In this document: piece by piece, positions 1 through 45,910 of the stretch
How positions within the stretch are numbered: position 1 is the stretch's first letter
Layout of the letters: every line of letters begins with the position of its first letter
Origin: a candidate division WOR-3 bacterium
GTDB lineage: Bacteria; Hydrothermota; Tepidihabitantia; SM23-42; JAOAFX01
Direction of reading: 5' to 3'
Length of the DNA stretch: 45,910 bases
Assembly: GCA_039802145.1 (NCBI GenBank)
Contig: JBDRWA010000001.1
Coordinates: 1-45,910 of the forward strand
Program-made: the position numbers and the translations under genes
The notes under the pieces: generated by a model
Database searches by the model: none
The model's input: the letters and a program-made list of their open reading frames with translations, nothing else
What the model was told of the DNA's origin: nothing

Positions 1-58
1 TAATTAATCCAACTGACAATGAATTAATTTTTAATAAAATTTAAATAAAGGATGCAAA

Positions 59-1648
59 ATGCTTTTATGTGTAGTTCTATTCTTTACCTCAGCTGTTATG
101 AGTTCTGAATTAAGAATGCAACTGGAGAATCTACAAGATAAAGAAATAATCACGGTGATTGTTTTGATGAATGCTGAATATCCTTTTGACGCAGTGGAGA
201 ATTTTCCTATAAAAGAGAAGGCACAAATTTTTAGAGAAATTGCACGCGGGAGTCAACAAACTCTCGTTAATTTTCTTAAGCAATTTCCAGAAGGGGTCAA
301 CGAGATAAAACAATACTGGGTCTTCAACGGTATGCATATCACTGCAACAAAGAAAGTGATAGAGCACCTTGTCAACAGGGATGATGTGAAATATATACTA
401 CACAATGGGATAATTGAACTTCCGAACGAAGGAAAAAATTCAGATATAAGGACAACCGAATGGAATATCAAGAAGATTATGGCTGATTCCTGCTGGAATG
501 CAGGTTATACTGGGGAAAATGTATTAATTGGTATTCTTGATACGGGATGTGATTTTACGCATCCTGCTTTATCTGGCAAATGGAGTGGATACTGGCGGGA
601 TTGTGTAAACGGTCAGACACAGCCCTATGATGATAATGGTCATGGCATATTTATGAGTGGTATTATCTGCGGCGGTGATGGATTTGGACCATTTGTTGAT
701 GATATTGGTGTAGCACCCGGGTCAAAATTAGTTGTTGCAAAGGTTTTTAATTCCCAGGGTGCGGGGCAATATACCTGGATAGATGAAGGAATGCAATGGA
801 TCGCAGATTTGAAGGTTGATTCAGGTGTTGATATTCGTGCTGTTTCTAATTCGTGGGGTAGTAATACATACGAACTTCACTTCTGGAATATCTGTCTTAC
901 CTGGAAATCAATCGGTATTTTAGGAATATGGTCAATTGGTTCAAGTGGACCAGGACAGGGAACCTGTACTGCACCAGGAAACTATCCTCTTGTCTTGGGC
1001 TGTGGGGCAACTGATTCATTTGATAATATTGCTTCATTTTCATCTCGTGGTCCTGCACCAGACCAGCCACCCTGGAATGATACAATCTACTGGCTTAGAA
1101 GAGACTGGAATTTGACCAAACCGGACATTGTTGCACCAGGGGTCAGTATTAGATCGAGTTCTAGTAATGGTGGGTACATGACAATGAGTGGAACATCTTT
1201 GGCAAATTCTCATGTTGCAGGTGGTGTTGCAATATTATGCCAGGCAAATCCCAACCTTACTGTAACGCAATTATACAATCTTTTTCTTAACAATGCCGAT
1301 TCAATTTATTATGGTGGTTATCCTAATAATACCTATGGCTGGGGAAGACTGAATCTCTGGCAGACGCTTCAATCAGTACCGGGGATAAAGGAGAATAATA
1401 AATTCAAAGTTGTAGAAAATATAATAATTATGCCAAATCCATTCAGCGGGCAATTGAAATTAACCAACCTGCCTGATGGTTGTAATATCTCTTTATATAA
1501 TGCGATTGGCAGAAAGGTTTATATTTGCATAAGTGATAAGGGAACAATAGTTATTGCTTTGCCAGTTTCTATAAGAAATGGTGTTTATTTTCTTGAAGTT
1601 AAAACAAAATCAGACCTGATTGTACGGAAGGTTACGCTATTGAGATAA
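59..1648 (+). CDS. Secreted subtilisin-family (S8) peptidase with I9-like propeptide and T9SS C-terminal sorting domain
   Basis: 529-aa ORF with hydrophobic N-terminus MLLCVVLFFTSAVMS. S8 triad motifs are GILDTGCD (Asp), DDNGHGIF (His) and MSGTSLANSHVAGG (Ser). The C-terminus MPNPFSG...LYNAIGRKV...GVYFLEV...VTLLR fits the T9SS tail pattern. AAAGGA lies 6 nt upstream of the ATG. The oxyanion position reads GSSG instead of GNxG. Confidence 0.85.
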   Translation: MLLCVVLFFTSAVMSSELRMQLENLQDKEIITVIVLMNAEYPFDAVENFPIKEKAQIFREIARGSQQTLVNFLKQFPEGVNEIKQYWVFNGMHITATKKVIEHLVNRDDVKYILHNGIIELPNEGKNSDIRTTEWNIKKIMADSCWNAGYTGENVLIGILDTGCDFTHPALSGKWSGYWRDCVNGQTQPYDDNGHGIFMSGIICGGDGFGPFVDDIGVAPGSKLVVAKVFNSQGAGQYTWIDEGMQWIADLKVDSGVDIRAVSNSWGSNTYELHFWNICLTWKSIGILGIWSIGSSGPGQGTCTAPGNYPLVLGCGATDSFDNIASFSSRGPAPDQPPWNDTIYWLRRDWNLTKPDIVAPGVSIRSSSSNGGYMTMSGTSLANSHVAGGVAILCQANPNLTVTQLYNLFLNNADSIYYGGYPNNTYGWGRLNLWQTLQSVPGIKENNKFKVVENIIIMPNPFSGQLKLTNLPDGCNISLYNAIGRKVYICISDKGTIVIALPVSIRNGVYFLEVKTKSDLIVRKVTLLR

Positions 1649-1659
1649 AATTATAAAAA

Positions 1660-2007
1660 CTAAATTGCTACCGGGTTTAAAAAGGTCTGGAATTCAACCA
1701 ATCTTCCTTCCGGGTCTTTAAGGAAAAAGTGATAAATATTGTATTTTTCATTCACCAGTGGTTCGGCTAAAGCCTCAAGCCTGAATTTTTTATACATATT
1801 ATAGACCTGGTCGGTATTTTCATAAAAGAATGTAATGATTCCCTGATTATCTAATTCCTCACGCTGGCAGAAACCAAGCAGTAGATTACCATGTTTAAGA
1901 ATCACACAGTCTGCCTGCTCCAGCCAGACATCCATTCCGACCCTTTTTGTATAAAAATCCTTTATCTTGTTTATATCCCTTGTTTTAAAGAAAATAATAC
2001 CCGACAT
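1660..2007 (-). CDS. VOC/glyoxalase-fold family protein
   Basis: 115-aa ORF with the beta-alpha-beta-beta-beta style pattern typical of small VOC proteins (FFKTRD..FY...GM......LLLGF......FFYE......FFLKDPEGRLVEF). AGGAG/GGGG lies upstream. Confidence 0.55.
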   Translation of the reverse strand: MSGIIFFKTRDINKIKDFYTKRVGMDVWLEQADCVILKHGNLLLGFCQREELDNQGIITFFYENTDQVYNMYKKFRLEALAEPLVNEKYNIYHFFLKDPEGRLVEFQTFLNPVAI

Positions 2008-2065
2008 ATTTGAACCCCTGAACTCCTATCATTATATTTAAAAAATCATAAAAATCAATACTGAA

Positions 2066-4498
2066 TTATTGAGATTGCAGAAATAATCTTATCTCCATAT
2101 TTTCAGGATTTATCTCCAGTGCCTTTCTAAATTTCTGTATCAATCCCTGTCTATCCCTTCTGTTTTGATAAATCAGTCCTTCAATAAAATATTGCTGACC
2201 TTGCAGATATCGCTTTAACTTTTCTGAATCTTCTATACCAGATATAATTTTACTAACATCTACTCTGTGTTCAATTATTGAATTTATATTTAACTCCCAG
2301 TTTTTATTTCTCAAACTCAAGGGTGTGAAGAATTCAAGAATTGGCCGGTTATCAGTATTTATCTGTGCTCCAGTGCTGAATCTCTTTATTGCCTCTTTAT
2401 CCAGAAGACAGGAGACGGCAAGGAGATAAGGGTCTTTGAGCATTTCTTCTTTTATATTTTTCAATGACTCAAAATCTATCTTTTGTGTCTGATTTGTTCC
2501 CACTAATATACCGTGAGAATAACCGAGCCAGATTGAAGTATAGGGGAAAACATCTGCAAAGGTTTTTATCAACGATTTAAATTCTTCAGGGCTCAATTTA
2601 TGAAAAGGAAGATATTGACATACCACACCTTTATCAGATAAGTGTTCTTTACATAATAAAAAATATTCCTTTGTGTAGAGATTCCCACTGCCTAATATTG
2701 GATGTGTAGGGTCACAGGAAATAATATCATATTTTTTCTTACTTAATAGGAGAAAATTCCTGCCATCATTTGAGACAAAATTAACGACCGGATTATTGAA
2801 TATATATTTGTTAAAATCACTAAAATATTTTGATGCCTCACGCAAACCCGGGCAAATCTCAACACAATCAATCTCTCTGACATTATATTGAGCGATTGCC
2901 GATGTAGTAATTCCTACTCCAAAGCCAATTACCAGAACTTCTTTTGCATCTGGGTTAAAAATAAAAGGCAGATTACCGAGCATCTTTACTACCTTTAGGG
3001 CATCATATGTCGTTCCAATTACTGCACTGTTATTCACATAACAGGACCTTATGCCAGTGAGTCGTTCTTCACTTACAATTATTGTTCCATCCCTTGTTTC
3101 TTTATAATAAAGAATACGGTCCTGTCTATTTGGTGTGTTATATAATGAAGGCGGCAGGATGAATTTTTGCCTAAAAGCAAAAATTGAAATGGTTATTGTA
3201 ATAAAAATCATTGACATATTTAATATTCTATTCTTCAAATTGATTGTAAAGATCAATCCGAGAAACAAATTGATAAATGCAATAATGACCAATCCCCTAA
3301 TGACTCCAAGATAATGTATTATAAAAAATCCTGCAACCAAGGAGCCTAATGCACTACCCATGGTATTCAAAAAATAGACCCTACCAATTTTATTTCCCAC
3401 TGTGTTAATTTCCTTACTGTATAATGAACATATCAATGGAAAACTTATTCCCATAAATATCGTCGGTATTAAAACCACAACTACAGAAAGTAAGAGTGCA
3501 GGTAAAAAGATTCTGAAAAATGGTATTTCAAGCAGAACCTGGGAGGTAAATAATAATTCAGGAAGCCTGTTCATAAAAAAACAGCCAATCACAATATATA
3601 GCCCTGTCATAATTTGAATCAGTGTAAATATTGCCTTGAGATTGTTTCTATTTGAAATCTTTATAAAGATAAGACTGCCGATAAAAATGCCGGTTAAGAA
3701 AACAACAAGTATTATAGTAAAAGTATAAGTTGAATTTGTAAGGAATATAGAAAGCGCGCGAATCCAAAAAATCTCACAGGCAAGGCTCGCAAAGCCTGTT
3801 AAACCCGCAATCAATGGTAGATAATCTATCAGACTTCTTGTATTTGATTCTTGATGTTTGATATTCTGAGCTTTGGGTTGGGGGGATTCCAGATTGGCCT
3901 GTTTTTGTAAAATCATAAAAAGCCCAATAATTACATTAATAATAATTGCTATGAGCTGTGTTGATGTTAGACCAAGGTTTTTGATAAAAAGGAAACCCGT
4001 AAGCAATGCACCCAGCACCCCGCCAATGGTATTAACTCCGTATAGTACTCCGATGCCTCTTTTGATTTCATTATCCTTTTGTATATAAATCCTGTTCATC
4101 ACCGGGAATGTGCCACCCATTAAGAAAGTGGGAATGAGCAAAAATATAAAAGCAATGAAAAATATAATAAACCATGAACCCTTTTGAGTTAAATGGAGAC
4201 TGTGGATAATGCCTTTATATAAATATTGTAATTCAGGTAAGAAAATAAGGAGAAAGAGAGAAAAAATGGCGAGTCCGAGTTGCAAAAAAGAAAATAATAT
4301 TTTGGGTTTTTTTATTTTATCAACATAAGAGCCGAAATACAATCCACCGATACCGAGTCCCAACATAAATGCAGTTATCACCATTGTGTTTGCTACGGTT
4401 GTGGAGCCAAATGAAAGCATTAGCAACCTTGCCCAGACTACTTCATAAATTAGCGCAGAAAAGCCGGAAAAGAAAAATAGAATTAAATATATTGCCAT
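2066..4498 (-). CDS. Fused polytopic membrane / spermidine-synthase-like (SAM methyltransferase fold) protein with C-terminal TPR-like tail
   Basis: 810 aa. The N-terminal ~450 aa are hydrophobic multi-helix (MAIYLILFFFSGFSALIYEVVWARLL is typical of this family). The central segment VLVIGFGVGITTS...DIISCDPTHP resembles the spermine/spermidine synthase motif. Confidence 0.75.
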   Translation of the reverse strand: MAIYLILFFFSGFSALIYEVVWARLLMLSFGSTTVANTMVITAFMLGLGIGGLYFGSYVDKIKKPKILFSFLQLGLAIFSLFLLIFLPELQYLYKGIIHSLHLTQKGSWFIIFFIAFIFLLIPTFLMGGTFPVMNRIYIQKDNEIKRGIGVLYGVNTIGGVLGALLTGFLFIKNLGLTSTQLIAIIINVIIGLFMILQKQANLESPQPKAQNIKHQESNTRSLIDYLPLIAGLTGFASLACEIFWIRALSIFLTNSTYTFTIILVVFLTGIFIGSLIFIKISNRNNLKAIFTLIQIMTGLYIVIGCFFMNRLPELLFTSQVLLEIPFFRIFLPALLLSVVVVLIPTIFMGISFPLICSLYSKEINTVGNKIGRVYFLNTMGSALGSLVAGFFIIHYLGVIRGLVIIAFINLFLGLIFTINLKNRILNMSMIFITITISIFAFRQKFILPPSLYNTPNRQDRILYYKETRDGTIIVSEERLTGIRSCYVNNSAVIGTTYDALKVVKMLGNLPFIFNPDAKEVLVIGFGVGITTSAIAQYNVREIDCVEICPGLREASKYFSDFNKYIFNNPVVNFVSNDGRNFLLLSKKKYDIISCDPTHPILGSGNLYTKEYFLLCKEHLSDKGVVCQYLPFHKLSPEEFKSLIKTFADVFPYTSIWLGYSHGILVGTNQTQKIDFESLKNIKEEMLKDPYLLAVSCLLDKEAIKRFSTGAQINTDNRPILEFFTPLSLRNKNWELNINSIIEHRVDVSKIISGIEDSEKLKRYLQGQQYFIEGLIYQNRRDRQGLIQKFRKALEINPENMEIRLFLQSQ

Positions 4499-4504
4499 TG
4501 AACC

Positions 4505-4532
4505 AGTATAATTGTCAAAAACAGAATGTCAA
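4505..4532 (-). promoter_or_regulatory. Sigma70-type promoter, leaderless geometry (TTGACA-16-TATACT, 6 nt to ATG at 4498)
   Basis: Read directly on the reverse complement: -35 at 4532..4527, -10 at 4510..4505. Confidence 0.6.
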
Positions 4533-4585
4533 CCACTATATTCAACCATTTGATTTCTTATCTATAAGGCTACCCTACCAAATCT

Positions 4586-4613
4586 TTGACAAATAATCTC
4601 AAATATATATAAT
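4586..4613 (+). promoter_or_regulatory. Sigma70-type promoter, leaderless geometry (TTGACA-16-TATAAT, 5 nt to ATG at 4619)
   Basis: Read directly: -35 at 4586..4591, -10 at 4608..4613. There is no SD sequence before the ATG. Confidence 0.7.
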
Positions 4614-4618
4614 TTATT

Positions 4619-6517
4619 ATGAGTCAGAGAAAGTTTATTCTCTGGTATATCGTGCTCTTCTTCATCTTTGGAGTTGTATTTCTTCTCTCCTTACGCAAAA
4701 TTTATGATGTTGATATAGGTTTTCACCTGCGAGGTGGAGAATGGATGTTGGAAAACAAGTCATTCCACCATTATGATGTATTTACATACACTGCCCGAAA
4801 TAATGAATATGTCGCAATGTATTGGCTTTATCAGATTATACTTTATCTTGTTTTCAAGTTATCTGGTGATGGTGGAATTTCAATCTGGAACAGTATTTTA
4901 ATATTACTTCTCTTCTTTTTGATATTTCTCCGTCTTCGTAAATCTTCAGTGCCTCTATGGCTGATTTCTATTTTAATTTTATTAAGTATCTTCCCGTTTG
5001 AAATAAGATTCGGGGTCAGACCCGAGATTTTTACATATATATTTATGGTATTGATGCTCATTGTTCTTGATTACTATTTTTTGTATAAAAAAAGTTTTCT
5101 CTTTCTACTTCCGTTGATACAATTGTTATGGGCAAATTTTCACGGTTTATTTATTTTAGGCTGGGTTGTAATCGGTTGTTATCTTATCAGTATTTTCTTT
5201 ACCAATAAAAAAGGATTTATAGATATGTTGAAATGGGCTATTGTTTCAATATTTGTATCATTTATAAATCCCTATCACATCAAAGGCATTTTATTTCCAT
5301 TCTATCTTTTTACAAGACTCCAGAATTCCAGTGTATTCAAGGATGCAATAACTGAGTTTGCCTCACCGTTATCCGAACGCGGCTTTTTACTCACTGCCCA
5401 CTCTGCCTTATTCATATACTTTTTATTCTTTGGGCTCTCTTTTTTATTATTACTTATAACACGACGCCATAGAAAATTGCATGAGTATTTACTTTTTATT
5501 TCATTCGGCTATCTTTCCTGCACCGCGGTGCGAAATATTCCACTGTTTATAATTATTGCCATCCAGATTACAGGAACATCTATCAAGGATTTACTACCTG
5601 AAATAAAAAAGAAGATACAAATTCCTGAACTATTAGAAAATGGAGTTGCTATCACCGTCATTCTCTTTTCTTTTTTGTTTTCCTTGCGTATAATAAATAA
5701 CAGTTATTACGCTGAAAGGGGCGGGGGAAATTTTGGTATTGGATTTGACCCCAATACCCAGCCGATTAAGGCATGCGAGTTTATTGTTAAAAACAGATTA
5801 ACAGGAAGAATCCTCAATGATTTGAATCGTGGTAGTTGGTTGATATGGTCGGTGCGTGAGCCTGTTTATATTGATGGAAGGCTTGAGGTTATGAAAGAAT
5901 CTTTATTCAGTGAATTTCATAATAGCCACGAACCAGGTGGTTTAATTAATCTTATTAACAAATATAATCCTTCACTTATCATCTTTGACTATTCATATCC
6001 TGAGGCACTTTTCTGGGACATTGATTTAGAAAATTCGCCTGAATGGCGGATGATTTACTGGGATGAAACATCGGTTATTTATGCAAAGAAAGGATATGCT
6101 GAAGATTTACAGACAGTATCTCTTTATTCAACAATTCAGAATTTGGATATTGAACAAAACCTCACGGAACAGGCAAAATGGAATATTCTACGCAAGCCTA
6201 CAAAATCTTGTTTACAACTGTTCTTTGAAGGATTATACAAAAAACAAAAATATCCTGTAATCCTGACCAGAATGGCATTTTATGCTTCTGTAAAATTGGA
6301 TTTTCAGACTGCCGAGGTTCTGTATCTGAATGCCTTAAGGATAGCAGATTATCATCTTACAGAAATATATTTCCGGCTTGGTCTAATTTATCATTTTATA
6401 CAGGATTTTGCTAAGGCGGAATATTGTTATCAAAGGGTATTAAAAGAAAAACCCGGACATAAAAAAGCCCAACAAATGCTGAATCGTTTAAGGCAGAGAT
6501 TACCGCCTGTGCAATAG
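4619..6517 (+). CDS. Polytopic membrane protein with C-terminal TPR-like domain (function unknown, possibly GT-C-like)
   Basis: 632 aa. Many hydrophobic helices occupy the first ~370 aa. The soluble C-terminal half ends in TPR-like helices (AEVLYLNALRIAD...YFRLGLIYHFIQDFAKAEYCYQRVLKEKP). Confidence 0.6.
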   Translation: MSQRKFILWYIVLFFIFGVVFLLSLRKIYDVDIGFHLRGGEWMLENKSFHHYDVFTYTARNNEYVAMYWLYQIILYLVFKLSGDGGISIWNSILILLLFFLIFLRLRKSSVPLWLISILILLSIFPFEIRFGVRPEIFTYIFMVLMLIVLDYYFLYKKSFLFLLPLIQLLWANFHGLFILGWVVIGCYLISIFFTNKKGFIDMLKWAIVSIFVSFINPYHIKGILFPFYLFTRLQNSSVFKDAITEFASPLSERGFLLTAHSALFIYFLFFGLSFLLLLITRRHRKLHEYLLFISFGYLSCTAVRNIPLFIIIAIQITGTSIKDLLPEIKKKIQIPELLENGVAITVILFSFLFSLRIINNSYYAERGGGNFGIGFDPNTQPIKACEFIVKNRLTGRILNDLNRGSWLIWSVREPVYIDGRLEVMKESLFSEFHNSHEPGGLINLINKYNPSLIIFDYSYPEALFWDIDLENSPEWRMIYWDETSVIYAKKGYAEDLQTVSLYSTIQNLDIEQNLTEQAKWNILRKPTKSCLQLFFEGLYKKQKYPVILTRMAFYASVKLDFQTAEVLYLNALRIADYHLTEIYFRLGLIYHFIQDFAKAEYCYQRVLKEKPGHKKAQQMLNRLRQRLPPVQ

Positions 6518-6533
6518 TTTTATCTTTAAGAAT

Positions 6534-7562
6534 TTAATTATCAATAATTTCACTAATTATCCCACCACCTAAAACTATATCATCCTGATAAAACACTACT
6601 GATTGTCCTGGTGTGATTGCCCATTGTGGTTTTTCAAAACAGACCTTTGCCTTATCATTTTCAAGATAGACTGTCGCGGGACTCAGGCGGGCAACATACC
6701 TTGTCTTTGCCAGGACATTCAATGGTTTATCAAAGTCAAGTGGTGTTATAAAATTCAGGTCTGTAGCAACCAAATTCCGTTTGTAAACATCCTGCCTCTT
6801 TCCCACATATATAGCATTCTCAGTCGGGTCAATTCTTATGATGTAATAAGGTGTTTTATCGCTAATTCCAATCCCTTTACGCTGTCCATAGGTGTAGTGA
6901 AAAATCCCCTTATGTTCACCTATCCTCTTTCCATTTTTATCATAGATTGGTCCCCTATTTTCATTAATAACACTTTTTAAATAAGCGGTATACTCCATAT
7001 CAGGTAAAAAACATACATCTTGGCTCTTTTTTCTGTGAGCGGTGGGGATTTTATATTCCTTTGCTAAATGCCTAATTTCTTCTTTTGTATAATAACCGAG
7101 TGGCAAAATCATTCTTGAGAGTTGTGTCTGATTTAGTCTGTATAAAAAATATGATTGCTCATTTCTATCTATACCTTTCTTTAATAGATAAATACCGTTT
7201 TTCTTTTCAACCTTTGCGTAATGTCCGGTTGAAATCATATCAAAGCCCATTTCAATTGCCTTCTCAAGGAGTATACCAAATTTTACAAGTTTATTACACA
7301 ACACACAGGGATTCGGTGTTCTGCCTCCTTTATATTCTTTAATAAAATTTTCAATTATTGTCTGTTGATAATATTGAGTAAAATCAAATAAATGAAATTG
7401 AATCCCTAATGTTGAACAGACGATGCGGGCGTATTCAATGTCTTCTTTTTTTACACCTTTGAATAACATCATTGCACCGGCAACTTCATAGCCATTTCTT
7501 TTTAAAATCAACGCGGTGGTGGATGAGTCAACACCGCCACTGAGTGCAACAAGAACTTTCAT
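6534..7562 (-). CDS. mnmA: tRNA-specific 2-thiouridylase
   Basis: 342 aa with PP-loop VALSGGVDSS, conserved CNK..KF and the C-terminal barrel region. It lies directly downstream of a cysteine desulfurase gene. Confidence 0.9.
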   Translation of the reverse strand: MKVLVALSGGVDSSTTALILKRNGYEVAGAMMLFKGVKKEDIEYARIVCSTLGIQFHLFDFTQYYQQTIIENFIKEYKGGRTPNPCVLCNKLVKFGILLEKAIEMGFDMISTGHYAKVEKKNGIYLLKKGIDRNEQSYFLYRLNQTQLSRMILPLGYYTKEEIRHLAKEYKIPTAHRKKSQDVCFLPDMEYTAYLKSVINENRGPIYDKNGKRIGEHKGIFHYTYGQRKGIGISDKTPYYIIRIDPTENAIYVGKRQDVYKRNLVATDLNFITPLDFDKPLNVLAKTRYVARLSPATVYLENDKAKVCFEKPQWAITPGQSVVFYQDDIVLGGGIISEIIDN

Positions 7563-7578
7563 TGGTGGTCAGAAATTT

Positions 7579-8757
7579 TTATTGTTTTTTGGCAAGCGGT
7601 GATATTGCCCTTAATTCTTTTACAACTTTTGGAAAAACTTCACAAACATAATCAATGTCTTCCTCGGTAGTAAGTCTTCCGACAGTAATCCTGATTGAGC
7701 CCCTTGCATCTTCAACTGGAACACCGATCGCAGTTAAAACATGAGAAGGTTCAAGGGACCCTGATGAACAGGCAGAGCCAGTTGCAACTTCAATGCCTAA
7801 CTGGTCAAGGCTCATAAGCAATGCTTCTCCTTCTATGTATTTAACAATAAAATGACAATTATTTGGTAATCTTTTTTCAGGATGACCGTTCAAAACTATA
7901 TCGTCAATACTATTTAATAATGATTTAATCAATTTATCACGCAATCTCTTTGAATGTTCAATCCTTTGTGGCATTTCTCTTATCGCAAGTTCTGCAGCAC
8001 AAGCCATACCCACAATGCCGGGGACATTATGAGTTGATGCCCTCTTTCCCATTTCTTGGGCGCCGCCATGTATTAAAGGTTTAATCCGAGTTCCTTTTCT
8101 TATATATAAAACACCAATCCCTTTTGGTCCATAGAATTTGTGGGCGGAGATTGAAAGTAAATCGACACCGAGTCTATTGAGATTTGTATCAATTGCACCA
8201 AATGATTGGACTGCATCAGTGTGGAAATATACATTTTTTTCTCTGCATATCTTTGAAATCTCTTCTATCGGTTCTATTGTACCAATTTCATTATTGGCGT
8301 GCATTATTGAAACAAGAATCGTTTTATCAGTGATTGCCTTTTTAACATCATCAGGATCAACAATACCATATCTATCAACCGGTAGAAATGTAGTGCTATA
8401 ACCCTGGGATTGTAAGAAGATAAATGGTTCGAGAACCGCGTGATGTTCAATCTTTGTGGTGACAATATGATTTCCTTTGTCTGCCATTGCATAGGCAACG
8501 CCTTTTATTGCCATATTATTAGATTCGCTACCCCCAGAAGTAAATATGATTTCTTCGGTATTCGCTCCAAGTACCTCAGCAATTGTATTTCTCGCTTTTT
8601 CAACGGCGTCCTTCGCTTCCAGCCCAGATGTATGAAGGCTTGATGGGTTACCAAATTTTTCAAAAAAATATGGCTTCATGGCCTCCAATACAGCAGGATG
8701 GAGCGGTGTTGTTGCTGCATAATCAAGATAGATTCTGCGATTTAGTTTGTTTATCAT
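7579..8757 (-). CDS. nifS: Cysteine desulfurase (NifS/IscS class)
   Basis: PLP-lysine motif SISAHKFYGPKGIG and active-site loop ATGSACSSG. I prefer the ATG start at 8757 over the ORF-track TTG at 8763, because the TTG overlaps the -10 box of the promoter. Confidence 0.9.
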   Translation of the reverse strand: MINKLNRRIYLDYAATTPLHPAVLEAMKPYFFEKFGNPSSLHTSGLEAKDAVEKARNTIAEVLGANTEEIIFTSGGSESNNMAIKGVAYAMADKGNHIVTTKIEHHAVLEPFIFLQSQGYSTTFLPVDRYGIVDPDDVKKAITDKTILVSIMHANNEIGTIEPIEEISKICREKNVYFHTDAVQSFGAIDTNLNRLGVDLLSISAHKFYGPKGIGVLYIRKGTRIKPLIHGGAQEMGKRASTHNVPGIVGMACAAELAIREMPQRIEHSKRLRDKLIKSLLNSIDDIVLNGHPEKRLPNNCHFIVKYIEGEALLMSLDQLGIEVATGSACSSGSLEPSHVLTAIGVPVEDARGSIRITVGRLTTEEDIDYVCEVFPKVVKELRAISPLAKKQ

Positions 8758-8762
8758 ATACA

Positions 8763-8790
8763 ATTATAATCTAAAAGAATTCTTTGTCAA
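8763..8790 (-). promoter_or_regulatory. Sigma70-type promoter, leaderless geometry (TTGACA-16-TATAAT, 5 nt to ATG at 8757)
   Basis: Read on the reverse complement: -35 at 8790..8785, -10 at 8768..8763. Confidence 0.7.
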
Positions 8791-8818
8791 TTATTTTTGA
8801 AAATTAGAAAAACCGACC

Positions 8819-8846
8819 TTGACTTATTAAATATTTTCAATAAAAT
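8819..8846 (+). promoter_or_regulatory. Sigma70-type promoter (TTGACT-16-TAAAAT) with SD-containing leader
   Basis: -35 at 8819..8824, -10 at 8841..8846. It is followed by GAGGAGG at 8855..8861. Confidence 0.55.
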
Positions 8847-8866
8847 AAACCTATGAGGAGGTGTTC

Positions 8867-9253
8867 TTGAAGAAAACCATTTTTTTAATTATCATTGCAT
8901 TTGTTATTTTAAGATGTACTAAAAAAGAAGAATTGTATTTTACCCATCTTTATGGATGGTTAAAACATGATACACTCGGTGGCATAAATGGGCTAAAGAT
9001 TAATATTAGAGATATAAATCCAGAAAATACTGATTATTACCGGTTCAGACCATATACAACGGGTTATTCGCCAGATTTCCAGCCGGGTTTCTTTGAAATG
9101 GATAGTGTCTGTTATGGAACATCAAGTTATCAGGGAGGTCAGATTGTTGCCGTGCTTCTTGACAGCACAGATAACCCTGGCTGGCCCAGACAGTATTGGT
9201 ATCTCACTCTTTCTGGCGGCGTAGATACAGTTGAACTTAAGTTAAAAAGATAA
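8867..9253 (+). CDS. Small exported/lipoprotein-like hypothetical protein
   Basis: I prefer the TTG at 8867 (5 nt after GGAGG) over the track GTG at 8861, which overlaps the SD. The N-terminus (M)KKTIFLIIIAFVILRC is signal/lipobox-like. No recognisable domain. Confidence 0.55.
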   Translation: MKKTIFLIIIAFVILRCTKKEELYFTHLYGWLKHDTLGGINGLKINIRDINPENTDYYRFRPYTTGYSPDFQPGFFEMDSVCYGTSSYQGGQIVAVLLDSTDNPGWPRQYWYLTLSGGVDTVELKLKR

Positions 9254-9258
9254 AATAA

Positions 9259-10440
9259 TTGAATCAAACAGGAAAAACTGGATTATCATTCCTCACCCGT
9301 AATATATTCTTTCTCGGTATGGTCAGCCTTTTCACTGACCTCTCTACCGAAATGTCTTACGCAGTTATTCCAATTTTTTTAAAAGATGTTCTAAAAGCAC
9401 AACCCATATTTATCGGATTGGTTGAGGCAATTGCCGAATCAACTGCGAGTATTCTAAAGACTTTCTCCGGGTATATCTCAGACCGATTAGGAAAGAGAAA
9501 GTTATTCATTTTTATTGGTTATACACTCTCGGCAATTGTTAAGCCACTTCTTGCACTTGCCACGCAGGGATGGCACGTTTTAATTGTCAGATTTGCTGAT
9601 CGATTCGGGAAAGGGATAAGAACCGCACCACGGGATGCACTGATTGCTGAATCAGCGAAGAGAGAATTCTATGGAAGAACATATGGTTTTCATAGGGCAA
9701 TGGATACAATGGGTGCTATATTAGGTCCTCTACTTGCATTTTTGATTCTTTCGCTTTCACACCAGAATTATAGATTGTTATTCGCCCTCGCCTTCATTCC
9801 AGGTCTGATAGCGATACTTTTTATTCTTTTTGGTGTAAAAGATATCCTCCCGGAAACAAAAAAGGCATTTAAATTCTCATTAAGAGAAATCAATCCCCAA
9901 TTGCGTTCATTTTTTATTGTAATAATCATTTTTACCCTTGGCAATTCGTCTGATGCATTTTTAATTTTAAGGGCAAAGGAATTAGGACTTGATGTAACAG
10001 CGGTACCAATTCTGTGGCTCGTTTTTAATGTCTCTTATTTTTTATGGTCTTATCCTGCAGGGATAATTTCTGACCGCATAGGTAGAAAAAAGACGATAAT
10101 CTTCGGGTTTTTAATCTATACTATTACATACGGTGCGCTTGCGTTTAATAATAAAATCATAATTTTATGGCCCGTCTTTATAATCTATGGCCTTTATTAT
10201 GGATTTACCGAAGGTAATATAAGGGCTTTTGTAGCAGATTTGACACAACCTGAGCATCGAGGCACTGTCTTTGGCATCTATCATACGATTATAGGTATTA
10301 CACTTTTACCTGCCAACCTATTAATGGGTTATTTCTGGCAAAGATTAGGTTTTGACATTGCCCTTATGGTTGGTGCCAGTCTTTCATTTCTTTCTGCGTT
10401 ACTTTTAATGATCCTGGTGAGATCGGGCAAAGAATCATAA
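9259..10440 (+). CDS. MFS transporter
   Basis: 393 aa with about 12 hydrophobic segments. MFS-like loop motifs are SDRLGKRK (after TM2) and SDRIGRKK (second half). Confidence 0.8.
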   Translation: MNQTGKTGLSFLTRNIFFLGMVSLFTDLSTEMSYAVIPIFLKDVLKAQPIFIGLVEAIAESTASILKTFSGYISDRLGKRKLFIFIGYTLSAIVKPLLALATQGWHVLIVRFADRFGKGIRTAPRDALIAESAKREFYGRTYGFHRAMDTMGAILGPLLAFLILSLSHQNYRLLFALAFIPGLIAILFILFGVKDILPETKKAFKFSLREINPQLRSFFIVIIIFTLGNSSDAFLILRAKELGLDVTAVPILWLVFNVSYFLWSYPAGIISDRIGRKKTIIFGFLIYTITYGALAFNNKIIILWPVFIIYGLYYGFTEGNIRAFVADLTQPEHRGTVFGIYHTIIGITLLPANLLMGYFWQRLGFDIALMVGASLSFLSALLLMILVRSGKES

Positions 10441-10453
10441 AACATTTTTATTG

Positions 10454-10735
10454 CTACATTTTTTTCTCCTGGGAAATTTTATTTCTTACTTCTGACAGTC
10501 TAATTTCAGCGCTACTAAATCCACGGTTAATAGCTACCGCCTTTTCATACATCTGTTCTGCTTGAATCAGTCGTCCTGATTGCTCATAGGCAAGACCCAG
10601 ATAGTAATATAATTCTGGGTCATGAGGATTTATCTTTAGTGCTTCACTGAATTTGGCGATTGCCTTATCATACTCCTTGTTCAGGAGGTATGATTGACCA
10701 ATCTCCATTAAGACTTCAATTTCTCCTGATTGCAT
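10454..10735 (-). CDS. TPR repeat protein
   Basis: 93 aa with two or three TPR units (YDKAIAKFSEALKINPHDPELYYYLGLAYEQSGRLIQAEQMYEKAVAIN). GGAAAGGAG SD upstream. Downstream of nadB. Confidence 0.75.
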   Translation of the reverse strand: MQSGEIEVLMEIGQSYLLNKEYDKAIAKFSEALKINPHDPELYYYLGLAYEQSGRLIQAEQMYEKAVAINRGFSSAEIRLSEVRNKISQEKKM

Positions 10736-10772
10736 GCTCCTTTCCTTTTTTAAATAATTGATTAACTTTGTA

Positions 10773-12302
10773 TCATAATGGGGTACAACTTATAACTGTA
10801 TCTCTGAGGAAATCGTCGTCTTTCTCCGGATAGTCTACAACATAATGGAGTCCCCTTGATTCTTTTCTAATAAGACAGGAGGTCACAATCAATGCGGCAA
10901 CATCAACCATATTCCTTGATTCAGCATTTATCAGATGAACGCCGGATTCAAACTGTTTGCAATATTCATTCAATATTTCATTCACTTTTTTTAACCCTTC
11001 TTCAGTGCGTATAACATTGACATACTGTGACATCAGTTGTTTTACCTGAATTTTAAAATCAGGACCTGTACTAACCGAAGGCTTTAATCTTGGAATTCTT
11101 GCCAACTTTAATGCTTTGATATTTGATACTCTCTTTGCTGCCCTTGAGGCGAATACAAGTGCCTCAAGCAAAGAATTGGAGGCGAGGCGATTCCCCCCAT
11201 GGACTCCGGTGCAAGCACATTCACCAAGGGCAAATAATCTTTTTATGGATGTTTCACCCCAAGTGTTCACTTTGATACCTCCGCATAGATAATGGGCTGC
11301 AGGAACCACAGGTATTGGTTCCCTTGTAATATCAATGCCCCAGCGCAGGCAGGTTTCATAAATTGTAGGAAACCTGTTTTTTACAAAATCCGATTTTAAA
11401 TGGGTGACATCAAGTAATACATATGGGTCATTGTTGTTAAGCATCTCTGTGACACAGGCGCGAGCAACTACATCCCTGGGTGCAAGATTTTCCATCGGGT
11501 GGTATTTTTTCATAAATGGTTCACCTGACCTCGTCTTCAATATTCCCCCTTCACCACGTACTGCTTCAGAAATCAAGAATGACCTGCCGTCAATTTTAAT
11601 ATTATAAACTGCGGTGGGATGGAATTGGACAAATTCCATATTGGCGATCTCGGCGCCAGCCCGATAAGCCATTGCGATGCCATCACCTGTTGCGATGGGC
11701 GGATTTGTGGTATGTTCATAAACCTGTCCTATACCACCGGTTGCTATGACAGTAGCACTTGCCAATATAGTCTCAACACGCTGGGTATTAACATCCAGAT
11801 AATAAATGCCAAGGCATTCTCCATCCTGAACTATCAAATCCAGCACCACTTCATTTTCACTGATTGTAATATCGTATTTCTTTGTTTCCTCAATTAGTAC
11901 ACGTTCAATCTCTTGTCCGGTATAATCACGGGCATGAACAATTCTACGATGCGAATGTCCACCCTCCTGACCGAGTTCAAAATTTCCATCTTTATCAACT
12001 GAGAATCTACAGCCCATTTGATATAATTCCTTAACCAATCCAGGACCTTCTTTGACCATAATTTCTACAGCATCCTTATGGCATAGGCCGTCACCTGCCT
12101 TTAAAGTGTCCTCAATATGGCTTTCAAACGAGTCATCTTTCCCAAAGACCGCAGCAATACCTCCCTGGGCATAATTGGTGTTTGACTCTGCTTTGTGTTT
12201 TTTAGTGAGTATCAGTACACTCCCATATTTTGCACTCTTGATTGCGAAGGTTAGACCCGCAACCCCGGAGCCCACAACCAGAAAATCCACCTTTCTGGGC
12301 AT
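10773..12302 (-). CDS. nadB: L-aspartate oxidase
   Basis: FAD motif DFLVVGSGVAGL, plus HAHRR-like GGHSHRRI and FLISEAVRGEGG. I prefer the ATG at 12302 to the TTG at 12305. Confidence 0.9.
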   Translation of the reverse strand: MPRKVDFLVVGSGVAGLTFAIKSAKYGSVLILTKKHKAESNTNYAQGGIAAVFGKDDSFESHIEDTLKAGDGLCHKDAVEIMVKEGPGLVKELYQMGCRFSVDKDGNFELGQEGGHSHRRIVHARDYTGQEIERVLIEETKKYDITISENEVVLDLIVQDGECLGIYYLDVNTQRVETILASATVIATGGIGQVYEHTTNPPIATGDGIAMAYRAGAEIANMEFVQFHPTAVYNIKIDGRSFLISEAVRGEGGILKTRSGEPFMKKYHPMENLAPRDVVARACVTEMLNNNDPYVLLDVTHLKSDFVKNRFPTIYETCLRWGIDITREPIPVVPAAHYLCGGIKVNTWGETSIKRLFALGECACTGVHGGNRLASNSLLEALVFASRAAKRVSNIKALKLARIPRLKPSVSTGPDFKIQVKQLMSQYVNVIRTEEGLKKVNEILNEYCKQFESGVHLINAESRNMVDVAALIVTSCLIRKESRGLHYVVDYPEKDDDFLRDTVISCTPL

Positions 12303-12308
12303 CAAAAC

Positions 12309-12336
12309 ATTTTATATAAATTTTTCTGAATGTCAA
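12309..12336 (-). promoter_or_regulatory. Sigma70-type promoter, leaderless geometry (TTGACA-16-TAAAAT, 6 nt to ATG at 12302)
   Basis: Read on the reverse complement: -35 at 12336..12331, -10 at 12314..12309. Confidence 0.6.
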
Positions 12337-12381
12337 TAATAATTTTTAATTCACTTATTTTTAAATTGAAACCTGCTTCCC

Positions 12382-12409
12382 TTGAAAATTTGCAGAAAAT
12401 TAATATAAT
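12382..12409 (+). promoter_or_regulatory. Sigma70-type promoter, leaderless geometry (TTGAAA-16-TATAAT, 5 nt to ATG at 12415)
   Basis: -35 at 12382..12387, -10 at 12404..12409. No SD. Confidence 0.65.
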
Positions 12410-12414
12410 TACCT

Positions 12415-13518
12415 ATGAAGATATTACTCCTTGCGGTACCAATTGGTGCAGGGCATATTAAGGCCGCGACCGCAATAAAACAGGGAATAGAAAAATTATC
12501 AATTGAATCTCAGGTCAGGCTTGAAAATTGCTTTCAATGGGTTCTGCCGATTTATGGATTTGCATATAAAAATATATATGAATTCTGTCAGAAGAATGCG
12601 GTCTGGTTGTTGAAGATTTTTTATCAAGGGATGGGTATAAAGGCTGGTAGTAACAGAACACTTTATGCCTTCCACAAGATAACTGCTTACAAATTTCCCT
12701 TATTACTTGAGGAATACAAACCCGACTACATATTATGTGCCCATTTTTCTCCTGCTTATTATTCTGCGTTATATAAAAATTTTTTCAATTACAGAATTGG
12801 AGTTGTGGTTACAGACTATTATATCCATCCCCACTGGGTAAATAAAGAAGTAGATGACTATTTTATTCCGAATGAAGATTTAGTCAGCCAATTATTGAGT
12901 TACGGTGTTAAGGAGTTACAGGTATATCCGTTTGGGATTCCAGTGAATATCGCTCTTGAAAGTGAAATTGATAAGGATTCAGCGCGCAGGAGATTTGGTC
13001 TATCAGCAAATAGGATTTCGGTGGTAGTAATGGGTAGCAAGGTGTTTGGTGGTGAGTGGTTTGAAATCGTTCAAGAAATTGTGGACTTTGATTATGATTT
13101 ACTTGTCTTATGTGGTGAAAACAAAGAGGCAATGGAAAAGATAAAAAAACTTCATGGACGGGCAAATCTAAAGATTTACGGAATGGTTGATAGAATTCAG
13201 GAATTGATTGCGGTATGCGATATTCTAATCACCAAGGCAGGCGGCATTACAACAACTGAAGCAACCAAGGCAGGTCCGTGTTTATTGTTCGCCAATTCAA
13301 TACCAGGATTGGAAGATAAAAACGAAGAATTTTTTATCAGGCATAAGGCAGGATTGAAGATAACGAAAGAGAATGCAAAACAAATTATGGCTGATCTCCT
13401 TTCACATCCAGAAAAAGTCGTGGAGATGAAGGCAAATCTTTTAAAGCTTGGCAAAAAAAACTCTGCCCTGAACATTGCCCAGACGATCTTAAAAAGGGGA
13501 CAGGCAACTTTTTTGTAA
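12415..13518 (+). CDS. MGDG-synthase/UgtP-like (GT28) diacylglycerol glycosyltransferase
   Basis: 367 aa. The N-terminus MKILLLAVPIGAGHIKAA and the C-terminal ILITKAGGITTTEA are typical of the MurG/MGDG-synthase fold. The last 8 codons lie inside the left inverted repeat of the RAYT cassette. Confidence 0.7.
   Translation: MKILLLAVPIGAGHIKAATAIKQGIEKLSIESQVRLENCFQWVLPIYGFAYKNIYEFCQKNAVWLLKIFYQGMGIKAGSNRTLYAFHKITAYKFPLLLEEYKPDYILCAHFSPAYYSALYKNFFNYRIGVVVTDYYIHPHWVNKEVDDYFIPNEDLVSQLLSYGVKELQVYPFGIPVNIALESEIDKDSARRRFGLSANRISVVVMGSKVFGGEWFEIVQEIVDFDYDLLVLCGENKEAMEKIKKLHGRANLKIYGMVDRIQELIAVCDILITKAGGITTTEATKAGPCLLFANSIPGLEDKNEEFFIRHKAGLKITKENAKQIMADLLSHPEKVVEMKANLLKLGKKNSALNIAQTILKRGQATFL
13491..13513. 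repeat. Left inverted repeat of RAYT cassette
   Basis: AAAAAGGGGACAGGCAACTTTTT. It overlaps the stop region of the glycosyltransferase gene. Confidence 0.9.
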
Positions 13519-13523
13519 AATTT

Positions 13524-14186
13524 ATGCCCAGAATAGCTCGTGGAATAGCCGACGGACTGACCTATCATATACTTAACCGAGGTAATGGTGGTCAGACGGT
13601 TTTTAGAAAAGACCAAGACTACAGGGTTTTTATTGAGTTAATGTCCTATGCAAAGTCTGAATTCAATATCAAAATATTTGCTTATTGTTTAATGCCTAAT
13701 CATTTCCATGTGGTTTTGATGCCGACAAAAGGTGAAAATTTAAGTAATTTTATGCATCTCGTTATGACGAGCCATGTGCGGCGCTATCATAAACATTATG
13801 GCACGAGCGGACATATATGGCAGGGAAGGTATAAAAGTTTTATTATCCAGGAGAATAACTATTTGTTAACAGCATTAAGATATGTTGAAGGAAACCCCGT
13901 GAGAGCGAATTTGGTGAAGTCAGCAATAAAATGGGAATGGTCATCGCATAGAGAGAGGATTAAATTAAAACCCAATGAATTATTGGCTGAACCCCCTATT
14001 GATTTACCATCCAACTGGACTGAATTCGTTGATGAACCATTATCTTTAAATGACTTAGAAAAAATAAGGAACAGCGTTATTCGCCAAGCCCCCTATGGTG
14101 AATTAGAATGGCAGATTAGTATCTGTAAAAATTTGAACTTAGAATCAACAATTAGACCAAGAGGCAGGCCTGCAAAATGGAAATAA
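13524..14186 (+). CDS. REP-associated tyrosine transposase-like (IS200/Y1 HUH) protein
   Basis: HUH motif LMPNHFHVVL and catalytic-Tyr helix LRYVEGNPVRANL. Length and layout are typical of single-copy RAYT-type genes. Confidence 0.8.
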   Translation: MPRIARGIADGLTYHILNRGNGGQTVFRKDQDYRVFIELMSYAKSEFNIKIFAYCLMPNHFHVVLMPTKGENLSNFMHLVMTSHVRRYHKHYGTSGHIWQGRYKSFIIQENNYLLTALRYVEGNPVRANLVKSAIKWEWSSHRERIKLKPNELLAEPPIDLPSNWTEFVDEPLSLNDLEKIRNSVIRQAPYGELEWQISICKNLNLESTIRPRGRPAKWK

Positions 14187-14207
14187 AAAGTTGCCTGTCC
14201 CCTTTTT
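14185..14207. repeat. Right inverted repeat of RAYT cassette
   Basis: AAAAAGTTGCCTGTCCCCTTTTT. It ends 1 nt before the ATG of the next gene. Confidence 0.9.
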
Positions 14208-14531
14208 ATGACCAGAGAAGAATTTGAAAAGATCGTTGTAGAAGTTTTGAAAAGATTACCAAAGATTTTAAGTGAGAAACTGATAAATGTTGAGATAGTG
14301 ATTGAAGAAGAACCCATTCCACAAAAATCCCTTTTGGGTTTGTATCAGGGAGTGCCGTTGAGGAGAAGGGGAATATGGTATGGAAACGTTTTGCCTGATA
14401 AGATAACACTCTTTAAAGCGAATATTGAACGTCTGACAAACAATGAACAAGAAACAAAAGAACTCGTCTATGAAGTCTTGATTCACGAAATCGGTCATTA
14501 CTTCGGATTTGATGAAGAAGACCTCTTGTAA
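14208..14531 (+). CDS. Small zincin-like metallopeptidase family protein
   Basis: 107 aa with HEIGHYFGFDEEDL near the C-terminus, as in the Zincin_1/DUF1025 family. No SD; the ATG abuts the inverted repeat. Confidence 0.7.
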   Translation: MTREEFEKIVVEVLKRLPKILSEKLINVEIVIEEEPIPQKSLLGLYQGVPLRRRGIWYGNVLPDKITLFKANIERLTNNEQETKELVYEVLIHEIGHYFGFDEEDLL

Positions 14532-14533
14532 AT

Positions 14534-14631
14534 GGGTTGGGAAATGGGATAGGGTCGGAAGGATGGTTGATGGGTTGGGGTTTGGAATCTGGTATTGAAT
14601 TTGGTTAAATGGTAATTGGTAACTGGTTAAA
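14534..14631 (+). repeat. Degenerate G-rich tandem array with 7-nt phase (about 14 units), intergenic
   Basis: GG/GGG recurs every 7 nt, clearest at TGGTTAA/ATGGTAA/TTGGTAA/CTGGTTA (14602..14629). The 5' end is GGGTTGGGAAATGGGATAGGG. Confidence 0.7.
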
Positions 14632-14634
14632 TAT

Positions 14635-16878
14635 TTATCCATTTAACAATCTCTTCGCTTCCTGAGAATCCGGAATTATCTTCAAGACCTTCTGTAAAAT
14701 TTTTCGGGCGTCAGTTTTATTATTGTGCTCAAGACAGCTTTTTGCAAAATTTATCGCTTCGGTCTCAAACTGACTCAAAATTTTAAATCTCATATCCACT
14801 GACCAGTTATCAAAATTCTTTTTGAATGGTTCGCCGCGGAATAATTTAAATGCCCGTAAAAATTCTTTTCTTGCAAACTCCCACTCACCAGCCCGCTCTA
14901 ATGCCTTTGCCCTTGTAAGGGTCTCATTGAATTCCTGATAGTCAGTGGTAAAATATATTCCTTGATTGATTAACACTGAAGTGCCACTTCCACGAGATAT
15001 TTCCAATAAATGCGTCGGTATTTTTAATGTTTTTTTAATTCGGACCAATAGATGTGAAAAATTGCGCGATGCATTTTCACTTCCGGGCCAGAAATTCGCA
15101 TAAACTTTGTCCAAGTTTACAGATTTTTTTGGCTCCGTTGCATAAAAACTGAGAAATATTATGAATGTTTCATCTTTGGGCGCAAGTTCAACTCTCATAT
15201 CCTTACCGCACTTATCAATAATCAACTTACCCAAGAATTTGATTTCATAGACTGGAACATTTGTGTTAAATATGGGCAATCTTATTATTGCTCGCGGGAG
15301 TCTGGTCGGTTTTCCTTTTTCAAGATATTTGGTTACTACTTGAGGAAAGTAGAATATGTATTGATAGAAAAAACCCATAAGATTCCTGGATTTGGCATAT
15401 GAAAAAGCCCTGCGGTATGAACCTTCTATCATTATGTTCAAAAGTCGTGTGACAGGCATTGTATCTTTGTTCAATTGGGTATCAATTTTATTTTCTGAGA
15501 AATATTCTGTCAGCAAGATATATCTATTAAACACTGATTTTAGACCTCTGCCGGCGAAAGGTAGAATTTTCTTGATAATTTCAATCGCTTGTTTTTGTCT
15601 GCCAAGGCTACAATAAGCACTGGCAATAATTGAATATGCTGCAATAATATGTTTAAAAAGCTCCTCTTTTTTTGAAACAGTGATTGCCTCGTGGCAAAGA
15701 GAAATGGCTCGATTAGGTTTGCCGCTCACCAAAGACATCATTGCTTCAAAGATAAATCTTTTAGGCTGATGCGCCCACCATTGAAAATTTTCCATACTAC
15801 GGAGTAGATTAAGCGCTTTGCGATACTCTCCCTTGTAGAACAATATTTGCGCTAAGTCATCCATAATAAATTGTGCATCTTCCTCACTTGCTACTTTCAG
15901 AGTCTGGCTATACCAGTACTCAGCTTTACGGAAATTTTCTAAAAATATGTATAAGGCGCCTATATTATGGAGTAGGTCATAGGACCAAATATTTTTCCTT
16001 TTTCTTAACAACGTATGACATATTTTTGCTACCTCAGACGCATTCTTTATGCGGTTTAGATACACATTAGCAATACCTTCGCAGATTAAGAGGGTAATTT
16101 TAAGATAAAGCAGATCGCGGGACATCCTGATTTGGGTTTTTAATAAGGTTTTTAATTGTTTTATTCGTTTTAGCATTTCCTCGGGTTTGTTTATATATGA
16201 TAATACCGCTAAATAAGTAACTCCAATACGTAGCAATGAATAGCATAATCTATTCTTAATACACCATTTATAGATTTCTTTTATCTGTTTACGATAAATA
16301 GATAAAGGAACTTTTCCATACAATAGGATATATTTTTCCATTCTTCTCTTGATATTTAAAAGGGAATCTGGTACGTGGATGATTAGATCATTCTGTGGAA
16401 GAGCGGGTATTGAATTTAAGAGAGATGCAGCAGTTTGATAATCTTTTATTTCTATGCAACTTTTTGCACCTTCAATTTTCTTGGTCGCTTCAGTAGACCA
16501 TGAACAATTGTTAGGAAATTCTTTTAGTATTTTTCCATTTTCAAACCCTGCCAGGCCGTAGCGTTTCCATACTGACCAAATACCTTTTACCGAAATTTTA
16601 ATTCCTCTGCTGTGAAGAATATCTCTTGCTTTTCTTACAGTCAGAGCCGGACAACTTTCTTTAAGAAAAACAATCGTTTTTTCCAGATCAGTAGATATAC
16701 GGTTCCAGGGTCGCCTGTAGTCTGAATAAAACCAGGTTTTACCATATTTTTCATATGATTTTATCCACTTGTACAATGTCATGTAGTTCAGTCCAAACTG
16801 CCTTGCAGTTTTTCGCAACGATTGACCCTGTCTGATGTGGTATTGGACTATCTGAAACGAATAAGTTTTGTTACCCAT
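14635..16878 (-). CDS. Large regulator: N-terminal transposase-type paired HTH, central TPR-like solenoid, C-terminal winged-helix + BTAD (SARP-like)
   Basis: 747 aa. The N-terminus SLRKTARQFGLNYMTLYKWIKSYEKYG...TVRKARDILHSRGIKISVKGIWSVWKRYGL resembles IS630-type HTH pairs. TPR-like helices fill the middle. The C-terminus ...LLVRIKKTLK...YFTTDYQEF...LFRGEPFKKNFDNWSVDMRFKIL... fits an OmpR-type wHTH followed by BTAD. Confidence 0.7.
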   Translation of the reverse strand: MGNKTYSFQIVQYHIRQGQSLRKTARQFGLNYMTLYKWIKSYEKYGKTWFYSDYRRPWNRISTDLEKTIVFLKESCPALTVRKARDILHSRGIKISVKGIWSVWKRYGLAGFENGKILKEFPNNCSWSTEATKKIEGAKSCIEIKDYQTAASLLNSIPALPQNDLIIHVPDSLLNIKRRMEKYILLYGKVPLSIYRKQIKEIYKWCIKNRLCYSLLRIGVTYLAVLSYINKPEEMLKRIKQLKTLLKTQIRMSRDLLYLKITLLICEGIANVYLNRIKNASEVAKICHTLLRKRKNIWSYDLLHNIGALYIFLENFRKAEYWYSQTLKVASEEDAQFIMDDLAQILFYKGEYRKALNLLRSMENFQWWAHQPKRFIFEAMMSLVSGKPNRAISLCHEAITVSKKEELFKHIIAAYSIIASAYCSLGRQKQAIEIIKKILPFAGRGLKSVFNRYILLTEYFSENKIDTQLNKDTMPVTRLLNIMIEGSYRRAFSYAKSRNLMGFFYQYIFYFPQVVTKYLEKGKPTRLPRAIIRLPIFNTNVPVYEIKFLGKLIIDKCGKDMRVELAPKDETFIIFLSFYATEPKKSVNLDKVYANFWPGSENASRNFSHLLVRIKKTLKIPTHLLEISRGSGTSVLINQGIYFTTDYQEFNETLTRAKALERAGEWEFARKEFLRAFKLFRGEPFKKNFDNWSVDMRFKILSQFETEAINFAKSCLEHNNKTDARKILQKVLKIIPDSQEAKRLLNG

Positions 16879-16887
16879 AGTGGAAAC

Positions 16888-16915
16888 ATTGTAGCCAATT
16901 TTTCAAAAAAGTCAA
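16888..16915 (-). promoter_or_regulatory. Sigma70-type promoter, near-leaderless (TTGACT-16-TACAAT, 9 nt to ATG at 16878)
   Basis: Read on the reverse complement: -35 at 16915..16910, -10 at 16893..16888. No SD. Confidence 0.65.
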
Positions 16916-17051
16916 GAATTCAATAACAAATTGCATGAAATATTGAGAAATCAATCTTTTCAATAAATGCTTGTGGATAAACTCAGACACAATTCCATTT
17001 ATAATTAAGTATAAGAAAGTTAAATTTTAAAAAATTAGAAAGGAGGTTCAA

Positions 17052-18611
17052 ATGTTATTAGGTTTTGCTTTTGTCTTTACCAGTATACTATTTGCACAGA
17101 CCGAAAGGTGGGTCTACCGGTATAACGGACCTGGAAATAGCCATGACTATGCTCATTCAATTGTCTATGGAATGGATGGGAATATCTATGCGGCGGGACA
17201 GAGTTTTGGTGGAGAACCAGCGCGGAGTGATTTCACAGTGATAAGTTTGACTTCTACAGGAACCCAGAGATGGGTTTATCGTTATCCTAATCATTACGAA
17301 GATAATGCGTGGGCGATCACATATGGGCAGGATCATAATATTTATGCAGCTGGATATGTCAATGGGACCGCTATGGATTTAGCAATTATAAGTCTAACAT
17401 CTTCTGGAGCTCTAAGGTGGATTTATACACACAACGGTCCTTTAAATAGCGATGATTATGCAGTGTCAATCATTCAGGGTTCTGATGGGAATATATATGC
17501 TGCTGGCAGAAGTGGTGGAATAAGTACTCACGATTTATTCGTTGTGAGTCTAACACCTTCTGGAACTGAAAGATGGGTCTATTACTATGATGGGTCCGCA
17601 CACTTGCTTGACGCGGCTTATTCCATAAGTTATGGCCCAGATGGAAATTTATACATTGCTGGTCATGGCGGCGGTGGAGCAGGGCGTCATTTCATTGTTT
17701 TGAGTCTTACAACATCTGGTGAATTAAGATGGGTTTATGATAACGGAGGCACTAATGATTGGATGAGCTATGCTTATTCACTTACATTTGACCAATTGGG
17801 TAATGTCTATGCGTGTGGTTATATCTGGTATACTGGTAGTTGGTCTGATTTCACGGTGGTCAAACTGGACACAAGTGGTAACGAGCAGTGGATTTACCGG
17901 TATAATAGTCCCTGGAATGGTTATGAAGGTGCCTATTCAATTGTCTATGGTGCGGATGGAAATATCTATGCAGCGGGCGCAGGTACATCTGCTAACACGA
18001 GTTTCAACGATTTGCTGGTTATCAGCCTCACTCCTGCTGGCGAAGAGAGATGGATTTATTATTATGGCAGTCCTTCCGGTCTGAATGATGGTGCCGAAGA
18101 GATCGTGTACGGAGATAATGGGAAACTCTACATCACGGGTTATTGCACAGTTAGTTCTAATGCCGAAGATTGGGATATGATTGTAATTGAAATGGACACA
18201 AATGGTGTGGCAAACTGGATATACAGATACGATGGACCTGGGCATTATAAAGACCAGGGTGAAGGAATTGTTTTTGGCTCTGACAATAATATTTATGTGG
18301 CTGGATGGAGTTGCGGAGCAAACCAGGATTTTCTTATTTTGAGTTTGACTGCATCATTAGATATTGCAGAAACATTAATGCAATCAAAATTTGTCTATCC
18401 ATCAACTCATCGTGCAGTTCCCAATCCCTTCTTCTCCTTCACTTCTATAGAAGGGTATGAAAATGAGCAGTTTCAACTTTTTGATGCATCAGGACGATAT
18501 ATTGGTGTGTACAAAGGTGACCGCATCGGCGATAATCTTCCTGCTGGATTATATTTTGTAGTATCTGATGACAAAAGTATTCTGCCTGCACGGGTGGTGA
18601 AGATAAGATAA
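17052..18611 (+). CDS. Secreted SBBP-type beta-propeller repeat protein with T9SS C-terminal sorting domain
   Basis: 519 aa with signal-like MLLGFAFVFTSILFAQ. About eight ~50-aa repeats (RWVYRYNGPG...YA.SIVYG.DGNIYAAG...DF.VISLT..G). Tail PNPFFSF...LFDASGR...LPAGLYFVV...VVKIR. AGGAGG SD. Confidence 0.85.
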   Translation: MLLGFAFVFTSILFAQTERWVYRYNGPGNSHDYAHSIVYGMDGNIYAAGQSFGGEPARSDFTVISLTSTGTQRWVYRYPNHYEDNAWAITYGQDHNIYAAGYVNGTAMDLAIISLTSSGALRWIYTHNGPLNSDDYAVSIIQGSDGNIYAAGRSGGISTHDLFVVSLTPSGTERWVYYYDGSAHLLDAAYSISYGPDGNLYIAGHGGGGAGRHFIVLSLTTSGELRWVYDNGGTNDWMSYAYSLTFDQLGNVYACGYIWYTGSWSDFTVVKLDTSGNEQWIYRYNSPWNGYEGAYSIVYGADGNIYAAGAGTSANTSFNDLLVISLTPAGEERWIYYYGSPSGLNDGAEEIVYGDNGKLYITGYCTVSSNAEDWDMIVIEMDTNGVANWIYRYDGPGHYKDQGEGIVFGSDNNIYVAGWSCGANQDFLILSLTASLDIAETLMQSKFVYPSTHRAVPNPFFSFTSIEGYENEQFQLFDASGRYIGVYKGDRIGDNLPAGLYFVVSDDKSILPARVVKIR

Positions 18612-18627
18612 AACCAGTCCCTTTCTG

Positions 18628-18659
18628 TCCCCTGGGGTGCCTGAAGGCACCCCAGGGGA
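18628..18659 (+). terminator. 14-bp GC-rich hairpin after cargo gene (TCCCCTGGGGTGCC-tgaa-GGCACCCCAGGGGA)
   Basis: Perfect stem read directly. The downstream T-tract is weak (TTATACATT). A near-identical copy is at 23594..23623. Confidence 0.6.
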
Positions 18660-18772
18660 TTATACATTGCGCTTAGAAGCAGCTCATTAGATAAATCTGA
18701 AAGGAGATATGGTATTTGGGTTTAGGTTTGGAAATGGAAACTGTCTGTATTTATTTGTTTGGACTGCAAAAC

Positions 18773-18833
18773 AATGTAGGGCAAGGCTTTAGCCTTGCAA
18801 CAAAAATAAGCAAACCTAAAGGTTTGCCCTACA
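18773..18833. repeat. Small nested palindromic element (TGTAGGGCAA...TTGCCCTACA arms enclosing CAAGGCTTTAGCCTTG hairpin)
   Basis: 10-nt inverted arms at 18775..18784 and 18824..18833, with an inner 7-bp hairpin. The first 26 nt recur (25/26) inside a coding region at 31947..31972. Confidence 0.7.
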
Positions 18834-18867
18834 ATGTAATTAACCATAAAACCATCTACCCACCCAA

Positions 18868-21102
18868 CTATCCAACCATCAAGCCATCCAACAATCCCTT
18901 CACTTCTTGTGAATCCGGAATTATCTTCAAGACTTTTTGTAGTATTTTTCGTGCATCATTTTTGTTCCCGTGTTCAAGGCAGCTCTTGGCAAAATTTATC
19001 GCCTCAGTCTCAAGCTGCGTTAAAATCTTAAATCTCATGTCCACTGACCAGTTATCAAAATTCTTCTTAAACGGCTCACCGCGGAATAACTTGAATGCCC
19101 GTAAGTATTCTTTGCGAGCGATACCCCACTCCCCTGCCCGCTCCAGTGCCTTTGCCCGGGCTAAAGTTTGTCCAAATTCCTGATAGTCGGTGGTAAAATA
19201 AATGTTTTGATTGATTAGATAAGATTCCCCGTTCTGTCTTTTTATCTCTAAATAATGGGCAGGAATTTTAAGAGCCCTTTTTATTCGGACTAAACTGTGG
19301 GAGAAAATCCTTGCTGGATTCTTACTTTTTGACCAGAAATTTTCGTAGAGTTCATTTAAATTCAATGATTTTTCTGGTTCATTGATTCTGGTGATAATAA
19401 ACAAAAGTATTGCACTATCCTTTGGCGAAAGATGGAATTTGTGATATCTTTGATTGCGGAAAATGGTTATTTTGCCTAATAAATTTATATGGTAAACATC
19501 GGTTTTTGTATTAAATATCGGCAGGCGCAGAATTGCCTTAGGTAGATAAGTTGGTTTATTCTTTGCAATCCTTTTCTGAACAAAATCGGGGTAGAAGAAT
19601 AGATAACGATAAAAATAAAACAGGATGCCTTTCCTGACGGCAAACTGATATGCCCCCATATAACCCCTGTTTTTTAATACCCAGGCAAGTTTGATTGTAG
19701 ATAATTTGAAAAATTCTTTATTTTGTGGAATTTTTTGCAGGAGGATGTTGGTAATCAACAACTGCCTTTTCATATTTCTTTTTTTCAAAAATTTCTTCAA
19801 GTTAGCCAATAATGACTTTGCTTTTTCTTCCTCCCCAAAACACATATATGCACTTGCCATTGCCAGATAGGCATTGTTGATATCGGTCAGAAGTCCTGCT
19901 CCTTTTGAGGCATTTAGGGCATTCTGTGCTAAGATAAATGCCTCTGATGGTCTACCTTCAATCAAGGCAAAAAGGGACCGGAATCTTGATAACTGGGCAT
20001 CTTTTGCCCAATCATAAATTTCTGCTTCATTTATAAGTTTCAATGCAGTATTTTTATCGCACCTCAATAAATGAACATAAATCGCAAGCAGCGTCTTCAA
20101 CCTTTTCTTTCTTTGCTCGTCAATACCTTCAAGGGATTTGAGAAGCAGTTTTTCTGCAGTATTATAATCTTCAAGGTCTATGAACTGGACCGCAAGGTCA
20201 TAGAGGAATTCATAAAATGGACTTTTGTGTTGTGATACAAGATGATAGCAATGACGGGCAAGACGGAATGCTTCAGTCAATTTTAACATTTGCACCAGGG
20301 TGTGGCATTTTGAAATAAGTAAGGTAAAACGAATTGGCATTAAATCTTTTGCTTTTCTATCATTGTCAGGTAGAGATTTTTCAATTTTTTCTGTCCATCT
20401 CTTTTGTTCTTCAGGATTGCCAAGCCAGGATAATGCAACAAGCAAAGCCATACCAATTCTTAATGCCGAATAATTCCACTCATTCTTGATAGATTTTTTA
20501 TAGAGTATTTTTGCTTTTTTGATATATTCCGACAATGGGATTTTGCCGAATTCCATTGTCAATCTTTCAATCTTGCGCCTTGTATTCAAGAGTTTTTCCG
20601 GTAATTTTAAAACTAATTCATTCTTTGGTAGCGGGGGTAAGGAATTTAAAATTATCGCTGATTCTTTCATTTTGCCATCATTAAATAGCCGCTCTGCATC
20701 TTCTAACTTTAACTTTGTTTCCTGAGAAGGAATAATGAATTCGGTAAAGTCATTGCAAATGTTCAAACGATCAAAGCCAGAATATCCATATCTTTTCCAG
20801 ATATTCCATATTCCACGGCTGGTGATTTTTATTTTCTTCTTGAGCAATACCCTCCGTGTCTGTTCCAGCGTGAGCCAGGGATATTTTTCTTTATACTTTA
20901 TGACGAAATTTTCAATATACTTTGGGGAGCGATTCCAGGGTTTAAAAAGCGGTTGTGTTTTAAATTTTTTAAAATACTTCAACCATTTATAAACCGTCTG
21001 ATAATGGAGATTAAATTTTTTTGCGGTCTTTCTGATTGAAGATTTATTTTTAAAATATTCGTCAATGACCCCATAAAATAATTCTCTTTGTTTGTTATGC
21101 AT
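18868..21102 (-). CDS. Paralogous large regulator: paired HTH, TPR-like, winged-helix + BTAD
   Basis: 744 aa, collinear with 14635..16878. By manual count, 90 of 100 aligned residues are identical across the BTAD region starting at IYFTTDYQEF (ten residues before the C-terminus), and the rest is much more diverged. Confidence 0.7.
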   Translation of the reverse strand: MHNKQRELFYGVIDEYFKNKSSIRKTAKKFNLHYQTVYKWLKYFKKFKTQPLFKPWNRSPKYIENFVIKYKEKYPWLTLEQTRRVLLKKKIKITSRGIWNIWKRYGYSGFDRLNICNDFTEFIIPSQETKLKLEDAERLFNDGKMKESAIILNSLPPLPKNELVLKLPEKLLNTRRKIERLTMEFGKIPLSEYIKKAKILYKKSIKNEWNYSALRIGMALLVALSWLGNPEEQKRWTEKIEKSLPDNDRKAKDLMPIRFTLLISKCHTLVQMLKLTEAFRLARHCYHLVSQHKSPFYEFLYDLAVQFIDLEDYNTAEKLLLKSLEGIDEQRKKRLKTLLAIYVHLLRCDKNTALKLINEAEIYDWAKDAQLSRFRSLFALIEGRPSEAFILAQNALNASKGAGLLTDINNAYLAMASAYMCFGEEEKAKSLLANLKKFLKKRNMKRQLLITNILLQKIPQNKEFFKLSTIKLAWVLKNRGYMGAYQFAVRKGILFYFYRYLFFYPDFVQKRIAKNKPTYLPKAILRLPIFNTKTDVYHINLLGKITIFRNQRYHKFHLSPKDSAILLFIITRINEPEKSLNLNELYENFWSKSKNPARIFSHSLVRIKRALKIPAHYLEIKRQNGESYLINQNIYFTTDYQEFGQTLARAKALERAGEWGIARKEYLRAFKLFRGEPFKKNFDNWSVDMRFKILTQLETEAINFAKSCLEHGNKNDARKILQKVLKIIPDSQEVKGLLDGLMVG

Positions 21103-21111
21103 CTGCGGTAA

Positions 21112-21140
21112 ATTATATACTATAATGCAGAATATGTCAA
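21112..21140 (-). promoter_or_regulatory. Sigma70-type promoter, near-leaderless (TTGACA-17-TATAAT, 9 nt to ATG at 21102)
   Basis: Read on the reverse complement: -35 at 21140..21135, -10 at 21117..21112. Same geometry as the paralogue. Confidence 0.7.
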
Positions 21141-21248
21141 GTAATTATAATATGTATCGCTGTAACCAGTAATTAACTATTGCGATTGTGTTGTGTGTGG
21201 TTAATTTGGGACACATTTATATGTAAATATTTAGAGAAAGGGGGTATT

Positions 21249-23573
21249 ATGAAAATTGGAATTTGGTTTGGTATGTTCTTAATCGTTTCTTTTGTTCATT
21301 CAGCTAACCTCCCCTGGACCTGGCAGAATCCATTACCTGAAGGTAATGAATACACTGATGTCTGTGTAATCAACGAAAATATTATTTTTGTTGTTGAAGA
21401 AGAGGCAGGAACCATTTTAAAGACGACAAATGGTGGCTTGGCCTGGGATGTAAGTTTCACACCTTATCCTGATTCCCAGCCTGGTTATTATGAACTTTAT
21501 GGTATTGATTTTCCTGATTCGCTAACTGGCTATGCAGTCGGTAATTTCTGGGGTTCAAACTGGAATACAACATATCATGCTGTAATTTTAAAAACCACAA
21601 ACCAGGGTGCAACCTGGACATTCCAGTATCTTGGCGCACAGAATACCTGGCTTATGGATGTTGATTTTCCGCAGGGAAATAATCAGGTCGGATATGCAGT
21701 AGGGAGAAATGGAATGATATTAAAAACGACAAATGGTGGGCAGAGTTGGGTTCAGCAAAATTCTGGCACAACCTATGAATTGCTTGCAGTACATTTTCCC
21801 GTTGATGCAAATACTGGATATGTTGTTGGTGGGAATAGAACTACAACCCCGGTAATCTTAAAAACAACAAACGGTGGTTCCAACTGGAATAGCCAGACAA
21901 GTCCAGCAAATGTGACTTACTGGGATGTGTGTTTTATTGATAATCAGAACGGTTATGCAGGGGGGTATACATTAGGTAGTGGTGGCAATGGTACAATTAT
22001 TAAAACAACCAATGGAGGTAGTACGTGGCAACAGATATGGTATCAACAATACCGTGAAATTTATTCAGTACATTTTTTGAATGCCCAGGTCGGGTATGCC
22101 GGTGGTTGGGCACACTCAAATTCGGGCTGGAGTGGAAGTTTCATTATGAAAACAACAAACGAAGGTAGTAGCTGGACTCCAGTCTTTCTTCCGAAATTTA
22201 TGACCTATGTTTTACCGATTGGTTTTGCCAATACACTGACTGGTTATGCTGCAGGATATGTCTATGACCAGAATGGTGGCCATGGCCAACTTTTGAAAAC
22301 TACGGATGCGGGCACATCCTGGATTTTCTTAAATACAGGTCCTGAAGGAATTTTTTGGGCTGTTGATTTTCCGGAGAGCGACCAAATTGGTTATGCGGTT
22401 GGCGATGCAGGATATATATACAAGACAACTGATGGAGGTGCAACCTGGGTACAGCAAACAACAGGAACCGGGCAGGTATTCTATGATGTTGATTTTCTTG
22501 ATAATCAACTCGGTTTTGCAGTTGGTGCTAATGGAACATTTTTCAAGACAACAAACGGTGGTAATGTCTGGACTCCAAAAAATGCAAATACTACAGCCAC
22601 CCTGTATGCAGTGAAATTCATAAATTCGCAAATTGGTTACATTGCTGGACTGGGAAGTACTGGTGGAGTGATAATGAAGTCTACGGATGGAGGTGATAAC
22701 TGGATAAGTCAGACCATCCCTAACAATAATACTTATCGGGCAATTCAGGATTTATTTTTCTTTAATGCGGATACTGGTTATGCAGTTGCGGGTGCCACAC
22801 CTTCTTATGGTGGTGCAGTTGGACTTGTATATAAAACCACTAATGGTGGTCAGACCTGGGTTGAAAACTATGCACCATCTTCAGCAAATTTCTATGCCAT
22901 AGATTTTCCAGAAAATTCACAGGTTGGTTATATTTCAGGTTTAATGGGAGGTACCGGGACTTATAAAATGATAAAGACAACCAATGGGGGCAATTCCTGG
23001 ACAGGACAAAGCCTGGGGGGTGGTATTGTTCCCGCTGTTGGTGTATCCTTTGCAGATAATCTCATTGGTTATGCGGTATTCAGACCTGGTGGATACCATA
23101 TGATGATGAAGACAACGAATGGTGGTTCAAACTGGTTTGCTATCAATTCTCTGACCTGGCACGGTTATGAGGATATCCAGGCGATCAATGCAAATGTCGT
23201 TTATGCAGTTGGCAGGGGCGGAATGATCCGCAAGACAACAAATGGTGGAAGCGTTTGGATTGAGGAAGAAAAAGGTGATGGAGATATAAAGGTGGATAAT
23301 CATTATCAAAGTTTGTGGGTCTATCCTAATCCATTCAGGAACAATGTCCATATCAGATGCAGGATGCATGATACAGGATACATGATAAAGATATACGATG
23401 TTTCGGGACGTGTTGTAAAATCTTTCAATCTTGAATCCTGTATCCTGAATCATGAATCCAGTATCACCTGGTTCGGCGATGATAAGCTGGGACGTGAATT
23501 GCCTGCAGGTGTTTATTTTATCGTGCCTGAGGATAAAAGTTCGTCGCCCGTGCGGGTGGTGAAGATAAGATAA
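21249..23573 (+). CDS. Secreted BNR/Ycf48-like double beta-propeller protein with T9SS C-terminal sorting domain
   Basis: I prefer the start at ATG 21249 (AAGGGGG SD, then signal-like MKIGIWFGMFLIVSFVHSA) over the track start 21180. There are 14 repeats of the (I/L)xKTTNGGxxW motif. Tail NPFRNN...IKIYDVSGR...LPAGVYFIV...VVKIR. Confidence 0.85.
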   Translation: MKIGIWFGMFLIVSFVHSANLPWTWQNPLPEGNEYTDVCVINENIIFVVEEEAGTILKTTNGGLAWDVSFTPYPDSQPGYYELYGIDFPDSLTGYAVGNFWGSNWNTTYHAVILKTTNQGATWTFQYLGAQNTWLMDVDFPQGNNQVGYAVGRNGMILKTTNGGQSWVQQNSGTTYELLAVHFPVDANTGYVVGGNRTTTPVILKTTNGGSNWNSQTSPANVTYWDVCFIDNQNGYAGGYTLGSGGNGTIIKTTNGGSTWQQIWYQQYREIYSVHFLNAQVGYAGGWAHSNSGWSGSFIMKTTNEGSSWTPVFLPKFMTYVLPIGFANTLTGYAAGYVYDQNGGHGQLLKTTDAGTSWIFLNTGPEGIFWAVDFPESDQIGYAVGDAGYIYKTTDGGATWVQQTTGTGQVFYDVDFLDNQLGFAVGANGTFFKTTNGGNVWTPKNANTTATLYAVKFINSQIGYIAGLGSTGGVIMKSTDGGDNWISQTIPNNNTYRAIQDLFFFNADTGYAVAGATPSYGGAVGLVYKTTNGGQTWVENYAPSSANFYAIDFPENSQVGYISGLMGGTGTYKMIKTTNGGNSWTGQSLGGGIVPAVGVSFADNLIGYAVFRPGGYHMMMKTTNGGSNWFAINSLTWHGYEDIQAINANVVYAVGRGGMIRKTTNGGSVWIEEEKGDGDIKVDNHYQSLWVYPNPFRNNVHIRCRMHDTGYMIKIYDVSGRVVKSFNLESCILNHESSITWFGDDKLGRELPAGVYFIVPEDKSSSPVRVVKIR
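23354..23394 (+). repeat. In-frame 7-nt-phased array in T9SS tail, loop 1 (CAGGATG/CATGATA/CAGGATA/CATGATA/AAGATAT)
   Basis: Units read directly; they encode RCRMHDTGYMIKI just before the IYDVSGR strand. Confidence 0.75.
23432..23466 (+). repeat. In-frame 7-nt tandem array in T9SS tail, loop 2 (TGAATCC/TGTATCC/TGAATCA/TGAATCC/AGTATCA)
   Basis: Five contiguous heptamers read directly; they encode LESCILNHESSI. Confidence 0.8.
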
Positions 23574-23593
23574 AAACCCAACCCCCTTTCTGG

Positions 23594-23623
23594 CCCCTGG
23601 GGTGCCTGTGGGCACCCCAGGGG
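23594..23623 (+). terminator. 13-bp GC-rich hairpin after cargo gene (CCCCTGGGGTGCC-tgtg-GGCACCCCAGGGG)
   Basis: Perfect stem. The stem sequence is identical to the hairpin at 18628..18659. It is followed by an A-run rather than a T-run. Confidence 0.55.
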
Positions 23624-23715
23624 ATTAAAAAAATGTTAGTTTATTTACAAAATATTTTTAGAACATAAATTGAGATGTTTTGTATGAAACTGAATAAAAA
23701 ATTTCTCAAAAGACA

Positions 23716-23749
23716 TTCTGGTATTCTGGTAATTACCGGAATACCAGAA
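23716..23749. promoter_or_regulatory. 34-nt near-perfect palindrome upstream of the giant S8 gene promoter (candidate operator)
   Basis: TTCTGGTATTCTGGTAATTACCGGAATACCAGAA: 16 of 17 positions are symmetric and the remaining one is a T/G pair. It ends 30 nt upstream of the -35 box. Confidence 0.45.
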
Positions 23750-23779
23750 CAGCAATTTGATTATAAAAAGATTTTCTTA

Positions 23780-23807
23780 TTGACAAAGCAAAAATAATTA
23801 ATATAAT
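23780..23807 (+). promoter_or_regulatory. Consensus sigma70 promoter (TTGACA-16-TATAAT) for the giant S8 peptidase gene
   Basis: -35 at 23780..23785, -10 at 23802..23807. A roughly 90-nt leader follows, with two GGAGG sites. Confidence 0.7.
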
Positions 23808-23905
23808 TTATCATCTGAAAGGAGGTGAGAATAAATGAATTAAAATATGGGGATGCTGCAGTACAGGATCAATTCAAATAAAGAGAATTGAAAAAGGAGG
23901 TGTGT

Positions 23906-26900
23906 ATGTTTAATTTGTTGCTTGCGTTTCTTTTTGTAGCAAGGCCAGTGATACCGGGTAAGATGACTCCGGAACTGGCGCAGATTCTGCATAATACATC
24001 AGATAACGAAAAGATACTCGTTATCGTCCATATGGCTACAGAATATCCTTATGACCAGCTTCGGGGAATGACACCGGTTGAAAAGTGCAAGGTATTTGAG
24101 AATATTGCCTTCAATTCCCAGCGTGAAATTGTTGAATATTTAAAGTCACTCCCTGACGAGTTTGCTGAAGTCGGTGGTCAATTCTGGATATTCAATGGAT
24201 TCCATTTAAAAGCAACAAAGGCATTAATCTATGAACTTGCCAAGCGTGATGATATCTGGTTTATCTGCCACAATGGGATAGTAAAACTTGATGCTGATGT
24301 TCTGCCTGAAGCAGATATTACTGGTCGTGCTCCAGAATGGAACATCAAGAAAATAAAGGCGGATTCTTGCTGGGCAGAGGGTTATTCTGGTTCAGGGATA
24401 ATTCTTGGTCATATTGATACCGGCGTATTAACTACCCATGAGGCACTTACCGGTAAATGGCTCTCTCCTTACTGGATTGATGGTGTGAGTGGACAGGCTA
24501 ATCCTTATGACGACCATGGACATGGGACTCATACTATGGGGACTATCTGTGGTGGTGATGGCCCTGGTCCGTTTGCGAATGATGTTGGTGTTGCATATGG
24601 TGCCCGGTATATTCCAACCAAGGCATTTGATTCTGGTGGTTCAGGACAGTATGCCTGGATCGATACCTGTATGCAATATCTGGCGAGATTGAAGTCTCAA
24701 GGTGTTGATATCCGGGCGATTGGTAATTCCTGGGGCAGTTCGGGTCAGACCGATTTACACTGGTGGGATATAATTCTGAACTGGAAAAATCTTGATGTAT
24801 TTCCTGTATTCTCCCAGGGGAATAGTGGTCCAAATTCAGGAACGGCAAATGCACCAGGAAATTATCCCACTGCAATAGGTGTTGGTGCAACCGATTCACT
24901 TGATGTGATTGCAAGTTTCTCGTCCCGTGGCCCTGCACCAAATCAAAGTCCCTGGAATGATCCACAATACTGGTATTATCCTACCTGGAATCTTTTAAAA
25001 CCCGATGTCTCTGCCCCGGGTGTCGCAGTCCGTTCTTCATATAATAATGGTGGATACACATCTATGCAGGGAACTTCTATGGCATCACCCCATGTCACCG
25101 GCGGAACTGCAATTCTCCTTGAGAAAAATTCCACTCTTACTCCTGACCAGTTATTCGAAATCTTTTATACCACCTGTGACCAGCCATCAGGTGGAGGTCC
25201 CTATCCTAACAATAACTATGGCTGGGGTAGAATAAATCTCTATCGTGCATTACAACAGACACCGCCGCCAACTCCTCACCATAATATTCGTGTTCAGACA
25301 ATAGTTGTCCCTGGAACAAGGGAGCGTGAATATACTGTTATCCAACCCCAGGTTCGTTTTAAGAATGCAGGAACCTTTGATGAAAACAATATCCCTGTGG
25401 TATGCCAGATAAAGAGGGGCACGACAACCGTTTATACCAGCAACCGCACGATTGGTTCACTCCTTCAGAATAAGGATACACTGATAACTTTTGATAATTT
25501 CACAGTTGGTTCCTGTGGCAATCATTATACTGCTTTTGGCATAGCCAACCTTTCAACCGATACTCTCCATTATGATGACACATTGAAAAAGAATTTTGTT
25601 GCAGCAAGGGTCTATGAAGTCACAACGCCGGATTGTGATGCCTGGAAGATTGCTAATGCGGACTCTGGAACTCCACCCGCGCCAACGAATCCTGCTTGGA
25701 TTCCTGCCACAACAACCGAGAAACAGCAGATCTCTGCACTTGATAATCAGTGGTGGGTAACGGCAGGCTCTCCACAAGATACCACACATATGGATGTGCA
25801 GTTATATGGATTCCGATTGACCGGAGTTCCTGATACCGCCATTGAGGAGATGACCCTTGAGTGGTGGGGTCATCATGGAAGTGGCGTGCGGGACCAGTTA
25901 AGATTTAGGCTTTGGAACACCCTGACGAGTTCCTATTCATTAAAGATTACCCAACAGAATGTCACTTCAGATCAATTATTCAGCATAATTATTCCTGACG
26001 ATTCTGCTGAAGCCTATGTGGGTAATGATGGTTTCTTATATGCCTGTGTGGCGAATGATGTCTATATCAAATCTTCCTGTCCATTGCTCTTTACTCATAA
26101 TAAAAACAAGAGTTACTTCATCGGCGACATTGTAACTGGTGGAGATATTGGAACCTGGATTGGTCGGGTAATGGGTGTGAATCTTTATGCACCACCTGAC
26201 TACGACGAATATGTAAAGATTGATGGCGAAAAATTGCAAGCGGTGAATGGGAAATATCACCTCAGTATAAATGAGATGCTCCAGGAAATCAGTTATATTG
26301 ATGAAGTAACACTGTATGCAGTTGACCACCCTGCTGGAAGTGATATTTATCCTCATGAGGCACTCCTCTGGCCCGGTTATCAAGGGTTGAAAATTTTCAA
26401 TGGTTATGAAAAGCCGATTTACAAGGTATTCAATGAAAAGGGTCAGGATATTACTGATTATCTAAATGCAATTGATAGGAATTTTGCTCCATTTGAATTA
26501 ACAGGACTTGTGGGATTTGCCAAGCCTTTCACAATTACACTTGACCTTGGGGAATTGAATGATCCGGATAATACAGTCCTTTGCCTCTATGGTAGCACAC
26601 GTTTTCCTGATGCGGGAAAGATTAAGGAAGTGAGTGATATCTACGAGGCCTACAAAAAGGGCATGAAGGTTCAAAATCCGACTGTTGAAGTTTATAATAA
26701 CGGCAAGTGGCAGAAGATCAAATCCTGCGGTATGCCTGCGGGTCATAAAAAGGTAGTTACCTATCCGCTCTTTGATGAAAATGGTAAGTCAATCTTCAAA
26801 GGCAAAGACTATAAACTAAGAATTACATTCTACCATGAAGTTTATCTTGATAAAATCTGGATTACCACAGATACAGATAACAATTATCGCATTGCGGCAC

Positions 26901-27970
26901 TTTCGCCCATTTCTGCGGACTTGCACTTCTACGGCAATTCTGCTTATGTCTCAGACGATGGTAGATATCCGGGTGAGTTTGATTATGCTAATAAGATTCA
27001 AGTTGATTATGCCCAGGCAGCAGGATACTACACCCGTTACGGTGATGTCCTAACATTACTACAAGAAGGAGATAATAAATTTGTAATAATGAAATCCGGA
27101 GACGAGATAAAACTTACATTTGATGCTCAAGAACTACCGCCATTACCAGACGGCTGGAAACGAGACTTCATCTTCGCAACAAAAGGATTCTATAAGGCGA
27201 TTAGACCTGGCCGTGCCTATGCTTACTCTGTAGATCCATTACCTTTCTACGGAATGCGCGCAGATTTATCTGCAAATGGTGTTGGTTATTATCCTTATGA
27301 CCCAGCACCGGGACTATTCGGTTCACTGATCGGAAGAATTTATGCAAGGATTGCCTGGGGTTATCCATTTTCACTTAAAGATGCGATTACACTGATTAAA
27401 AACCATATTACGAATAAGGTGAATAATAAATATCCTGCAGAACTTACCGAATACTGCCAGTTATGGAATACGAGAAGGGTAGAAGGTTATTATCCTGCCT
27501 ATTATGCGAATTTCTTACCGCATAAGAACCTTGAGAAAGTGCCTTTAACCGAAAGAGAAGGCAAATGGCCTATGCACCTTGCCTCGCTGGGAATTCCATT
27601 CGGACCGCATTCATTATACAGCAACTATGTCCGCCTCTGGATGGTGACACATAATCCACTCGTTGTAGTTGAGGAGAAACCTGCAAATCAAGCAAAGGGA
27701 TTTTCATTTATTGCCCTTCAGAATCCGTTCCGCAATATCGCTAAATTCGAATACAATCTGCCAGTGAATACAAAGGTCAATATAAGCGTATATGATAATA
27801 CAGGAAGACTGGTGCGTCGTCTCGTAGATGCAAAACAGGATAGAGGCAGTTATCAACTGGAATGGTCGGGCGATGATGAGCAGGGTAGAAAGTTGTCGAC
27901 TGGAGTCTACTTTGTAAGATTTGAGACCGACCAGACGAACACGGTCCAGAAGGTGATAATGCTGAAATAA
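23906..27970 (+). CDS. Giant secreted S8 peptidase: I9-like propeptide, complete S8 catalytic set, ~800-aa uncharacterised extension, T9SS C-terminal sorting domain
   Basis: I prefer the start at ATG 23906 (GGAGG 5 nt upstream) over the track TTG at 23888. Motifs: GHIDTGV (Asp), DDHGHGTHTMG (His), SQGNSGP (oxyanion Asn), MQGTSMASPHVTGG (Ser). Tail QNPFRNIAKF...VYDNTGRLV...GVYFVRF...VIMLK. Confidence 0.88.
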   Translation: MFNLLLAFLFVARPVIPGKMTPELAQILHNTSDNEKILVIVHMATEYPYDQLRGMTPVEKCKVFENIAFNSQREIVEYLKSLPDEFAEVGGQFWIFNGFHLKATKALIYELAKRDDIWFICHNGIVKLDADVLPEADITGRAPEWNIKKIKADSCWAEGYSGSGIILGHIDTGVLTTHEALTGKWLSPYWIDGVSGQANPYDDHGHGTHTMGTICGGDGPGPFANDVGVAYGARYIPTKAFDSGGSGQYAWIDTCMQYLARLKSQGVDIRAIGNSWGSSGQTDLHWWDIILNWKNLDVFPVFSQGNSGPNSGTANAPGNYPTAIGVGATDSLDVIASFSSRGPAPNQSPWNDPQYWYYPTWNLLKPDVSAPGVAVRSSYNNGGYTSMQGTSMASPHVTGGTAILLEKNSTLTPDQLFEIFYTTCDQPSGGGPYPNNNYGWGRINLYRALQQTPPPTPHHNIRVQTIVVPGTREREYTVIQPQVRFKNAGTFDENNIPVVCQIKRGTTTVYTSNRTIGSLLQNKDTLITFDNFTVGSCGNHYTAFGIANLSTDTLHYDDTLKKNFVAARVYEVTTPDCDAWKIANADSGTPPAPTNPAWIPATTTEKQQISALDNQWWVTAGSPQDTTHMDVQLYGFRLTGVPDTAIEEMTLEWWGHHGSGVRDQLRFRLWNTLTSSYSLKITQQNVTSDQLFSIIIPDDSAEAYVGNDGFLYACVANDVYIKSSCPLLFTHNKNKSYFIGDIVTGGDIGTWIGRVMGVNLYAPPDYDEYVKIDGEKLQAVNGKYHLSINEMLQEISYIDEVTLYAVDHPAGSDIYPHEALLWPGYQGLKIFNGYEKPIYKVFNEKGQDITDYLNAIDRNFAPFELTGLVGFAKPFTITLDLGELNDPDNTVLCLYGSTRFPDAGKIKEVSDIYEAYKKGMKVQNPTVEVYNNGKWQKIKSCGMPAGHKKVVTYPLFDENGKSIFKGKDYKLRITFYHEVYLDKIWITTDTDNNYRIAALSPISADLHFYGNSAYVSDDGRYPGEFDYANKIQVDYAQAAGYYTRYGDVLTLLQEGDNKFVIMKSGDEIKLTFDAQELPPLPDGWKRDFIFATKGFYKAIRPGRAYAYSVDPLPFYGMRADLSANGVGYYPYDPAPGLFGSLIGRIYARIAWGYPFSLKDAITLIKNHITNKVNNKYPAELTEYCQLWNTRRVEGYYPAYYANFLPHKNLEKVPLTEREGKWPMHLASLGIPFGPHSLYSNYVRLWMVTHNPLVVVEEKPANQAKGFSFIALQNPFRNIAKFEYNLPVNTKVNISVYDNTGRLVRRLVDAKQDRGSYQLEWSGDDEQGRKLSTGVYFVRFETDQTNTVQKVIMLK

Positions 27971-27976
27971 GAAAGC

Positions 27977-28005
27977 CAAGGGGGCAGGATTTGCCTGCCC
28001 CCTTG
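27977..28005 (+). terminator. 12-bp GC-rich hairpin (CAAGGGGGCAGG-atttg-CCTGCCCCCTTG)
   Basis: Perfect stem beginning 7 nt after the stop codon. No T-tract follows (an A-run does). Confidence 0.55.
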
Positions 28006-28114
28006 AAAAATTAAATAATAAAATACGCTATTTATTGATTGTTGCATTCCACCACAGGCAGAAAAGATATATTACGCCAACCGGATAAATAGAAGAATGA
28101 GATTTTAAAAAAAT

Positions 28115-29320
28115 ATGAAATCAATAAGTAAGATTTGCTTGTTTTATAAAGGCAGGTCAAATTTTTTAAAAGAATTTTTTTACCTTTTTAATAAGGGTGG
28201 GATAAAATCTACTATTTCTTGTCTGCGACTATTCAAGACCGCATTAAATAACGAAAAGATAAATAAATTTAACGATAAAGCAGTCCTTTTCTTTCTCATT
28301 CCACCTATCCCGTCAGAGAGTTTTAGACGCCATTTAAGGCATTATTCAAACAAATTTATTTTGCGAAACGGAAATAGTTTCTTTGGACAGGCATTCATCG
28401 CGGTCAATCGCAAATGTCCGTTCAATTGCTGGTATTGTAGTGCAGGCAACACGCAGGATAATGAATTGAGTTTAGAAGAACTGGATGGAGTTATTTCGCT
28501 GTTTAAAGACTGGGGTGCAAGCACAATTGTCTTTACCGGTGGTGAACCACTTTTGAGGGATGATATAGATATTTTGATCTCAAAATATCATGAAGATCTG
28601 TCATTTGTTATATTGACTTCTGGTTATGGATTGAGTGTAAAAAGGGCAAAAAGACTGAAAGATAACGGTTTGTTTTCAATTTCTATCAGCCTCGATCACT
28701 TTGACCCTAAAATCAATGACCGGTCAAGGGGTAGGGAAGGGGCATTTGACATTGCCCTTGATGCCATAAAGAATGCCAAGAGTGCTGGATTGTATACAGT
28801 CGTCCAGACCGTAGCAACAAGCGAATTGTTAAGGGATGGAGAGACAGAAAGATTCATAGACTTTGTAAAAAATTTAGATGTTGATGAATTATTCCTCCTT
28901 GAACCGCTCTGCACTGGAAGATTGTTTAGTAAAGAAAGAGATATTTATTTGAATGGCGAAGAGGCAGAAAAATTGAAATTATTACATATCCAATCAGCGA
29001 AAAAGAAAAACGGTTTGAAGATTATTACATCCCCATTCATTGAAGATACTACAAAATTTGGCTGTGGTGCTGGTACCCAGCATATCTATGTTGATACGAG
29101 TGGCGATCTCTGGCCCTGCAATTTTCTCCCTGTATCATTGGGGAATCTCTTAAGAGAACCTGAGGCTGTGAAGATAAGACTTAAGAAATATTTCAGTAAA
29201 CCATGTGGTTTCTGTATTCTAAAGAAGTACCACAAAGAATTATTAAAGTATTATGATAATGGATTACCTATAAAGTTTGAATGCATAGAAAAGATATTAG
29301 AAAAGATGGATAAATCCTGA
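28115..29320 (+). CDS. Radical SAM enzyme with C-terminal SPASM/twitch-like Cys cluster
   Basis: 401 aa with CPFNCWYC (CxxxCxxC) after a ~95-aa N-terminal extension. GGEPLL motif. The C-terminus GCGAGTQHIYVDTSGDLWPCNF...PCGFC resembles a partial SPASM domain. Confidence 0.8.
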   Translation: MKSISKICLFYKGRSNFLKEFFYLFNKGGIKSTISCLRLFKTALNNEKINKFNDKAVLFFLIPPIPSESFRRHLRHYSNKFILRNGNSFFGQAFIAVNRKCPFNCWYCSAGNTQDNELSLEELDGVISLFKDWGASTIVFTGGEPLLRDDIDILISKYHEDLSFVILTSGYGLSVKRAKRLKDNGLFSISISLDHFDPKINDRSRGREGAFDIALDAIKNAKSAGLYTVVQTVATSELLRDGETERFIDFVKNLDVDELFLLEPLCTGRLFSKERDIYLNGEEAEKLKLLHIQSAKKKNGLKIITSPFIEDTTKFGCGAGTQHIYVDTSGDLWPCNFLPVSLGNLLREPEAVKIRLKKYFSKPCGFCILKKYHKELLKYYDNGLPIKFECIEKILEKMDKS

Positions 29321-29348
29321 GACATTTATCCTTATAATAGAAGGAGGT

Positions 29349-32156
29349 ATGATGGTAGGTAGTGCATTAATCTTAGTCTTTACGCTGCTACCACAGATTC
29401 CAGGTAAGTTGACCCCGGAACTTTTAGAAATACTTAATCGCTCTTCACCCGGTGAAAAAATCTTTGTCATTGTCCATATGAGTACTGAATACCCATATGC
29501 TGAGATTGAAAACTTGCATCCTCAGGAAAAATGTAAAATCTTTGAGCAGGTTGCCAGAAATTCCCAGAAGGATATTATCAATTATCTTAAAAGATTGCCC
29601 GTAGAAAAGGCAGAAGTCCTTAAGCAGTTCTGGATTTTTAATGGCTTCCATCTGAAGGCAACGAAGCATATAATCTATGAACTCGCCAAACGTGATGATA
29701 TCTGGTTTATCTGCCATAACGGAATAATAAAACTTGATGATGAGGTTTTGTCAGAATCGGATATTACAGGGCGTACGCCAGGGTGGAATATTATAAAGAT
29801 AAAAACGGATTCCTGCTGGCTTGCTGGATATAGCGGTGCAGGTGTTATTGTTGGACACATTGATACAGGAGTTATGATAGACCACCCTGCCCTTGAAGGG
29901 AAATGGTTATTACCTTACTGGTATGATGCGGTGAATTTTTACCCTAGACCGTATGATGATCATGGACATGGCACTTTTACAATGGGCACTCTATGCGGTG
30001 GTGATGGCTTTGGACCATTCGGTGAAGATGTCGGTGTTGCCTTTGGTGTAAAATATATTGCAACCAAGGCATTTGATTCTCATGGCTCTGGACAATATGC
30101 TTGGATAGATGCCTGTATGCAGTATCTTGCAGATTTGAAGGCACAGGGTGTGAACATTTGTATAATAAATAATTCATGGGGATCTGCCAATGGCTCGGAT
30201 TTACACTGGTGGAATCTCATTCTCACCTGGAAAAATTTAGAAATCTTTGCCGTTTTTGGCACAGGAAGTAGCGGTCCTGGTTCAGGGACGGTTGTTTCAC
30301 CGGCAAGTTATCCCCTTGTCGCCGGAATCGGTGCCACCGATTCCAGTGATAACATAACGAGTTTCTCTTCCCGTGGTCCAGCACCGAACATCTCACCGAT
30401 AAATGACCCTCAATACTGGTTTTACCCGACCTGGAATTTGTTAAAACCAGATTTCTCAGCCCCCGGGCAAAATATTCGTTCATGCTACAATAATGGTGGT
30501 TATGCTAATTCCACAGGGTCAGGAATAACCACGCCCCATGTTGCTGGTGGTGCGGCGATTTTGTTAGAAAAAAATCCGGAACTTACGGTTAATGATATCT
30601 ATGATTTTTTCCGAATTTACTGTGACCAGCCTCCGCAGGGCGCACCGTATCCAAACAATAATTATGGTTGGGGCAGGGTTAATCTCTGGCGCTCTTTACA
30701 AAACATTCCGCCTTTGAATATGCCCAACATTGTTCTCGCCAATGCTTCAGTCGTTAATGACAACAATAGCAATGGTAAACTTGACCCTGGTGAAGATGCA
30801 GGAATTGTTTGTTATTTGAAAAACAGCGGGGGCGTGCAGGCGAGTAATGTCCAGGCAATTTTAAGGACAACATCTAATTATGTTATAATTTACGATTCAA
30901 CATATTTTTATGGCACAATCAGTTCCGGAGATACGGTTGAAAATACATCAGAACCATTTGTGTTAAGTGTATTAGATTCAACACCGCCAGGGCACATTTC
31001 AATTTTCCAATTAACAATCACCTCTGCCGAGACAACTTGGACAAGAAGTTTTTATAAAACGGTCGGTATCGCTCCAGGAACGATTATCTGGGGTCCTAAG
31101 ACACTGCCCAATTTTCCTACAAGCGGAATTGTCTATGGTATTTCCTATGATGCAGCGGATGATAAAATATATGTAGTAGACTTTAATTCACCTCAGATCT
31201 ATTGTTACTCATCGGATAGTTTTGTTACTTACTATGGGACAATTCCTGCGCCAGAAGATAGTCTCACTGACATCACCTATAGCCCTTATGATGATGCATT
31301 GTATGTGATTGGGCTCAATCCTAAAATTGTGTGGAAGATTGATAAGACGACTGGTGCAATACTCCGTCAATTTGATAATCCGGCAATTGACTATCCTGTC
31401 GGTATAGTTTTAAAACCGCATGATACACTATGGTTTGCGGATCGAAGGACTGCTCTTGGTACACCCCAGTTGCTTTATATTGGTGATACATTAGGAAATG
31501 CCAATCAATATAATAACCCGGTCCAGGGATATTACAACTCGCGGTGCCTCGCCTATGACGCGATTGGTAATTCATTTATTCAAGCCCATACATGGTATGA
31601 TTCTCATGGAAACAATTTGGATAGTGCTGGTGTTGTTGAAATAAAAGGTGAACCACCCATGTTGACATCAAATCTTATGCTGTTAAATCCAGCTTGGCAT
31701 ATAAGGGGTGTAGAATTTGACCCGCGGGATGGCAATTACTGGGTTACCATTGCCCAGGTTGGTGGCAGTTTTCCTGTAAGATGGATTGTAAAAGTGAGGG
31801 GTTTTTATACACCGACAACCGCGATTAAAGAAAGAAAAGTCTTCCAGACACAAAAAGGACTTTTAAATATTGTGCCGAATCCATTCCAGAATCACTGCGT
31901 TATTAAATTTCAAATTCCAAGCACCAAATCCCATAATCCAAACGGAAATGTAGGGCAAGGCTTCAGCCTTGCGATATACGATGTAACCGGTAGAATGGTT
32001 AGAGATTTTTCTTGGCTGACGGTAAACGGTGAACGGTCAACGGTTTTCTGGGATGGTTGTGATGATTCTGGTCGCAATTTGCCTGCAGGTGTTTATTTTG
32101 TTAGGTTAGATGTGGATGATTTCAAAAAAGTGGAAAAGGTTATATTTTTAAGATGA
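29349..32156 (+). CDS. S8-like paralogue with substituted nucleophile (probable pseudo-peptidase), NHL/beta-propeller-like region and T9SS C-terminal sorting domain
   Basis: 935 aa, collinear with the 23906 gene through the S8 domain with no gaps around the active site. Asp (GHIDTGV) and His (DDHGHGTFTMG) are kept, but GTSMASPHV is replaced by GSGITTPHV and the oxyanion GNSG by GSSG. Tail PNPFQNH...IYDVTGRMV...LPAGVYFVRL...VIFLR. The gene starts 28 nt after the radical SAM gene. Confidence 0.85.
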   Translation: MMVGSALILVFTLLPQIPGKLTPELLEILNRSSPGEKIFVIVHMSTEYPYAEIENLHPQEKCKIFEQVARNSQKDIINYLKRLPVEKAEVLKQFWIFNGFHLKATKHIIYELAKRDDIWFICHNGIIKLDDEVLSESDITGRTPGWNIIKIKTDSCWLAGYSGAGVIVGHIDTGVMIDHPALEGKWLLPYWYDAVNFYPRPYDDHGHGTFTMGTLCGGDGFGPFGEDVGVAFGVKYIATKAFDSHGSGQYAWIDACMQYLADLKAQGVNICIINNSWGSANGSDLHWWNLILTWKNLEIFAVFGTGSSGPGSGTVVSPASYPLVAGIGATDSSDNITSFSSRGPAPNISPINDPQYWFYPTWNLLKPDFSAPGQNIRSCYNNGGYANSTGSGITTPHVAGGAAILLEKNPELTVNDIYDFFRIYCDQPPQGAPYPNNNYGWGRVNLWRSLQNIPPLNMPNIVLANASVVNDNNSNGKLDPGEDAGIVCYLKNSGGVQASNVQAILRTTSNYVIIYDSTYFYGTISSGDTVENTSEPFVLSVLDSTPPGHISIFQLTITSAETTWTRSFYKTVGIAPGTIIWGPKTLPNFPTSGIVYGISYDAADDKIYVVDFNSPQIYCYSSDSFVTYYGTIPAPEDSLTDITYSPYDDALYVIGLNPKIVWKIDKTTGAILRQFDNPAIDYPVGIVLKPHDTLWFADRRTALGTPQLLYIGDTLGNANQYNNPVQGYYNSRCLAYDAIGNSFIQAHTWYDSHGNNLDSAGVVEIKGEPPMLTSNLMLLNPAWHIRGVEFDPRDGNYWVTIAQVGGSFPVRWIVKVRGFYTPTTAIKERKVFQTQKGLLNIVPNPFQNHCVIKFQIPSTKSHNPNGNVGQGFSLAIYDVTGRMVRDFSWLTVNGERSTVFWDGCDDSGRNLPAGVYFVRLDVDDFKKVEKVIFLR
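31905..31939 (+). repeat. In-frame 7-nt tandem array in T9SS tail, loop 1 (AAATTTC/AAATTCC/AAGCACC/AAATCCC/ATAATCC)
   Basis: Units read directly; they encode KFQIPSTKSHNP. The unit family resembles the arrays at 32335..32383. Confidence 0.75.
31947..31972 (+). repeat. Coding copy of the 26-nt palindromic element (AATGTAGGGCAAGGCTTCAGCCTTGC)
   Basis: 25/26 identical to intergenic 18773..18798. Translated in frame as NVGQGFSLA. Confidence 0.8.
32019..32046 (+). repeat. In-frame 7-nt tandem array in T9SS tail, loop 2 (ACGGTAA/ACGGTGA/ACGGTCA/ACGGTTT)
   Basis: Four contiguous heptamers. The first three differ only at position 6, and position 6 runs A, G, C, T across all four. They encode LTVNGERSTV. 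Confidence 0.85.
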
Positions 32157-32237
32157 TAGAAGTGAAGTGAGGAAATGGGTATGGAATTTAGAAGTAGAAA
32201 AAGATGTTTTTTGGACCGAATGACAAAAGCCTCTAAA

Positions 32238-32268
32238 CGATATAGGCTGCGAAGCTGTATAACGACGA
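32238..32268. repeat. 31-nt imperfect direct repeat, copy 1 (CGATATAGGCTGCGAAGCTGTATAACGACGA)
   Basis: 27/31 identical to 32834..32864 by manual alignment. Confidence 0.7.
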
Positions 32269-32276
32269 CCAATGCT

Positions 32277-32304
32277 TTGACTTCTCTGGTATCAGTGATA
32301 TAAT
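32277..32304 (+). promoter_or_regulatory. Consensus-like sigma70 promoter (TTGACT-16-TATAAT) in the relic region
   Basis: -35 at 32277..32282, -10 at 32299..32304. Followed by GGAGG (32310..32314) and an ATG at 32320. Confidence 0.5.
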
Positions 32305-32334
32305 CAATTGGAGGCAGAAATGAGAATTGCAAAT

Positions 32335-32383
32335 AAATTCGAAATCCGAAGCACGAAATTCGAAACAAATTCTAAATTCCAAA
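32335..32383 (+). repeat. 7-nt tandem array (AAATTCG/AAATCCG/AAGCACG/AAATTCG/AAACAAA/TTCTAAA/TTCCAAA)
   Basis: Read directly. Confidence 0.75.
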
Positions 32384-32409
32384 CCGCTACGCAGCACGGC
32401 GGACCAAAC

Positions 32410-32479
32410 AAATCCGCATTTCGCAATCCGAAATTCAAAATGCCTTTTTCCCGTTCCGCAATTCGCAAAACGAAATTTC
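32410..32479 (+). repeat. 7-nt tandem array (AAATCCG/CATTTCG/CAATCCG/AAATTCA/AAATGCC/.../CAATTCG/CAAAACG/AAATTTC)
   Basis: About ten units with conserved ..A..CG phase, read directly. Confidence 0.7.
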
Positions 32480-32517
32480 ATTAAAGATTTATGATGTTGC
32501 GGGTCGGGTAATGAAAT

Positions 32518-32549
32518 CATTTAACCATTTAACCAATTTTTCATTTAAC
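32518..32549 (+). repeat. 8-nt tandem array in orphan tail, loop 2 (CATTTAAC/CATTTAAC/CAATTTTT/CATTTAAC)
   Basis: Read directly; it encodes HLTNFSFN at the same loop as the heptamer arrays in the intact paralogues. Confidence 0.75.
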
Positions 32550-32670
32550 CAGATTGTTTGGGACGCTTTTGATGATTCCGGTCGTAAACTTCCTGCAGGT
32601 GTTTATTTTGTGCGGCTGGAGACGGGTGAATTCAGTATGGTGAAGAAGGTGATATTTTTAAGATAGGGGA

Positions 32671-32720
32671 TGAAGAAGGGTGAATAAGGGTGAAGAGGGG
32701 TAAAAAGGGGTTGGACAGGG
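32671..32720 (+). repeat. Five tandem decamers ending in G-runs (TGAAGAAGGG/TGAATAAGGG/TGAAGAGGGG/TAAAAAGGGG/TTGGACAGGG)
   Basis: Read directly. G3-4 runs are spaced 10 nt apart, with one more GGGG at 32666..32669. Confidence 0.85.
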
Positions 32721-32833
32721 TATCGGAGCCTCGGTGGAACGGAGCATCGGGGAAACCGAAATGGATTGCATTAGCTTGCTAATGCGCCGTTGTTTAATTA
32801 TTGGAATTTAATCATTGTTTGGGATTTAATTAG

Positions 32834-32864
32834 CGATACAGGCTGCGAAGTCGTAAAACGACGA
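32834..32864. repeat. 31-nt imperfect direct repeat, copy 2 (CGATACAGGCTGCGAAGTCGTAAAACGACGA)
   Basis: 27/31 identical to 32238..32268. Confidence 0.7.
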
Positions 32865-32866
32865 TA

Positions 32867-32894
32867 TTGTAATGATAAAAAAATTGGATATAAT
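32867..32894 (+). promoter_or_regulatory. Sigma70-type promoter (TTGTAA-16-TATAAT) for the KAS III-like gene
   Basis: -35 at 32867..32872, -10 at 32889..32894. A 30-nt leader carries GAAGGAGG. Confidence 0.6.
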
Positions 32895-32924
32895 TCACAA
32901 GTTGACGAATGCGAAGGAGGTCAT

Positions 32925-33953
32925 TTGATAAATAGAACAAAGATTTTATCAATCAGTTATTATGTGCCGGAGCAGGTTGTTAAGACGATTGACATAGAGA
33001 AAAAATTACAATTTAAAGAGCGGCTCGGCATGCCCTATGGTATCTTAACAAAAATGACAGGGTGCAAGGAACATCATGAGGCAAGGGGTAAATTTGATGC
33101 CTCAGATCTTGCTTTCCGTGCTGCACAGAAGGCAATAGAACAAGCAAAAATTAAACCTGAAGAAATTGACCTCGTTTTATTCTGTGCCTGTGACCATGAT
33201 ATAGATGAGCCCGCTACCGTTAATATTGTGGCGGAGAAATTGGGATTGAGAAAAGTCTCTGCATTTGATGTAAAGAATGCCTGCAATTCCTTTATCAACG
33301 GCCTGGATATTGCAGATGCGATGATAAAGAGCGGTAAAGCCAGAACAGTGCTCGTGACTACCGGGGAGGTTATAACTAACTGGGTTTGCTATGATATTAG
33401 GTCAAAGGATGAGCTCAAATATAAGGCAGCGGGATTGACCCTTGGGGATGGTGGAGCGGCAGCGATTGTTGTGCCGAGTAATACCGAGGAATGCGGAATT
33501 CTATATTCCTGTTTTGAAACCTTTGGCGAACACTGGCGGATTGCAACCGTTATGGCTGGTGGAACAATGTATCCAAGGTGCCCTGCTGATTCGGATTTAG
33601 ATGTCACCTATTTTCTTTCAGATAGCGAGAAGATCCTTGCCCTTGCCTTGGAAAAAATACCACCGGTGATGGAAAAGGTGATGAAAAAAGTGGGCTGGGA
33701 ACCCGATGATATTGACTTGGTAATCGGTCATCAGGTTACGATAAAAATAATGCGCGATATATTGAACAAAGTTAATATACCATTTGAAAAAACGGTGGTG
33801 ACTGTTGACCGTTATGGCAATACTGGTGCGGCGAGTATCCCAATAGCCTTGTGCACAGCACTTGAACAGGGAAGATTAAAATCAGGGATGAAGGTCTTAC
33901 TCGTTGGTGGGGCGAGTGGATTTTCTGCAGGTGTTATTGCGATGGTCTGGTAG
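32925..33953 (+). CDS. 3-oxoacyl-ACP synthase III (KAS III/FabH-like) family condensing enzyme
   Basis: I prefer the start at TTG 32925 (after GGAGG and downstream of the promoter) over the track start 32790, whose extra residues come from repeat DNA. Cys-His-Asn candidates are NACNSF, GHQVT and GNTGAASIP. Confidence 0.8.
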   Translation: MINRTKILSISYYVPEQVVKTIDIEKKLQFKERLGMPYGILTKMTGCKEHHEARGKFDASDLAFRAAQKAIEQAKIKPEEIDLVLFCACDHDIDEPATVNIVAEKLGLRKVSAFDVKNACNSFINGLDIADAMIKSGKARTVLVTTGEVITNWVCYDIRSKDELKYKAAGLTLGDGGAAAIVVPSNTEECGILYSCFETFGEHWRIATVMAGGTMYPRCPADSDLDVTYFLSDSEKILALALEKIPPVMEKVMKKVGWEPDDIDLVIGHQVTIKIMRDILNKVNIPFEKTVVTVDRYGNTGAASIPIALCTALEQGRLKSGMKVLLVGGASGFSAGVIAMVW

Positions 33954-35309
33954 GTTTATTTTTATTGATAGGCGATGGCTCCTTATCGTTGCTTGGCGCA
34001 GAAACAAATGGAAGGCAGTTGCCCAGAGAGTTGTAATAAAATTTTTTGTTGATAGAAGTGTTTTTAAAAATCTTTTAAATACTGAACACCAGTTATAGAT
34101 TTTTCTCACCACATATTTCCGAGCATTTTCGAGTTCATTAACAGTCATTCCCAGTGGGTGATAGGTTACTTCAGCGAATGTATAATGTTCCCAGTCTTCA
34201 GGATATCTTGTATAAATTATCCTTCCCTGATTGTATAATTCTTCATATAATTTTGTGCCCGGTAAAGGTGTGAGATAAGTTATCTGGATTGCATTGGCAT
34301 TACTTTTTATTATGTAATCTGTTCGTTCTTTGATTGTCTTCATTGTATCGGTATCCATACCAAACATAAACGCACCGATGACACCGATGCCATATTCATT
34401 GATTCTGCGGAAGATGATTTCCATTTTTTGATTACCAGTTTTAAGATTAAGTTTTTTGTTTATGCTCATCAAAGCCGGTTTATCCTGTGCTTCAATGCCA
34501 ATAAAGAGTAATTTGCACCCACTCTTTGCAGCGAGATTGAGTAATTCTTCATCTTCGCCAAATTTGATTGATGTCTGGCACCACCAGTCTTTTTTAATTT
34601 TCTGTTCAATCATTTCCCGACACAGGTCTTTTAATCTTTCTTTTGATGAAGTAGTATAACCGATTATATTATCATCTACAAAAAAGATTCTTTTTTGAGG
34701 TATTGCCTTTAATTCTTTTATAATATCATCAACCGGACGAAATCGTTGTCTTTTCCCATAGAATGCACTCACGGAGCAGAACTTACAATCCATAGGACAC
34801 CCACGACTTGTTTCAATTGAACAAAAGACATATTGACTTGAAAAGATTGCACGCTTTGGTATCGGCAATTTATTTAAATCAGCCGGCGTCCCCCGGTATA
34901 TCTTCTTTAAATTACCTTTTTCAAAATCGGCAATCAACTCCGGCCAGATATTTTCTGCCTCACCAATTACAATGCTGTCCGCATAATGGAGTGCCTCATC
35001 AGGACTTATTGTTATGTGAAATCCGCCCATTACCACCGGGATTTTTTTGCTCCGGAAGACTTGAGCAATTTCATAAGCCCGTGGCGCCGCAGCAGTAAAT
35101 GCCGTGATACCGACAAGGTCTGCTTCCTGATAACAGAAAGATGCAAAATTTTCATCAATCAGGGTTACTTTCCAATTATCCGGGGTCAGGGAGGCAATAA
35201 TACCCAATCCGAGGGGCTGAAATCTTGTTGCGCGGTTTGCAGTAAGACCAACACGATTTTTGTAAAATCGCTGATTTATCGGATTAATCAGAAGTAGGTG
35301 TCTTTTCAC
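33897..35309 (-). CDS. B12-binding-domain radical SAM protein (class B)
   Basis: 470 aa. N-terminal Rossmann-like B12-binding region (DLVGITAFTAAAPRAYEIAQVFRSKKIPVVMGGFH), then SRGCPMDCKFC (CxxxCxxC). The 3' end overlaps the KAS III gene by 57 nt on the opposite strand. Confidence 0.8.
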   Translation of the reverse strand: MKRHLLLINPINQRFYKNRVGLTANRATRFQPLGLGIIASLTPDNWKVTLIDENFASFCYQEADLVGITAFTAAAPRAYEIAQVFRSKKIPVVMGGFHITISPDEALHYADSIVIGEAENIWPELIADFEKGNLKKIYRGTPADLNKLPIPKRAIFSSQYVFCSIETSRGCPMDCKFCSVSAFYGKRQRFRPVDDIIKELKAIPQKRIFFVDDNIIGYTTSSKERLKDLCREMIEQKIKKDWWCQTSIKFGEDEELLNLAAKSGCKLLFIGIEAQDKPALMSINKKLNLKTGNQKMEIIFRRINEYGIGVIGAFMFGMDTDTMKTIKERTDYIIKSNANAIQITYLTPLPGTKLYEELYNQGRIIYTRYPEDWEHYTFAEVTYHPLGMTVNELENARKYVVRKIYNWCSVFKRFLKTLLSTKNFITTLWATAFHLFLRQATIRSHRLSIKINLPDHRNNTCRKSTRPTNE

Positions 35310-35315
35310 TAATAA

Positions 35316-35343
35316 ATTATAGTAATGTAAAAAACAAAGTCAA
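35316..35343 (-). promoter_or_regulatory. Sigma70-type promoter, leaderless geometry (TTGACT-16-TATAAT, 6 nt to GTG at 35309)
   Basis: Read on the reverse complement: -35 at 35343..35338, -10 at 35321..35316. Confidence 0.6.
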
Positions 35344-35384
35344 GGCAGAAGTCTGCTTTATTACAAGTATTATTGCGGACTTGC

Positions 35385-35412
35385 TTGACAAATCTGTCAT
35401 TTCGGTTATAAT
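35385..35412 (+). promoter_or_regulatory. Consensus sigma70 promoter (TTGACA-16-TATAAT) for the tRNA and downstream operon
   Basis: -35 at 35385..35390, -10 at 35407..35412. The tRNA 5' end lies 15 nt downstream. Confidence 0.7.
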
Positions 35413-35427
35413 AAACTATATTTATAA

Positions 35428-35500
35428 GGCGGCGTAGCTCAGTTGGCAGAGCAGGAGAATCATAATCTCTGTGTCGGGGGTTCGACTCCCTCCGCCGCTA
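35428..35500 (+). tRNA. tRNA with CAU anticodon (elongator Met, or Ile2 if lysidinylated); CCA not encoded
   Basis: Hand-folded cloverleaf. Acceptor GGCGGCG/CGCCGCT (G1-U72 wobble), U8, D arm GCTC-AGTTGGCA-GAGC, anticodon arm GGAGA-ATCATAA-TCTCT, T arm GGGGG-TTCGACT-CCCTC, discriminator A. It lacks the three G-C pairs and the 1-72 mismatch of an initiator. Confidence 0.9.
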
Positions 35501-35508
35501 TATAAGTT

Positions 35509-38500
35509 ATGGCGTCAATCAAAGAATATCTGAAAGAGACTAACAATTTAAATAAGAGGGTTGAAATTATAACCGAATTTTTGAATAATTCAATTCTTGA
35601 GTTAAATGAACTCATAACTCTTTTAGAAAGTATATTTGACTCATTAAGACGAGCTAATAACTTAATAAATTTTTTAAAAAATTACGCACTGAGTTTTAAA
35701 ACACAAATAGCAAAATTTAGCAATGATTTAGTAGAAGTAGAAAAGAAGATTACATTCTATCAAAATTACCTTGTAGAAATAGAACAACTTATTAGAGAAA
35801 CCAAAGAGATAACAAACAATATAGAGGAAAATGCACATTCTTTTATAAAATTTACGCGGATGATTTCATATCTTGCTGAAAATATTGAAGTGAAGGCATA
35901 CCAGGCAAAAGACGAAGGTAAGGGGCTGGCAATTATCGCCCGAGAGGCATTCAAAATAGCACGTTCATCACAATTATTGTTTCAGCACTTTGATGATTTA
36001 CTTGATATTATAAGAAAAAATGTTGAACCTTTCTCAACAGAAATTGATAACACAATAAAAGATGCCGAAGTTTCTCTAAATAGTTTAATAAATTTGCTTA
36101 CCTCATTAAAGGCGGTCAGTGATTTATTAGAATCGCTACAAAATTTTATTCACGCTATAGAAACCGGAAGCGAAATTTTTTCTGAGATAGAGACGAAGAT
36201 AAATGTACAGGTTGATGGAATAAATAAACAACTGACCGCTTCCCTAAATACGGTGGATGAGATTTCACTGCGGGGTTCCGAGATTTACAATCTCTCTCAG
36301 ATTCTGTATGAACTTTACAGTGTTGTCAGCAGTCCTCGATATGGTCGTGAGAATCCTTATTTATTAGAACAATTTAAGTACCTGATAGATGAAAATATAC
36401 GCATTTTGAAGAAAATAAATATAGGAGTACGCCCTACATTATTATCTTCCGAACTCGTTAATGATTTAAATTATATTACTAAACAAATTAATACACTATA
36501 TGAAATAATTGTGAAGGGCAAGGGAGAAGTTGAAAACTTGGGTATTATAATGGATAAAGTTTCAGTTATAAGATTAGATGTAAACCAAATTTTTTCTACC
36601 CAGGGTATAATTGTTGAAAAGATTAAAGATTTCAAGAATATCTTGGGTGACCAGTTATTGATTATTGAGAGTCTTACTCAGGTCGGTTCAAAAATTATTG
36701 ATAAGCTTAAAACACTTTCTATTTTCTCTCGTCTTGAGCAGAGTCACAGCGTAGAATATAAAGATCTGATCACGCCGATTATAGATGAATTCAGGAATCT
36801 ATCAAATGGCATAAATCTGTCCTTCAGCGCTTTAGAGGACGGCGTTAGCAATTTAAGAAAAATTCTGAACAAATTGGGTGTGTTGGTTATAAAGAAAGAA
36901 GTTGTTCAATTAAATCTGCCTGATTTTTCGCGCATTAAAATATTTTATGATGATGTCGTTAGAGTATTTGAAAATTGTTTCTCAAATATAAAGAGTTTAA
37001 GAAATTTTATTGGGAGATTGGATAAAGCAAACTTCTTACTACATCAGCACTGGATTGTTTATGAAGAGGCATTGAGAGAAATTTTGAATTTTTCCGTATT
37101 ACTACAAAAATTTGTGCCGCAAAAATTTCCTGCGCCCTCAATATCTAAAACGCGGAGTATTTTGAAAATAAATTTGTTTAATGATCCAGTAACACTGAAA
37201 CCTGATTTAAAAACTGATGCAACATCGCAACAGGTAATTGTAAATTATTCTGCTGGATTATTTCAGTTTGGGTTTGGAACAGCTGTTATTCTAGGCCTTT
37301 GCGATGATTACTCAATCTCTGAGGATGGCAGGATTTATACATTTCATATCAGGGATAATTTGAAATATTCAAATGGCCGGAAATTACAGATCGGAGACAT
37401 AAAAGCAGGGATTCTGAAGGGGCTGAGTGGACCTAATCATAATTTGCTGGAGATGATTTTCGGTGCTAAAGATTTTTTAAATTCCCGGGACCCATATTCA
37501 CTCTGGGTTAAAGAGATTGATCAACATAGGATTCAGGTTAAACTTGATTATCCTTATCTGCCATTCCTTGCCAATTTTGCAACCAATGTCGCTGACCCAT
37601 ACATTGATGAAGACCCACCTGTGGGAATGGGTCCGTTCAAAATTTTAAACTGGGAACGCGGTAAAGAAATTATTCTGGAGGCTAACAATTTTTATTTTGA
37701 AGGAAGACCTCAAATTGATATTCTCAAATTTATTATTACAGTAGACGAGGATTATGGATATGAATTATTTAAGAGTGGAGAGTTGTCGATCTATCAACCT
37801 GGTCAAAAGTCACTTAGAAAAATAAAACAGGAATTCCCGGAATTATTGATTATGACACCTGAATTATCAGTTCAGTTCCTCTGTTTTCACTGTCAGAAGT
37901 CACCATTTAATAATAAACTTGTTCGTAAAGCGATTTACTATGGTATAAATGTAGAAAAATTAGTCTCTGATTTGTTGAGTGATATAGCAATTCCAGCCAA
38001 GGGTATATTCCCGCCTTCATTACCTATGTATAATAGAAAACTTGTTGGATACAAATACGATCCACACAGAAGTGTGGAACTATTAAGTCAAGCAGGATTT
38101 CAGGGCGGTTTGCCTGATATATATCCGTTGACAGTGAGTGATACACCAATGTCTATTAAGAGGGCAGAATTTATTAAATCAAATCTTAATGAGATTGGAA
38201 TAAAGATTGAGATAAATCCATTACCCTGGCACGAATTCTTAGAGAAATGTTACCAGGGCAATTTTTTACTTTGCTTACAGGGATGGATTAGCGATACTGG
38301 TGACCCGGATAATTTTCTATATCCCTTGTTTCATACGAATTCTTTTGGCTATGCTGGCAATACATTCTTTTTTTCCAACAATGAGATTGATAAAATGATT
38401 GAAAATGCGAGGCAGATTAGAAATATAAGACAACGTTACAACTATTATCAGTTGATAGAAGAAAAGATATTAGATGAGGCACCGGGTGTTTTTCTTTTTC

Positions 38501-38655
38501 ACTCTTTAAAAAATGTTGTAGTAAAGAAAGATGTGCGTGGTTTTAAATCACATCCTTTAAGCATATTAAGGTTAAAATACACGCAGAAAATTATGGAAGT
38601 AGCAAATAATGAAATTTTATCAGAAATGATTGCTTCTCAGTGTATTACCGTTTAG
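35509..38655 (+). CDS. Signal-less fusion protein: N-terminal chemoreceptor (MCP signalling tip)-like helical domain + long helical linker + C-terminal family-5 solute-binding domain
   Basis: 1048 aa. Residues 122-154, LAENIEVKAYQAKDEGKGLAIIAREAFKIARSS, align to the MCP hairpin-tip consensus [33 protein letters not shown]. From about residue 555 onward the protein looks like a peptide/nickel-type SBP5 (...GPFKILNWERGKEIILEANNFYFEGRP...GWISDTGDPDNFLYPLFH...). No N-terminal hydrophobic segment and no TM helices seen. Confidence 0.6.
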   Translation: MASIKEYLKETNNLNKRVEIITEFLNNSILELNELITLLESIFDSLRRANNLINFLKNYALSFKTQIAKFSNDLVEVEKKITFYQNYLVEIEQLIRETKEITNNIEENAHSFIKFTRMISYLAENIEVKAYQAKDEGKGLAIIAREAFKIARSSQLLFQHFDDLLDIIRKNVEPFSTEIDNTIKDAEVSLNSLINLLTSLKAVSDLLESLQNFIHAIETGSEIFSEIETKINVQVDGINKQLTASLNTVDEISLRGSEIYNLSQILYELYSVVSSPRYGRENPYLLEQFKYLIDENIRILKKINIGVRPTLLSSELVNDLNYITKQINTLYEIIVKGKGEVENLGIIMDKVSVIRLDVNQIFSTQGIIVEKIKDFKNILGDQLLIIESLTQVGSKIIDKLKTLSIFSRLEQSHSVEYKDLITPIIDEFRNLSNGINLSFSALEDGVSNLRKILNKLGVLVIKKEVVQLNLPDFSRIKIFYDDVVRVFENCFSNIKSLRNFIGRLDKANFLLHQHWIVYEEALREILNFSVLLQKFVPQKFPAPSISKTRSILKINLFNDPVTLKPDLKTDATSQQVIVNYSAGLFQFGFGTAVILGLCDDYSISEDGRIYTFHIRDNLKYSNGRKLQIGDIKAGILKGLSGPNHNLLEMIFGAKDFLNSRDPYSLWVKEIDQHRIQVKLDYPYLPFLANFATNVADPYIDEDPPVGMGPFKILNWERGKEIILEANNFYFEGRPQIDILKFIITVDEDYGYELFKSGELSIYQPGQKSLRKIKQEFPELLIMTPELSVQFLCFHCQKSPFNNKLVRKAIYYGINVEKLVSDLLSDIAIPAKGIFPPSLPMYNRKLVGYKYDPHRSVELLSQAGFQGGLPDIYPLTVSDTPMSIKRAEFIKSNLNEIGIKIEINPLPWHEFLEKCYQGNFLLCLQGWISDTGDPDNFLYPLFHTNSFGYAGNTFFFSNNEIDKMIENARQIRNIRQRYNYYQLIEEKILDEAPGVFLFHSLKNVVVKKDVRGFKSHPLSILRLKYTQKIMEVANNEILSEMIASQCITV

Positions 38656-38665
38656 AGGGGGTAAT

Positions 38666-40846
38666 ATGGCAAAAAAGGAAGATATTGATATCCTTGCTGA
38701 CTTAGAGGAAAAACTCGGTCAGCTTGAGAAAGTTGAAAAAGATTTGGCAGCAAAAACCAAGGAATTAAAATCCGCTGAAGAAAAACTTGCCGAAACGTAT
38801 TCTACACAGATGGAGTTGACTAGTGAAGTTGAGGAATTAAAAAAGACAATTCAGGATTTGAAGAGAGAGGAAAAGGCACTGCGAGAGGCTCTGAAGACTG
38901 CTGAAAAAGACAGCCAGAAATTAGGGACACTCCAGCGTGAGGTCGGAGAACTTGCTTCAGAAAAGGATAAATTTGAAACGAAGATAAAAGAATTAAAGTC
39001 AGAATGTGATAAATTAAATAATGAGCGTAATAAGCTTGAAGAAACCATTGAAAAGTTGAAAACACGGCAAGAAGAATTGACTGCGAAGTGTGGAGAGATT
39101 GAATCAAGATATGCTGAATTGGAGAATGCATACCATAATCAAGAAAAATCTCACAATGAGATTAAATTGAGAACAGAGGAGTTGAAGAATGAATATCAAA
39201 GTGTTGAGCAGACCTTAAGGGCTGCGCTTTCTGACTTGAGGGCGACGGAGAAAGATCTGAAAATAATGAATGAAGAGCGTAATGCCTTGAATAAGGAATT
39301 AGGCGCTTTGAAGAAAAATTTAGAAAAAGATGAGGCACGCCATCAAAAGATATTAAGCGAAGTGCAATCATTAACCGAGGAAAAAAATAGATTACATAAA
39401 ACAATTGAAGAATTTAAGAGTGAAGAAAAGGAGTTGGCCGAGCGTTTGGAAGAAATAAGAAAAACATTTGAAGTTGAGAGTGATGAGCTGGGGAAATTAC
39501 AGAAAGAAGTGGCAGAATTACAAGATATGAGAGAAAAATTATACAAAGAGAATGAAGAACTTGCAAATTTGAAAAAAGAGCATGATGCACTCGTTCAGAA
39601 AATTTCAGAATTAAAAAAGGAAGAAGGAGAACTTGTATCCAATATTTCTAATTACCAATTAGAATATAGCACACTTGAAGCGTCATTCAACGAACTGGAT
39701 AAAAAATATAAAAAAGAAGAAAAAGAAGAAAGCGAATTGCAGAAAAATATTGAAAAGATGAAAAAAGAACAGGAAGAATTACATAAGATTGTTGATAAAT
39801 TACGCAAGGAGCAAAAAGAACTTGATCCAATTGTTGCAGAACTCAAGGAAAAAGAGAAAGAATTGCGAAAGATTGAGCCTGAATATAAAAAGACAAAGGA
39901 AGAACATACTCGTCTTAAGGAAGAGGCACAGGAGTTAGGTAAGTCTATTGAACTTGCCAAAAAACGGATTGAGGAACTTGAGCCCCAGGTTGCCAAATAT
40001 GAAGAAATGGACAAGGAGTACAAAAAGAAAAAAGAGGAACTTGAAAAGGTTGAAGCACAATTGCACAAGAGTGAAGACAAGATAAAACATATTGAAGAAG
40101 AGTATGAAAGGATAACAGCTGAATTGCCCAAATTGCGTGATGAATATGAGGAATTGCAACTGGCAATTGAAGAGAATGAAAAGATTAAACAGTTATTGGA
40201 GACGAGAAAGAAAGAACTGGCAATGGTTGAGGATAAGATTACAGACCAGCGTAAGGAACTCTCCACACTTAATGATAAACTTGAGATTTTAAAGAAAGAA
40301 GAGGCAAAGGCTGTAGAAGATTTAAACAAAGAAACAAAAGAATTATTGAGGGAAAGGGATAAGTATAAGGATGAAATTGAGAAGCTGTCAGGGCATAGAA
40401 AAGAGATGGAGGACAAAATTAATGATTTAAAAATTCTCCTTTCGGAAACCGAAGGGAAGATTGAAAAAGCAAGGGCAGTTGAGGCGAATATGATTGCGAA
40501 AATTGAAAAAAGGCGTGAAGAACTGGTGAAGATTAATGATGAAATAGAGCAGAGCAAGATGAAGATTAAGAAGGAATGCGAGGAGGAGTTGAAAAGAGCA
40601 GAATTAGCAAGAGAAGAGATTAAAGAACTTGAGACCAAGAAAAAGGAAGCAGCGATAATTATTGCCAAGGCTGAGGAATTTAAAAAGTCAATTGTTAAAT
40701 TAAAGGAGGAAAAAGACGAACTTGAGAAAACGATTGCTGAAAAGACAAAAGAATTGGAAAAGATTAAAATATTTATCGCCCGACTCAAGGAGGCACAACC
40801 CACCAAATCTAAAGAAGGGGATAAAAAACAGGACATTTCCTTTTGA
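38666..40846 (+). CDS. 726-aa all-coiled-coil, K/E-rich protein (cytoskeletal/scaffold-like, no globular or NTPase domain seen)
   Basis: I prefer the start at ATG 38666 (GAGGGGG SD) over the track start 38630, which overlaps the upstream gene. Heptad-like charged sequence is continuous from end to end. No Walker motif, TM segment or signal peptide. Confidence 0.75.
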   Translation: MAKKEDIDILADLEEKLGQLEKVEKDLAAKTKELKSAEEKLAETYSTQMELTSEVEELKKTIQDLKREEKALREALKTAEKDSQKLGTLQREVGELASEKDKFETKIKELKSECDKLNNERNKLEETIEKLKTRQEELTAKCGEIESRYAELENAYHNQEKSHNEIKLRTEELKNEYQSVEQTLRAALSDLRATEKDLKIMNEERNALNKELGALKKNLEKDEARHQKILSEVQSLTEEKNRLHKTIEEFKSEEKELAERLEEIRKTFEVESDELGKLQKEVAELQDMREKLYKENEELANLKKEHDALVQKISELKKEEGELVSNISNYQLEYSTLEASFNELDKKYKKEEKEESELQKNIEKMKKEQEELHKIVDKLRKEQKELDPIVAELKEKEKELRKIEPEYKKTKEEHTRLKEEAQELGKSIELAKKRIEELEPQVAKYEEMDKEYKKKKEELEKVEAQLHKSEDKIKHIEEEYERITAELPKLRDEYEELQLAIEENEKIKQLLETRKKELAMVEDKITDQRKELSTLNDKLEILKKEEAKAVEDLNKETKELLRERDKYKDEIEKLSGHRKEMEDKINDLKILLSETEGKIEKARAVEANMIAKIEKRREELVKINDEIEQSKMKIKKECEEELKRAELAREEIKELETKKKEAAIIIAKAEEFKKSIVKLKEEKDELEKTIAEKTKELEKIKIFIARLKEAQPTKSKEGDKKQDISF

Positions 40847-40867
40847 GAATTTGAATGAAATAAAATA

Positions 40868-41698
40868 ATGAGTATTATTTTCTTAATTATTGGTACGGTT
40901 TTTTATTCTTTGAGTTATTCTGTTTTTCTTATTCCTCATAACATTGTTCCGGGTGGCATTTCGGGATTAGCAATGGTATTACATATCCTTTTTAAAACCC
41001 CGGTTGGTATTATGGTAATTCTATTCAATATTCCTTTATTTATATTTGCCATCAGAATTTTAGGTTTTTCCCTTGGTGCTAAATCCGTGATTACAATAAT
41101 TGTGACTAATCTATTGATTGATTTTCTAATTTATACAATTAAAATTCCCACACCAACCGGCAATATCATTCTCGCTTCAATATATGGTGGAGTGATGCTG
41201 GGAATCGGTCTGGGTTTGATATTCCGGGGAGGTGCAAATACCGGTGGAACTGATATTATAGGGCAGATATTGAATCGTTTTACAAATTTCTCAGTTGGAA
41301 TCTGGATATTGATTGTGGATACAATAATAATAACCCTGGCGGGCGTTGTAACAACTTCAATAGAACATGCTCTCCTTGGTTATCTTGCACTTTTCCTTTC
41401 TACCAGAGTTATCGATCTGATACTTGAGGGCATAGACTACGCACGTGCTGCATTTGTCATAAGCGAACAAACAGACAAAATTATTGAAGGAATTTATCAA
41501 AAATTAGGCCGGGGCATTACCATCCTTGATGGTTTTTCACCATATACAAAGACGAAAAGGCCGGTTATTATGTGTGTAATTACCAAAATGGAAACTGAAA
41601 ATTTTAAGAGACTGGTAAAGGATATTGATGAAAATGCATTTGTGATATTGACTGATGTATTTGAAGTGCTCGGTCAAGGTTTTAGACCCCGGGTGTAG
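40868..41698 (+). CDS. YitT-family membrane protein with C-terminal DUF2179-like domain
   Basis: 276 aa. Five or six TM helices with the GGxSG motif (VPGGISGLAMVL, GGANTGGTDI), then a soluble C-terminal domain (...ITILDGFSPYTKTKRPVIMCVITKMETENFKRLVKDIDENAFVILTDVFEVLGQGF). Confidence 0.8.
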   Translation: MSIIFLIIGTVFYSLSYSVFLIPHNIVPGGISGLAMVLHILFKTPVGIMVILFNIPLFIFAIRILGFSLGAKSVITIIVTNLLIDFLIYTIKIPTPTGNIILASIYGGVMLGIGLGLIFRGGANTGGTDIIGQILNRFTNFSVGIWILIVDTIIITLAGVVTTSIEHALLGYLALFLSTRVIDLILEGIDYARAAFVISEQTDKIIEGIYQKLGRGITILDGFSPYTKTKRPVIMCVITKMETENFKRLVKDIDENAFVILTDVFEVLGQGFRPRV

Positions 41699-41707
41699 AA
41701 AATTAAT

Positions 41708-42451
41708 TTGAAGAAATATACTTTAATTATATTCATAATACTGATTTTAATACCATTCTGTCCGGCAAAAAGGAATTTTTTTGCACCAGTTTTGCTGGAG
41801 TATAAAATTATTTATCCTGATATGGCAAGGCAGATGGGGCTGGAAGGTAGGGTGCTCCTTGGTGTGTTGATAAACGAAGCGGGCAGTGTAGAAGAGGTGC
41901 GTATTTTGAAATCTTCTTCCAGTACTGTGCTTGATTCTGCTGCGCTGGAAACTGCTTATACTTTTAAATTTGCACCCGCAATTTTGGGAAATAGACCTGT
42001 AAAGATATGGGCCAATCTTCCTGTTGAGTTTAAATTTGAAGAGCTCAAGCCCGAAATTTGGCTCTTAGAAGTAAAAGAATTGCAAAAAGCCATCGCCCGG
42101 GAATATAAAGAATCACTTATAATGGATTTGTATAAGTTATATAAAAAACTTATATTTTCACCCAAAAAGACTATTGAAATAAAGGTGAACGATTATATAA
42201 GACTGGCAGTATCAGATAGAACTGCAAAACTATGGGATGGATACTGGAGATTATATCCCGCAACATCTATATTGTTTTTTGATATTATATATTGCTTTCC
42301 AGAATCTTATGCACGATTTGAAGCCGAAGAGGAATTTAGAAAATTTTTTGAAAGTGAGGCGATAGCAATTCGCTCCACACTTCCGCAAATAACTGCGGAT
42401 ACAATAATTATACGCCTAAAAAATGCTATAGAAACACTTCAAAATAAATAG
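41708..42451 (+). CDS. TonB C-terminal-domain protein with extra helical C-terminal extension
   Basis: TTG start, N-terminal anchor KKYTLIIFIILILIPF. TonB_C-like YPDMARQMGLEGRVLLGVLINEAGSVEEVRILKSSSSTVLDSAALETAYTFKFAPA, followed by about 130 aa of unknown helical sequence. Confidence 0.7.
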   Translation: MKKYTLIIFIILILIPFCPAKRNFFAPVLLEYKIIYPDMARQMGLEGRVLLGVLINEAGSVEEVRILKSSSSTVLDSAALETAYTFKFAPAILGNRPVKIWANLPVEFKFEELKPEIWLLEVKELQKAIAREYKESLIMDLYKLYKKLIFSPKKTIEIKVNDYIRLAVSDRTAKLWDGYWRLYPATSILFFDIIYCFPESYARFEAEEEFRKFFESEAIAIRSTLPQITADTIIIRLKNAIETLQNK

Positions 42452-42473
42452 GAAATATTGTGAATATAGGAAT

Positions 42474-45400
42474 TTACTTATTTATTCGTGATAAACCAAC
42501 TCTAACAGGAATACCGTTAATATCAAGTTGTCTGTGGATTTCTCCAGAATCTTCTCTCTCTATGACTTCTAATGCGAGTGTTTCACTCTTCAGATAATCT
42601 AAATTTTTATTTATTGCATTTTTTAATTTATCTGAACACTGATAATAAATCTTTATTCTATCGGTAAGATTGAAATCTGCTTCTTTGCGCATTAACTGAA
42701 TTTTATGTATCAATTCTCTTACTAACCCCTCGGCTTCAAGCTCTGTTGTTATTATGGTATTAATTGCTACCATATATTTATCTTCTTCAACGATAACCCA
42801 ATCTGGTGGCTCCTGCCTTTTAATTTCAACATCTTCTTTGGTAATCTCAACAAGTCTGTCATCAAAACTATTTTTTAGTGAGCCAGTTTGTATGAATTCT
42901 TTAATCTGGTTTTTATTTAAACTCTTTATCCACTCTGCAACTTTCTTTGATAAAGCTCCGTATTTAGGACCAAGGTGGTCAAATTTTGGACTCAAACTGT
43001 AAGTATATAATTCTTCAGTGTTTGGAACAAATTGCATTTTTTTAATATTCAATTCTTCAAGGATTGTATTTACGGTAGATTCATCAAATGGTTTTTCTTC
43101 CTTTGGTAAATTGATGAGAATTTCCTTGAGTGGTTGGCGTACTTTGATGTTTACTTTATTTCTTGCTGACCTTCCCATTGATACAATCTTGCGAACGCGT
43201 GCAACTTCGTCTTCAAGTTCCTGATTAATCATTGATTCATCAACTTCAGGAAAATCACAGAGATGAATGCTCAGGGGTGCATTCTGGTCAACGCTTCTTA
43301 CCAGATTTTGATACATATCTTCAGTCCAGAAAGGTATTATTGGTGAAATAATTTTGATGAGATTCAAAAGACAATTGTATAACACAATATACGCAGTTTC
43401 CTTATCAAGGTCATTTTCTGATTTCCAAAAACGTCGACGATTTCTGCGCAGGTACCAGTTGGAAAGTTCGTCGAAATAATTTTCAACTTCTTTTACTACT
43501 GAGGCAACATCATAATCATTATAATGATAATCACACTTTTTGATTAGGGAGTTTGTCCGGGATAGTATCCAGAGGTCAAGTTTTGTTAGATTTTCTCGGG
43601 ATAATTTCTTTCCAACCGGATTAAAGTTATCAATGTTGGCATAGGTAATGAAGAAAGAGTAGATATTCCAGAGGGTTAGTAGATTACGTTTGATTTCCTC
43701 GGCGGGTCCATACCCAAAATTTAGATTTTGAACAGGGTTGTGTTTTGCGAACATCCAGCGCATTACATCAGCTCCCATTTTTTCTGCCGCATCATCAAAC
43801 CATATTGCATTGCCTTTGCTTTTATGCATTTCCTCGCCGTGTTCATCCCTTACAAGGGCATGCCCAAGCAAAACTTTAAATGGCGGTTTATTTTCAAGGA
43901 CAGTGCTCATTGTTAAAATTGCATAGAACCAGTTACGGAATTGACCAGGAAAACACTCAGTAATAAAATCCGCAGGAAACCATTGTTCCCAGTAGGATTT
44001 ATTATAAGGATAGCCATTATAGATATTATGCATATCTTCAGGTGGCCTTAAAGTAGAATATGGCACAATCCCGGCATCAAGCCAGGGATTACCGACATCG
44101 GGAATTCGAGACATTAGATTACCACACTTATCGCACTTAATTTTTATTTTATCAACCCATGGTCTATGTGGTGAATACCCTTCAAATTCGCTCCATCCCT
44201 CTATTGCTTTTTCCTTCAGTTCATCCCTTGAACCGATCACAATAAAATGTCCGCAGGAACATTCCCAGATGGGCAAAGCAAGACCCCAATAACGTTTCTT
44301 TGAGATACACCAGTCAGCCATATTCCTGAGCCAATCAAGTTCTCTATCAAGACCCCATTCTGGAATCCAACGTTCAACTTTTTTTGCAACTTCGGCTATT
44401 TCATATCGTAAGGTATCCATTGAAATATACCATTCATCTACAAGCCTGAATATTAATTCACTGTCACATCGCCAGCATATCGGATAACGGTGTGTATAAT
44501 CCTCCACATTGTATAAAATACCTCTTTTTTGAAGGTCCTCAATAATTGCTTCAGTCACCTCGTTGACATTTTTACCGGTGAGCCAGTCAAAACCATCAAT
44601 ATAGTAGCCAAGTTCATCAAGGGGTGCAATTGTTGCAAGTCCAAATTCCTTGCCAAGGGCAAAATCCTCTTTACCACAACCCGGCGCAATATGAACAAGT
44701 CCGGTGCCTTCGCTCTCGCTAATTTCTTCCCAGGGAATTACTTTATGAATTACTCCTTTCTGGGCGGGAAGATAATCAAATGGTCCATCGTATATTAGAT
44801 TTAATAATTCTTTTCCCGATATTTCTGCCATTATTTCATACTTGCCTTTTAATACCCTGACAAGATTTTTTGCCAGATAATATATTGCACCATTGTTTTT
44901 TACTTTTACATATATAAAATCTGGGTGAACTGCTACTCCGGTATTTGAGGTCAATGTCCATGGTGTAGTGGTCCAGACCAGAAGATATTCATCCTTCCTG
45001 TCTCTCAACGGAAATCGCACAAAGACTGCCTTATGGGTTAGTTCCTGGTATCCTTCGGTTGCAATTTCCATATCGCTTATGGCGGTTCCGCATCTCGCAC
45101 ACCACGGCATTACATCGGTTCCTTTATATATAAAGCCTCTTTCATAACATTTTTTCAAAAAATACCATATAGTATAATTGTTAACTTCGCTCATTGTATA
45201 ATAAGAATGACTCTTTTTTAACCAGTCTTTATCATCCAGACTTGTTTTCCATTCTCCCCAATCCATCCACATTCCAAGACGGATGGACTGTTCGGTTTGG
45301 ACCATAGAGTATTTATGAACTCTTTCCTGACATTTCATGACAAACTTATCTATACCATATTTTTCAATATCCCTTTTAGATGTGAAACCGAGGTCTTTTT

Positions 45401-45692
45401 CTACTTCAACTTCAACCCAGAGCCCCTGGCAGTCAAAACCATTCTGATAACGTTGTTCAAAGCCTTTCATAGTTTTATACCTCTGGAAGATATCTTTATA
45501 GGTTCTACCCCAGGCATGATGGACACCCATTGGATTGTTTGCCGTAATTGGCCCATCCTGGAAAGACCACTTCTTTTTACCTCTGTTTTTATTCTTATAG
45601 AGTAAAAAGACATTGGATTTCTCCCAGAACTCCAATATCCGATGTTCAATTTCAGGAAAATTTAATTCCTTGGAAACCGGTTTAAAATTCAT
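42474..45692 (-). CDS. ileS: Isoleucine--tRNA ligase (type 2-like)
   Basis: 1072 aa. The N-terminus NFPEIEHRILEFWEK...RYKTMKGF...VEVEVEKDLGF parallels known type-2 IleRS. KMSKS-type EMHKSKGN is present. The HIGH position reads GVHH. Confidence 0.85.
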   Translation of the reverse strand: MNFKPVSKELNFPEIEHRILEFWEKSNVFLLYKNKNRGKKKWSFQDGPITANNPMGVHHAWGRTYKDIFQRYKTMKGFEQRYQNGFDCQGLWVEVEVEKDLGFTSKRDIEKYGIDKFVMKCQERVHKYSMVQTEQSIRLGMWMDWGEWKTSLDDKDWLKKSHSYYTMSEVNNYTIWYFLKKCYERGFIYKGTDVMPWCARCGTAISDMEIATEGYQELTHKAVFVRFPLRDRKDEYLLVWTTTPWTLTSNTGVAVHPDFIYVKVKNNGAIYYLAKNLVRVLKGKYEIMAEISGKELLNLIYDGPFDYLPAQKGVIHKVIPWEEISESEGTGLVHIAPGCGKEDFALGKEFGLATIAPLDELGYYIDGFDWLTGKNVNEVTEAIIEDLQKRGILYNVEDYTHRYPICWRCDSELIFRLVDEWYISMDTLRYEIAEVAKKVERWIPEWGLDRELDWLRNMADWCISKKRYWGLALPIWECSCGHFIVIGSRDELKEKAIEGWSEFEGYSPHRPWVDKIKIKCDKCGNLMSRIPDVGNPWLDAGIVPYSTLRPPEDMHNIYNGYPYNKSYWEQWFPADFITECFPGQFRNWFYAILTMSTVLENKPPFKVLLGHALVRDEHGEEMHKSKGNAIWFDDAAEKMGADVMRWMFAKHNPVQNLNFGYGPAEEIKRNLLTLWNIYSFFITYANIDNFNPVGKKLSRENLTKLDLWILSRTNSLIKKCDYHYNDYDVASVVKEVENYFDELSNWYLRRNRRRFWKSENDLDKETAYIVLYNCLLNLIKIISPIIPFWTEDMYQNLVRSVDQNAPLSIHLCDFPEVDESMINQELEDEVARVRKIVSMGRSARNKVNIKVRQPLKEILINLPKEEKPFDESTVNTILEELNIKKMQFVPNTEELYTYSLSPKFDHLGPKYGALSKKVAEWIKSLNKNQIKEFIQTGSLKNSFDDRLVEITKEDVEIKRQEPPDWVIVEEDKYMVAINTIITTELEAEGLVRELIHKIQLMRKEADFNLTDRIKIYYQCSDKLKNAINKNLDYLKSETLALEVIEREDSGEIHRQLDINGIPVRVGLSRINK

Positions 45693-45699
45693 AATCTAT

Positions 45700-45728
45700 A
45701 TTATAATCAAAAATATCAAATTTGTAAA
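45700..45728 (-). promoter_or_regulatory. Sigma70-type promoter, leaderless geometry (TTTACA-17-TATAAT, 7 nt to ATG at 45692)
   Basis: Read on the reverse complement: -35 at 45728..45723, -10 at 45705..45700. Confidence 0.55.
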
Positions 45729-45818
45729 GAGTTGATTTTACCAGAATAATAAACTTAAATATTAAAAAACTTCAGGGTAGTTTAGTAATACTATTTTTGC
45801 CTGGTATTTCTTGAGAAA

Positions 45819-45910
45819 TTAATAATTTCTCTTTTTCCTTTTTGTAAACTTCCTTTTTTTATCAAATTTAGGACGAGCTTCGTTTATATTCATTGGTCTA
45901 CCTTTTAGAA
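45819..45910 (-). CDS. 3' end of an RRM-type RNA-binding protein gene (partial, runs off the window)
   Basis: The reverse strand reads ...LKGRPMNINEARPKFDKKRKFTKRKKRNY*. The GRxhxhNEARP pattern plus a basic tail is typical of the end of bacterial RRM proteins. Only 29 codons are visible. Confidence 0.4.
   Translation of the reverse strand, partial: LKGRPMNINEARPKFDKKRKFTKRKKRNY

Follow-up and report, generated by a model that had tools for sequence, protein, structure and literature searches.

Two adjacent genes for putative sensor-regulators divergently paired with type IX secretion cargo genes in a candidate division WOR-3 bacterium

The DNA analysed here (the window) is a 45,910-nt stretch from a candidate division WOR-3 bacterium. 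In it, a regulatory module specific to the lineage is present twice, side by side, each copy being composed of a sensor-regulator gene and a divergent gene for a secreted protein. A first-pass annotation had described two such units, with minus-strand regulators of about 745 amino acids each diverging from a gene that ends in a type IX secretion system (T9SS) sorting tail, and this layout was borne out. Regulator 1 (747 aa) occupies positions 14635 to 16878 on the minus strand and cargo 1 (519 aa) positions 17052 to 18611 on the plus strand. A 44-nt hairpin element (plus strand, 18619 to 18662) separates cargo 1 from the convergent regulator 2 (744 aa; minus strand, 18868 to 21102), whose 3' side is immediately adjoined by a REP-like inverted doublet (18771 to 18837, no strand assigned). 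Cargo 2 extends from 21180 to 23573 on the plus strand (797 aa as an open reading frame; the true start is probably the ATG at 21249) and is followed by a second copy of the hairpin element (plus strand, 23584 to 23627). Cargo genes start about 135 nt from the regulator, on the opposite strand.

The two regulators are 42% identical over their full length and share one architecture: an N-terminal transposase-like double helix-turn-helix (HTH), a central TPR superhelix and a predicted C-terminal winged helix followed by a BTAD domain, as in SARP activators (for regulator 1, the assignment is from the open reading frame, Pfam and the family alignment). Pfam HTH_28 is found in 26 of 26 family members, with additional N-terminal matches to HTH_23, HTH_Tnp_1 and HTH_32. 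BTAD is detected in 18 of the 26 at E≤0.01 (best 1.2e-5); in the window regulators it scores 19.5 and 14.9 bits, under the Pfam cutoff of 22.1. None of the regulators has a sequence match to Pfam Trans_reg_C, the winged helix being visible in the structural model alone, and a PDB sequence search with the family profile returned generic TPR matches only. An exact look-up of regulator 2 found no record, and the 99% relative P0001 took its place in strain comparison. The AlphaFold model of regulator 2 has a pLDDT of 88.6 and a pTM of 0.81. In a Foldseek comparison, residues ~530–744 of 744 matched the SARP domain of AfsR (8hvr_I, TM 0.62, rmsd 3.9 Å over 209 columns; 8k60_J, TM 0.60). The predicted winged helix comprises strands at 535–554, three helices at 560–611 and a beta-hairpin at 618–638, and superposes on AfsR with TM 0.60–0.62. 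BTAD comes directly after it, with helices 639–743 falling within the AfsR fold match.

The same model matched TPR proteins, namely domain III of MalT (1hz4, TM 0.60) and NprR (TM 0.46). In MalT and other STAND-type regulators, as in the RRNPP proteins NprR and PlcR, a TPR superhelix senses a ligand or peptide and is linked to a domain that binds DNA. The WOR-3 proteins differ from these in having neither an NTPase nor a LuxR- or XRE-type HTH, and in carrying a second DNA-binding module at the opposite end. We infer that they are cytoplasmic one-component regulators in which the TPR superhelix would be the variable sensor. With 184 clusters at 50% identity, this is a small family; it occurs in WOR-3/Stahlbacteria-type metagenome-assembled genomes (MAGs) and reaches about 10 copies per genome. 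Some sources annotate its members as "transposase".

Pairing of regulator and cargo was found at roughly 75–90% of more than 100 related loci. Among genomic loci where the immediate divergent neighbour could be determined, it is a tail gene in 47 of 60, against 35 of 149 for positions +1 to +3 (Fisher p=4e-13), and downstream positions carry a tail gene in only 10–30% of cases. Fifty of the 56 complete divergent partners at genomic loci match TIGR04183 (T9SS type A). In an independent metagenome set, the partner is a tail gene at 40 of 55 loci, or 47 of 55 if a short intervening open reading frame is allowed. Orthologues of regulator 2 (L002–L006) retain a BNR cargo, and the same cargo is kept at orthologous loci across genera. 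Homologues of the regulator elsewhere are overwhelmingly neighbours of tail genes, and the first-pass proposal withstands the first of its own two refuting conditions. What speaks for a "dedicated" regulator, tied to its own cargo, is position; one-to-one specificity is questionable because paralogues, of which a genome may hold up to about ten, differ little in either of the helices that would read DNA. Literature searches retrieved no published description of a sensor-regulator/T9SS-cargo gene pair, in agreement with the initial statement that no regulator class dedicated to T9SS cargo is described.

Conservation of cargo across genera is also relevant to the idea that the regulator is a transposase-like protein, domesticated or active, and that the modules are mobile elements with cargo. 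The N-terminal HTH matches and the "transposase" labels would agree with this, as would the nearby REP-like repeats and gene for a REP-associated tyrosine transposase. However, the catalytic transposase domain is absent, the remaining ~630 residues being accounted for by TPRs and winged helix/BTAD; the modules lack flanking terminal inverted repeats; and orthologous loci would not be expected on this idea to hold on to the same cargo. We consider it very improbable.

The cargo bodies are unrelated, as first proposed: cargo 1 consists of SBBP/delta-60 beta-propeller repeats and cargo 2 of BNR/Ycf48/Sortilin-type beta-propellers. Outside the tail, their best alignment is 27% over 170 residues (E=2e-4), which for repeat proteins is not convincing homology. 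Both end in a T9SS type A sorting domain, a short one at residues ~455–519 in cargo 1 and one at ~712–797 in cargo 2. The latter passes the thresholds of TIGR04183 (25.6 bits, cutoff 23) and Pfam PF18962 (27.5, cutoff 27); the former is weak (TIGR04183 18.5 bits, cutoff 23), yet full-length and C-terminal. Read by eye, both N-termini are hydrophobic (MLLGFAFVFTSILFAQ and MKIGIWFGMFLIVSFVHSA), and that of cargo 1 is a putative signal peptide. The genes of the T9SS machinery (SprA/Sov, PorV, PorU, GldKLMN) are all absent from the window; beyond it, the analysis covered loci around the regulators.

Near-leaderless consensus promoters had been claimed for both regulators, and both have one, of the form TTGAC(A/T)-16/17-TA(T/C)AAT. 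They lie on the minus strand at 16888–16915 (TTGACT-16-TACAAT, regulator 1) and 21112–21140 (TTGACA-17-TATAAT, a 12/12 match, regulator 2). Since the ATG is 9 nt past the -10 in each case, the mRNAs of the window regulators would be leaderless. In the family, TTGACA-16..18-TAnnnT is found in 71 of 74 regulator promoters, with the first in-frame start 6–12 nt past the -10 in 56 of the 71, and a TTTCC(A/G)C sequence is conserved between the -10 and the ATG.

The cargo promoters are built differently: a -35 is missing, the -10 is good, and an ACACA box precedes this -10 at a distance of exactly 8 bp. In the window they are on the plus strand, at 16986–17005 for cargo 1 (GACACA, 8 nt, TATAAT) and 21210–21229 for cargo 2 (GACACA, 8 nt, TAAATA, then a GGGGG Shine-Dalgarno sequence at 21240–21244 and the ATG at 21249). 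The pattern ACA[CT]A-N8-TAnnn[TA] occurs 72–80 nt from the regulator -35 in 45 of 71 loci (shuffled sequences: mean 0.14, maximum 2) and was replicated in 26 of 56 metagenome loci. It is absent in its strict form from about a third of loci, many of which have ACATA or ACATT variants. The -10 matches consensus at 5 or more of 6 positions in 39 of 47 cargo promoters and the -35 at 3 or fewer of 6 in 41 of 47. The two promoters keep a fixed spacing of ~75 nt, varying by no more than about 5 nt, at loci whose proteins share just 30–40% identity. The motif lies upstream of 58 of 89 regulator-adjacent tail genes, of 9 of 108 tail genes without a regulator and of 18 of 340 other genes. Scans of the whole region did no better than shuffles for sigma-70 promoters (37 versus 36.2) or terminators (10 versus 8.3), and the evidence of either kind used here is restricted to specific, family-conserved sites. 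A CRP-like palindrome (TGTG...CACA) surrounds the box in both window promoters and was set aside, as the orthologues do not have it.

By analogy, the position of the ACACA box is that of the downstream SARP protomer site in AfsR-RNA polymerase complexes: SARP sites lie 8 bp upstream of the -10 and overlap a poor -35 (PMC11301090). The resemblance to the actinomycete SARPs (AfsR, ActII-ORF4, DnrI, EmbR) extends to the predicted winged helix followed by BTAD, to a gene located beside its presumed target, to target promoters in which the -10 is good, the -35 poor and a box conserved 8 bp before the -10, and to the TPRs that large SARPs carry too. There are also clear differences. The SARP module is C-terminal in the WOR-3 regulators and N-terminal in known SARPs; the WOR-3 proteins carry in addition a transposase-like double HTH at the N-terminus and lack an NB-ARC/ATPase domain; their mRNA would be leaderless; they belong to a WOR-3-type phylum rather than to the Actinomycetota; and their putative targets are single T9SS cargo genes instead of biosynthetic clusters. 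Lastly, SARP sites are tandem direct repeats with an ~11-bp period, whereas here there is a single box: an anchored alignment revealed no conserved second ACACA-like unit 11 or 22 nt upstream, only an A-rich "AAAATGA".

The large protein might instead be a repressor or autoregulator, or act mainly on distant targets, its adjacency to cargo resulting from joint duplication. The N-terminal HTH and the conserved TTTCC(A/G)C could form an autoregulatory site, and conservation of the DNA-reading helices among paralogues goes against one-to-one specificity. Yet the partner promoter, in which a -35 is missing, carries a conserved box where an activator would be expected to bind, this box follows regulator adjacency and not cargo type, the spacing between the promoters is held within about 5 nt, and characterised BTAD/SARP modules are activators in every case (PMC11301090). 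This alternative seems quite unlikely to us.

The explanation that we favour, and hold to be rather probable as a whole, is that a paired SARP-like sensor-regulator activates the neighbouring T9SS cargo gene and that the modules recombine. Activation of the cargo gene is argued here by analogy with SARPs. The regulator would be made from a leaderless mRNA off its consensus sigma-70 promoter, and its TPR domain would sense a signal. The C-terminal SARP module would then bind the ACACA box, replacing the missing -35 contact, and recruit RNA polymerase, turning on the adjacent cargo gene, whose product would be exported through the T9SS.

The recombination part of this explanation concerns the module ends, which the first-pass annotation had described as conserved around swapped interiors. 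At the nucleotide level, the ends are indeed more conserved than the interiors, and the first-pass proposal withstands its second refuting condition too, with 78–81% identity over the last 100 codons of the regulators versus 37–55% in 50-codon windows of the interior. At the protein level, conservation stood and the figure did not: 87 of the last 100 aligned residues are identical, rather than the 90 claimed. By repeat and identity comparison, the conserved 3' block, which encodes BTAD, spans 14635–14920 in regulator 1 and 18868–19265 in regulator 2 (both minus strand) and includes a direct repeat (14639–14912 and 18884–19157) that is 82% identical. Judged from sequence, no other part is as well conserved in the family as this block, which would encode the SARP-like DNA-binding and activation module. 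Third-position identity in the block is 0.56–0.60 between the two regulators, and the fraction of identical codons among identical residues is 0.56–0.61, versus an interior mean of ~0.44. Since synonymous sites have diverged and any two clade members, orthologues or paralogues, are equally similar there (71–84% nt identity), recent gene conversion between regulators 1 and 2 was rejected.

At the cargo end, the tails had been quoted exactly, and the last 74 nt of the two coding sequences are 76% identical. The "...PVRVVKIR" tail is a widespread sorting-domain subtype that cargo of many kinds carries in other genomes, so the likeness was discarded as a pair-specific signal; taken as a whole, the sorting domain of cargo 1 has its closest matches in ~500-aa homologues rather than in cargo 2. 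End conservation is mostly functional constraint, on the SARP module and on the secretion-tail subtype.

The only end feature that looks specifically common to both modules is the 44-nt hairpin element, whose two copies are 93% identical. Their 13-bp GC stems (18629–18641/18646–18658 with loop TGAA; 23594–23606/23611–23623 with loop TGTG) are identical, as had been claimed, and the stem sequence occurs at these two places only in the window (4 arm matches versus 0.31 expected). Elsewhere, the hairpin was found only at L026, L004, L001 (one arm only) and L076–L078, and L002 carries a variant with compensatory changes. A scan of metagenome contigs gave 0 matches and Rfam none; on these grounds, the hairpin was rejected both as a REP spread through the genome and as an RNA already known. 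Two general 3' features were likewise dropped: a GC hairpin 3' of tail genes (mean MFE -13.5 versus -10.8, p=0.06) and an anti-SD-like CCCCCTTTC box downstream of cargo genes (10/206 versus 9/469) are weak trends. The inverted doublet at 18771–18837 (GTAGGGCAA...TTGC, twice) is of another kind. It resembles REP/REPIN sequences, which are GTAG-headed palindromic units arranged as intergenic inverted doublets with a REP-associated tyrosine transposase gene nearby. The doublet alone qualifies, since the CCCCTGGGGTGCC hairpin has no GTAG head and is restricted to a small number of closely related modules. Near the modules there is also a gene for a REP-associated tyrosine transposase.

Near-identical strains, all represented by MAG contigs, depart from the window at or close to these ends. 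Against L018, identity falls from ~98.5% to ~78% at ~14920 and synteny stops at the regulator 1 stop codon. L076 and L077, strains with three modules, are 99–100% identical over 7052–18980, then 80%, then unrelated, and with L026 the fall comes at ~19265. L079 is 98.5% identical over 18769–27713 and carries housekeeping genes leftward of that stretch; the edge at 18768/18769, by the REP-like doublet, is both its synteny break and a contig end of L078. Because synteny between such close strains breaks in the regulator 3' block or the adjacent REP-like repeat, shuffling of the modules is plausible. Of the proposed recombination at homologous ends, that at the regulator end is supported, with three identity breakpoints in or at the edge of the 3' block. 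Exchange of cargo alone between conserved ends was not: the unit that changes, and that appears to be exchanged or rearranged by recombination at the 3' block or REP-like repeat, is regulator body plus cargo.

Contig ends cluster at the same repeats (L078 at 14663 and 18768, L018 at 16900, L026 at 19653), so some mosaics could be assembly chimeras, possibly including the window's own join at 18769–19265. Pushed further, this leads to an explanation that we doubt but take seriously, in which the pairing is real and cassette exchange is absent, the ends reflecting protein constraint and a shared terminator and the mosaics artefacts of metagenome assembly or binning. The synonymous divergence and clade-wide similarity of the 3' block, the wide occurrence of the PVRVVKIR tail, and the piling up of contig ends at repeats, with the REP-like doublet repeated within a locus, all fit it. 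Against it, the three-module arrangement is shared by L076 and L077, which were assembled independently, de Bruijn chimeras rarely arise from blocks just 78–80% identical, and L026 keeps window-type sequence ~285 nt beyond the L077 breakpoint. Given this offset, two or more of the haplotypes L026, L077 and L079 must be recombinant relative to one another, unless several independent assemblies are all chimeric.

Exchangeable units could also be given a more elaborate role, as self-contained expression cassettes acting in cis. By virtue of its leaderless mRNA and transposase-like N-terminal HTH, the regulator would bind to the region of its own promoter while still being translated, in the manner of a transposase, so that each sensor would control only the adjacent cargo. 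Specificity would then not come from DNA recognition, since paralogues share both DNA-reading helices and promoter boxes. The ends would be portable recombination junctions, made of the SARP-coding block and REP-like repeat on one side and the tail and hairpin on the other, allowing strains to swap whole units of sensor and secreted protein. We regard this as unlikely.

In Bacteroidota, the sensors dedicated to polysaccharide utilisation loci are hybrid two-component systems, SusR or ECF sigma/anti-sigma pairs, and T9SS genes are under PorXY-SigP control. As there, genomes with the present family contain many paralogous sensors, each beside secreted or surface proteins that it presumably controls, and T9SS tails are common to both. 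The proteins are unrelated, however, and the WOR-3-type pairing is of one regulator with one, or sometimes two or three, cargo genes.

For WOR-3 and the uncultured phyla related to it, almost nothing is known of how genes are regulated, and where control of individual type IX secretion substrates is known, it is through the global systems of Bacteroidota. A cultured WOR-3 isolate is now available, which makes experiments conceivable (PMC12285271). If the favoured explanation is true, every sensor of the family would be linked to a single secreted protein, a protease or a beta-propeller, and a promoter code legible from sequence (leaderless regulator; ACACA-N8-TATAAT target) would make regulons predictable from MAGs alone. 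SARP-type activation would reach well beyond the actinomycetes, in a new domain order, and the modules would offer a testable case of variation in secreted-protein repertoire between strains.

The window belongs to a candidate division WOR-3 MAG, as shown by the WOR-3 annotation of a 99% identical copy of regulator 2. It carries two minus-strand regulator ORFs, regulator 1 at 14635-16878 (747 aa) and regulator 2 at 18868-21102 (744 aa), each divergent from a plus-strand ORF for a cargo protein with a T9SS sorting tail: cargo 1 at 17052-18611 (519 aa) and cargo 2 at 21180-23573, whose true start is likely 21249. The regulators are 42% identical over their full length, with 87 of the final 100 residues identical; measured in 50-codon windows, nucleotide identity is 78-81% at this end against 37-55% in the interior. 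The tail is the sole part that the two cargo proteins share (76% identity over the last 74 coding nt). The ORFs and the protein and nucleotide comparisons thus bear out the layout described in the first-pass annotation, with conserved ends, unlike cargo bodies and more divergent interiors; its count of 90 matches in 100 at the regulator end is corrected to 87. A 31-nt inverted repeat (81% complementary, 41-nt spacer) at 23356-23458 falls inside the cargo 2 sorting domain, in coding sequence that belongs to an insertion there.

Scanning one genome per species for the regulator yielded 75 loci, nearly all in records named WOR-3, Stahlbacteria or TA06 or filed under loosely assigned MAG labels. 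Multiple copies per genome are common: CSMAG_2146 has 9 loci with 10 genes, and MFD12922 bin33 has 8 loci. Partners were called using our own ORF prediction and a sorting-domain HMM built iteratively from the window cargo tails. In 47 of 60 determinable cases, the immediate divergent upstream neighbour had a sorting domain at its C-terminus; at 13 further loci the neighbour is divergent but cut by the contig end, and in several exceptions a short ORF intervenes. Complete partner genes matched TIGR04183 (T9SS type A sorting domain) in 50 of 56 cases. Genes with such tails are far rarer downstream of the regulator (18/61, 13/48 and 4/40 by position; Fisher p=4e-13). Metagenomes supplied another set, of 78 loci, a few of which overlap the first; it gave an immediate tail-gene partner in 40/55 (47/55 allowing a short ORF) and only 10-18% at downstream positions (p=7e-14). 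The divergent pairing proposed from the window therefore holds in both sets, and the regulator-cargo module is real and general. In one sub-clade (loci L001 and L008), a conserved 97-aa ORF separates the regulator from a 340-aa tail gene.

Partner proteins are diverse, including S8 subtilases (9), C25 gingipain-like peptidases (5), BNR/Sortilin/Ycf48 propellers (7), FG-GAP proteins (5), SBBP, Kelch and LVIVD. The cargo body is homologous in about half of the regulator pairs that are at least 60% identical, versus about 10% at 30-40% identity. Regulator 2 orthologues in five other MAGs retain a BNR cargo, and several regulator pairs at 60-66% identity have unrelated cargo. Tandem arrays recur at L004, L017, L041, L044 and the near-identical strain contigs L076/L077; in the latter, a 70-aa ORF lies 3' of the BNR cargo, and directly behind that cargo comes a third regulator, facing a different S8 gene. 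S8 subtilases with T9SS tails but no adjacent regulator are found in the window at 59-1648, 23888-27970 and 29349-32156.

Directly upstream of the regulator, TTGACA-16..18-TAnnnT is found in 71 of 74 cases. The regulator mRNAs are probably leaderless, since the first in-frame start lies only 6-12 nt past the -10 in 56 of these 71, usually after a conserved TTTCC(A/G)C, and exactly 9 nt past it in both window regulators. The fuller element (G/T)TTTCC(A/G)C(N2), located between -10 and ATG (16879-16887 and 21103-21111), is kept family-wide, even at 30-40% protein identity; it may serve in autoregulation or as a context for leaderless initiation. On the opposite strand, 72-80 nt from the regulator -35, the pattern ACA[CT]A-N8-TAnnn[TA] occurs at 45 of 71 anchored loci (shuffled controls: mean 0.14, maximum 2) and at 26/56 metagenome-set loci; many loci outside the strict pattern have ACATA or ACATT at the same position. 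In the window it lies at 16986-17005 (+) for cargo 1 and 21210-21229 (+) for cargo 2. These boxed promoters have a good -10 (at least 5/6 TATAAT positions in 39/47) and a poor -35 (best match at most 3/6 in 41/47). The motif precedes 58/89 regulator-facing tail genes, but only 9/108 tail genes that lack a regulator and 18/340 other genes; the S8 gene at 23888, which has no regulator, is preceded instead by a complete TTGACA-16-TATAAT promoter. About 40 nt upstream of the box there is a TGAAAAATC...TTTT element with loose conservation. The position of the box is consistent with a SARP-type (AfsR-type) mechanism of cargo promoter activation.

Pfam assigns the window regulators an N-terminal HTH_28/HTH_23 (transposase-type), TPRs and a weak BTAD; among 26 family members examined, HTH_28 matches all and BTAD 18. 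An AlphaFold model computed from the family alignment was confident (pLDDT 88.6, pTM 0.81). It starts with two three-helix bundles (residues 1-104), followed by an extended stretch of helical repeats (127-525), a strand-helix-hairpin unit (535-638) and, at the C-terminus, further helices (639-743). A PDB search by sequence alone returned only TPR matches. Foldseek of the model against the PDB gave two informative matches: the AfsR SARP domain (8hvr_I, TM 0.62 on target, rmsd 3.9 A, 209 columns; 8k60_J, TM 0.60; both chains from transcription activation complexes) and MalT domain III (TM 0.60). These results therefore suggest an HTH-HTH / TPR sensor / winged helix + BTAD architecture. Neither an NTPase nor a catalytic transposase domain was found by Pfam, model or fold search. 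The family is small and uniform, with 184 cluster representatives at E<=1e-30 among 1.84 billion in an exhaustive HMMER search, nearly all full-length (720-790 aa). The C-terminal module is its best-conserved part (mean pairwise identity 0.63 in the recognition helix, 0.57 in BTAD, 0.40 in TPR). Control of the neighbour only would be puzzling because both DNA-reading helices, and the promoter boxes, are conserved among paralogues; a speculative answer is that each regulator acts in cis, by way of its leaderless mRNA and transposase-like N-terminal HTH.

Any two members of the regulator 2 clade are 71-84% identical in nucleotides over their final ~100 codons, with third-position identity of 0.47-0.74. 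The window pair (79%, third positions 0.57) is unexceptional in this clade, and conservation of the regulator end is put down to constraint rather than to a recent conversion between the window regulators. The cargo tail '...YF(I/V)VPEDKS..PVRVVKIR' was found again on unrelated cargo in other genomes, and the whole cargo 1 sorting domain is closest to those of ~500-aa homologues.

Beyond the tails, the two modules share a 44-nt element with a 13-bp GC stem (93% identity), found only at these two places within the window. It lies 3' of BNR cargo orthologues at loci L004 and L002, the L002 variant having lost one base per arm and undergone a G-U change with pairing preserved. It follows cargo 1 in the window species and not cargo 1 homologues elsewhere. 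The element has no U-tract, no Rfam match and no match in the metagenome scan. The likeliest reading is a terminator-like element, shared and under sequence constraint, that cargo 1 acquired from a BNR-type module. Its start, CCCCCTTTCTGG (18619-18629, 23584-23595), is the reverse complement of the cargo 2 ribosome-binding region AGAAAGGGGGT (11 nt; 21234-21244) and resembles the 16S rRNA 3' end; the complementarity recurs in the L004 and L002 orthologues, and such a start is not general among tail genes.

Strain contigs retrieved by exact cargo 1 or a 99% copy of regulator 2 allowed four comparisons. Two independent assemblies (L076/L077) match the window at 99-100% over 7052-18980 and ~80% over 18980-19220 and are unrelated beyond, where another regulator body, another BNR cargo and the third regulator follow. 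In another MAG, L026 matches at ~98.5% over 16908-19265, then ~78%, and L018 at ~98.5% over 14920-16900 and ~78% over 14635-14920, with different genes past the regulator stop codon. Contig L079 matches at 98.5% over 18769-27713, with housekeeping genes to the left; 18769 is the edge of a REP-like inverted doublet (18771-18837; units GTAGGGCAAGGCTTTAGCCTTGC and variants) directly 3' of the regulator stop codon, and another contig of the L079 MAG, L078, stops at 18768, so that contig end and synteny break coincide with the doublet edge. The doublet also lies directly 3' of both extra regulators in L076/L077 (11716-11789, 17006-17081) and of the regulator stop codon at locus L038 (6519-6586). 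A REP-associated tyrosine transposase homologue (13524-14186, +, 220 aa; NF047646 77.1 bits, cutoff 80), whose identical gene in L076 matches Pfam Y1_Tnp, lies two genes from regulator 1, tightly packed between its neighbours and without flanking REPs. A single REP-like unit (31950-31972) is located within the subtilase ORF 29349-32156 or close to its end.

In sum, the conserved 3' block of the regulator gene contains or borders three identity breakpoints, and one synteny break lies at the REP-like repeat, as expected of recombination between module ends. The mosaics may also be chimeric assembly joins, perhaps including the window's own 18769-19265 join, because the comparisons use MAG contigs from short reads, and contig ends pile up at these same repeats. 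Under recombination between module ends, the breakpoints at the regulator end agree with the earlier proposal of cargo exchange, but the exchanged unit appears to be regulator body plus cargo. Module shuffling between strains is thus suggested but unproven.

Elsewhere in the window, a tRNA gene (35428-35500) directly precedes a 1048-aa ORF (35509-38655, +) combining an MCP signalling domain (a weak match, 32 bits against a cutoff of 34.6) with a family 5 solute-binding domain. A 738-aa coiled-coil ORF (38630-40846, +) shows very strong purine skew (GC 0.34-0.37, AT 0.30-0.36 around it).

In the literature library searched, we found no paper combining T9SS with SARP/BTAD, or joining WOR-3/Stahlbacteria with T9SS, in agreement with the first-pass annotation, which knew of no regulator class for T9SS cargo; the module is apparently undescribed. 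On sequence and model, the regulator fits best as an architecturally new variant of the SARP-type activators, one that is wired to single T9SS substrates.

Follow-up and report, generated by a model that had tools for sequence, protein, structure and literature searches.

The gene P0001, on the minus strand of a 45,910-nucleotide stretch of DNA from a candidate division WOR-3 bacterium (the window), encodes a kind of transcription regulator that has not previously been described, with a transposase-type head, a middle of repeated helices and a SARP tail in a single chain. It is probably a one-component activator, built of an HTH pair, a TPR solenoid and a SARP unit, and dedicated to the divergently transcribed gene for a secreted beta-propeller protein that is a T9SS cargo. 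Searches of the literature on this architecture, on T9SS regulation in WOR-3, on COG3947 and on bacterial regulators made from domesticated transposases found nothing relevant, and no SARP-type regulator tied to T9SS was found in the searchable literature.

Architecture of the regulator P0001

A single open reading frame lies where a preliminary description of this DNA had placed the gene; it starts with ATG and encodes a protein of 747 amino acids (87.7 kDa, pI 9.8), in which the peptides quoted in that description are found at residues 20, 80 and 99. Profile searches and a full-length AlphaFold model (pLDDT 87.1, pTM 0.78) together recovered all three of the parts proposed there: a transposase-type HTH pair, a TPR solenoid and a C-terminal wHTH plus BTAD. 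The gene, its parts and one neighbor are as follows.

14635..16878, minus strand: regulator gene P0001, HTH pair, TPR solenoid and SARP unit (open reading frame, translation and model)
16543..16869, minus strand: N-terminal paired HTH, residues 4-112 (matches to HTH_28, HTH_23, HTH_32 and an IS481 model)
15283..16494, minus strand: TPR-like helical solenoid without a P-loop, residues 129-532 (TPR_12 and model)
14944..15258, minus strand: OmpR-type winged HTH, residues 541-645 (models; Foldseek matches to AfsR and EmbR)
14638..14943, minus strand: shortened BTAD-like helical domain of five helices, residues 646-747 (sub-threshold Pfam match; Foldseek)
13524-14186: IS200-like gene near the regulator gene

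The N-terminal HTH pair

Pfam HTH_28 matches residues 9-46 of P0001 (E 8.6e-8; 32.6 bits against a cut-off of 25), HTH_23 scores 25.0 bits (cut-off 24.6) and HTH_32 spans residues 34-104. In the model this arm forms two three-helix HTH motifs, with helices at 4-17, 21-27 and 32-45 and then at 63-75, 81-90 and 97-106; the linker between them, at residues 54-60, is an invariant Y(K/R)RPWNR, which may resemble the minor-groove-binding GRPR-type linker of Tc1/mariner arms. W38, P57, R60, G99, W104 and R106 are invariant across the family, HTH_28 is detected in 59 of 60 family members, and the arm ranks with the best-conserved parts of P0001 (mean column identity 0.66-0.73). A profile of the N-terminal region gave no significant match in the PDB.

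The arm had been described as being of IS630/Tc1 type. Its transposase-type character holds, while the family does not: the NCBIfam IS481 transposase model aligns over its positions 4-110 (of 284) with residues 9-112 at E 1.6e-12, against E 8.2e-6 for the IS630 model, and the head of P0001 is therefore closer to IS481 than to IS630/Tc1. An IS3 transposase model likewise matches the arm. Both IS481 and IS630/Tc1 arms share with P0001 the two three-helix HTH motifs and a short, conserved basic linker; P0001 differs from these transposases in having no DDE domain and in having the arm fused to TPR and SARP modules.

The TPR solenoid

Residues 129-532 are all-helical in the AlphaFold model, and Pfam TPR_12 matches residues 302-360 at E 1.2e-13; further TPR families match too, with TPR_MalT sub-threshold. 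The reported absence of a P-loop is upheld, no NB-ARC or AAA domain being found in P0001 with Pfam at E <= 1; a Walker A pattern is present in 3 of 60 family members. The whole chain, when compared by Foldseek, matched APC subunits, IFT-A, NprR, Rap and MalT domain III, with NprR (5dbk and 4gpk, TMt 0.50-0.61), RapF (4i9c), 4gyo (a Rap protein with bound competence and sporulation factor) and MalT domain III (1hz4) at E 2e-4 to 1e-3. The RRNPP regulators (NprR/PlcR/Rap) and MalT share with P0001 a one-component HTH-TPR plan, in which a long TPR superhelix follows an HTH at the N-terminus, but the HTH of the RRNPP proteins is of the XRE type rather than a transposase pair, and they have no C-terminal DNA-binding unit such as that of P0001. 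This likeness is not specific, because generic TPR proteins (the APC subunits and IFT-A) score equally well or better. The matches to NprR, Rap and MalT domain III suggest that the solenoid may be a ligand- or peptide-binding input domain; it is presumed to serve as a sensor or in oligomerisation.

The C-terminal SARP unit

The models show a wHTH fold at residues 543-645 (a beta-sheet, three helices and a beta-hairpin). Its recognition helix, ASRNFSHLLVRIKKT at residues 603-617, is nearly invariant in the family, with N606, H609, L610 and L611 conserved. Sequence profiles recognise the C-terminus poorly. Pfam BTAD matches residues 645-696 of P0001 with 19.5 bits against a cut-off of 22.1 (E 1.3e-3), a sub-threshold match that covers positions 1-52 of the 146 in the model, the domain being shortened to about 100 residues; Pfam gave no Trans_reg_C match in P0001 itself. 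Of 60 family members, 14 have a BTAD match and 9 a Trans_reg_C match. Against the PDB, phmmer with P0001 gave only TPR noise, the full-family profile gave only TPR proteins, and the C-terminal profile gave only matches at E 0.1-1, the wHTH domains of CadC and PmrA among them.

Because the TPR solenoid swamped the whole-chain Foldseek comparison, the C-terminal module was refolded alone. For the isolated 213-residue module (pLDDT 91.3, pTM 0.85) Foldseek gave six PDB matches at E < 1e-3, every one of them a SARP unit: AfsR (8k60 and 8hvr, the protein as seen in a transcription-initiation complex; E 1.3e-6, TM 0.74-0.75, rmsd 3.3-3.5 A over about 207 columns) and EmbR (2fez and 2ff4) are among them, and the next PDB match is only at E 0.07. 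With structure decisive where the sequence profiles are weak, the modelled C-terminus of P0001 is a SARP unit. The wHTH and BTAD of the preliminary description are thus sustained by structure and not by Pfam, at whose thresholds the C-terminus comes close to having no significant profile match; it is the structure that rescues the call.

SARP units are the textbook activators of actinobacterial antibiotic pathways. In AfsR, ActII-ORF4, RedD, DnrI and EmbR of M. tuberculosis, as in P0001, an OmpR-type wHTH is followed directly by BTAD in one rigid unit. The differences are that in P0001 the BTAD is shortened and an additional HTH pair is present at the N-terminus, that its host belongs to candidate division WOR-3 and not to the Actinomycetota, and that its neighbors are T9SS cargo genes and not biosynthetic clusters. 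The large SARPs share a TPR domain with P0001, but between this and the SARP unit they have an NB-ARC/NOD ATPase which P0001 lacks. The inverted order noted earlier is also real: the SARP unit takes up residues 541-747 of the 747 and is C-terminal in all full-length relatives, whereas in all three canonical classes of SARP (small, medium and large) it is N-terminal (PMC10972967, PMC10936776). P0001 thus presents a SARP unit without the NOD ATPase that gates the large SARPs, fused to a transposase-derived arm. To find such a structurally clear unit placed C-terminally in a conserved family of a distant, uncultured phylum extends the range of these activators, in taxonomy as well as in architecture.

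A lineage-specific family

The preliminary description, in the one observation devoted to this gene, treated it as a singular oddity, the tandem modules being given separately; it belongs in fact to a multi-copy, lineage-specific family whose copies are paired with T9SS-cargo genes. About 70 or more full-length homologues were found, all from candidate division WOR-3 and confined to some of its lineages (13 of the 121 genomes searched); a genome that has the family carries 1-9 paralogs, and the 2-Mb source genome about nine. Far from being a one-off fusion, the architecture is retained by more than 130 clusters at 50% identity, and the SARP unit is C-terminal in all of them. The hosts are uncultured hot-spring and sediment bacteria. 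A second member of the family lies in the window.

18868..21102, minus strand: paralogous regulator P0002, 744 amino acids, with a P0001-like architecture and the same Pfam pattern

Partner genes

Both regulators in the window stand head-to-head with a gene on the opposite strand.

17052..18611, plus strand: divergent partner gene of P0001, encoding 519 amino acids with a signal peptide, SBBP-like beta-propeller repeats and a short T9SS-like C-terminal tail
21249..23573, plus strand: partner gene of P0002, encoding BNR/Ycf48/sortilin-type beta-propellers and a T9SS sorting tail

The partner of P0002 likely starts at the ATG at 21249, which follows GAAAGGGGG, rather than at the TTG at 21180; its product matches PSII_BNR at E 1.3e-33 and Por_Secre_tail at E 4e-6. 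In the product of the P0001 partner the SBBP match is weak and the tail has no direct Pfam match of its own, but this tail is 75% identical to that of the partner at the paralogous locus C33 and matches the tail of the 21249 gene at E 6e-10.

The same arrangement recurs at the other loci. In the source genome each of the seven evaluable paralogs faces, head-to-head, a gene whose product has a signal peptide and a CTD-type tail. Three of these seven tails (C1a, C33 and C11) were missed by a strict tail HMM built from other genomes; those of C1a and C33 are linked to Pfam-positive tails by BLAST only, and that of C11, with no such BLAST link, is T9SS-like by eye only. Among 17 evaluable regulators in six other genomes, 15 are head-to-head with a signal-peptide, T9SS-tail gene, where the background rate of such a partner is 4.8% (binomial probability 2e-18); the other two of these loci, and also L023, are without a cargo partner. 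Pfam searches on nine partners found Por_Secre_tail, FlgD_ig or CHU_C tails in every one. Regulator and partner also duplicate together: C1b and C60 share 66% identity in the regulator and 66-67% in the partner. SprA and PorU of the T9SS machinery are present in the source genome.

Promoters and conserved DNA elements

Two kinds of promoter were found in the two divergent intergenic regions, one at the regulator genes and one at their partners.

16888..16915, minus strand: the regulator's own sigma-70-type promoter, TTGACT, 16-nt spacer, TACAAT (10/12 match to consensus)
16879..16887, minus strand: GTTTCCACT, a stretch of 9 nt separating the ATG of P0001 from its -10 (conserved at multiple loci)
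21112..21140, minus strand: P0002 promoter, TTGACA, 17-nt spacer, TATAAT, 9 nt from the ATG (12/12 match to consensus)
16977..17006, plus strand: P0001 partner promoter, box ATAAACTCAGACACAATTCCATT and TATAAT (best matrix match genome-wide)
21205..21229, plus strand: P0002 partner promoter, box TTTGGGACACATTTATATG and TAAATA (7.7 bits, in the top 2.7% of upstream regions)

At the regulator genes the arrangement TTGAC(A/T)-N16-17-TATAAT is conserved across genera, and the P0002 promoter is the sole 12/12 consensus site within 14400-21400. Only the 9-nt stretch separates the -10 of P0001 from its ATG, and its mRNA would therefore be leaderless or near-leaderless. At 12 or more loci, spread over several genera, the regulator start has the conserved element (G/T)TTTCC(A/G)C, and we infer that GTTTCCACT may serve as a second operator.

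No sigma-70 site with a -35 was called on the plus strand ahead of either partner gene in the window. What is found there is an ACACA core, at 16987-16991 and so 8 nt upstream of the -10 at 17000-17005 in the P0001 partner, and at 21211-21215, 8 nt before a -10-like hexamer, in the P0002 partner. The consensus of this box is AAAATnAnACACAATTT-N4-TATAAT, with ACACA 8 nt from the -10; the matrix behind it was built from 15 sites, all of them from other genomes, where they had been anchored by eye beforehand. Its top match in the whole 2-Mb source genome is 16977-17006, with 23.5 bits against 18.3 for the next, and seven of nine paralog intergenic regions score in the top 5%, with modest scores (4-10 bits) in several. 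A few good matches are also found elsewhere, for example at C74:11176 (upstream of another cargo gene) and at C13:6083. The possibility that the box is a general promoter element of cargo genes was rejected: 55 cargo genes without an adjacent regulator score at background (p 0.79), and the partner genes outscore them (p 1.5e-5).

At promoters served by SARPs a poor -35 is overlapped by the 3' repeat of the operator, which is placed 8 bp from the -10 (PMC10936776). The P0001 partner promoter has this in common with them, its candidate operator being 8 nt upstream of the -10 with no -35. Known SARP target sites are direct repeats at 11 or 22 bp, whereas 11-bp repeats are not evident in the candidate box; in a self-match test for direct repeats, offset 11 had z = 0.0 and offset 12 had z = 2.4. 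Some 11-12 nt upstream of the ACACA core there is a further conserved block, rich in A.

Proposed mechanism and alternatives

We infer that P0001 binds the box at its partner promoter and activates, rather than represses, transcription from it. The regulator, expressed from its near-consensus sigma-70 promoter, would be made from a leaderless mRNA; its C-terminal wHTH and BTAD unit would bind the ACACA box in the spacer of the -35-less partner promoter, replacing the missing -35 contact and recruiting RNA polymerase in the manner of the AfsR SARP unit ("sigma adaptation"). The near-invariance of the wHTH recognition helix across the family is a match for the shared core of the box. The TPR solenoid, lacking a P-loop, may provide signal input, self-association or both, while the N-terminal HTH pair would make a second DNA contact, most likely at the (G/T)TTTCC(A/G)C element at the regulator's own start, giving either autoregulation or a bridging of the two back-to-back promoters. 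The preliminary description also suggested DNA looping, and the two conserved DNA elements could serve the two DNA-binding modules in either assignment.

Some observations sit less easily with parts of this scheme. The BTAD is sub-threshold and shortened, P0001 has no Trans_reg_C match and the 11-bp repeats are not evident, all of which speak against it, as do the modest box scores at several paralogs and the few loci that lack a cargo partner; and nearly invariant recognition helices speak against dedicated pairing, which would have nine paralogs each specific for its own partner.

It may just as well be the N-terminal HTH pair that binds the candidate box. A reading in which the module roles are swapped or the sign reversed, with the HTH pair reading the ACACA box (in the way that terminal repeats are recognised by the arm of a transposase), the SARP-like unit acting elsewhere or as a protein-interaction surface, and repression or autoregulation possible, seems to us unlikely. 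It draws on the strong conservation of the N-terminal module, on the invariant aromatic and basic residues in both of its recognition helices and its linker, on the 11-bp repeats, to be expected at a SARP site but not evident here, on the sub-threshold Pfam support for wHTH and BTAD in P0001 and on the presence of a second conserved DNA element. The box, however, is in the position of a SARP operator, 8 nt from the -10 of a promoter without a -35, and a repressor or a distal, enhancer-type binder gains nothing from such spacing; the wHTH recognition helix is, moreover, conserved as much as the N-terminal helices are.

It is more improbable still that the box has nothing to do with the regulator, being read by an alternative sigma factor or another trans-acting factor, with the regulator adjacent for some other reason, such as a role at distant targets. 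The modest scores in several paralog regions and the few good matches elsewhere would be accommodated, but the box follows adjacency to a regulator and not cargo class, its top match genome-wide is in the very intergenic region between P0001 and its partner, box and pairing are conserved jointly across genera, and regulator and cargo co-duplicate.

That P0001 is a transposase or a transposase-derived gene, whether decaying or mobile, and made multi-copy through transposition, can be given almost no credence: many family members carry the JGI name "transposase", the arm matches IS481, IS630 and IS3 models, the 2-Mb genome carries about nine copies and the IS200-like gene is close by, but no DDE, rve or DDE_3 catalytic domain was found in P0001 with Pfam at E <= 1, the transposase models are covered over only their first ~110 positions, with scores far under the cut-offs (47.6 bits for the whole model against 224), the remaining 630 residues are TPR plus SARP, and length and architecture are under purifying selection in the more than 130 clusters. 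The paralogs, furthermore, are 26-66% identical, whereas IS481 and IS630 copies are near-identical and have terminal inverted repeats at their ends, and the paralogs are in fixed synteny with their partner genes, and therefore are not behaving as mobile copies. A transposase or mobile-element identity was rejected on these grounds, and the dozens of database entries for this family that are named "transposase" should not be. An IS481-type arm without DDE, in diverged and syntenic copies, fits the earlier suggestion of a domesticated transposase DNA-binding domain in an activator, and the family provides a clean bacterial example of such domestication.

Relation to T9SS control in other bacteria

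In the Bacteroidota, surface and secretion loci such as those of SusR and of the hybrid two-component systems beside polysaccharide-utilisation loci have many paralogous regulators, each adjoining the gene that it serves. The likeness of these cis regulators to the P0001 family is functional only, the protein families being unrelated. PorXY and SigP control T9SS machinery and cargo globally. Returning to the dedicated activator that we favor for P0001, it may be suggested, tentatively and with rather low confidence, that the family represents an unrecognised form of T9SS-cargo regulation outside the Bacteroidota, with dual-DNA-binding activators each wired in cis to one cargo gene: the SARP unit would sigma-adapt the -35-less promoter, the IS481-type arm would bind the element at the leaderless promoter, and the TPR solenoid would control bridging of the two promoters, about 100 bp apart. 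The pairing of one regulator with one cargo gene, together with a predicted operator, offers a testable handle on the control of T9SS cargo in WOR-3.

Divergence of P0001 and P0002

The two regulators of the window are 42% identical overall and 35, 30, 52 and 87% identical by region, the last of these figures being for the BTAD. Recent gene conversion was considered for these 87%-identical ends and rejected: likeness between the two genes at the DNA level is restricted to 338 nt, at 81%, with many silent differences. An older exchange between the two BTAD ends is possible.

Domain architecture of the regulator

The regulator P0001 stands head-to-head with a partner gene, and a second regulator-cargo module of identical layout, made up of the paralog P0002 and its own partner, lies directly downstream:

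14635-16878, minus strand: P0001, ATG start, 747 residues (87.7 kDa, pI 9.8)
17052-18611, plus strand: partner gene of P0001
18868-21102, minus strand: P0002, 744 AA, 42% identical to P0001 and 2 kb from it
21249-23573, plus strand: partner gene of P0002

The start of the last gene is likely the ATG at 21249, after GAAAGGGGG, rather than the TTG at 21180 called by the ORF finder.

A preliminary description had proposed a transposase-type HTH pair at the N-terminus of P0001, and the peptides it quoted are present, at residues 20, 80 and 99. Using Pfam, HTH_28 was matched at residues 9-46 (E 8.6e-8, above cut-off), HTH_23 just over its cut-off, and HTH_32 over residues 34-104. The first 110 positions of the NCBIfam IS481 transposase model align to residues 9-112 (E 1.6e-12), while the IS630 and IS3 models match more weakly; the paired HTH thus stands, with IS481 rather than the suggested IS630/Tc1 as its nearest family. 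No DDE or rve match was found in P0001 with Pfam, and the matches to the NCBIfam transposase models all end at the DNA-binding arm. The full-length AlphaFold model (pLDDT 87.1, pTM 0.78) has two three-helix bundles here, joined by a linker modelled with low confidence; its sequence, Y(K/R)RPWNR, does not vary across the regulator family.

Residues 129-532 form an all-helical TPR-like solenoid in the AlphaFold model (Pfam TPR_12, E 1.2e-13). The P-loop is missing, as had been noted: no NB-ARC or AAA match was found in P0001 with Pfam, and only 3 of 60 relatives have a Walker A pattern. Whole-chain Foldseek returned TPR proteins only; among the compact matches are NprR and Rap, both peptide sensors, and MalT domain III, a non-specific likeness in that generic TPR proteins score as well.

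Sequence evidence for the C-terminal module is marginal. BTAD scores 19.5 bits in P0001, below the Pfam cut-off of 22.1, and Trans_reg_C has no Pfam match there; among 60 relatives they are found in 14 and 9, respectively, and profile searches against PDB gave nothing significant for the module. Residues 535-747 were therefore folded separately with a 24-sequence alignment (pLDDT 91.3, pTM 0.85). Foldseek against PDB gave six matches below E 1e-3, all of them SARP units -- AfsR in transcription-initiation complexes (8k60, 8hvr; E 1.3e-6, TM 0.74-0.75, rmsd 3.3-3.5 Å over ~207 columns) and M. tuberculosis EmbR -- and a seventh at E 0.07. Judged from the predicted structure, the wHTH+BTAD unit that profiles had left sub-threshold or unmatched is real, with a BTAD shortened to ~100 residues. 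In all three SARP classes this unit is N-terminal, followed in large SARPs by NB-ARC and then TPR (PMC10972967, PMC10936776), whereas P0001 has it at the C-terminus and lacks the large-SARP ATPase; the inverted order claimed earlier is borne out.

Spread of the family

About 70 full-length homologues, with 33-57% identity, were found, every named source being candidate division WOR-3. When 1.84 billion representative proteins were searched with a C-terminal-module profile, 133 clusters were reached at E <= 1e-30, almost all of them 700-790 AA long and carrying the module around residues 530-745, and only 494 proteins at E <= 1e-3; the architecture of P0001 is a family trait and not a one-off fusion. 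The family is patchy in the phylum, occurring in 13 of the 121 genomes searched (which vary in completeness), from five families and with 1-9 copies each. The source genome (2.0 Mb, 86% complete) has about nine, 26-66% identical to each other.

The BTAD-like ends of P0001 and P0002 (14638-14943 and 18880-19203) are 87% identical, against 30-52% for the remainder of the protein; their DNA is 81% identical over 338 nt there, with similarity undetectable elsewhere. This step is real, but recent conversion is ruled out as its source because the DNA is only 81% identical, which suggests an old exchange or a subfamily-specific constraint instead. P0005, a homologue from another source, has the same C-terminal end. 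Separate from the regulator, an IS200-like Y1 (HUH) transposase gene lies at 13524-14186, 450 nt downstream of the P0001 stop, and a Y1_Tnp gene is also found near the family member in contig L024.

Pairing with T9SS cargo genes

All seven source-genome paralogs with an evaluable upstream side are head-to-head with a gene of consistent type, whose product has a signal peptide, beta-propeller repeats and, at the C-terminus, a T9SS-type tail. Elsewhere, the 3.5 kb upstream of 20 regulators from six other genomes yielded 17 evaluable neighbours, 15 of them of the same kind; with 68 tail-bearing ORFs among 1428 in the source genome (4.8%), the probability of this by chance is ~2e-18. The nine that were checked with Pfam all bear Por_Secre_tail, FlgD_ig or CHU_C tails, on mutually unrelated passengers: Kelch, RCC1, PQQ/BamB-like and sortilin/BNR propellers, and a C25 gingipain-type peptidase. 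Contigs L022 and L024 show the pairing, and L023 has none. The P0001 partner itself has no Pfam tail match, being linked to bona fide tails by BLAST only.

C1b and C60 of the source genome (66% identical) are the one pair of regulators that are closely related; their partners are 66-67% identical, so regulator and cargo were duplicated together. The source genome encodes the SprA translocon and PorU sortase, and therefore has a T9SS. One paralog (C11:3235-5526) lies ~3 kb upstream of the SprA/Sov translocon gene (C11:8343-13784, 1813 AA), which may be coincidence.

Elements in the divergent intergenic regions

Two conserved elements were found in an eye-made alignment of the divergent intergenic regions:

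16915-16888, regulator strand: P0001 promoter, 10/12 consensus matches
16879-16887: GTTTCC element of P0001
21140-21112, regulator strand: P0002 promoter, TTGACA-17-TATAAT, the only 12/12 match in 14400-21400
21103-21111: GTTTCC element of P0002
16987-16991 and 17000-17005: ACACA core and -10 of the P0001 partner
21211-21215 and 21224-21229: ACACA core and -10 of the P0002 partner

The regulator-strand consensus is TTGAC(A/T)-N16-17-TATAAT-(G/T)TTTCC(A/G)C, with the ATG 0-4 nt further on. In the window regulators the ATG comes 9 nt after the -10, from which the mRNA should be leaderless. The (G/T)TTTCC(A/G)C element between -10 and ATG (9-13 nt) is kept across genera, in loci L051-L063 as in the window; such conservation exceeds promoter needs and may reflect an operator or a leaderless-translation signal.

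The partner-side box has the consensus AAAATnAnACACAATTT-N4-TATAAT, with 8 nt from the end of the ACACA core to the -10 both in the consensus of 15 sites in other genomes and in the two window modules; neither window partner gene has a detectable -35 ahead of it. A matrix made from other genomes only, its sites anchored by eye beforehand, was scanned over both strands of the source genome. Of 4 million positions, 16977-17006, between P0001 and its partner, scored highest (23.5 bits, runner-up 18.3), and 7 of 9 paralog intergenic regions fell within the top 5% of 1358 upstream regions. That the box is a general feature of cargo genes was ruled out: scores at background level were obtained for the 55 tail-bearing genes that have no regulator next to them (p 0.79), and these are outscored by the partner genes (p 1.5e-5). 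The next-best intergenic matches outside regulator loci, both on the minus strand, are C74:11176 (17.7 bits), which overlaps the called-ORF start of another T9SS-tail gene, and C13:6083 (17.1 bits); these may be extra targets or orphaned boxes.

Possible mode of action

At SARP promoters, as described for AfsR, direct repeats spaced 11 or 22 bp apart overlap a poor -35, the 3' repeat lying 8 bp from the -10, and are bound by a side-by-side dimer in contact with both sigma region 4 and the core enzyme (PMC10936776). The placement of the ACACA box and the lack of a -35 agree with this, whereas clear direct repeats are not evident in the box (self-match z of 0 at offset 11 and of 2.4 at offset 12). 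The wHTH recognition helix (residues 603-617) is nearly invariant in the family, matching the shared core of the box; it is almost identical in the nine paralogs, and does not account for how each would keep to its own partner. From box position, missing -35 and recognition helix, the best reading of P0001 is as a dedicated SARP-type regulator that would activate the adjacent cargo gene, the TPR solenoid serving perhaps for input or for oligomerisation. The presence of two DNA-binding modules alongside two conserved elements in the DNA also prompts a purely conjectural idea: at its own promoter the regulator might bind the GTTTCC element through the N-terminal arm, for autoregulation or for bridging of both promoters.

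The roles of the two modules could be swapped, or P0001 could act as a repressor. Another factor might own the box, against which speaks its specificity for regulator-linked genes. That the regulator is a transposase, the database name of many homologues, is refuted by the lack of a catalytic domain, the diverged and syntenic copies and the conserved architecture. The preliminary observation is confirmed and its interpretation largely right. In the larger picture, inverted SARP regulators that lack the NOD and carry a domesticated transposase arm form a multi-copy, lineage-specific family, in which each member is apparently tied to a single T9SS cargo gene by a conserved candidate box at the correct position.

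Short and interrupted copies

Two free-standing ORFs of 73 and 107 AA (C60:6680-6877 in the source genome, locus L011, and C17:1243-1536 in genome G066) correspond to the BTAD end of the family alone, its final ~65-100 residues, as do many ~100-140 AA proteins in the large library; one of the two ORFs is found 1 kb downstream from a full-length paralog. These short forms may be either fragments or small proteins in their own right. Three otherwise full-length members in other genomes (G093 C8:18774-21020, G048 C16:38224-40470 and G002 C2:6520-8691) have one in-frame stop each, TAA in two that come from sister genomes and are apparently the same gene and TGA in one, and may represent pseudogenes, sequencing errors or read-through.

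Follow-up and report, generated by a model that had tools for sequence, protein, structure and literature searches.

The gene at 21249 of the analysed window (the whole stretch of 45,910 nt, from a hot-spring bacterium of candidate division WOR-3) ends in a sorting domain of which two segments are written in units of seven nucleotides, and the question addressed here is what these arrays are and how they came about. They had been noticed in a sequence-only reading, in which they were described as inserts, and in which it was proposed that a gain or loss of units might act as a switch for secretion or anchoring or, alternatively, that the arrays were fossil expansions tolerated in surface loops. 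The features concerned are collected in Table 1.

Table 1. Features at the cargo locus and elsewhere in the window, with the basis of each assignment
Feature	Position	Strand	Basis
YCF48/BNR-type beta-propeller cargo gene with C-terminal T9SS type A sorting domain (CTD)	21249..23573	+	Pfam
CTD coding region, YPNPF...VRVVKIR	23322..23570	+	TIGR04183, AlphaFold2, Foldseek
Array 1, degenerate heptamers GATGCAG/GATGCAT/GATACAG/GATACAT/GAT..	23356..23387	+	TRF, lag-7 22/28
Inter-array spacer encoding KIYDVSGRVVKSF, conserved IYDxxGR strand	23388..23426	+	Synonymous variation ordinary among relatives
Array 2, degenerate heptamers AATCTTG/AATCCTG/TATCCTG/AATCATG/AATCCAG/TATCA	23427..23466	+	TRF, lag-7 23/28
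GC-rich hairpin, 20 nt past stop codon, no U-tract	23594..23623	+	Sequence read
Independent heptamer array ACGGTAA/ACGGTGA/ACGGTCA/ACGGTTT	32019..32044	+	TRF period 7, 3.7 copies, 89% matches
Orphan CTD, cargo-less and frame-broken, with own promoter, RBS and ATG	32320..32666	+	TRF, three-frame translation

The sorting domain and its heptanucleotide arrays

The 774-aa product of the cargo gene, which starts with an ATG at 21249, matched the Pfam profile PSII_BNR (9.5e-34) and scored 27.6 bits against PF18962 (Por_Secre_tail; cutoff 27). Its N-terminus, MKIGIWFGMFLIVSFVHSA, resembles a signal peptide on inspection, and a 99% identical protein is annotated in candidate division WOR-3. The CTD reaches the stop codon and forms the extreme C-terminus of the cargo; it scored 29.8 bits against TIGR04183 (cutoff 23). 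By AlphaFold2 it was modelled as a beta-sandwich of 7 strands (pLDDT 81.8), and the top Foldseek matches of this model were 5m11 (PorZ), 6za2 (PorU) and 8glk_D (NucA CTD). Profile matches and predicted fold agree with the initial reading of the gene as a BNR cargo that ends in a T9SS sorting domain.

Both stretches of 7-nt units were found where they had been reported, ahead of IYDVSGR and of W.GDD, and with the sequence that had been listed. In array 1, the units CAGGATG/CATGATA/CAGGATA/CATGATA/AAGATAT occupy 23360-23394, behind a partial unit of 6 nt from 23354, and the peptide encoded is RCRMHDTGYMIKI. In array 2, the units TGAATCC/TGTATCC/TGAATCA/TGAATCC/AGTATCA occupy 23432-23466 and encode LESCILNHESSI. 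In array 1, period 7 was called by TRF at 23356-23387 (4.6 copies, 84% matches), in addition to period 14 (score 50), and in array 2 at 23427-23459 (4.7 copies, 80% matches, score 45). Both arrays are degenerate, with each unit differing from its neighbours.

The 7-nt periodicity stands above background, since both arrays were singled out by TRF and by lag-7 autocorrelation. At lag 7, at least 22 of 28 matching positions were reached only in arrays 1 and 2 within the whole 46-kb window. The tail of the S8 gene, which had been held to lack a comparable array, gave no lag-7 signal (13/28). An origin of the arrays by chance or as an artefact of codon usage might appeal to the low absolute TRF scores (36-50) and to the 36 low-score TRF rows in the window, but is already refuted: in 2000 codon shuffles of the cargo gene the native lag-7 value was never reached (shuffle maximum 20), the sites are unique in 46 kb, the inverted-repeat score described below lies about 10 SD over background, and the same arrays recur in at least 10 independent MAGs.

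The description of the arrays as inserts did not hold. When the CTD of the cargo was aligned with the array-free S8 CTD, the lengths differed by 1 residue, and the distance from NPF to IYD was 24 residues versus 25. Nor are the arrays confined to two loops, as had been thought, because in the AlphaFold model each runs from the end of a strand through a turn or loop into the beginning of the following one. Array 1 encodes R19-I29 of the 90-aa tail (strand end, HDTG turn, start of the next strand) and array 2 encodes N43-I55 (strand end, short helix or loop, start of the next strand). According to the model, the arrays encode regular parts of the beta-sandwich, namely the first beta-hairpin and the segment leading to the W.GDD strand.

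Relatives of the tail were collected by an exhaustive HMMER search; a word-indexed homologue search with the 83-aa tail had returned 9 matches, mostly fragments. The closest relatives found in a metagenome scan with the tail were 56% identical, and related tails occur solely as CTDs. The CTD family was divided into module A, the first-hairpin region, and module B, the pre-Trp region. The heptanucleotide periodicity is lineage-specific: the mean maximum at lag 7 was 18.5/28 in WOR-3-like tails, versus 12-14 at other lags, and 34% of these tails reached 22, whereas tails of other phyla had a mean maximum of 12.6 and 0% reached 22. In some tails module A is 29 or 36 aa long and contains perfect repeats of 7 aa, which correspond to steps of +3 units. 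A literature search for heptanucleotide repeats together with T9SS yielded no paper connecting both.

Further elements of this kind were found in the window. The independent array downstream occupies the array-2 position in the CTD of a second S8 peptidase gene (29349..32156) and is translated as LTVNGERSTVFW. The hairpin past the stop codon of the cargo gene recurs after the other tail that ends in ARVVKIR, at 18630-18658, and is kept at 95-97% identity in a strain in which the CTD has been replaced. It was considered as an intrinsic terminator, but no such call was made by a consensus scan.

Reverse complementarity of the two arrays

The main structural fact of the locus is absent from the sequence-only reading: array 1 repeats array 2 in reverse-complemented form. 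The two make up an inverted repeat with arms of 31 nt and 84% complementarity; array 1 forms the 5' arm, and the 3' arm lies in array 2 at 23435-23465 or 23428-23458. This is the top local inverted repeat of the window, with a score of 18.5 against a background of 6.07±1.20; the next best elsewhere in the window scored 12.5. The array region folded as RNA at -40.5 kcal/mol (z=-3.2), and at -11.5 kcal/mol at 70 °C. Among protein-preserving codon resamples (-18.1±4.6 kcal/mol versus -41.4 for the native sequence), 0 of 500 were as low, so the amino-acid sequence does not explain the complementarity. Each of the nine type-1 tails retains the hairpin, with 39 conserved pairs. Pairing energies with module B range from -28 to -44 kcal/mol for GATACAG-type module A and lie mostly between -11 and -27 kcal/mol for the other types, apart from one at -30.

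The complementary arrays may form a stem-loop of about 110 nt that is under selection in its own right, either as mRNA or as single-stranded DNA. Its role could be that of an RNase III or stability element, of a translational pause before CTD folding, of a thermosensor, or of a recombination signal for CTD exchange. The fold energy, a complementarity far beyond the protein requirement and the conservation of the stem in nine relatives are in line with this explanation, as is the scarcity of synonymous change in arm 1 (3 of 14 codons varying synonymously, versus 9 of 12 in the spacer; p=0.016). The relation between modules A and B also persists in the diverged variants L007, L046-L050 and L003, and in L047, in which matching changes occurred in both arrays (CGTG paired with CACG). 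However, no compensatory change was found among the 39 conserved pairs in the nine-tail alignment (covariation term +0.53), and arm mismatches showed no bias of G·U over A·C (14 versus 11), which gives no sign of selection on a sense RNA. An Rfam search of the hairpin region gave chance matches only (E>0.2), and many intact-looking sister tails that combine the same module B with an AAATCCG/CAAATCC module A are unpaired (about -11 to -18 kcal/mol). The low synonymous variation of arm 1 is explained equally well by a recent recombinational spread of module A. On these comparisons, a function of the hairpin is unproven and a selected stem-loop appears doubtful, although selection on nucleic-acid structure could account equally for the constraint on arm 1, the conservation in nine tails and the changes in L047.

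A different source of the palindrome would be a miniature mobile element, similar to Rickettsia palindromic elements or MITEs, that was inserted in frame into the CTD and tolerated there. The inverted-repeat architecture fits such an element, and palindromic pieces are found in frame in other tails, namely the REP-like GTAGGGCAAGGCTTYAGCCTTGC, which is intergenic at 18776 and in frame at 31950, and a 45-nt palindromic insertion in the L015 tail; in-frame insertions of Rickettsia palindromic elements are a documented precedent (PMC10969869). This origin is nevertheless highly improbable, as the CTD is no longer than array-free CTDs, no target-site duplication was seen, and what lies between the arms is IYDxxGR, the best-conserved motif of the CTD, rather than element-internal sequence. 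Within the window, no copies were seen other than in CTD tails: with 2 mismatches at most, CAGGATACATGATA occurs only at this locus, and matches elsewhere with 3 mismatches are at chance level.

Several other candidates were rejected. A DNA-inversion switch between the arms would have a spacer of only 41-48 bp, and the inversion would destroy IYDxxGR; register I2 would keep the long antisense ORF in frame, yet this ORF has no family match. An integron attC-like site was dismissed on inspection, as the GTTRRRY core is absent at the arm ends. The occurrence of variable columns at unpaired positions was not accepted in support of the hairpin, since the same sequences had served to derive the structure, which makes the argument circular.

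Unit number and probable exchange of tails

A one-unit change would indeed shift the frame, as had been pointed out, because the period of 7 lies inside an ORF. The switch for secretion or anchoring that had been built on this fails at this locus by the test proposed along with it, length variation among relatives: the unit number is identical to that of the window gene in 9 sequenced DNA tails of the same length and in about 12 further protein relatives of this array type, with cargo identity down to 47%. One clean one-unit frameshift was found in a paralogous tail, L016: compared with the intact L005, it lacks a single 7-nt unit within a stretch that is otherwise identical at 75 of 76 positions, and its CTD is out of frame. 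L005, L009 and L016 carry purer arrays, of AAATCCG units. The L017 tail is 14 nt (2 units) short; it was not accepted as a second clean case, because its cargo is also out of frame at an A8 run and a pseudogene or a poor assembly is likely. Two further candidates for frameshifted type-1 tails, P0122 and P0350, are both contig starts inside array 1.

The variation among the relatives points mainly to an exchange of tails. Compared with L001, the tail of the cargo gene is 89-97% identical, the body 47-84% by 75-nt block (73% overall), and the sequence past the stop codon 41%. L005 and L006, which belong to one MAG, are identical from IYD codon 2 onward and differ in module A. In L079/L080, the cargo body is 97-100% and the downstream sequence 95-97% identical, yet the CTD has been replaced; module A of the new CTD is longer by 63 nt in the first-array region, and the remainder is 80-86% identical. 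The greater length is due to cassette replacement and not to unit slippage. The same kind of replaced-CTD allele was seen for the second S8 gene, and the array-free S8 tail differed by point substitutions only in 9 strain-level relatives. The orphan CTD, which scored 27.9 bits against Por_Secre_tail, contains heptamer arrays at 32335-32383 and an 8-mer array at 32518-32551 (TRF), and in comparison with strain L081 its junctions fall inside the arrays.

These observations bear on the idea of a contingency locus, in which slipped-strand gain or loss of 7 nt toggles the frame of the CTD and hence the secretion or anchoring of the cargo. A unit length that is not a multiple of 3, arrays within an ORF, the shortened tails L016 and L017, and in-frame variants with three additional units in the family all speak for it. 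It is very unlikely all the same. The units are degenerate (80-84% matches), so that efficient slippage at this locus is disfavoured; their number is constant, the only length variant at the cargo gene is a whole-cassette replacement, and the other short or split candidates can be put down to a pseudogene or poor assembly (L017) or to contig ends (P0122 and P0350). An on/off switch at the cargo locus is unlikely on the sequences compared. For the wider family, the idea is kept alive by the one-unit frameshift in L016 and by the longer array region at strain level.

In a broader form, the direct and inverted arrays together would be a lineage-specific system for re-addressing secretion, in which frame toggling by one unit in either direction is combined with ectopic exchange of CTD cassettes. 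If this were true, orphan CTDs would be silent donors, the quasi-palindrome at 23356-23466 would serve to signal recombination or stalling instead of being a fossil, and WOR-3 populations would continually vary the set of cargo with a functional T9SS signal. Such a system is given an outside chance.

Proposed origin and comparison with known systems

Most probably, the arrays arose by slippage and inverted copying and then became fixed, in a CTD family whose members evolve through the exchange of cassettes; they would not be an active switch. They would derive from a single family of heptanucleotides, approximately RAATCCK in the sense strand, which is direct in array 2 and reverse-complemented in array 1, so that together they form the 31-nt quasi-palindrome around the spacer that codes for IYDVSGR. 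The tandem units would have arisen by replication slippage, and the reverse-complement array by inverted template-switch copying. Modules A and B of the CTD subfamily of WOR-3 and its relatives would thus have been built by repeat processes at the DNA level. In present-day tails, recombination would lie behind the mosaic pattern, with whole modules or CTDs exchanged among paralogous tails and strains and with breakpoints at or in the arrays. The arrays of the window gene would then be a fixed in-frame allele, retained by selection for a working sorting signal. This comes close to the earlier suggestion of fossil expansions tolerated in surface loops. The arrays add no length.

T9SS sorting domains are usually viewed as ordinary conserved protein domains, but WOR-3 and its relatives write two segments of them in 7-nt repeats, of which one reverse-complements the other. 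The locus offers a concrete, testable case in which repeat dynamics at the DNA level shape a secretion signal. In practical terms, such tails break metagenome assemblies, as several contigs end within them, and they yield spurious small 'hypothetical protein' calls and low-complexity database peptides such as IRNPKSE and IQDTGYM.

Contingency loci are known from Neisseria opa, with CTCTT repeats in the signal-peptide region, and from Haemophilus influenzae hmw, with 7-bp repeats. The arrays share with them a position within the ORF and a unit length that 3 does not divide, and one member of the family, L016, is frameshifted by the lack of a single unit. Runs of identical units long enough for slippage are missing here, the units being degenerate and their number invariant at this locus; moreover, a change in arrays at the 3' end would remove the sorting signal but would not stop synthesis.

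In Rhs and CdiA toxins, C-terminal cassettes are displaced and orphans remain downstream, and pilE/pilS undergo gene conversion. Likewise, the C-terminal module alone was replaced between strains here, and cargo-less orphan CTDs adjoin full genes. The swapped module is, however, a secretion signal and neither a toxin nor an antigen. The cyanobacterial STRR are heptanucleotide tandem repeats that are lineage-specific and dispersed over many, mainly intergenic, loci. The tails resemble them as a lineage-specific 7-nt tandem family at many loci, but the units differ, and the arrays described here form part of coding sequence and are associated with secretion-related termini (CTDs and, in L081, the N-terminus of gene X).

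Rickettsia palindromic elements are palindromic repeats that are translated within proteins and tolerated in surface-exposed parts (PMC10969869). REP-like pieces are likewise found in frame in sister tails, but the arrays of the cargo gene lack an insertion footprint and added length, and their arms are tandem heptamers instead of unique element sequence. Quasi-palindromes are known template-switch hotspots in Escherichia coli (PMC7202029). The array region is similar, with imperfect inverted arms of about 30 nt on either side of a short spacer, and templating of one arm from the other would explain the complementarity without selection; in that system the process is known for clusters of point mutations in reporter genes, whereas here it would concern both the origin and the maintenance of a conserved coding feature.

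The closest system is the T9SS type A CTD itself (TIGR04183/PF18962), with solved structures of RgpB, PorZ and PorU of Porphyromonas gingivalis. The cargo tail has the same extreme C-terminal position, the same motifs (NPF...IYDxxGR...W.G.D...GVYF...K), HMM scores that exceed the curated cutoffs and, by prediction, an Ig-like beta-sandwich that is best matched by the CTDs of PorZ and PorU. In Bacteroidota, Cloacimonadota and other phyla such CTDs carry no lag-7 signal, whereas in the WOR-3 type two segments are encoded by heptanucleotides.

Period-7 arrays in the sorting domain

The cargo protein matched PSII_BNR (Pfam, 9.5e-34), Por_Secre_tail (Pfam, 27.6 bits, cutoff 27) and TIGR04183 (29.8 bits, cutoff 23), and a protein 99% identical to it is annotated in a candidate division WOR-3 MAG. 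Its 90-aa tail was modelled with AlphaFold2 (pLDDT 81.8), with strands at residues 2-9, 16-22, 28-32, 38-43, 52-57, 70-76 and 84-88; the closest structures were the CTDs of PorZ (5m11), PorU (6za2) and NucA, the last bound in a T9SS complex (8glk_D).

The two heptamer arrays near the 3' end of the gene, which had been noticed in the sequence-only reading, were confirmed and the observation was extended. The listed units were found in the sequence, and TRF called period 7 at both sites (array 1: 4.6 copies, 84% matches, period 14 also, score 50; array 2: 4.7 copies, 80% matches, score 45). At lag 7, measured as matching positions in 28-nt windows, the arrays scored 22 and 23 and were the sole sites reaching at least 22 in 45,910 bases; when the gene's codons were shuffled 2000 times, the score never exceeded 20. 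The periodicity of both arrays is thus more than chance. As had been stated, the tail of the neighbouring S8 peptidase gave no such signal (13/28).

The description of the arrays as inserts was rejected, since in alignment the CTD differs from the array-free S8 CTD by 1 residue in length. Their placement in loops was half right: each codes for a turn or loop, but also for strand ends and starts. In the model, array 1 codes for R19-I29 (end of a strand, HDTG turn, start of the next strand) and array 2 for N43 to S53-I55 (strand end, short helix or loop, start of the next strand).

Features of the window and of related loci (L numbers denote DNA loci of relatives)
Feature	Position	Strand	Remarks
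GC-rich hairpin CCCCTGGGGTGCC-n-GGCACCCCAGGGG	18630-18658; 23594-23623		3' of both ...(A/V)RVVKIR* tails
REP-like palindrome GTAGGGCAAGGCTTTAGCCTTGC	18771-18837; 31950-31972; L048/L049 1573-1592; L074 3512-3531, 8804-8823		
8-mer array AACCATCC x7	18842-18897		period 24 too; overlaps 3' end of regulator gene
HTH_28+TPR regulator gene	18868..21102	-	
Cargo gene	21249..23573	+	774-aa YCF48/BNR-type beta-propeller protein, T9SS type A sorting domain (CTD) at end
Array 1	23360-23394		partial unit from 23354; TRF 23356-23387
Array 2	23432-23466		TRF 23427-23459
Inverted-repeat arms	23356-23386 and 23435-23465		or 23428-23458, one unit off; 31 nt, 84% complementary
Sigma-70 promoter	23780-23807		perfect consensus, TTGACA-16-TATAAT; 5' of 1354-aa S8 peptidase gene
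Radical SAM/SPASM gene	28115..29320		between both S8 peptidase genes
Orphan promoter/RBS/ATG	32277-32326		
Orphan CTD	32320-32666		cargo-less, frame-broken; own -10 box, RBS, ATG
Purine-rich 10-mer/20-mer array	32671-32709		TGAAGAAGGG x4; directly after orphan CTD stop
A/G-rich repeat, 41 nt (and 9 nt)	39702-39780		within gene 38630..40846; only strong lag-9 site of the window
Palindromic in-frame insertion	L015 3150-3200		45 nt, TCCGCCAATCATCCGCCA..TGGCGGATGGCGGA; module B position, tail of P0003 orthologue
Heptamer-encoded SAIRNPKSA	L081 5946-6010		N-terminus of secreted protein, before hydrophobic signal-peptide core

The divergent pair of a ~745-aa HTH_28+TPR regulator and a T9SS cargo gene (BNR or S8) is recurrent, with several per genome; besides the window it was seen in L074 (three copies), L075, L076, L077 and L079. 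The REP-like palindrome lies intergenically beside the regulator 3' end and also in frame in CTD module A, as VGQGFSLA. The GC-rich hairpin is without a U-tract, and the terminator scan made no call on it. The radical SAM/SPASM gene, whose position is the same in L081, may provide a peptide-maturase context.

Pairing of the two arrays

The arrays are reverse complements of each other, which had been missed earlier. Separated by 48 nt, they form the longest local inverted repeat of the window, with an ungapped arm score of 18.5 versus 6.07±1.20 for 6,538 segment pairs of the same spacing in the window (next best elsewhere 12.5). The predicted RNA fold of the 136-nt array region was -40.5 kcal/mol (z=-3.2), and -11.5 at 70 °C. 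The duplex of module A (NPF to IYD) with module B (the region before the W.GDD tryptophan) had -41.4 kcal/mol versus -18.1±4.6 in synonymous resamples drawn from the window's own codon usage; because 0/500 were as low, the amino-acid sequence does not account for the pairing.

A selected function of the resulting hairpin is improbable, though a live rival, and the evidence for selection is mixed. The stem (39 pairs) is kept in nine same-length tails of the window's array type, and synonymous variation affects 3/14 codons in arm 1 versus 9/12 in the spacer (p=0.016). Locus L047 combines CGTG in array 2 with CACG in array 1, the window's counterparts being CCTG and CAGG; however, L048 and L049 share the L047 type of array 2 but lack an array 1 to match, and compensatory change was found in 0 pairs (covariation term +0.53). 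Among mismatches, G·U (14) was not favoured over A·C (11), so nothing points to selection acting on the sense RNA; unpaired sister tails look intact, and Rfam returned chance matches only. Quasi-palindromes are known hotspots where one arm serves the polymerase as template for the other, so that the repeat grows more perfect (PMC7202029). Such arm-to-arm copying would yield complementarity without selection.

Arrays across the tail family

The tail search with one genome per species yielded 45 loci, the close ones all from WOR-3 or unclassified relatives; a single MAG supplied 10, several at contig ends. All fetched loci were scanned by HMM and subjected to lag analysis. In WOR-3-like tails (n=64) the mean maximum at lag 7 was 18.5/28 versus 12-14 for lags 3-12, and 34% reached 22; tails of Bacteroidota, Cloacimonadota and other phyla (n=45) gave 12.6, none reaching 22.

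Module A occurs with three main array types: GATACAG (peptides such as IR[CY]xIxDTGY..), AAATCCG (EIRNPKSEI) and CAAATCC (FQIPNPKSQ.., up to ~10 units). The latter two run in the same direction as array 2 (GAATCCT) and resemble it in sequence, and GATACAG is their reverse complement; the types are therefore one unit family in direct and inverted orientation. Strong pairing with module B is limited to GATACAG-type module A (-28 to -44 kcal/mol), other types giving mostly -11 to -27 (one exception, -30).

Exhaustive HMMER searching returned 3,427 relatives at a threshold of E≤1e-3, of which 100 reached E≤1e-10. In about 133 of these relatives, module A was most often 29 aa long, and module B (LESxIxNxESxIxW) was widely conserved. 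Variants of 36 aa (29+7) with near-perfect IQDTRYM repeats indicate that three-unit in-frame steps arose repeatedly; such a step also separates L047 from L046 and L050. The heptamer-encoded N-terminus in L081 extends the repeat family beyond CTDs.

Several MAG and metagenome contigs (L006, L014, L010, L016, L078, L082) start or stop inside tails; the tails are thus assembly-breaking repeats, producing "hypothetical proteins" of 63-73 aa (e.g. P0122, P0350).

Tail replacement, frame loss and known systems

A frame switch at this locus, as had been proposed, is very unlikely: unit number was constant in nine DNA tails and further protein relatives, at cargo identities of 47% to 99%, and the units here are degenerate. 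Purer arrays elsewhere in the family may act as switches. L016 lacks exactly one 7-nt unit relative to L005, with 75/76 identity across the stretch; its cargo frame terminates at ...IRNPQFH*, and the CTD goes on in a different frame. L017 lacks 14 nt; it is weaker evidence because of an additional frame break at an A8 run.

The start region of the orphan CTD is 94% identical to that of a different gene in strain L081, coding for a secreted BNR-like protein with the heptamer-encoded N-terminus MKKFSGDSAIRNPKSAMPF. The junctions of the orphan CTD lie within AATCCGC-type arrays, and the DNA 3' of its stop matches that 3' of the stop of S8b, the second S8 peptidase gene, in L081. A stretch related to the TGAAGAAGGG array was also seen after the latter stop. 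The unrelated metagenome contig L083 holds a further CTD without cargo, whose GATACAG arrays stand in non-coding context. The unit losses and orphan CTDs therefore mark the arrays as sites of indels and rearrangements.

Whole tails are also replaced. Strains L079 and L080 are identical to the window at 97-100% in the gene body and 95-97% downstream, but carry a replaced CTD from 23341 to the stop, only 80-86% identical outside module A; their module A belongs to the CAAATCC type and is lengthened by 63 nt (9 units). For S8b, a 96% identical relative has an allele of this kind too. L005 and L006, both of one MAG, differ in module A but show no difference from codon 2 of IYD on. L001 shares 73% nucleotide identity with the window overall, versus 89-97% in the tail, falling to 41% directly after the stop; in the closer orthologues L002 and L006 the tail is no better conserved than the body. 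The array-free S8 tail served as internal control and showed point substitutions alone, with no indel, in 9 strain-level relatives.

The arrays are probably products of slippage and inverted copying, now fixed in frame, in a WOR-3-type CTD subfamily that would evolve by module and cassette exchange with the arrays as breakpoints. No paper linking heptanucleotide repeats with T9SS was found. Without being a member of any of these classes, the arrays come nearest to simple-sequence contingency loci, quasi-palindrome template switching, in-frame palindromic elements (PMC10969869) and C-terminal cassette displacement with orphans.

Follow-up and report, generated by a model that had tools for sequence, protein, structure and literature searches.

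What does a radical SAM enzyme do when it is encoded between two secreted subtilisin-like proteins? An earlier note on the 45,910-nucleotide stretch of candidate division WOR-3 DNA analysed here (the window) proposed that the enzyme (rSAM) and its two peptidase S8 neighbours, S8#1 upstream and S8#2 downstream, form a protein- or peptide-maturation cluster. All of the genes described there are present at or near the positions given (Table 1). The cluster as it was drawn takes in S8#1, rSAM and S8#2 but leaves out the conserved partner of rSAM, a FabH-like KAS III encoded further downstream. We asked which of these neighbours belong with rSAM, and what kind of substrate the gene order and the enzyme itself point to.

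Table 1. Features of the locus, with the basis for each assignment.
Feature	Coordinates	Strand	Length	Basis and remarks
S8#1, large upstream subtilase	23888/23906..27970	+	1354-1360 aa	Pfam and NCBIfam matches; intact DHNS
GC-rich hairpin	27976..28006	.	13 bp	Sequence and terminator-like scan; directly 3' of the S8#1 stop codon
Radical SAM enzyme (rSAM)	28115..29320	+	401 aa	Pfam, NCBIfam, family alignments, AF2 model
S8#2, inserted pseudo-protease	29349..32156	+	935 aa	Peptidase_S8 match; comparative absence
Orphan T9SS C-terminal-domain fragment	32460..32665	+		Por_Secre_tail, 27.8 bits, E = 3e-6
FabH-like KAS III	32925..33953	+	342 aa	TTG start after GGAGG; Pfam ACP_syn_III and ACP_syn_III_C
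B12-binding radical SAM protein (B12-rSAM)	33897..35309	-	470 aa	Pfam B12-binding and Radical_SAM
tRNA-Met	35428-35500			Sole RNA gene found

Results

The two S8 proteins that flank rSAM

Active S8 peptidases have an Asp-His-Ser triad with an oxyanion Asn in the S8 fold. S8#1 matches Peptidase_S8 (PF00082, E = 7.8e-44, 150.5 bits, Pfam) and keeps all four residues (D177/H212/N280/S397). S8#2 retains the S8 fold (PF00082, E = 3.7e-34, 118.8 bits) together with the Asp, His and Asn of the active site, but reads GSGITTPH in place of GTSMASPH; its catalytic Ser is thus a Gly, and the protein does not qualify as an active subtilase; most members of its family retain GTSMASPH. The two proteins are 60% identical across their first ~460 residues. 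Type A cargo of the T9SS is recognised by a C-terminal sorting domain (TIGR04183 or PF18962) and an N-terminal signal peptide, and both proteins have these features. The tails scored 34.8 bits (S8#1) and 26.9 bits (S8#2) against the NCBIfam TIGR04183 cutoff of 23, and both translations start with a hydrophobic segment, which in S8#1 is signal-like. The description of rSAM as lying between two paralogous T9SS-sorted S8 proteins, one with an intact triad and one catalytically substituted, is therefore accurate. A third S8 paralogue is encoded elsewhere in the window, at 59..1648.

Behind its signal peptide and propeptide, S8#1 has the S8 domain (~168-447), followed by an all-beta region of ~800 aa and the T9SS C-terminal domain. 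No Pfam family was matched by the mid-region, which an AF2 model (pLDDT 78) renders as tandem or stacked beta-sandwiches; homology with a stretch of CRTAC1/ASPIC-UnbV/FG-GAP proteins covers its second half, and Cys, Asp and His positions in the mid-domain are invariant. Foldseek returned generic alpha-2-macroglobulin or toxin-type matches for this domain (TM ~0.1), which gave no functional clue. The spacer between S8#1 and rSAM is 144 nt long in this genome versus 9-47 nt in most other lineages. It contains a hairpin (Table 1) that may serve as a terminator or stabiliser; its T-run is confined to the minus strand.

S8#2 is part of a recent insert

S8#2 has an S8 domain, a beta-propeller-like region and the T9SS C-terminal domain. 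It starts 28 nt past the rSAM stop codon, as the earlier note had it, behind a GAAGGAGG ribosome-binding site, and this short gap with a good ribosome-binding site makes co-transcription with rSAM likely in this genome. Besides the window, only L109/L110 have S8#2 between rSAM and KAS III, and their rSAM shares 98% identity with the window's. It is absent from this position in the other related loci, about 20 in all (L001, L002, L003, L006, L008, L012, L013, L059, L091-L095, L097, L098 and L102-L106). S8#2 belongs to a WOR-3-wide family of ~915-aa proteins, and its homologues P0122 and P0127 are located elsewhere, on other contigs, with no rSAM nearby. In its closest subclade Asp, His or Ser was lost independently, which argues for relaxed constraint.

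The inserted segment also includes an orphan T9SS tail with no protein body upstream. The final 111 nt of this tail match the 3' end of S8#2 at 77% identity (direct repeat D1, 32044-32154 and 32554-32664), and L109 has a matching ORF of 77 aa. S8#2 and the orphan tail lie on a segment of ~3.6 kb that recently entered the space between rSAM and KAS III, in the window and its nearest relative only; S8#2 is a decaying copy of an S8 plus beta-propeller family from an unrelated position. The insert probably rides on the rSAM transcript, and the locus is probably not a maturation system for this dead protease.

KAS III is the conserved partner of rSAM

KAS III adjoins or overlaps rSAM in all WOR-3-clade loci with downstream sequence. 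The two genes are commonly translationally coupled (4-nt overlap in L003, L008, L091, L093 and L094), co-duplicated in tandem (rSAM-KASIII-rSAM-KASIII in L006) and swapped together behind the same S8 gene: between L093 and L094 the S8 proteins are 93% identical, but rSAM and KAS III only 42% and 50%. The pairwise-identity matrices of rSAM and KAS III correlate with r = 0.96, versus 0.78 for rSAM and S8.

The start codon of KAS III was placed by comparison with L001, and the motifs of its Cys-His-Asn triad are readable (NACNSF, GHQ and GNTGAAS). Its best PDB relatives are true FabHs (E = 1e-43), and it scored below the NCBIfam FabH cutoffs (217.7 bits versus 249, and 199.5 versus 292). We found no fab operon around the gene in the window; KAS III could be the organism's housekeeping FabH. 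A BioZ-like identity, which would mirror the BioC-like methyltransferases of the wider family (see below), was rejected because the BioZ match (E = 1e-28) is weaker than that to FabH.

The B12-rSAM gene is convergent with the KAS III gene and overlaps its 3' end. No NCBIfam equivalog was reached by its product, the best being HpnJ (101 bits versus a cutoff of 578). It occupies the same position in L001-L003, L013, L092, L094, L095, L102 and L103 and is absent in L006, L059, L093 and L104; since only the closer relatives have kept it, it is probably not part of the core.

S8#1 is linked to the pair but dispensable

Full-length orthologues of S8#1 (41-96% identity) are encoded directly upstream of rSAM in L001, L002, L003, L008, L013, L059, L091-L095, L097, L098 and L102-L106. 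S8#1 is thus the immediate upstream neighbour in most WOR-3/Hydrothermae loci, with a gap of usually 9-47 nt, and the two genes are still adjacent at rSAM identities as low as 37%, where nothing else in the flanks is shared. When loci were instead anchored on the S8#1 mid-domain, the rSAM-KAS III pair was found directly downstream in 11-12 of ~14. The converse arrangements also occur: the mid-domain protein is encoded without the pair in L096 and L099, L012 has rSAM and KAS III but no S8 gene, and L011, whose contig ends at rSAM, has no S8 gene upstream of it.

The old block in candidate division WOR-3, including Hydrothermae, therefore has the order active T9SS-secreted S8 protease, rSAM, FabH-like KAS III, and the linkage of S8#1 to the other two genes is real and frequent but dispensable. 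The conserved rSAM-S8 linkage that the earlier note had asked for exists for S8#1, which adjoins rSAM across the phylum; for S8#2 it is confined to one lineage.

rSAM is a radical SAM enzyme with a twitch-like C-terminal domain

Radical SAM enzymes are built on a partial TIM barrel in which a CX3CX2C motif holds the [4Fe-4S] cluster that cleaves SAM and a GGE motif binds SAM itself. rSAM matches PF04055 (E = 4e-27, 95.7 bits versus a gathering score of 29.5, Pfam) with the core motif CPFNCWYC (CX3CX2C, C101/C105/C108), and both C101-x3-C105-x2-C108 and T141-G-G-E-P are invariant across 98 family members. Its AF2 model (pLDDT 95.5) matched radical SAM cores in Foldseek, the nearest folds being SkfB, SuiB, BlsE, viperin and MoaA (TM 0.5-0.6). 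These solved relatives include the RiPP maturases SkfB and SuiB, so the fold leaves room for a peptide substrate.

The twitch-like C-terminal domain has four conserved Cys, C317, C335, C364 and C367. Only C317, C335 and C367 are invariant in the family alignments; C364 is specific to the WOR-3 clade, where 32 of 33 members have it. Four Cys are enough for one twitch-type cluster but not for a full seven-Cys SPASM domain, and the sequence is consistent with a single auxiliary cluster of the twitch type. A SPASM domain proper (PF13186), with two auxiliary clusters, has the pattern CX9-15GX4C...CX2CX5CX3C...C and a Pfam score above the gathering threshold. rSAM scored 18.2-20.9 bits versus a threshold of 21.5, over the first 37 of the 67 model positions only. 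Of the "SPASM/twitch-like" Cys cluster proposed previously, the Cys pattern fits the twitch part and not the full SPASM.

The N-terminal domain, ~95 aa long, is family-specific, carries the motif FhPPhPSxxF and is modelled by AF2 as a long helix, a beta-hairpin and a helix. An RRE would appear here as a PqqD-like winged helix (three strands and three helices) and be accompanied by an adjoining precursor peptide gene. We did not find an RRE or PqqD-like fold in this extension: residues 1-98 matched no Pfam family at E <= 10, a profile of the N-terminal domain alone had no sequence match in the PDB, and the AF2 secondary structure is a different one. PDB 8VPO, considered as a homologue of the domain, was not recovered by that profile. 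No plausible precursor ORF was found in the spacers flanking rSAM, including the 144 nt that follow S8#1, in agreement with the earlier note; nor did the spacers yield riboswitches or other RNA elements.

Membership in a cofactor-biosynthesis family (heme, molybdopterin or PQQ), a kind of outcome that the earlier note named as refuting its proposal, was ruled out by scores far below the NCBIfam equivalog cutoffs: AhbD 95.3 versus 500, NirJ2 94.7 versus 500, MoaA 88.1 versus 325 and PqqE 76.9 versus 381. A defence system or prokaryotic viperin was likewise rejected, the matches (PADLOC, pVip) being core-level only at 44 bits.

The wider rSAM family adjoins methyltransferases

Anaerobic bacteria and archaea, among them Patescibacteria, DPANN and Asgard archaea, carry the family to which rSAM belongs in at least 548 species genomes. 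A class I methyltransferase is a neighbour in 51 of 81 family loci; BioC is its closest model, matched along nearly its full length with 82 bits where the cutoff is 185. Of the 144 operon-like genes beside family members, 56 encode methyltransferases and 6 α/β-hydrolases, and neither S8 peptidases nor PqqD domains were found. No S8 gene lies beside rSAM in ~70 non-WOR-3 family loci. Fusions of rSAM to a methyltransferase or to a hydrolase exist, and the fusion gene stands alone without pathway context. In the literature searched we found no description of the family or of the rSAM-KAS III pair, and no BioC-like methyltransferase linked to an rSAM. The presence of the family in Patescibacteria and DPANN, with their reduced metabolism, argues for a widely available substrate and not for a specialised lipid.

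Discussion

Likeness to characterised systems

SkfB (PDB 6EFN), the sactionine synthase of the sporulation killing factor, was the best match to rSAM by sequence profile (E = 6e-25) and by fold (Foldseek E = 3e-15, TM ~0.6). Both are ~400 aa long and combine a radical SAM core with a twitch domain, a truncated SPASM that holds one auxiliary cluster. Identity is only ~19%, however, the NCBIfam SkfB model scored far below its cutoff, and rSAM has neither a precursor peptide gene nor an RRE-type N-terminal domain. The partners differ as well: KAS III or methyltransferases for rSAM, a peptide with its exporter for SkfB.

In quinohemoprotein amine dehydrogenase maturation, a radical SAM/SPASM enzyme, QhpD, works with a subtilisin-like protease, QhpE, of ~220 aa that is cytoplasmic. 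The likeness lies in an rSAM and an S8-family protease encoded side by side. The S8 proteins here are, by contrast, 935-1354 aa long and T9SS-secreted, and rSAM is not a full SPASM protein. QhpD was not among the best model matches of rSAM, no QhpA, QhpB or QhpC genes were found among the window ORFs, and the QhpE model reached only the third S8 paralogue (23 bits versus a cutoff of 165).

KAS III shares both Pfam domains and the Cys-His-Asn motifs with FabH and other KAS III initiation ketosynthases, among them the primer-specific ones of secondary fatty-acid and polyketide pathways, but scores below the FabH cutoffs, has no fab operon around it and is tied to, and duplicated with, rSAM. In the BioC/BioH logic, a malonyl-ACP O-methyltransferase and an α/β-hydrolase esterase mask and unmask a methyl ester. 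The wider rSAM family, which adjoins or is fused with class I methyltransferases and α/β-hydrolases, resembles this arrangement, but no biotin genes are nearby and the WOR-3 clade has instead a KAS III that is more FabH- than BioZ-like.

The bridge synthase Hbs/Gms (H-GDGT/GMGT) is an AhbD-like SPASM rSAM with a ~100-aa N-terminal lipid-pocket extension (PMC13459092; bioRxiv 10.1101/2023.10.20.563219), reported in WOR-3, Omnitrophota, Planctomycetota, Asgard archaea and DPANN and often found beside a B12-rSAM (bioRxiv 10.1101/2023.10.20.563219). Its overall plan, a SPASM/twitch enzyme extended at the N-terminus by a domain of ~100 aa, is also that of rSAM. Its hallmarks are an AhbD-like SPASM with 7-8 Cys and a COG4001 N-terminal domain, and Hbs is 36% identical to AhbD (E = 7e-79; bioRxiv 10.1101/2023.10.20.563219); compared by description, rSAM appears to fall outside this group with four auxiliary Cys and an AhbD score of 95 bits versus a cutoff of 500.

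What the rSAM-KAS III pair may do

Our reading of the locus, held with moderate confidence, is an old S8#1-rSAM-KAS III block with a recent S8#2 insertion, whose rSAM and KAS III make up a module for small-molecule or lipid-type chemistry. The KAS III partner, the methyltransferase and hydrolase partners in the wider family and the lack of an RRE favour such chemistry over peptide or protein maturation, and a place beside genes of fatty-acid synthesis is what is usually cited in favour of a lipid-modifying rSAM. Hbs/Gms, with its ~100-aa N-terminal lipid pocket, is a precedent (PMC13459092; bioRxiv 10.1101/2023.10.20.563219). The two enzymes would act in the cytoplasm on an acyl-thioester or a lipid-type small molecule, rSAM carrying out radical C-H functionalisation on a primer or product that its dedicated KAS III condenses. 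Elsewhere in the family the same rSAM would work with BioC-like methyltransferases and α/β-hydrolases. S8#1 would be an extracellular protease, genuinely and often, but not obligatorily, linked to the pair. Against a lipid-type module, the block has no ACP gene, no further fatty-acid-synthesis genes and no lipid genes, KAS III-like proteins can serve as acyltransferases too, and this KAS III could be a housekeeping FabH; the reading is also weakened in that it leaves the adjacency of S8#1 and rSAM unexplained.

It is this adjacency that speaks for protein maturation. The earlier note had suggested that rSAM modifies S8#2 in the way that anSME acts on sulfatases, and the 28-nt gap with its ribosome-binding site and the lost nucleophile of S8#2 fit that idea. 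Yet anSME-type enzymes have a full SPASM domain, an adjoining sulfatase or C/S-x-P-x-R substrate and conserved co-occurrence with it; rSAM lacks the full SPASM, the anSME structure ranked only 27th (mid-rank) among its Foldseek matches, and S8#2 occupies this position in one species-level lineage, far short of the range over which rSAM is conserved. The nearest relatives of S8#2 decay in different ways, as expected for pseudogenisation and not for a new conserved role. Its absence from ~20 other related loci, with homologues that have no rSAM nearby, effectively excludes S8#2 as a conserved substrate, and we consider such a modification extremely unlikely. A three-component system in which rSAM, with or without KAS III as an acyltransferase, modifies a target before export, be it S8#1 (the propeptide or the mid-domain) or a protein or peptide from another locus, with S8#1 processing the product, is unlikely but better grounded. 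S8#1 stays immediately upstream in most WOR-3/Hydrothermae loci despite complete turnover of the other flanks, most mid-domain-anchored loci have the pair downstream, the mid-domain has invariant Cys, Asp and His positions, and SkfB and SuiB are among the nearest solved homologues of rSAM. This has to be set against the loci where one part occurs without the other (no S8 upstream of rSAM in L011 and L012, with KAS III still downstream in L012; no pair in L096 and L099), the exchange of rSAM-KAS III cassettes behind nearly identical S8 genes, the absence of an RRE, of a precursor and of S8 neighbours outside WOR-3, and the strong hairpin and long spacer between S8#1 and rSAM in this genome. That all three proteins constitute one system, in which the secreted T9SS protease, or a protein that it processes, is radical-modified and possibly acylated in the cytoplasm before export, we regard as very unlikely.

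Two further readings concern the substrate. rSAM may act alone on a ubiquitous substrate (RNA, protein, cofactor or nucleotide), its adjacency to KAS III and S8#1 being inherited gene order. The solitary rSAM-methyltransferase fusion gene, the presence of the family in reduced Patescibacteria and DPANN genomes and the nucleotide-using MoaA, viperin and BlsE among the best sequence and fold matches are in line with this, but the MoaA (NCBIfam) and pVip (PADLOC) scores are core-level only, and the 4-nt overlaps, tandem co-duplication and r = 0.96 with KAS III are hard to explain without functional coupling; we judge it improbable. In a specific lipid version of the main reading, the family could be, or be sister to, the rSAMs that couple lipid tails by C-C bonds (Mss, Hbs/Gms), and the pair would make or modify membrane-spanning or bridged fatty-acid lipids. 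Its taxonomic spread closely resembles that of published Mss homologues (PMC13159169, PMC11868695), covering Clostridia (Sarcina and Lachnospiraceae included), Spirochaetes, Armatimonadota, Elusimicrobiota, Desulfobacterota, the PVC group, Omnitrophota, Patescibacteria, Asgard archaea and DPANN; Hbs/Gms offers the precedent of a ~100-aa lipid-pocket domain on a SPASM/twitch rSAM reported in WOR-3 (bioRxiv 10.1101/2023.10.20.563219), and a B12-rSAM adjoins in close relatives. On the other side are the gap to Hbs in AhbD likeness and SPASM Cys set out above (Mss and Hbs being compared by description and distribution), the absence of Thermotoga and Thermoanaerobacter from the 80 best genome matches, and the methyltransferase partners, which the Mss paper does not mention. 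We think this identity distinctly unlikely.

Significance

The analysis removes an attractive but incorrect lead, as the pseudo-protease S8#2 is an operon passenger and not the rSAM substrate. What it leaves is a tightly coupled rSAM-KAS III cassette specific to WOR-3/Hydrothermae, usually located behind one particular giant secreted protease, for which no characterised equivalent is known. If the protease belonged to the same system after all, the locus would represent a new kind of protein maturation in which an rSAM is coupled to a KAS III-type acyltransferase. The wider family to which rSAM belongs is large and uncharacterised; that some members are fused to methyltransferases or hydrolases suggests a conserved modification, in several steps, of one common substrate. 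Should the family prove to be lipid-modifying, its distribution, which resembles that of membrane-spanning lipid synthases, would bear on the sources of unusual bacterial lipids that are used as environmental proxies.

The pseudo-protease is an insertion

The earlier note had described an active S8 protease (S8-1), a radical SAM gene (rSAM) and a catalytically substituted S8 protein (S8-2), and this description was accurate: all three genes were found, the catalytic residues of S8-1 are intact (Asp177/His212/Asn280/Ser397), and the nucleophile Ser is a Gly in S8-2 because the GTSMASPH motif there is GSGITTPH. The likely start of S8-1 is the ATG at 23906, which gives a protein of 1354 aa that matches its relatives. 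S8-2 is 60% identical to S8-1 across the first ~460 residues; its gene lies 28 nt downstream of the rSAM gene and is preceded by a ribosome-binding site, GAAGGAGG.

Features of the window and their coordinates
Feature	Position	Strand	Description
Third S8 paralog	59-1648	+	529 aa; triad intact; T9SS tail
Fusion protein	2066-4498	-	810 aa; MFS-like multi-pass membrane domain and spermine/spermidine synthase-like domain
IS200-like Y1 transposase	13524-14186	+	PF01797, E = 2e-14; adjoins MGDG-synthase-like glycosyltransferase
HTH + TPR regulator	14635-16878	-	~745 aa
HTH + TPR regulator	18868-21102	-	~745 aa; paralog of the preceding
BNR/Ycf48-like T9SS protein	21180-23573
S8-1	23888-27970	+	Peptidase_S8, E = 7.8e-44; T9SS type A sorting domain
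Hairpin	27976-28006		13 bp, GC-rich; within the 144-nt spacer 3' of S8-1
rSAM	28115-29320	+	401 aa; CPFNCWYC motif; PF04055, E = 4e-27
S8-2	29349-32156	+	935 aa; S8 domain and T9SS tail
31-nt repeat, first copy	32238-32268
Orphan T9SS C-terminal domain	32460-32665	+	Por_Secre_tail, E = 3e-6; between S8-2 and KAS III
31-nt repeat, second copy	32834-32864
KAS III	32925-33953		TTG start and GGAGG site placed by comparison with homologous locus L001
B12-rSAM	33897-35309	-	Convergent gene; conserved in close relatives only
TTGACA-16-TATAAT	35385-35412		Perfect motif, 5' of tRNA-Met
tRNA-Met (CAT)	35428-35500	+	Between B12-rSAM and MCPsignal + SBP_bac_5 genes
MCPsignal + SBP_bac_5 fusion	35509-38655
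Coiled-coil protein	38630-40846	+	738 aa; Glu/Lys-rich

We compared the contexts of rSAM homologs at 90%, 73%, 64%, 49% and 45% identity, of 80 genome loci (best matches) and of 18 metagenome loci anchored on the S8-1 mid-domain. The closest homologs (80-98% identity) are encoded by candidate division WOR-3 MAGs. Among the compared loci, an S8-2 gene followed the rSAM only in L109 and L110, where the rSAM shares 98% identity with that of the window; in loci lacking S8-2 the next gene encodes a FabH-like ketosynthase (KAS III). Proteins of ~915 aa that combine an S8 domain with a beta-propeller and a T9SS tail form a family found across WOR-3, to which S8-2 belongs. Two members, P0122 (from the same metagenome as L005) and P0127 (from the same MAG as L109), lie in unrelated contexts with no rSAM. 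S8-2 is thus an insertion, and its adjacency to the rSAM is recent and lineage-specific.

Most S8-2 family members keep the catalytic triad. In the subclade closest to S8-2, Ser is replaced by Thr in P0122 and P0129 and Asp by Gly in P0128, and P0124 has lost all three residues; such independent losses of different residues are the pattern of relaxed constraint. Between S8-2 and KAS III lies an orphan T9SS domain with no protein body upstream. Its final 111 nt (32554-32664) are 77% identical to the S8-2 tail (32044-32154), and the near-identical relative L109 has a matching 77-aa ORF. The orphan is flanked on both sides by a 31-nt direct repeat (CGATAYAGGCTGCGAAG..GTA.AACGACGA; copies 87% identical), whose second copy falls within a ~75-nt stretch missing from L001, just 5' of the KAS III promoter-like site. 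The repeat could represent an insertion scar or some small repeated element.

Elsewhere in the window, the third S8 paralog shares ~50% identity with S8-1 over the S8 domain and lacks the long mid-region. The C-terminal ~110 residues of the two HTH + TPR regulators are almost identical, which suggests that the genes were recently duplicated or underwent gene conversion. In closer relatives (the L001, L002, L003 and L013 types), a regulator of this kind and the BNR/Ycf48-like protein also lie upstream of S8-1. The coiled-coil gene accounts for a strong purine skew (GC skew ≤ 0.35, AT skew ≤ 0.33) and for an artefactual 394-aa Ser-rich antisense ORF.

The radical SAM enzyme is coupled to KAS III

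The gene order in WOR-3, as well as in Candidatus Hydrothermus pacificus (L059), is S8-1-type protease, rSAM, KAS III. Five independent loci show a 4-nt overlap between the rSAM and KAS III genes. In L006 (JGI 3300028823 Ga0310067_1000488, 359-4975), a tandem rSAM-KASIII-rSAM-KASIII array lies directly 3' of the tail of an S8-1-type gene, and other lineages retain one or other of these two cassette types. Pairwise identity matrices from 13 loci were correlated at r = 0.96 for rSAM versus KAS III and at 0.78 for rSAM versus S8. The S8 proteins of L093 and L094 are 93% identical whereas their rSAMs and KAS IIIs share only 42% and 50% identity, and therefore different cassettes stand behind the same protease. 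The rSAM and KAS III are thus coupled and behave as a functional unit. Both domains typical of KAS III are present in this protein, as are the Cys/His/Asn motifs; its nearest relatives are true FabHs (E = 1e-43), not BioZ, OleA or PqsD, and it scores under the NCBIfam FabH cutoffs.

The proposed linkage of the rSAM to S8 genes exists, but with S8-1 and not with S8-2, which is present only in the window and L109/L110. S8-1 lies immediately 5' of the rSAM in nearly all loci, usually with a gap of 9-47 nt, and this adjacency holds where all other flanking genes change (L008, L059, L098, L104). Reciprocally, the rSAM-KAS III pair was directly 3' in 11-12 of ~14 informative loci carrying the S8-1 mid-domain; L096 and L099 lack an adjacent pair. 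Locus L012 retains rSAM and KAS III with no S8 gene. The linkage is frequent yet dispensable. The ~800-aa mid-region of S8-1 matched no Pfam family and is predicted to form stacked beta-sandwiches, the second half being common to CRTAC1/ASPIC-UnbV/FG-GAP extracellular proteins. The picture is that of a cell-surface protease and no obvious rSAM substrate.

A large family with a predicted single auxiliary cluster

The rSAM reached no NCBIfam equivalog: the top model was GeoRSP (99 bits, cutoff 400), and AhbD (95/500), NirJ2 (95/500) and MoaA (88/325) were likewise far under their cutoffs, which argues against a cofactor-biosynthesis family. Among 98 family members, the core Cys triad and C317, C335 and C367 are invariant; the position of the fourth auxiliary Cys depends on the clade (C364 in WOR-3 members, elsewhere a Cys ~30 residues further downstream). 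By this census the auxiliary residues would suffice for one twitch-type cluster. The SPASM/twitch-like cluster noted earlier thus fits a twitch type, but not a 7-Cys SPASM arrangement; the SPASM match was sub-threshold. A very confident AF2 model (pLDDT 95.5) shows the first ~95 residues as a long helix followed by a beta-hairpin and another helix, a fold other than the winged helix of an RRE; neither Pfam (E ≤ 10) nor a PDB profile search gave a match to this domain, so the suggestion of an RRE or PqqD-like fold there was not borne out. Foldseek matched SkfB, SuiB, BlsE, viperin, MoaA and anSME at the level of the core only (TM 0.5-0.6), and the fold does not single out a substrate because these enzymes use peptides, nucleotides and small molecules. 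As in the first reading, no precursor ORF was found in the flanking spacers.

Relatives of the rSAM are encoded by at least 548 species genomes, including bacteria (Clostridia, Planctomycetota, Verrucomicrobiota, Omnitrophota, Desulfobacterota, Spirochaetes, Armatimonadota, Patescibacteria) and archaea (Heimdall-, Bathy- and Nanobdellota). Outside WOR-3, 51 of 81 loci have a neighboring class I methyltransferase, most like BioC (82 bits, under the model cutoff) and often joined by a second, small methyltransferase. The 144 operon-like neighbors of the family included 56 methyltransferases, 6 α/β-hydrolases and 2 UbiA prenyltransferases, and no S8 peptidases or PqqD domains. Fusions of rSAM to methyltransferase or hydrolase occur, with the fusion gene alone in its locus. 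In the wider family, methyltransferases and hydrolases are thus the partners of the rSAM. In some non-WOR-3 loci (L058, L009/L014/L017/L018/L024/L030, L060-L082), the rSAM-methyltransferase pair occurs together with a UbiA-type prenyltransferase or with small multi-pass membrane proteins of 140-183 aa; the methyltransferase ORF of L058 (11176-13023, minus strand) apparently carries the prenyltransferase as a fusion. These companions hint at a membrane-associated substrate.

Proposed function

We infer that the rSAM and KAS III would work together, as a cytoplasmic module, on a small molecule of the acyl-thioester or lipid type. The dedicated ketosynthase would have a primer and a product, and in one of these the rSAM would functionalize an unactivated carbon. 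The position of uncharacterized rSAMs beside fatty-acid-synthesis genes is an accepted argument for lipid-modifying rSAMs (PMC13459092), and the bridge synthase Hbs/Gms, which makes H-GDGT/GMGT, shows that a lipid pocket can be formed by an additional N-terminal domain of ~100 aa on an rSAM of the SPASM/twitch type (bioRxiv 10.1101/2023.10.20.563219). [quoted passage not shown]

The persistence with which S8-1 adjoins the rSAM would fit a single protein-maturation system of S8-1, rSAM and KAS III, which we consider unlikely; L012 keeps the pair with no S8 gene. The central idea of the earlier note, that the rSAM acts on the co-transcribed S8-2, found no support, and modification of S8-2 is highly improbable given an adjacency that is recent and confined to one lineage. 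Beside the preferred lipid-type module, what remains is an uncharacterized rSAM-KAS III cassette and a broad, unassigned rSAM family.

What the first reader, a model, noticed from the sequence alone, without database searches (positions are those of the whole stretch)
31905..32046. Same two loops of a second T9SS tail carry different heptamer arrays, one sampling all four bases at a single unit position
In the 29349 gene, loop 1 is AAATTTC/AAATTCC/AAGCACC/AAATCCC/ATAATCC, followed by a 26-nt palindromic element. Loop 2 is ACGGTAA/ACGGTGA/ACGGTCA/ACGGTTT, where position 6 of the unit runs A, G, C, T in successive copies and position 7 also changes in the last copy. A similar leading-base series appears intergenically at 14609..14629 (A-TGGTAA, T-TGGTAA, C-TGGTTA). 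The loop positions match those in the BNR cargo tail, but the unit sequences are unrelated. This argues for repeated independent expansion, or for targeted insertion at these loops, rather than common descent. The loop-1 unit family matches the orphan-region arrays (AAATTCG/AAATCCG/AAGCACG).
Basis: seen in the sequence. Interest (0 to 1): 0.65.

Follow-up and report, generated by a model that had tools for sequence, protein, structure and literature searches.

The report
Heptamer repeats inside secretion-tail loops
The 7-base repeat arrays in this protease's type IX secretion tail are real, but they are inherited, recombining sequence modules that many secretion tails of WOR-3-like bacteria share, together with an in-frame REP palindrome, and they are not being generated or diversified in this gene.

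Summary
Loop 2 (32019-32046) is a significant 4-unit heptamer array. Loop 1 (31905-31939) is a weaker one, followed by a palindrome at 31950-31972.

The arrays are not private to this gene. In 1.18 Mb of related DNA, 51 of 73 period-7 arrays lie in T9SS tails, which make up 5% of the DNA. About 45% of tails in low-GC loci carry one, always in the same two segments.

The ACGGTAA/GA/CA/TT array, including its A,G,C,T series, recurs almost unchanged. It has a fixed 28-nt length in about 20 tails on other cargoes and in other genomes. Stop-codon avoidance partly explains the series. It is therefore inherited, not diversifying.

A near-identical strain has the loop-1 segment swapped wholesale. Loop-1 and loop-2 types combine freely across tails. 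This points to mosaic recombination among tail copies.

The palindrome is a REP. In a relative it flanks a RAYT gene on both sides.

One other tail subfamily, which includes the window's BNR tail, has loop 1 and loop 2 complementary, with covariation.

The closest known things are heptanucleotide simple-sequence repeats and in-frame palindromic elements. I found no report of their concentration in secretion tails.

The parts
29349..32156 (+). S8 subtilase gene (935 aa) with a C-terminal T9SS type A sorting domain
   Evidence: ORF. Pfam Peptidase_S8 at 3.7e-34, with weak Por_Secre_tail and FlgD_ig hits. Homologues are named candidate division WOR-3.
31860..32153 (+). T9SS tail (98 aa), a seven-strand beta-sandwich
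   Evidence: TIGR04183 scores 32.2 bits against a cut-off of 23. AlphaFold pLDDT is 81.6 with 7 strands. Foldseek hits T9SS CTDs 8qb1, 5m11, 8glk_D and 8gl6_D, and also FlgD.
31905..31939 (+). Loop-1 degenerate heptamer array (AAATYCC family), encoding KFQIPSTKSHNP
   Evidence: Lag-7 matches 18/28, shuffle P<5e-5. It is homologous to loop-1 modules in L005, L006, L012 and L017 and to the orphan array. Residues 23-31 of the tail model have pLDDT<50.
31950..31972 (+). REP element GTAGGGCAAGGCTTCAGCCTTGC read in frame (VGQGFSLA). Its 3' arm encodes the start of strand 3.
   Evidence: The same 23-mer, with 0-2 mismatches in most copies and 4 in L013, sits just before IYD in 8 tails. It also occurs intergenically in L008, L034 and the window at 18776. 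In L008 it flanks a RAYT homologue on both sides.
32019..32046 (+). Loop-2 heptamer array ACGGTAA/ACGGTGA/ACGGTCA/ACGGTTT, encoding TVNGERSTV
   Evidence: TRF score 38. It is identical or nearly identical in L003, L004, L007, L008 (two tails), L086 and L087. Length is constant at 28 nt in 11 metagenome tails.
32322..32666 (+). Orphan tail remnant: a start codon, heptamer arrays (32335-32383), a frame break, then ISLKIYD...VIFLR with an octamer array at 32518-32551
   Evidence: In L086 and L003 the same promoter, SD and ATG start an intact BNR-type gene whose N-terminus carries an AATCCGC heptamer array.
23356..23465 (+). BNR-cargo tail: loop-1 array (GATRCAK) and loop-2 array (AATCCTG family). 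The two are reverse complements and can pair as a long hairpin.
   Evidence: TRF rows. Duplex z=-6.9. MFE -42.2 kcal/mol, z=-3.19, 0 of 200 shuffles. Covariation in 7 tails: 93.6% of cells paired, 6 compensatory pairs, 0 of 500 shuffles.
14601..14634 (.). Intergenic heptamer array (TTGGTAA family). On the minus strand it reads TTAACCAGTTACCAATTACCATTTAACC, the same unit family as the NHLTNYQ loop-2 module.
   Evidence: TRF score 31, sequence, and comparison with the loop-2 sequences of L008, L010 and L039.
18776..18832 (+). Intergenic REP doublet (REPIN-like): GTAGGGCAAGGCTTTAGCCTTGC followed by an inverted GCAAACCTAAAGGTTTGCCCTAC

Best explanation
The two arrays are degenerate heptanucleotide simple-sequence repeats. 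They occupy the two sequence-permissive segments of a T9SS type A sorting domain, between its conserved anchors PNPF, IYDxxGRxV, WDG and GVYF.

In WOR-3 and allied low-GC lineages these tails form a multi-copy family. Its segments are exchanged by recombination or gene conversion between paralogous tails. Loop-1 modules (AAATCCN, GATACAG, CAGATGC and others) and loop-2 modules (ACGGTNA, AATCCTG, CATTTAAC, TACTNCC and others) therefore occur in many combinations.

This gene inherited an AAATYCC loop-1 module, an in-frame REP palindrome and the ACGGTNA loop-2 module. It did not create them.

Inferred steps. The arrays arose by slippage-type tandem duplication of 7-nt units, the size class already known to dominate long SSRs in prokaryotes. 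They were then purged of stop codons by point changes. That purging is why the units are imperfect, and it is part of why position 6 differs between units. Loop 1 tolerates length change and is the fast-turnover segment. Loop 2 is length-constrained and is now conserved.

Shown: the concentration in tails, module sharing, constant length, mosaicism between close strains, and the REP identity.

Inferred: the slippage origin, recombination as the shuffling mechanism, and the absence of any function beyond encoding tolerated loop peptide.
For: - Concentration. 51 of 73 period-7 arrays lie in the 5% of DNA that encodes tails. There are 31 in loop 1, 25 in loop 2 and 0 in the last segment, and 48 of the 56 tail arrays in that scan have period 7. 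25 of 56 tails in low-GC loci carry an array against 3 of 81 in high-GC loci, and 0 of 5600 shuffled loops reach the threshold.
- Inheritance. The loop-2 array is identical in tails on other cargoes and in other assemblies. The gap is exactly 28 nt in all 11 metagenome tails.
- Module combinations are listed.
- Mosaicism. L087 is identical to the window. L086 has near-identical cargo, but its loop 1 through GRxV is replaced and its 3' end is of the L003 type. The window, L004, L086 and L003 show all four combinations of two loop-1 states and two 3'-end states.
- Tail swapping. Orthologous cargoes P0003-P0026 carry a different tail without arrays.
- Stop-codon logic. Perfect (ACGGTAA)n, (ACGGTGA)n and (ACGGTTA)n arrays all contain a stop. 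(AATCCTG)n gives TGA, which the TATCCTG variant avoids.
- Loop lengths. Loop-1 arrays lengthen the loop (28 against 20 aa). Loop-2 arrays do not (22 against 21 aa).
- The structure model puts loop 1 in a region of pLDDT<50.
- Literature. Heptanucleotide repeats are the most abundant class of 5-11-nt SSRs in most prokaryotic genomes that carry such repeats, and polymerase slippage has been proposed as the cause (Mrazek 2007, as summarised in PMC4679880; also PMC4692102).
Against: - Tolerance alone does not explain the pattern. Intergenic DNA is at least as permissive, yet it holds far fewer period-7 arrays. Outside tails, periods 7 and 8 are equally common (22 against 24), whereas inside tails period 7 dominates.
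- I saw no direct slippage event, meaning a unit gain or loss between close relatives.
- In one subfamility of tails, loop 1 and loop 2 co-vary to stay complementary. This suggests either a nucleic-acid-level constraint or templated mutation, and the neutral model does not predict it.
- Gene and orphan arrays differ by a concerted C/G change at position 7 of all four units. Simple descent does not explain this.
- Synonymous variation inside the ACGGTNA array is lower than in flanking conserved codons (0.07 against 0.38). That comparison rests on only 3 codons and has ascertainment bias.
- The tails were sampled through a search seeded with this tail family, so frequencies may not represent whole genomes.
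Confidence: 0.6

Rival explanations
1. Contingency locus. The heptamer arrays slip during replication. Gain or loss of one unit shifts the frame and switches the secretion tail off and on (phase variation).
For: The unit length is not a multiple of 3, so a one-unit change would shift the frame. The arrays sit in surface or secreted-protein genes, the usual place for contingency loci. The orphan tail has a frame break inside its array region.
Against: The units are all different from each other, and imperfect repeats slip poorly. About 20 copies of the loop-2 array have exactly the same length. The window and L087 have identical arrays. The L086 difference is a patch replacement with an 18-nt insert, not a multiple of 7.
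Confidence: 0.04
2. Nucleic-acid structure. The arrays exist because the mRNA or single-stranded DNA of the tail must form a hairpin between loop 1 and loop 2, for example to control translation, mRNA stability or recombination.
For: In the GATNCNN/ATC subfamily the two loops pair as a 20-bp stem. 93.6% of cells are paired, with 6 compensatory pairs. 0 of 500 shuffles reach this, and slid controls give 15-44%. Matched loop pairs bind better than mismatched pairs, p=1e-4. The BNR tail folds with z=-3.19.
Against: The tail under review shows no such pairing. The duplex z-score is +0.6 and the fold z-score is 0.01. Loop-1 and loop-2 module types recombine freely, so most combinations are not complementary. 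Quasi-palindrome correction could give the same covariation without any function. The subfamily was selected by a motif present in both loops.
Confidence: 0.12
3. Targeted insertion of mobile DNA. A RAYT or REP-type system inserts palindromes, together with their flanking short repeats, at a preferred site in tail loop 1, and the arrays are part of or a by-product of those elements.
For: The REP 23-mer lies at the same codon position before IYD in 8 tails whose upstream arrays and downstream codons differ. It is better conserved than its flanks. It flanks a RAYT homologue in L008. Short periodic sequence also lies next to intergenic REP copies in L034 and the window.
Against: Most array-bearing tails have no REP. 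Loop-2 arrays have no palindrome. The window's RAYT is flanked by a different inverted repeat (I3). Recombination among tails would also place one ancestral insertion in many contexts.
Confidence: 0.12
4. Protein-level selection only. The peptides TVNGERSTV and KFQIPSTKS are selected as such, and the 7-nt periodicity is incidental.
For: RLTVNGERSTV is conserved as protein across tails. IKFQIP is the end of strand 2, and NGE is a plausible turn.
Against: A 7-nt DNA period reads the unit in all three frames, and selection on amino acids cannot produce that. The same period recurs with at least 8 unrelated unit sequences in the same two segments. 0 of 5600 shuffled loops reach the threshold.
Confidence: 0.05
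5. Targeted hypermutation (DGR-like). The position-6 series A,G,C,T is the product of template-directed mutagenesis.
For: One unit position shows all four bases.
Against: The series is kept in nearly all of about 20 homologous tails; the rest carry only a point change. No reverse transcriptase or template repeat is present in the window. The variation is not adenine-specific. Stop-codon constraints explain part of it.
Confidence: 0.01

Closest known systems
Heptanucleotide long simple-sequence repeats of prokaryotes. Examples are the cyanobacterial STRR heptamers, TAACTGA repeats of Beggiatoaceae, Cyanobacteria and some Bacteroidetes, Xanthomonas GGGAATC and Nostoc GGGGAYT.
   Same: Tandem 7-nt units. 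Several unit families occur per genome. Inverted arrangements occur. The distribution is lineage-restricted and the function is unknown. A slippage origin has been proposed. Some units resemble each other: AAATCCC/AATCCCC is the complement of GGGGATT, and TTGGTAA is close to STRR2 TTGGTCA (the STRR2 comparison is from my own knowledge). Sources: PMC4679880 and PMC4692102.
   Different: The known repeats are overwhelmingly intergenic and under-represented in coding DNA, and they are often perfect repeats. Here the arrays are degenerate and translated through all three frames. They are concentrated about 44-fold in two segments of one protein domain, and they are inherited as modules.
Rickettsia palindromic elements (RPE) and other palindromic repeats or MITEs inserted in frame in protein genes (Ogata et al. 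2000, from my own knowledge; a MITE review, PMC10969869, was listed but not read)
   Same: A genome-wide palindromic repeat is read through in frame in a surface-exposed, tolerant part of a protein, as the REP at 31950-31972 is.
   Different: RPEs are about 100-150 bp and are scattered over many unrelated genes. This is a 23-nt RAYT-type REP at one fixed position of a multi-copy domain, and it partly encodes a beta-strand.
REP/RAYT systems (REPINs, BIMEs)
   Same: A GTAG-led palindrome, doublets in inverted orientation (18776-18832), and copies flanking a RAYT gene in L008.
   Different: Classical REPs are extragenic by definition. Here copies are inside coding sequence. The window's own RAYT has other flanking repeats.
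Phase-variable SSR contingency loci (Haemophilus, Neisseria, and the heptanucleotide repeats at the HMW adhesin genes)
   Same: Units are not divisible by 3, and the loci are in or near genes for surface or secreted proteins.
   Different: Contingency loci use perfect repeats with strain-to-strain differences in copy number. These arrays are imperfect and have fixed length.

Membership tests
T9SS type A C-terminal sorting domain (TIGR04183 / PF18962) | Sequence match to the family model above its curated cut-off | tested here: met
   TIGR04183 scores 32.2 bits for this tail and 30.1 bits for the BNR tail, against a cut-off of 23. Pfam PF18962 scores only 23.0 against a cut-off of 27 for this tail, probably because of the loop-1 insert.
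T9SS type A C-terminal sorting domain (TIGR04183 / PF18962) | Seven-strand Ig-like beta-sandwich at the extreme C-terminus | tested here: met
   The AlphaFold model has 7 strands, pLDDT 81.6 and pTM 0.74. Foldseek hits T9SS CTDs (8qb1, 5m11, 8glk_D, 8gl6_D, 6za2) at E of about 1e-3 to 1e-2. The domain ends at the stop codon.
T9SS type A C-terminal sorting domain (TIGR04183 / PF18962) | The organism encodes the T9SS machinery, and the cargo is secreted and its tail cleaved | not testable with these tools
   No T9SS core genes are in the window, and only 46 kb is available.
Heptanucleotide simple-sequence repeat (LSSR / STRR-like) | Head-to-tail copies of a 7-nt unit, beyond chance | tested here: met
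   Loop 2: TRF score 38, lag-7 matches 17/21, 0 of 20000 shuffles. Loop 1: 18/28, P<5e-5, but below the TRF threshold.
Heptanucleotide simple-sequence repeat (LSSR / STRR-like) | Copy number varies between related sequences (slippage activity) | tested here: not met
   The loop-2 array has the same length in about 20 homologous tails. The window and L087 are identical. Loop-1 differences are patch replacements.
REP (repetitive extragenic palindrome) of a RAYT system | A short palindrome with a conserved 5' GTAG, present in many copies per genome | tested here: met
   GTAG plus a 7-bp stem. There are 2 copies in the window, 6 in the 20-kb locus L008 and 3 in L034.
REP (repetitive extragenic palindrome) of a RAYT system | Copies flank a RAYT (Y1 transposase) gene | tested here: met
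   In L008 a RAYT homologue (phmmer 8.4e-9 to the window RAYT) has the 23-mer on both sides. This is not the case for the window's own RAYT at 13524-14186 (NF047646 77.1 bits against a cut-off of 80), whose flanks are a different 27-nt inverted repeat.
REP (repetitive extragenic palindrome) of a RAYT system | Extragenic location | tested here: not met
   The copy at 31950-31972, and 7 others, lie inside tail coding sequence, always read as VGQGFSLA or a near variant.
Diversity-generating retroelement target | A nearby reverse transcriptase and a template repeat, with adenine-specific differences | tested here: not met
   No RT domain is found in any large ORF of the window. No second copy of the array was found. 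The array is conserved among homologues.

The most novel reading that the evidence does not exclude
In WOR-3, Stahlbacteria and related lineages the T9SS tail would be a dedicated DNA- or RNA-level cassette system. Heptamer arrays, whose units read the same peptide in any frame, would serve as frame-tolerant recombination joints. These joints would let tail segments, and whole tails, be swapped between cargo genes. In some subfamilies the arrays would also form a selected loop-1/loop-2 hairpin that controls expression or recombination of the secretion signal. REPs would be recruited into the same site.
Probability: 0.2. Interest if true: 0.8.

Novelty: new variant of a known kind. Interest (0 to 1): 0.6.

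Why it matters
Heptanucleotide repeats are a long-noticed but unexplained class of bacterial repeats, and they have been described almost only between genes. Here they are translated and concentrated about 44-fold in two defined segments of one secretion-signal domain across several uncultured phyla. They are shuffled as modules, and in one subfamily the two arrays co-vary as a hairpin.

This gives a well-delimited natural system for asking how such repeats arise and persist. It also bears on how T9SS signals evolve by recombination and on how much sequence the CTD loops tolerate.

There are practical consequences as well. Tails break assemblies: many tail genes sit at contig ends. The repeat-derived peptides (KSEIRNP, DTGYRIQ and others) also pollute protein databases.

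Tried and rejected
- Chance or low complexity was rejected by shuffles.
- In-situ diversification or DGR was rejected. The array is conserved, and there is no RT.
- Phase variation was rejected. Length is constant and the units are imperfect.
- A loop-1/loop-2 hairpin in this tail was rejected, with z=0.01 and duplex z=+0.6. It does hold for the BNR-type subfamily.
- No known RNA family matches. Rfam finds only a tRNA.
- The first related-loci run with a 9-tail alignment failed for lack of a conserved stretch. I repeated it with 5 closer tails.
- A first fuzzy-regex alignment of the loop-2 array was thrown off by the 7-nt register. I redid it by best Hamming match.
- The synonymous-site comparison has too few invariant codons to be conclusive.
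- Seven literature searches found no report of heptamer arrays in T9SS tails. The library lacks many subscription papers, including Mrazek 2007 and Mazel 1990, which I cite only second-hand or from my own knowledge.
- I could not define exact breakpoints for the deletion that made the orphan tail.
Full report
**What is at the coordinates**

The gene at 29349-32156 (+) encodes a 935-aa S8 subtilase (Pfam Peptidase_S8 3.7e-34). Its closest homologues are named candidate division WOR-3. The last 98 residues are a T9SS type A sorting domain:
- TIGR04183 scores 32.2 bits against a cut-off of 23.
- An AlphaFold model has pLDDT 81.6 and seven strands.
- The model matches solved T9SS CTDs and FlgD in Foldseek.

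The window holds five T9SS-tailed genes and one orphan tail.

**Checking the observation**

Loop 2 (32019-32046) is ACGGTAA/ACGGTGA/ACGGTCA/ACGGTTT.
- TRF reports it with score 38.
- It has 17/21 lag-7 matches, and 0 of 20000 shuffles reach this.

Loop 1 (31905-31939) is weaker.
- It has 18/28 lag-7 matches. P<5e-5, or about 0.001 after allowing any period from 4 to 11.
- TRF does not list it.

The palindrome is a 7-bp stem at 31955-31972. The conserved element is the 23-mer GTAGGGCAAGGCTTCAGCCTTGC at 31950-31972.

The intergenic series at 14609-14629 is present. The register match to the orphan array is 21/28.

A window-wide self-similarity scan places all three period-7 hits at >=16/21 in tail loops. 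One of the two period-8 hits is also in a tail loop. The shuffle mean is 0.17.

In the structure model, the first two loop-1 units encode the end of strand 2 (KFQ). Residues 23-31 are disordered. The palindrome's 3' arm encodes the start of strand 3 (FSLA). The loop-2 array covers the loop and half of strand 5.

**The arrays are a property of the tail family, not of this gene**

I fetched 80 loci containing related tails from one genome per species, plus syntenic loci from close strains.

An HMM of the tails finds 166 tails in 1.2 Mb. Inside the tails there are 56 arrays at >=16/21.
- 48 of the 56 have period 7.
- 31 are in the PNPF-to-IYD segment, 25 are in the GR-to-GVYF segment, and none is in the last segment.

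Over all the DNA, 51 of 73 period-7 arrays fall in the 5% that encodes tails, which is about 44-fold enrichment. Periods 4-6 and 8-12 are not enriched in tails. Several of the 'non-tail' arrays lie just after a tail stop codon or at the N-terminus of a T9SS cargo gene.

Arrays occur in 25 of 56 tails in low-GC loci (WOR-3, Stahlbacteria, one Cloacimonadota). They occur in 3 of 81 tails in high-GC loci (Eisenbacteria, Krumholzibacteriota, Gemmatimonadota, Fibrobacteraceae). None of 5600 shuffled loops reaches the threshold.

It supports the claimed concentration.

**This gene's arrays are inherited**

A search with the tail alone finds tails on other cargoes with RLTVNGERSTV[FV]WDG. At the DNA level the array ACGGTAAACGGTGAACGGTCAACGG is identical in L003, L004, L007, two tails of L008, L086 and L087. 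It differs by 2-4 point changes in L005, L006 and L009.

A metagenome scan used the flanks with a free gap of 10-40 nt. It finds 11 tails with the array between the flanks, and all have exactly 28 nt there. The A,G,C,T series is therefore a fixed feature of a tail subfamily.

Part of the series is forced by the reading frame:
- In unit 3, position 6 is the middle base of T-N-A, so A or G would give a stop.
- In unit 2, position 6 is the first base of N-A-A, so T would give a stop.
- Perfect (ACGGTAA)n, (ACGGTGA)n and (ACGGTTA)n arrays all contain stops.

The same logic explains the TATCCTG variant in the BNR tail, because (AATCCTG)n gives TGA.

The 5' part of loop 1 (AAATTCCAAATTCCAAGCACCAAATCCC, KFQIPSTKSQ) is likewise shared with tails in L005, L006, L012 and L017.

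**Tails are mosaics**

Orthologues of the cargo at 45-62% identity (P0003-P0026) carry a different tail type without arrays. Only P0002 has a related tail.

Within the 90% cluster, P0132/L087 is identical to the window. P0133/L086 has near-identical cargo DNA but differs in two places:
- It has a different loop 1 through GRxV: 18 extra nt of array and no palindrome.
- It has a different 3' end, which matches L003.

The window, L004, L086 and L003 show all four combinations of two loop-1 states and two 3'-end states. This is the signature of recombination.

Across the sample, loop-1 types (AAATCCN, GATACAG, CAGATGC, GCATAGA and others) and loop-2 types (ACGGTNA, AATCCTG, CATTTAAC, TACTNCC and others) occur in many combinations.

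Loop-1 arrays lengthen the loop (median 28 against 20 aa). Loop-2 arrays do not (22 against 21 aa).

**The palindrome is a REP**

The 23-mer occurs just before IYD in 8 tails. Their upstream arrays and downstream codons differ. Most copies carry 0-2 mismatches; the L013 copy carries 4. It also occurs intergenically in L008 (four copies), in L034 (three copies) and in the window at 18776, where it forms an inverted doublet.

In L008 it lies on both sides of a RAYT homologue.

The window's own RAYT (13524-14186) scores NF047646 77.1 bits against a cut-off of 80. It is flanked by a different 27-nt inverted repeat.

The RAYT link therefore holds for the palindrome, not for the arrays. Whether the fixed position reflects one insertion spread by recombination or site preference remains open.

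**A hairpin in another tail subfamily**

In tails with GATNCNN loop-1 units and ...ATC loop-2 units, which include the window's BNR tail, the two arrays are reverse complements.
- The BNR tail has duplex z=-6.9.
- It folds at -42.2 kcal/mol with z=-3.19, and 0 of 200 shuffles fold as well.
- Matched loop pairs bind better than mismatched pairs within the subfamily (p=1e-4).
- An alignment of 7 tails gives a 20-pair stem with 93.6% of cells paired and 6 compensatory pairs. 0 of 500 shuffles reach the covariation score, and slid controls give 15-44% paired.

The subfamily was picked by a motif present in both loops, and quasi-palindrome correction could mimic selection.

The tail under review has no such pairing.

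**What it most likely is**

The arrays are degenerate heptanucleotide SSRs in the two permissive segments of a multi-copy, recombining domain. Stop-codon purging keeps them open.

The literature gives a partial reason for the number 7. Heptanucleotide repeats are the most abundant 5-11-nt SSR class in most prokaryotic genomes that carry such repeats, and a polymerase-contact and slippage explanation has been proposed (Mrazek 2007, as summarised in PMC4679880; also PMC4692102). Known heptamer families are the STRR repeats, TAACTGA, GGGAATC and GGGGAYT. They are intergenic and under-represented in coding DNA.

I found no report of translated heptamer arrays in T9SS tails.

**What remains unexplained**
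- The strong tail specificity relative to intergenic DNA.
- The dominance of period 7 over period 8 inside tails only.
- The concerted C/G difference at position 7 of all four units between the gene array and the orphan array.
- The loop-1/loop-2 covariation in one subfamily.

**Verdict**

I class it as a new variant of a known kind (heptanucleotide SSRs plus REPs, here in a coding, domain-specific and modular setting).

Noticed in passing
window 23356-23465: In the BNR-cargo tail, loop 1 (GATGCAG/GATACAG...) and loop 2 (AATCCTG/TATCCTG...) are reverse complements and fold into a long hairpin (-42.2 kcal/mol, z=-3.19). In 7 related tails the stem co-varies: 6 compensatory pairs, 0 of 500 shuffles.
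   Followed up: yes
window 32276-32666; L086 8900-9650; L003 480-2025: The orphan tail keeps the promoter-like TTGACT/TATAAT, the GGAGG and the ATG. In L086 and L003 these start an intact BNR-type gene. That gene's signal-peptide n-region itself carries an AATCCGC heptamer array (MKKFSGDSAIRNPKSAMPF...). In the window and L087 the cargo body is missing and the junctions lie in heptamer arrays, which suggests an array-mediated deletion.
   Followed up: partly
window 31905-31932 vs 32335-32362: The gene array and the orphan array align in register at 21/28. Four of the seven differences are C->G at position 7 of each of the four units, including the divergent AAGCAC unit. I found no mechanism for this concerted change.
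   Followed up: partly
window 18776-18832: A REPIN-like inverted doublet of the REP: GTAGGGCAAGGCTTTAGCCTTGC ... GCAAACCTAAAGGTTTGCCCTAC. It is followed by a C-rich octamer array (AACCATCC) at 18842-18897.
   Followed up: partly
window 13487-14211: A RAYT-like Y1 transposase gene (13524-14186) sits between 27-nt inverted repeats (13487-13513 / 14185-14211, 96% complementary). Their sequence differs from the REP found in the tails.
   Followed up: partly
window 18540-18662 and 23502-23627: Two different cargo genes share the last about 70 nt of the tail. They also share a downstream 13-bp-stem palindrome, CCCCTGGGGTGCC...GGCACCCCAGGGG, at 90-93% identity. The duplicated or converted unit therefore runs past the stop codon.
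   Followed up: no
window 32665-32760; L003 400-480; L086 8815-8890: A G-rich array of about 10-nt period (TGAAGAAGGG family) directly follows a tail stop codon. The same block follows the S8 tail in L086 and L003, but in the window it follows the orphan tail.
   Followed up: partly
window 14635-16878 and 18868-21102 (minus strand): Two paralogous HTH-plus-TPR genes (3' ends 82% identical) each end next to short-period arrays. The heptamer array at 14601-14634, read on the minus strand, belongs to the same unit family (AACCAWTT/AATTACC) as a loop-2 module of other tails.
   Followed up: partly
window 59-1648, 23888-27970, 29349-32156 with 28115-29320: There are three paralogous S8 subtilases with T9SS tails. 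A radical SAM/SPASM gene lies directly upstream of the 935-aa one, and that synteny is kept in L086 and L087.
   Followed up: no
L003, L004, L005 (locus starts); P0121, P0122, P0124, P0126: Many tail-bearing genes are truncated at contig ends. Tails act as dispersed repeats that break metagenome assemblies, so tail surveys from MAGs under-sample them.
   Followed up: no
L008 9784-10294 vs 16651-17161: Two tails in one genome have loop-1 arrays of equal length (93 nt), but the heptamer variants are in a different order. This suggests exchange at the level of single units within arrays.
   Followed up: no
window 35428-35500: A tRNA gene is the only Rfam match in the window.
   Followed up: no
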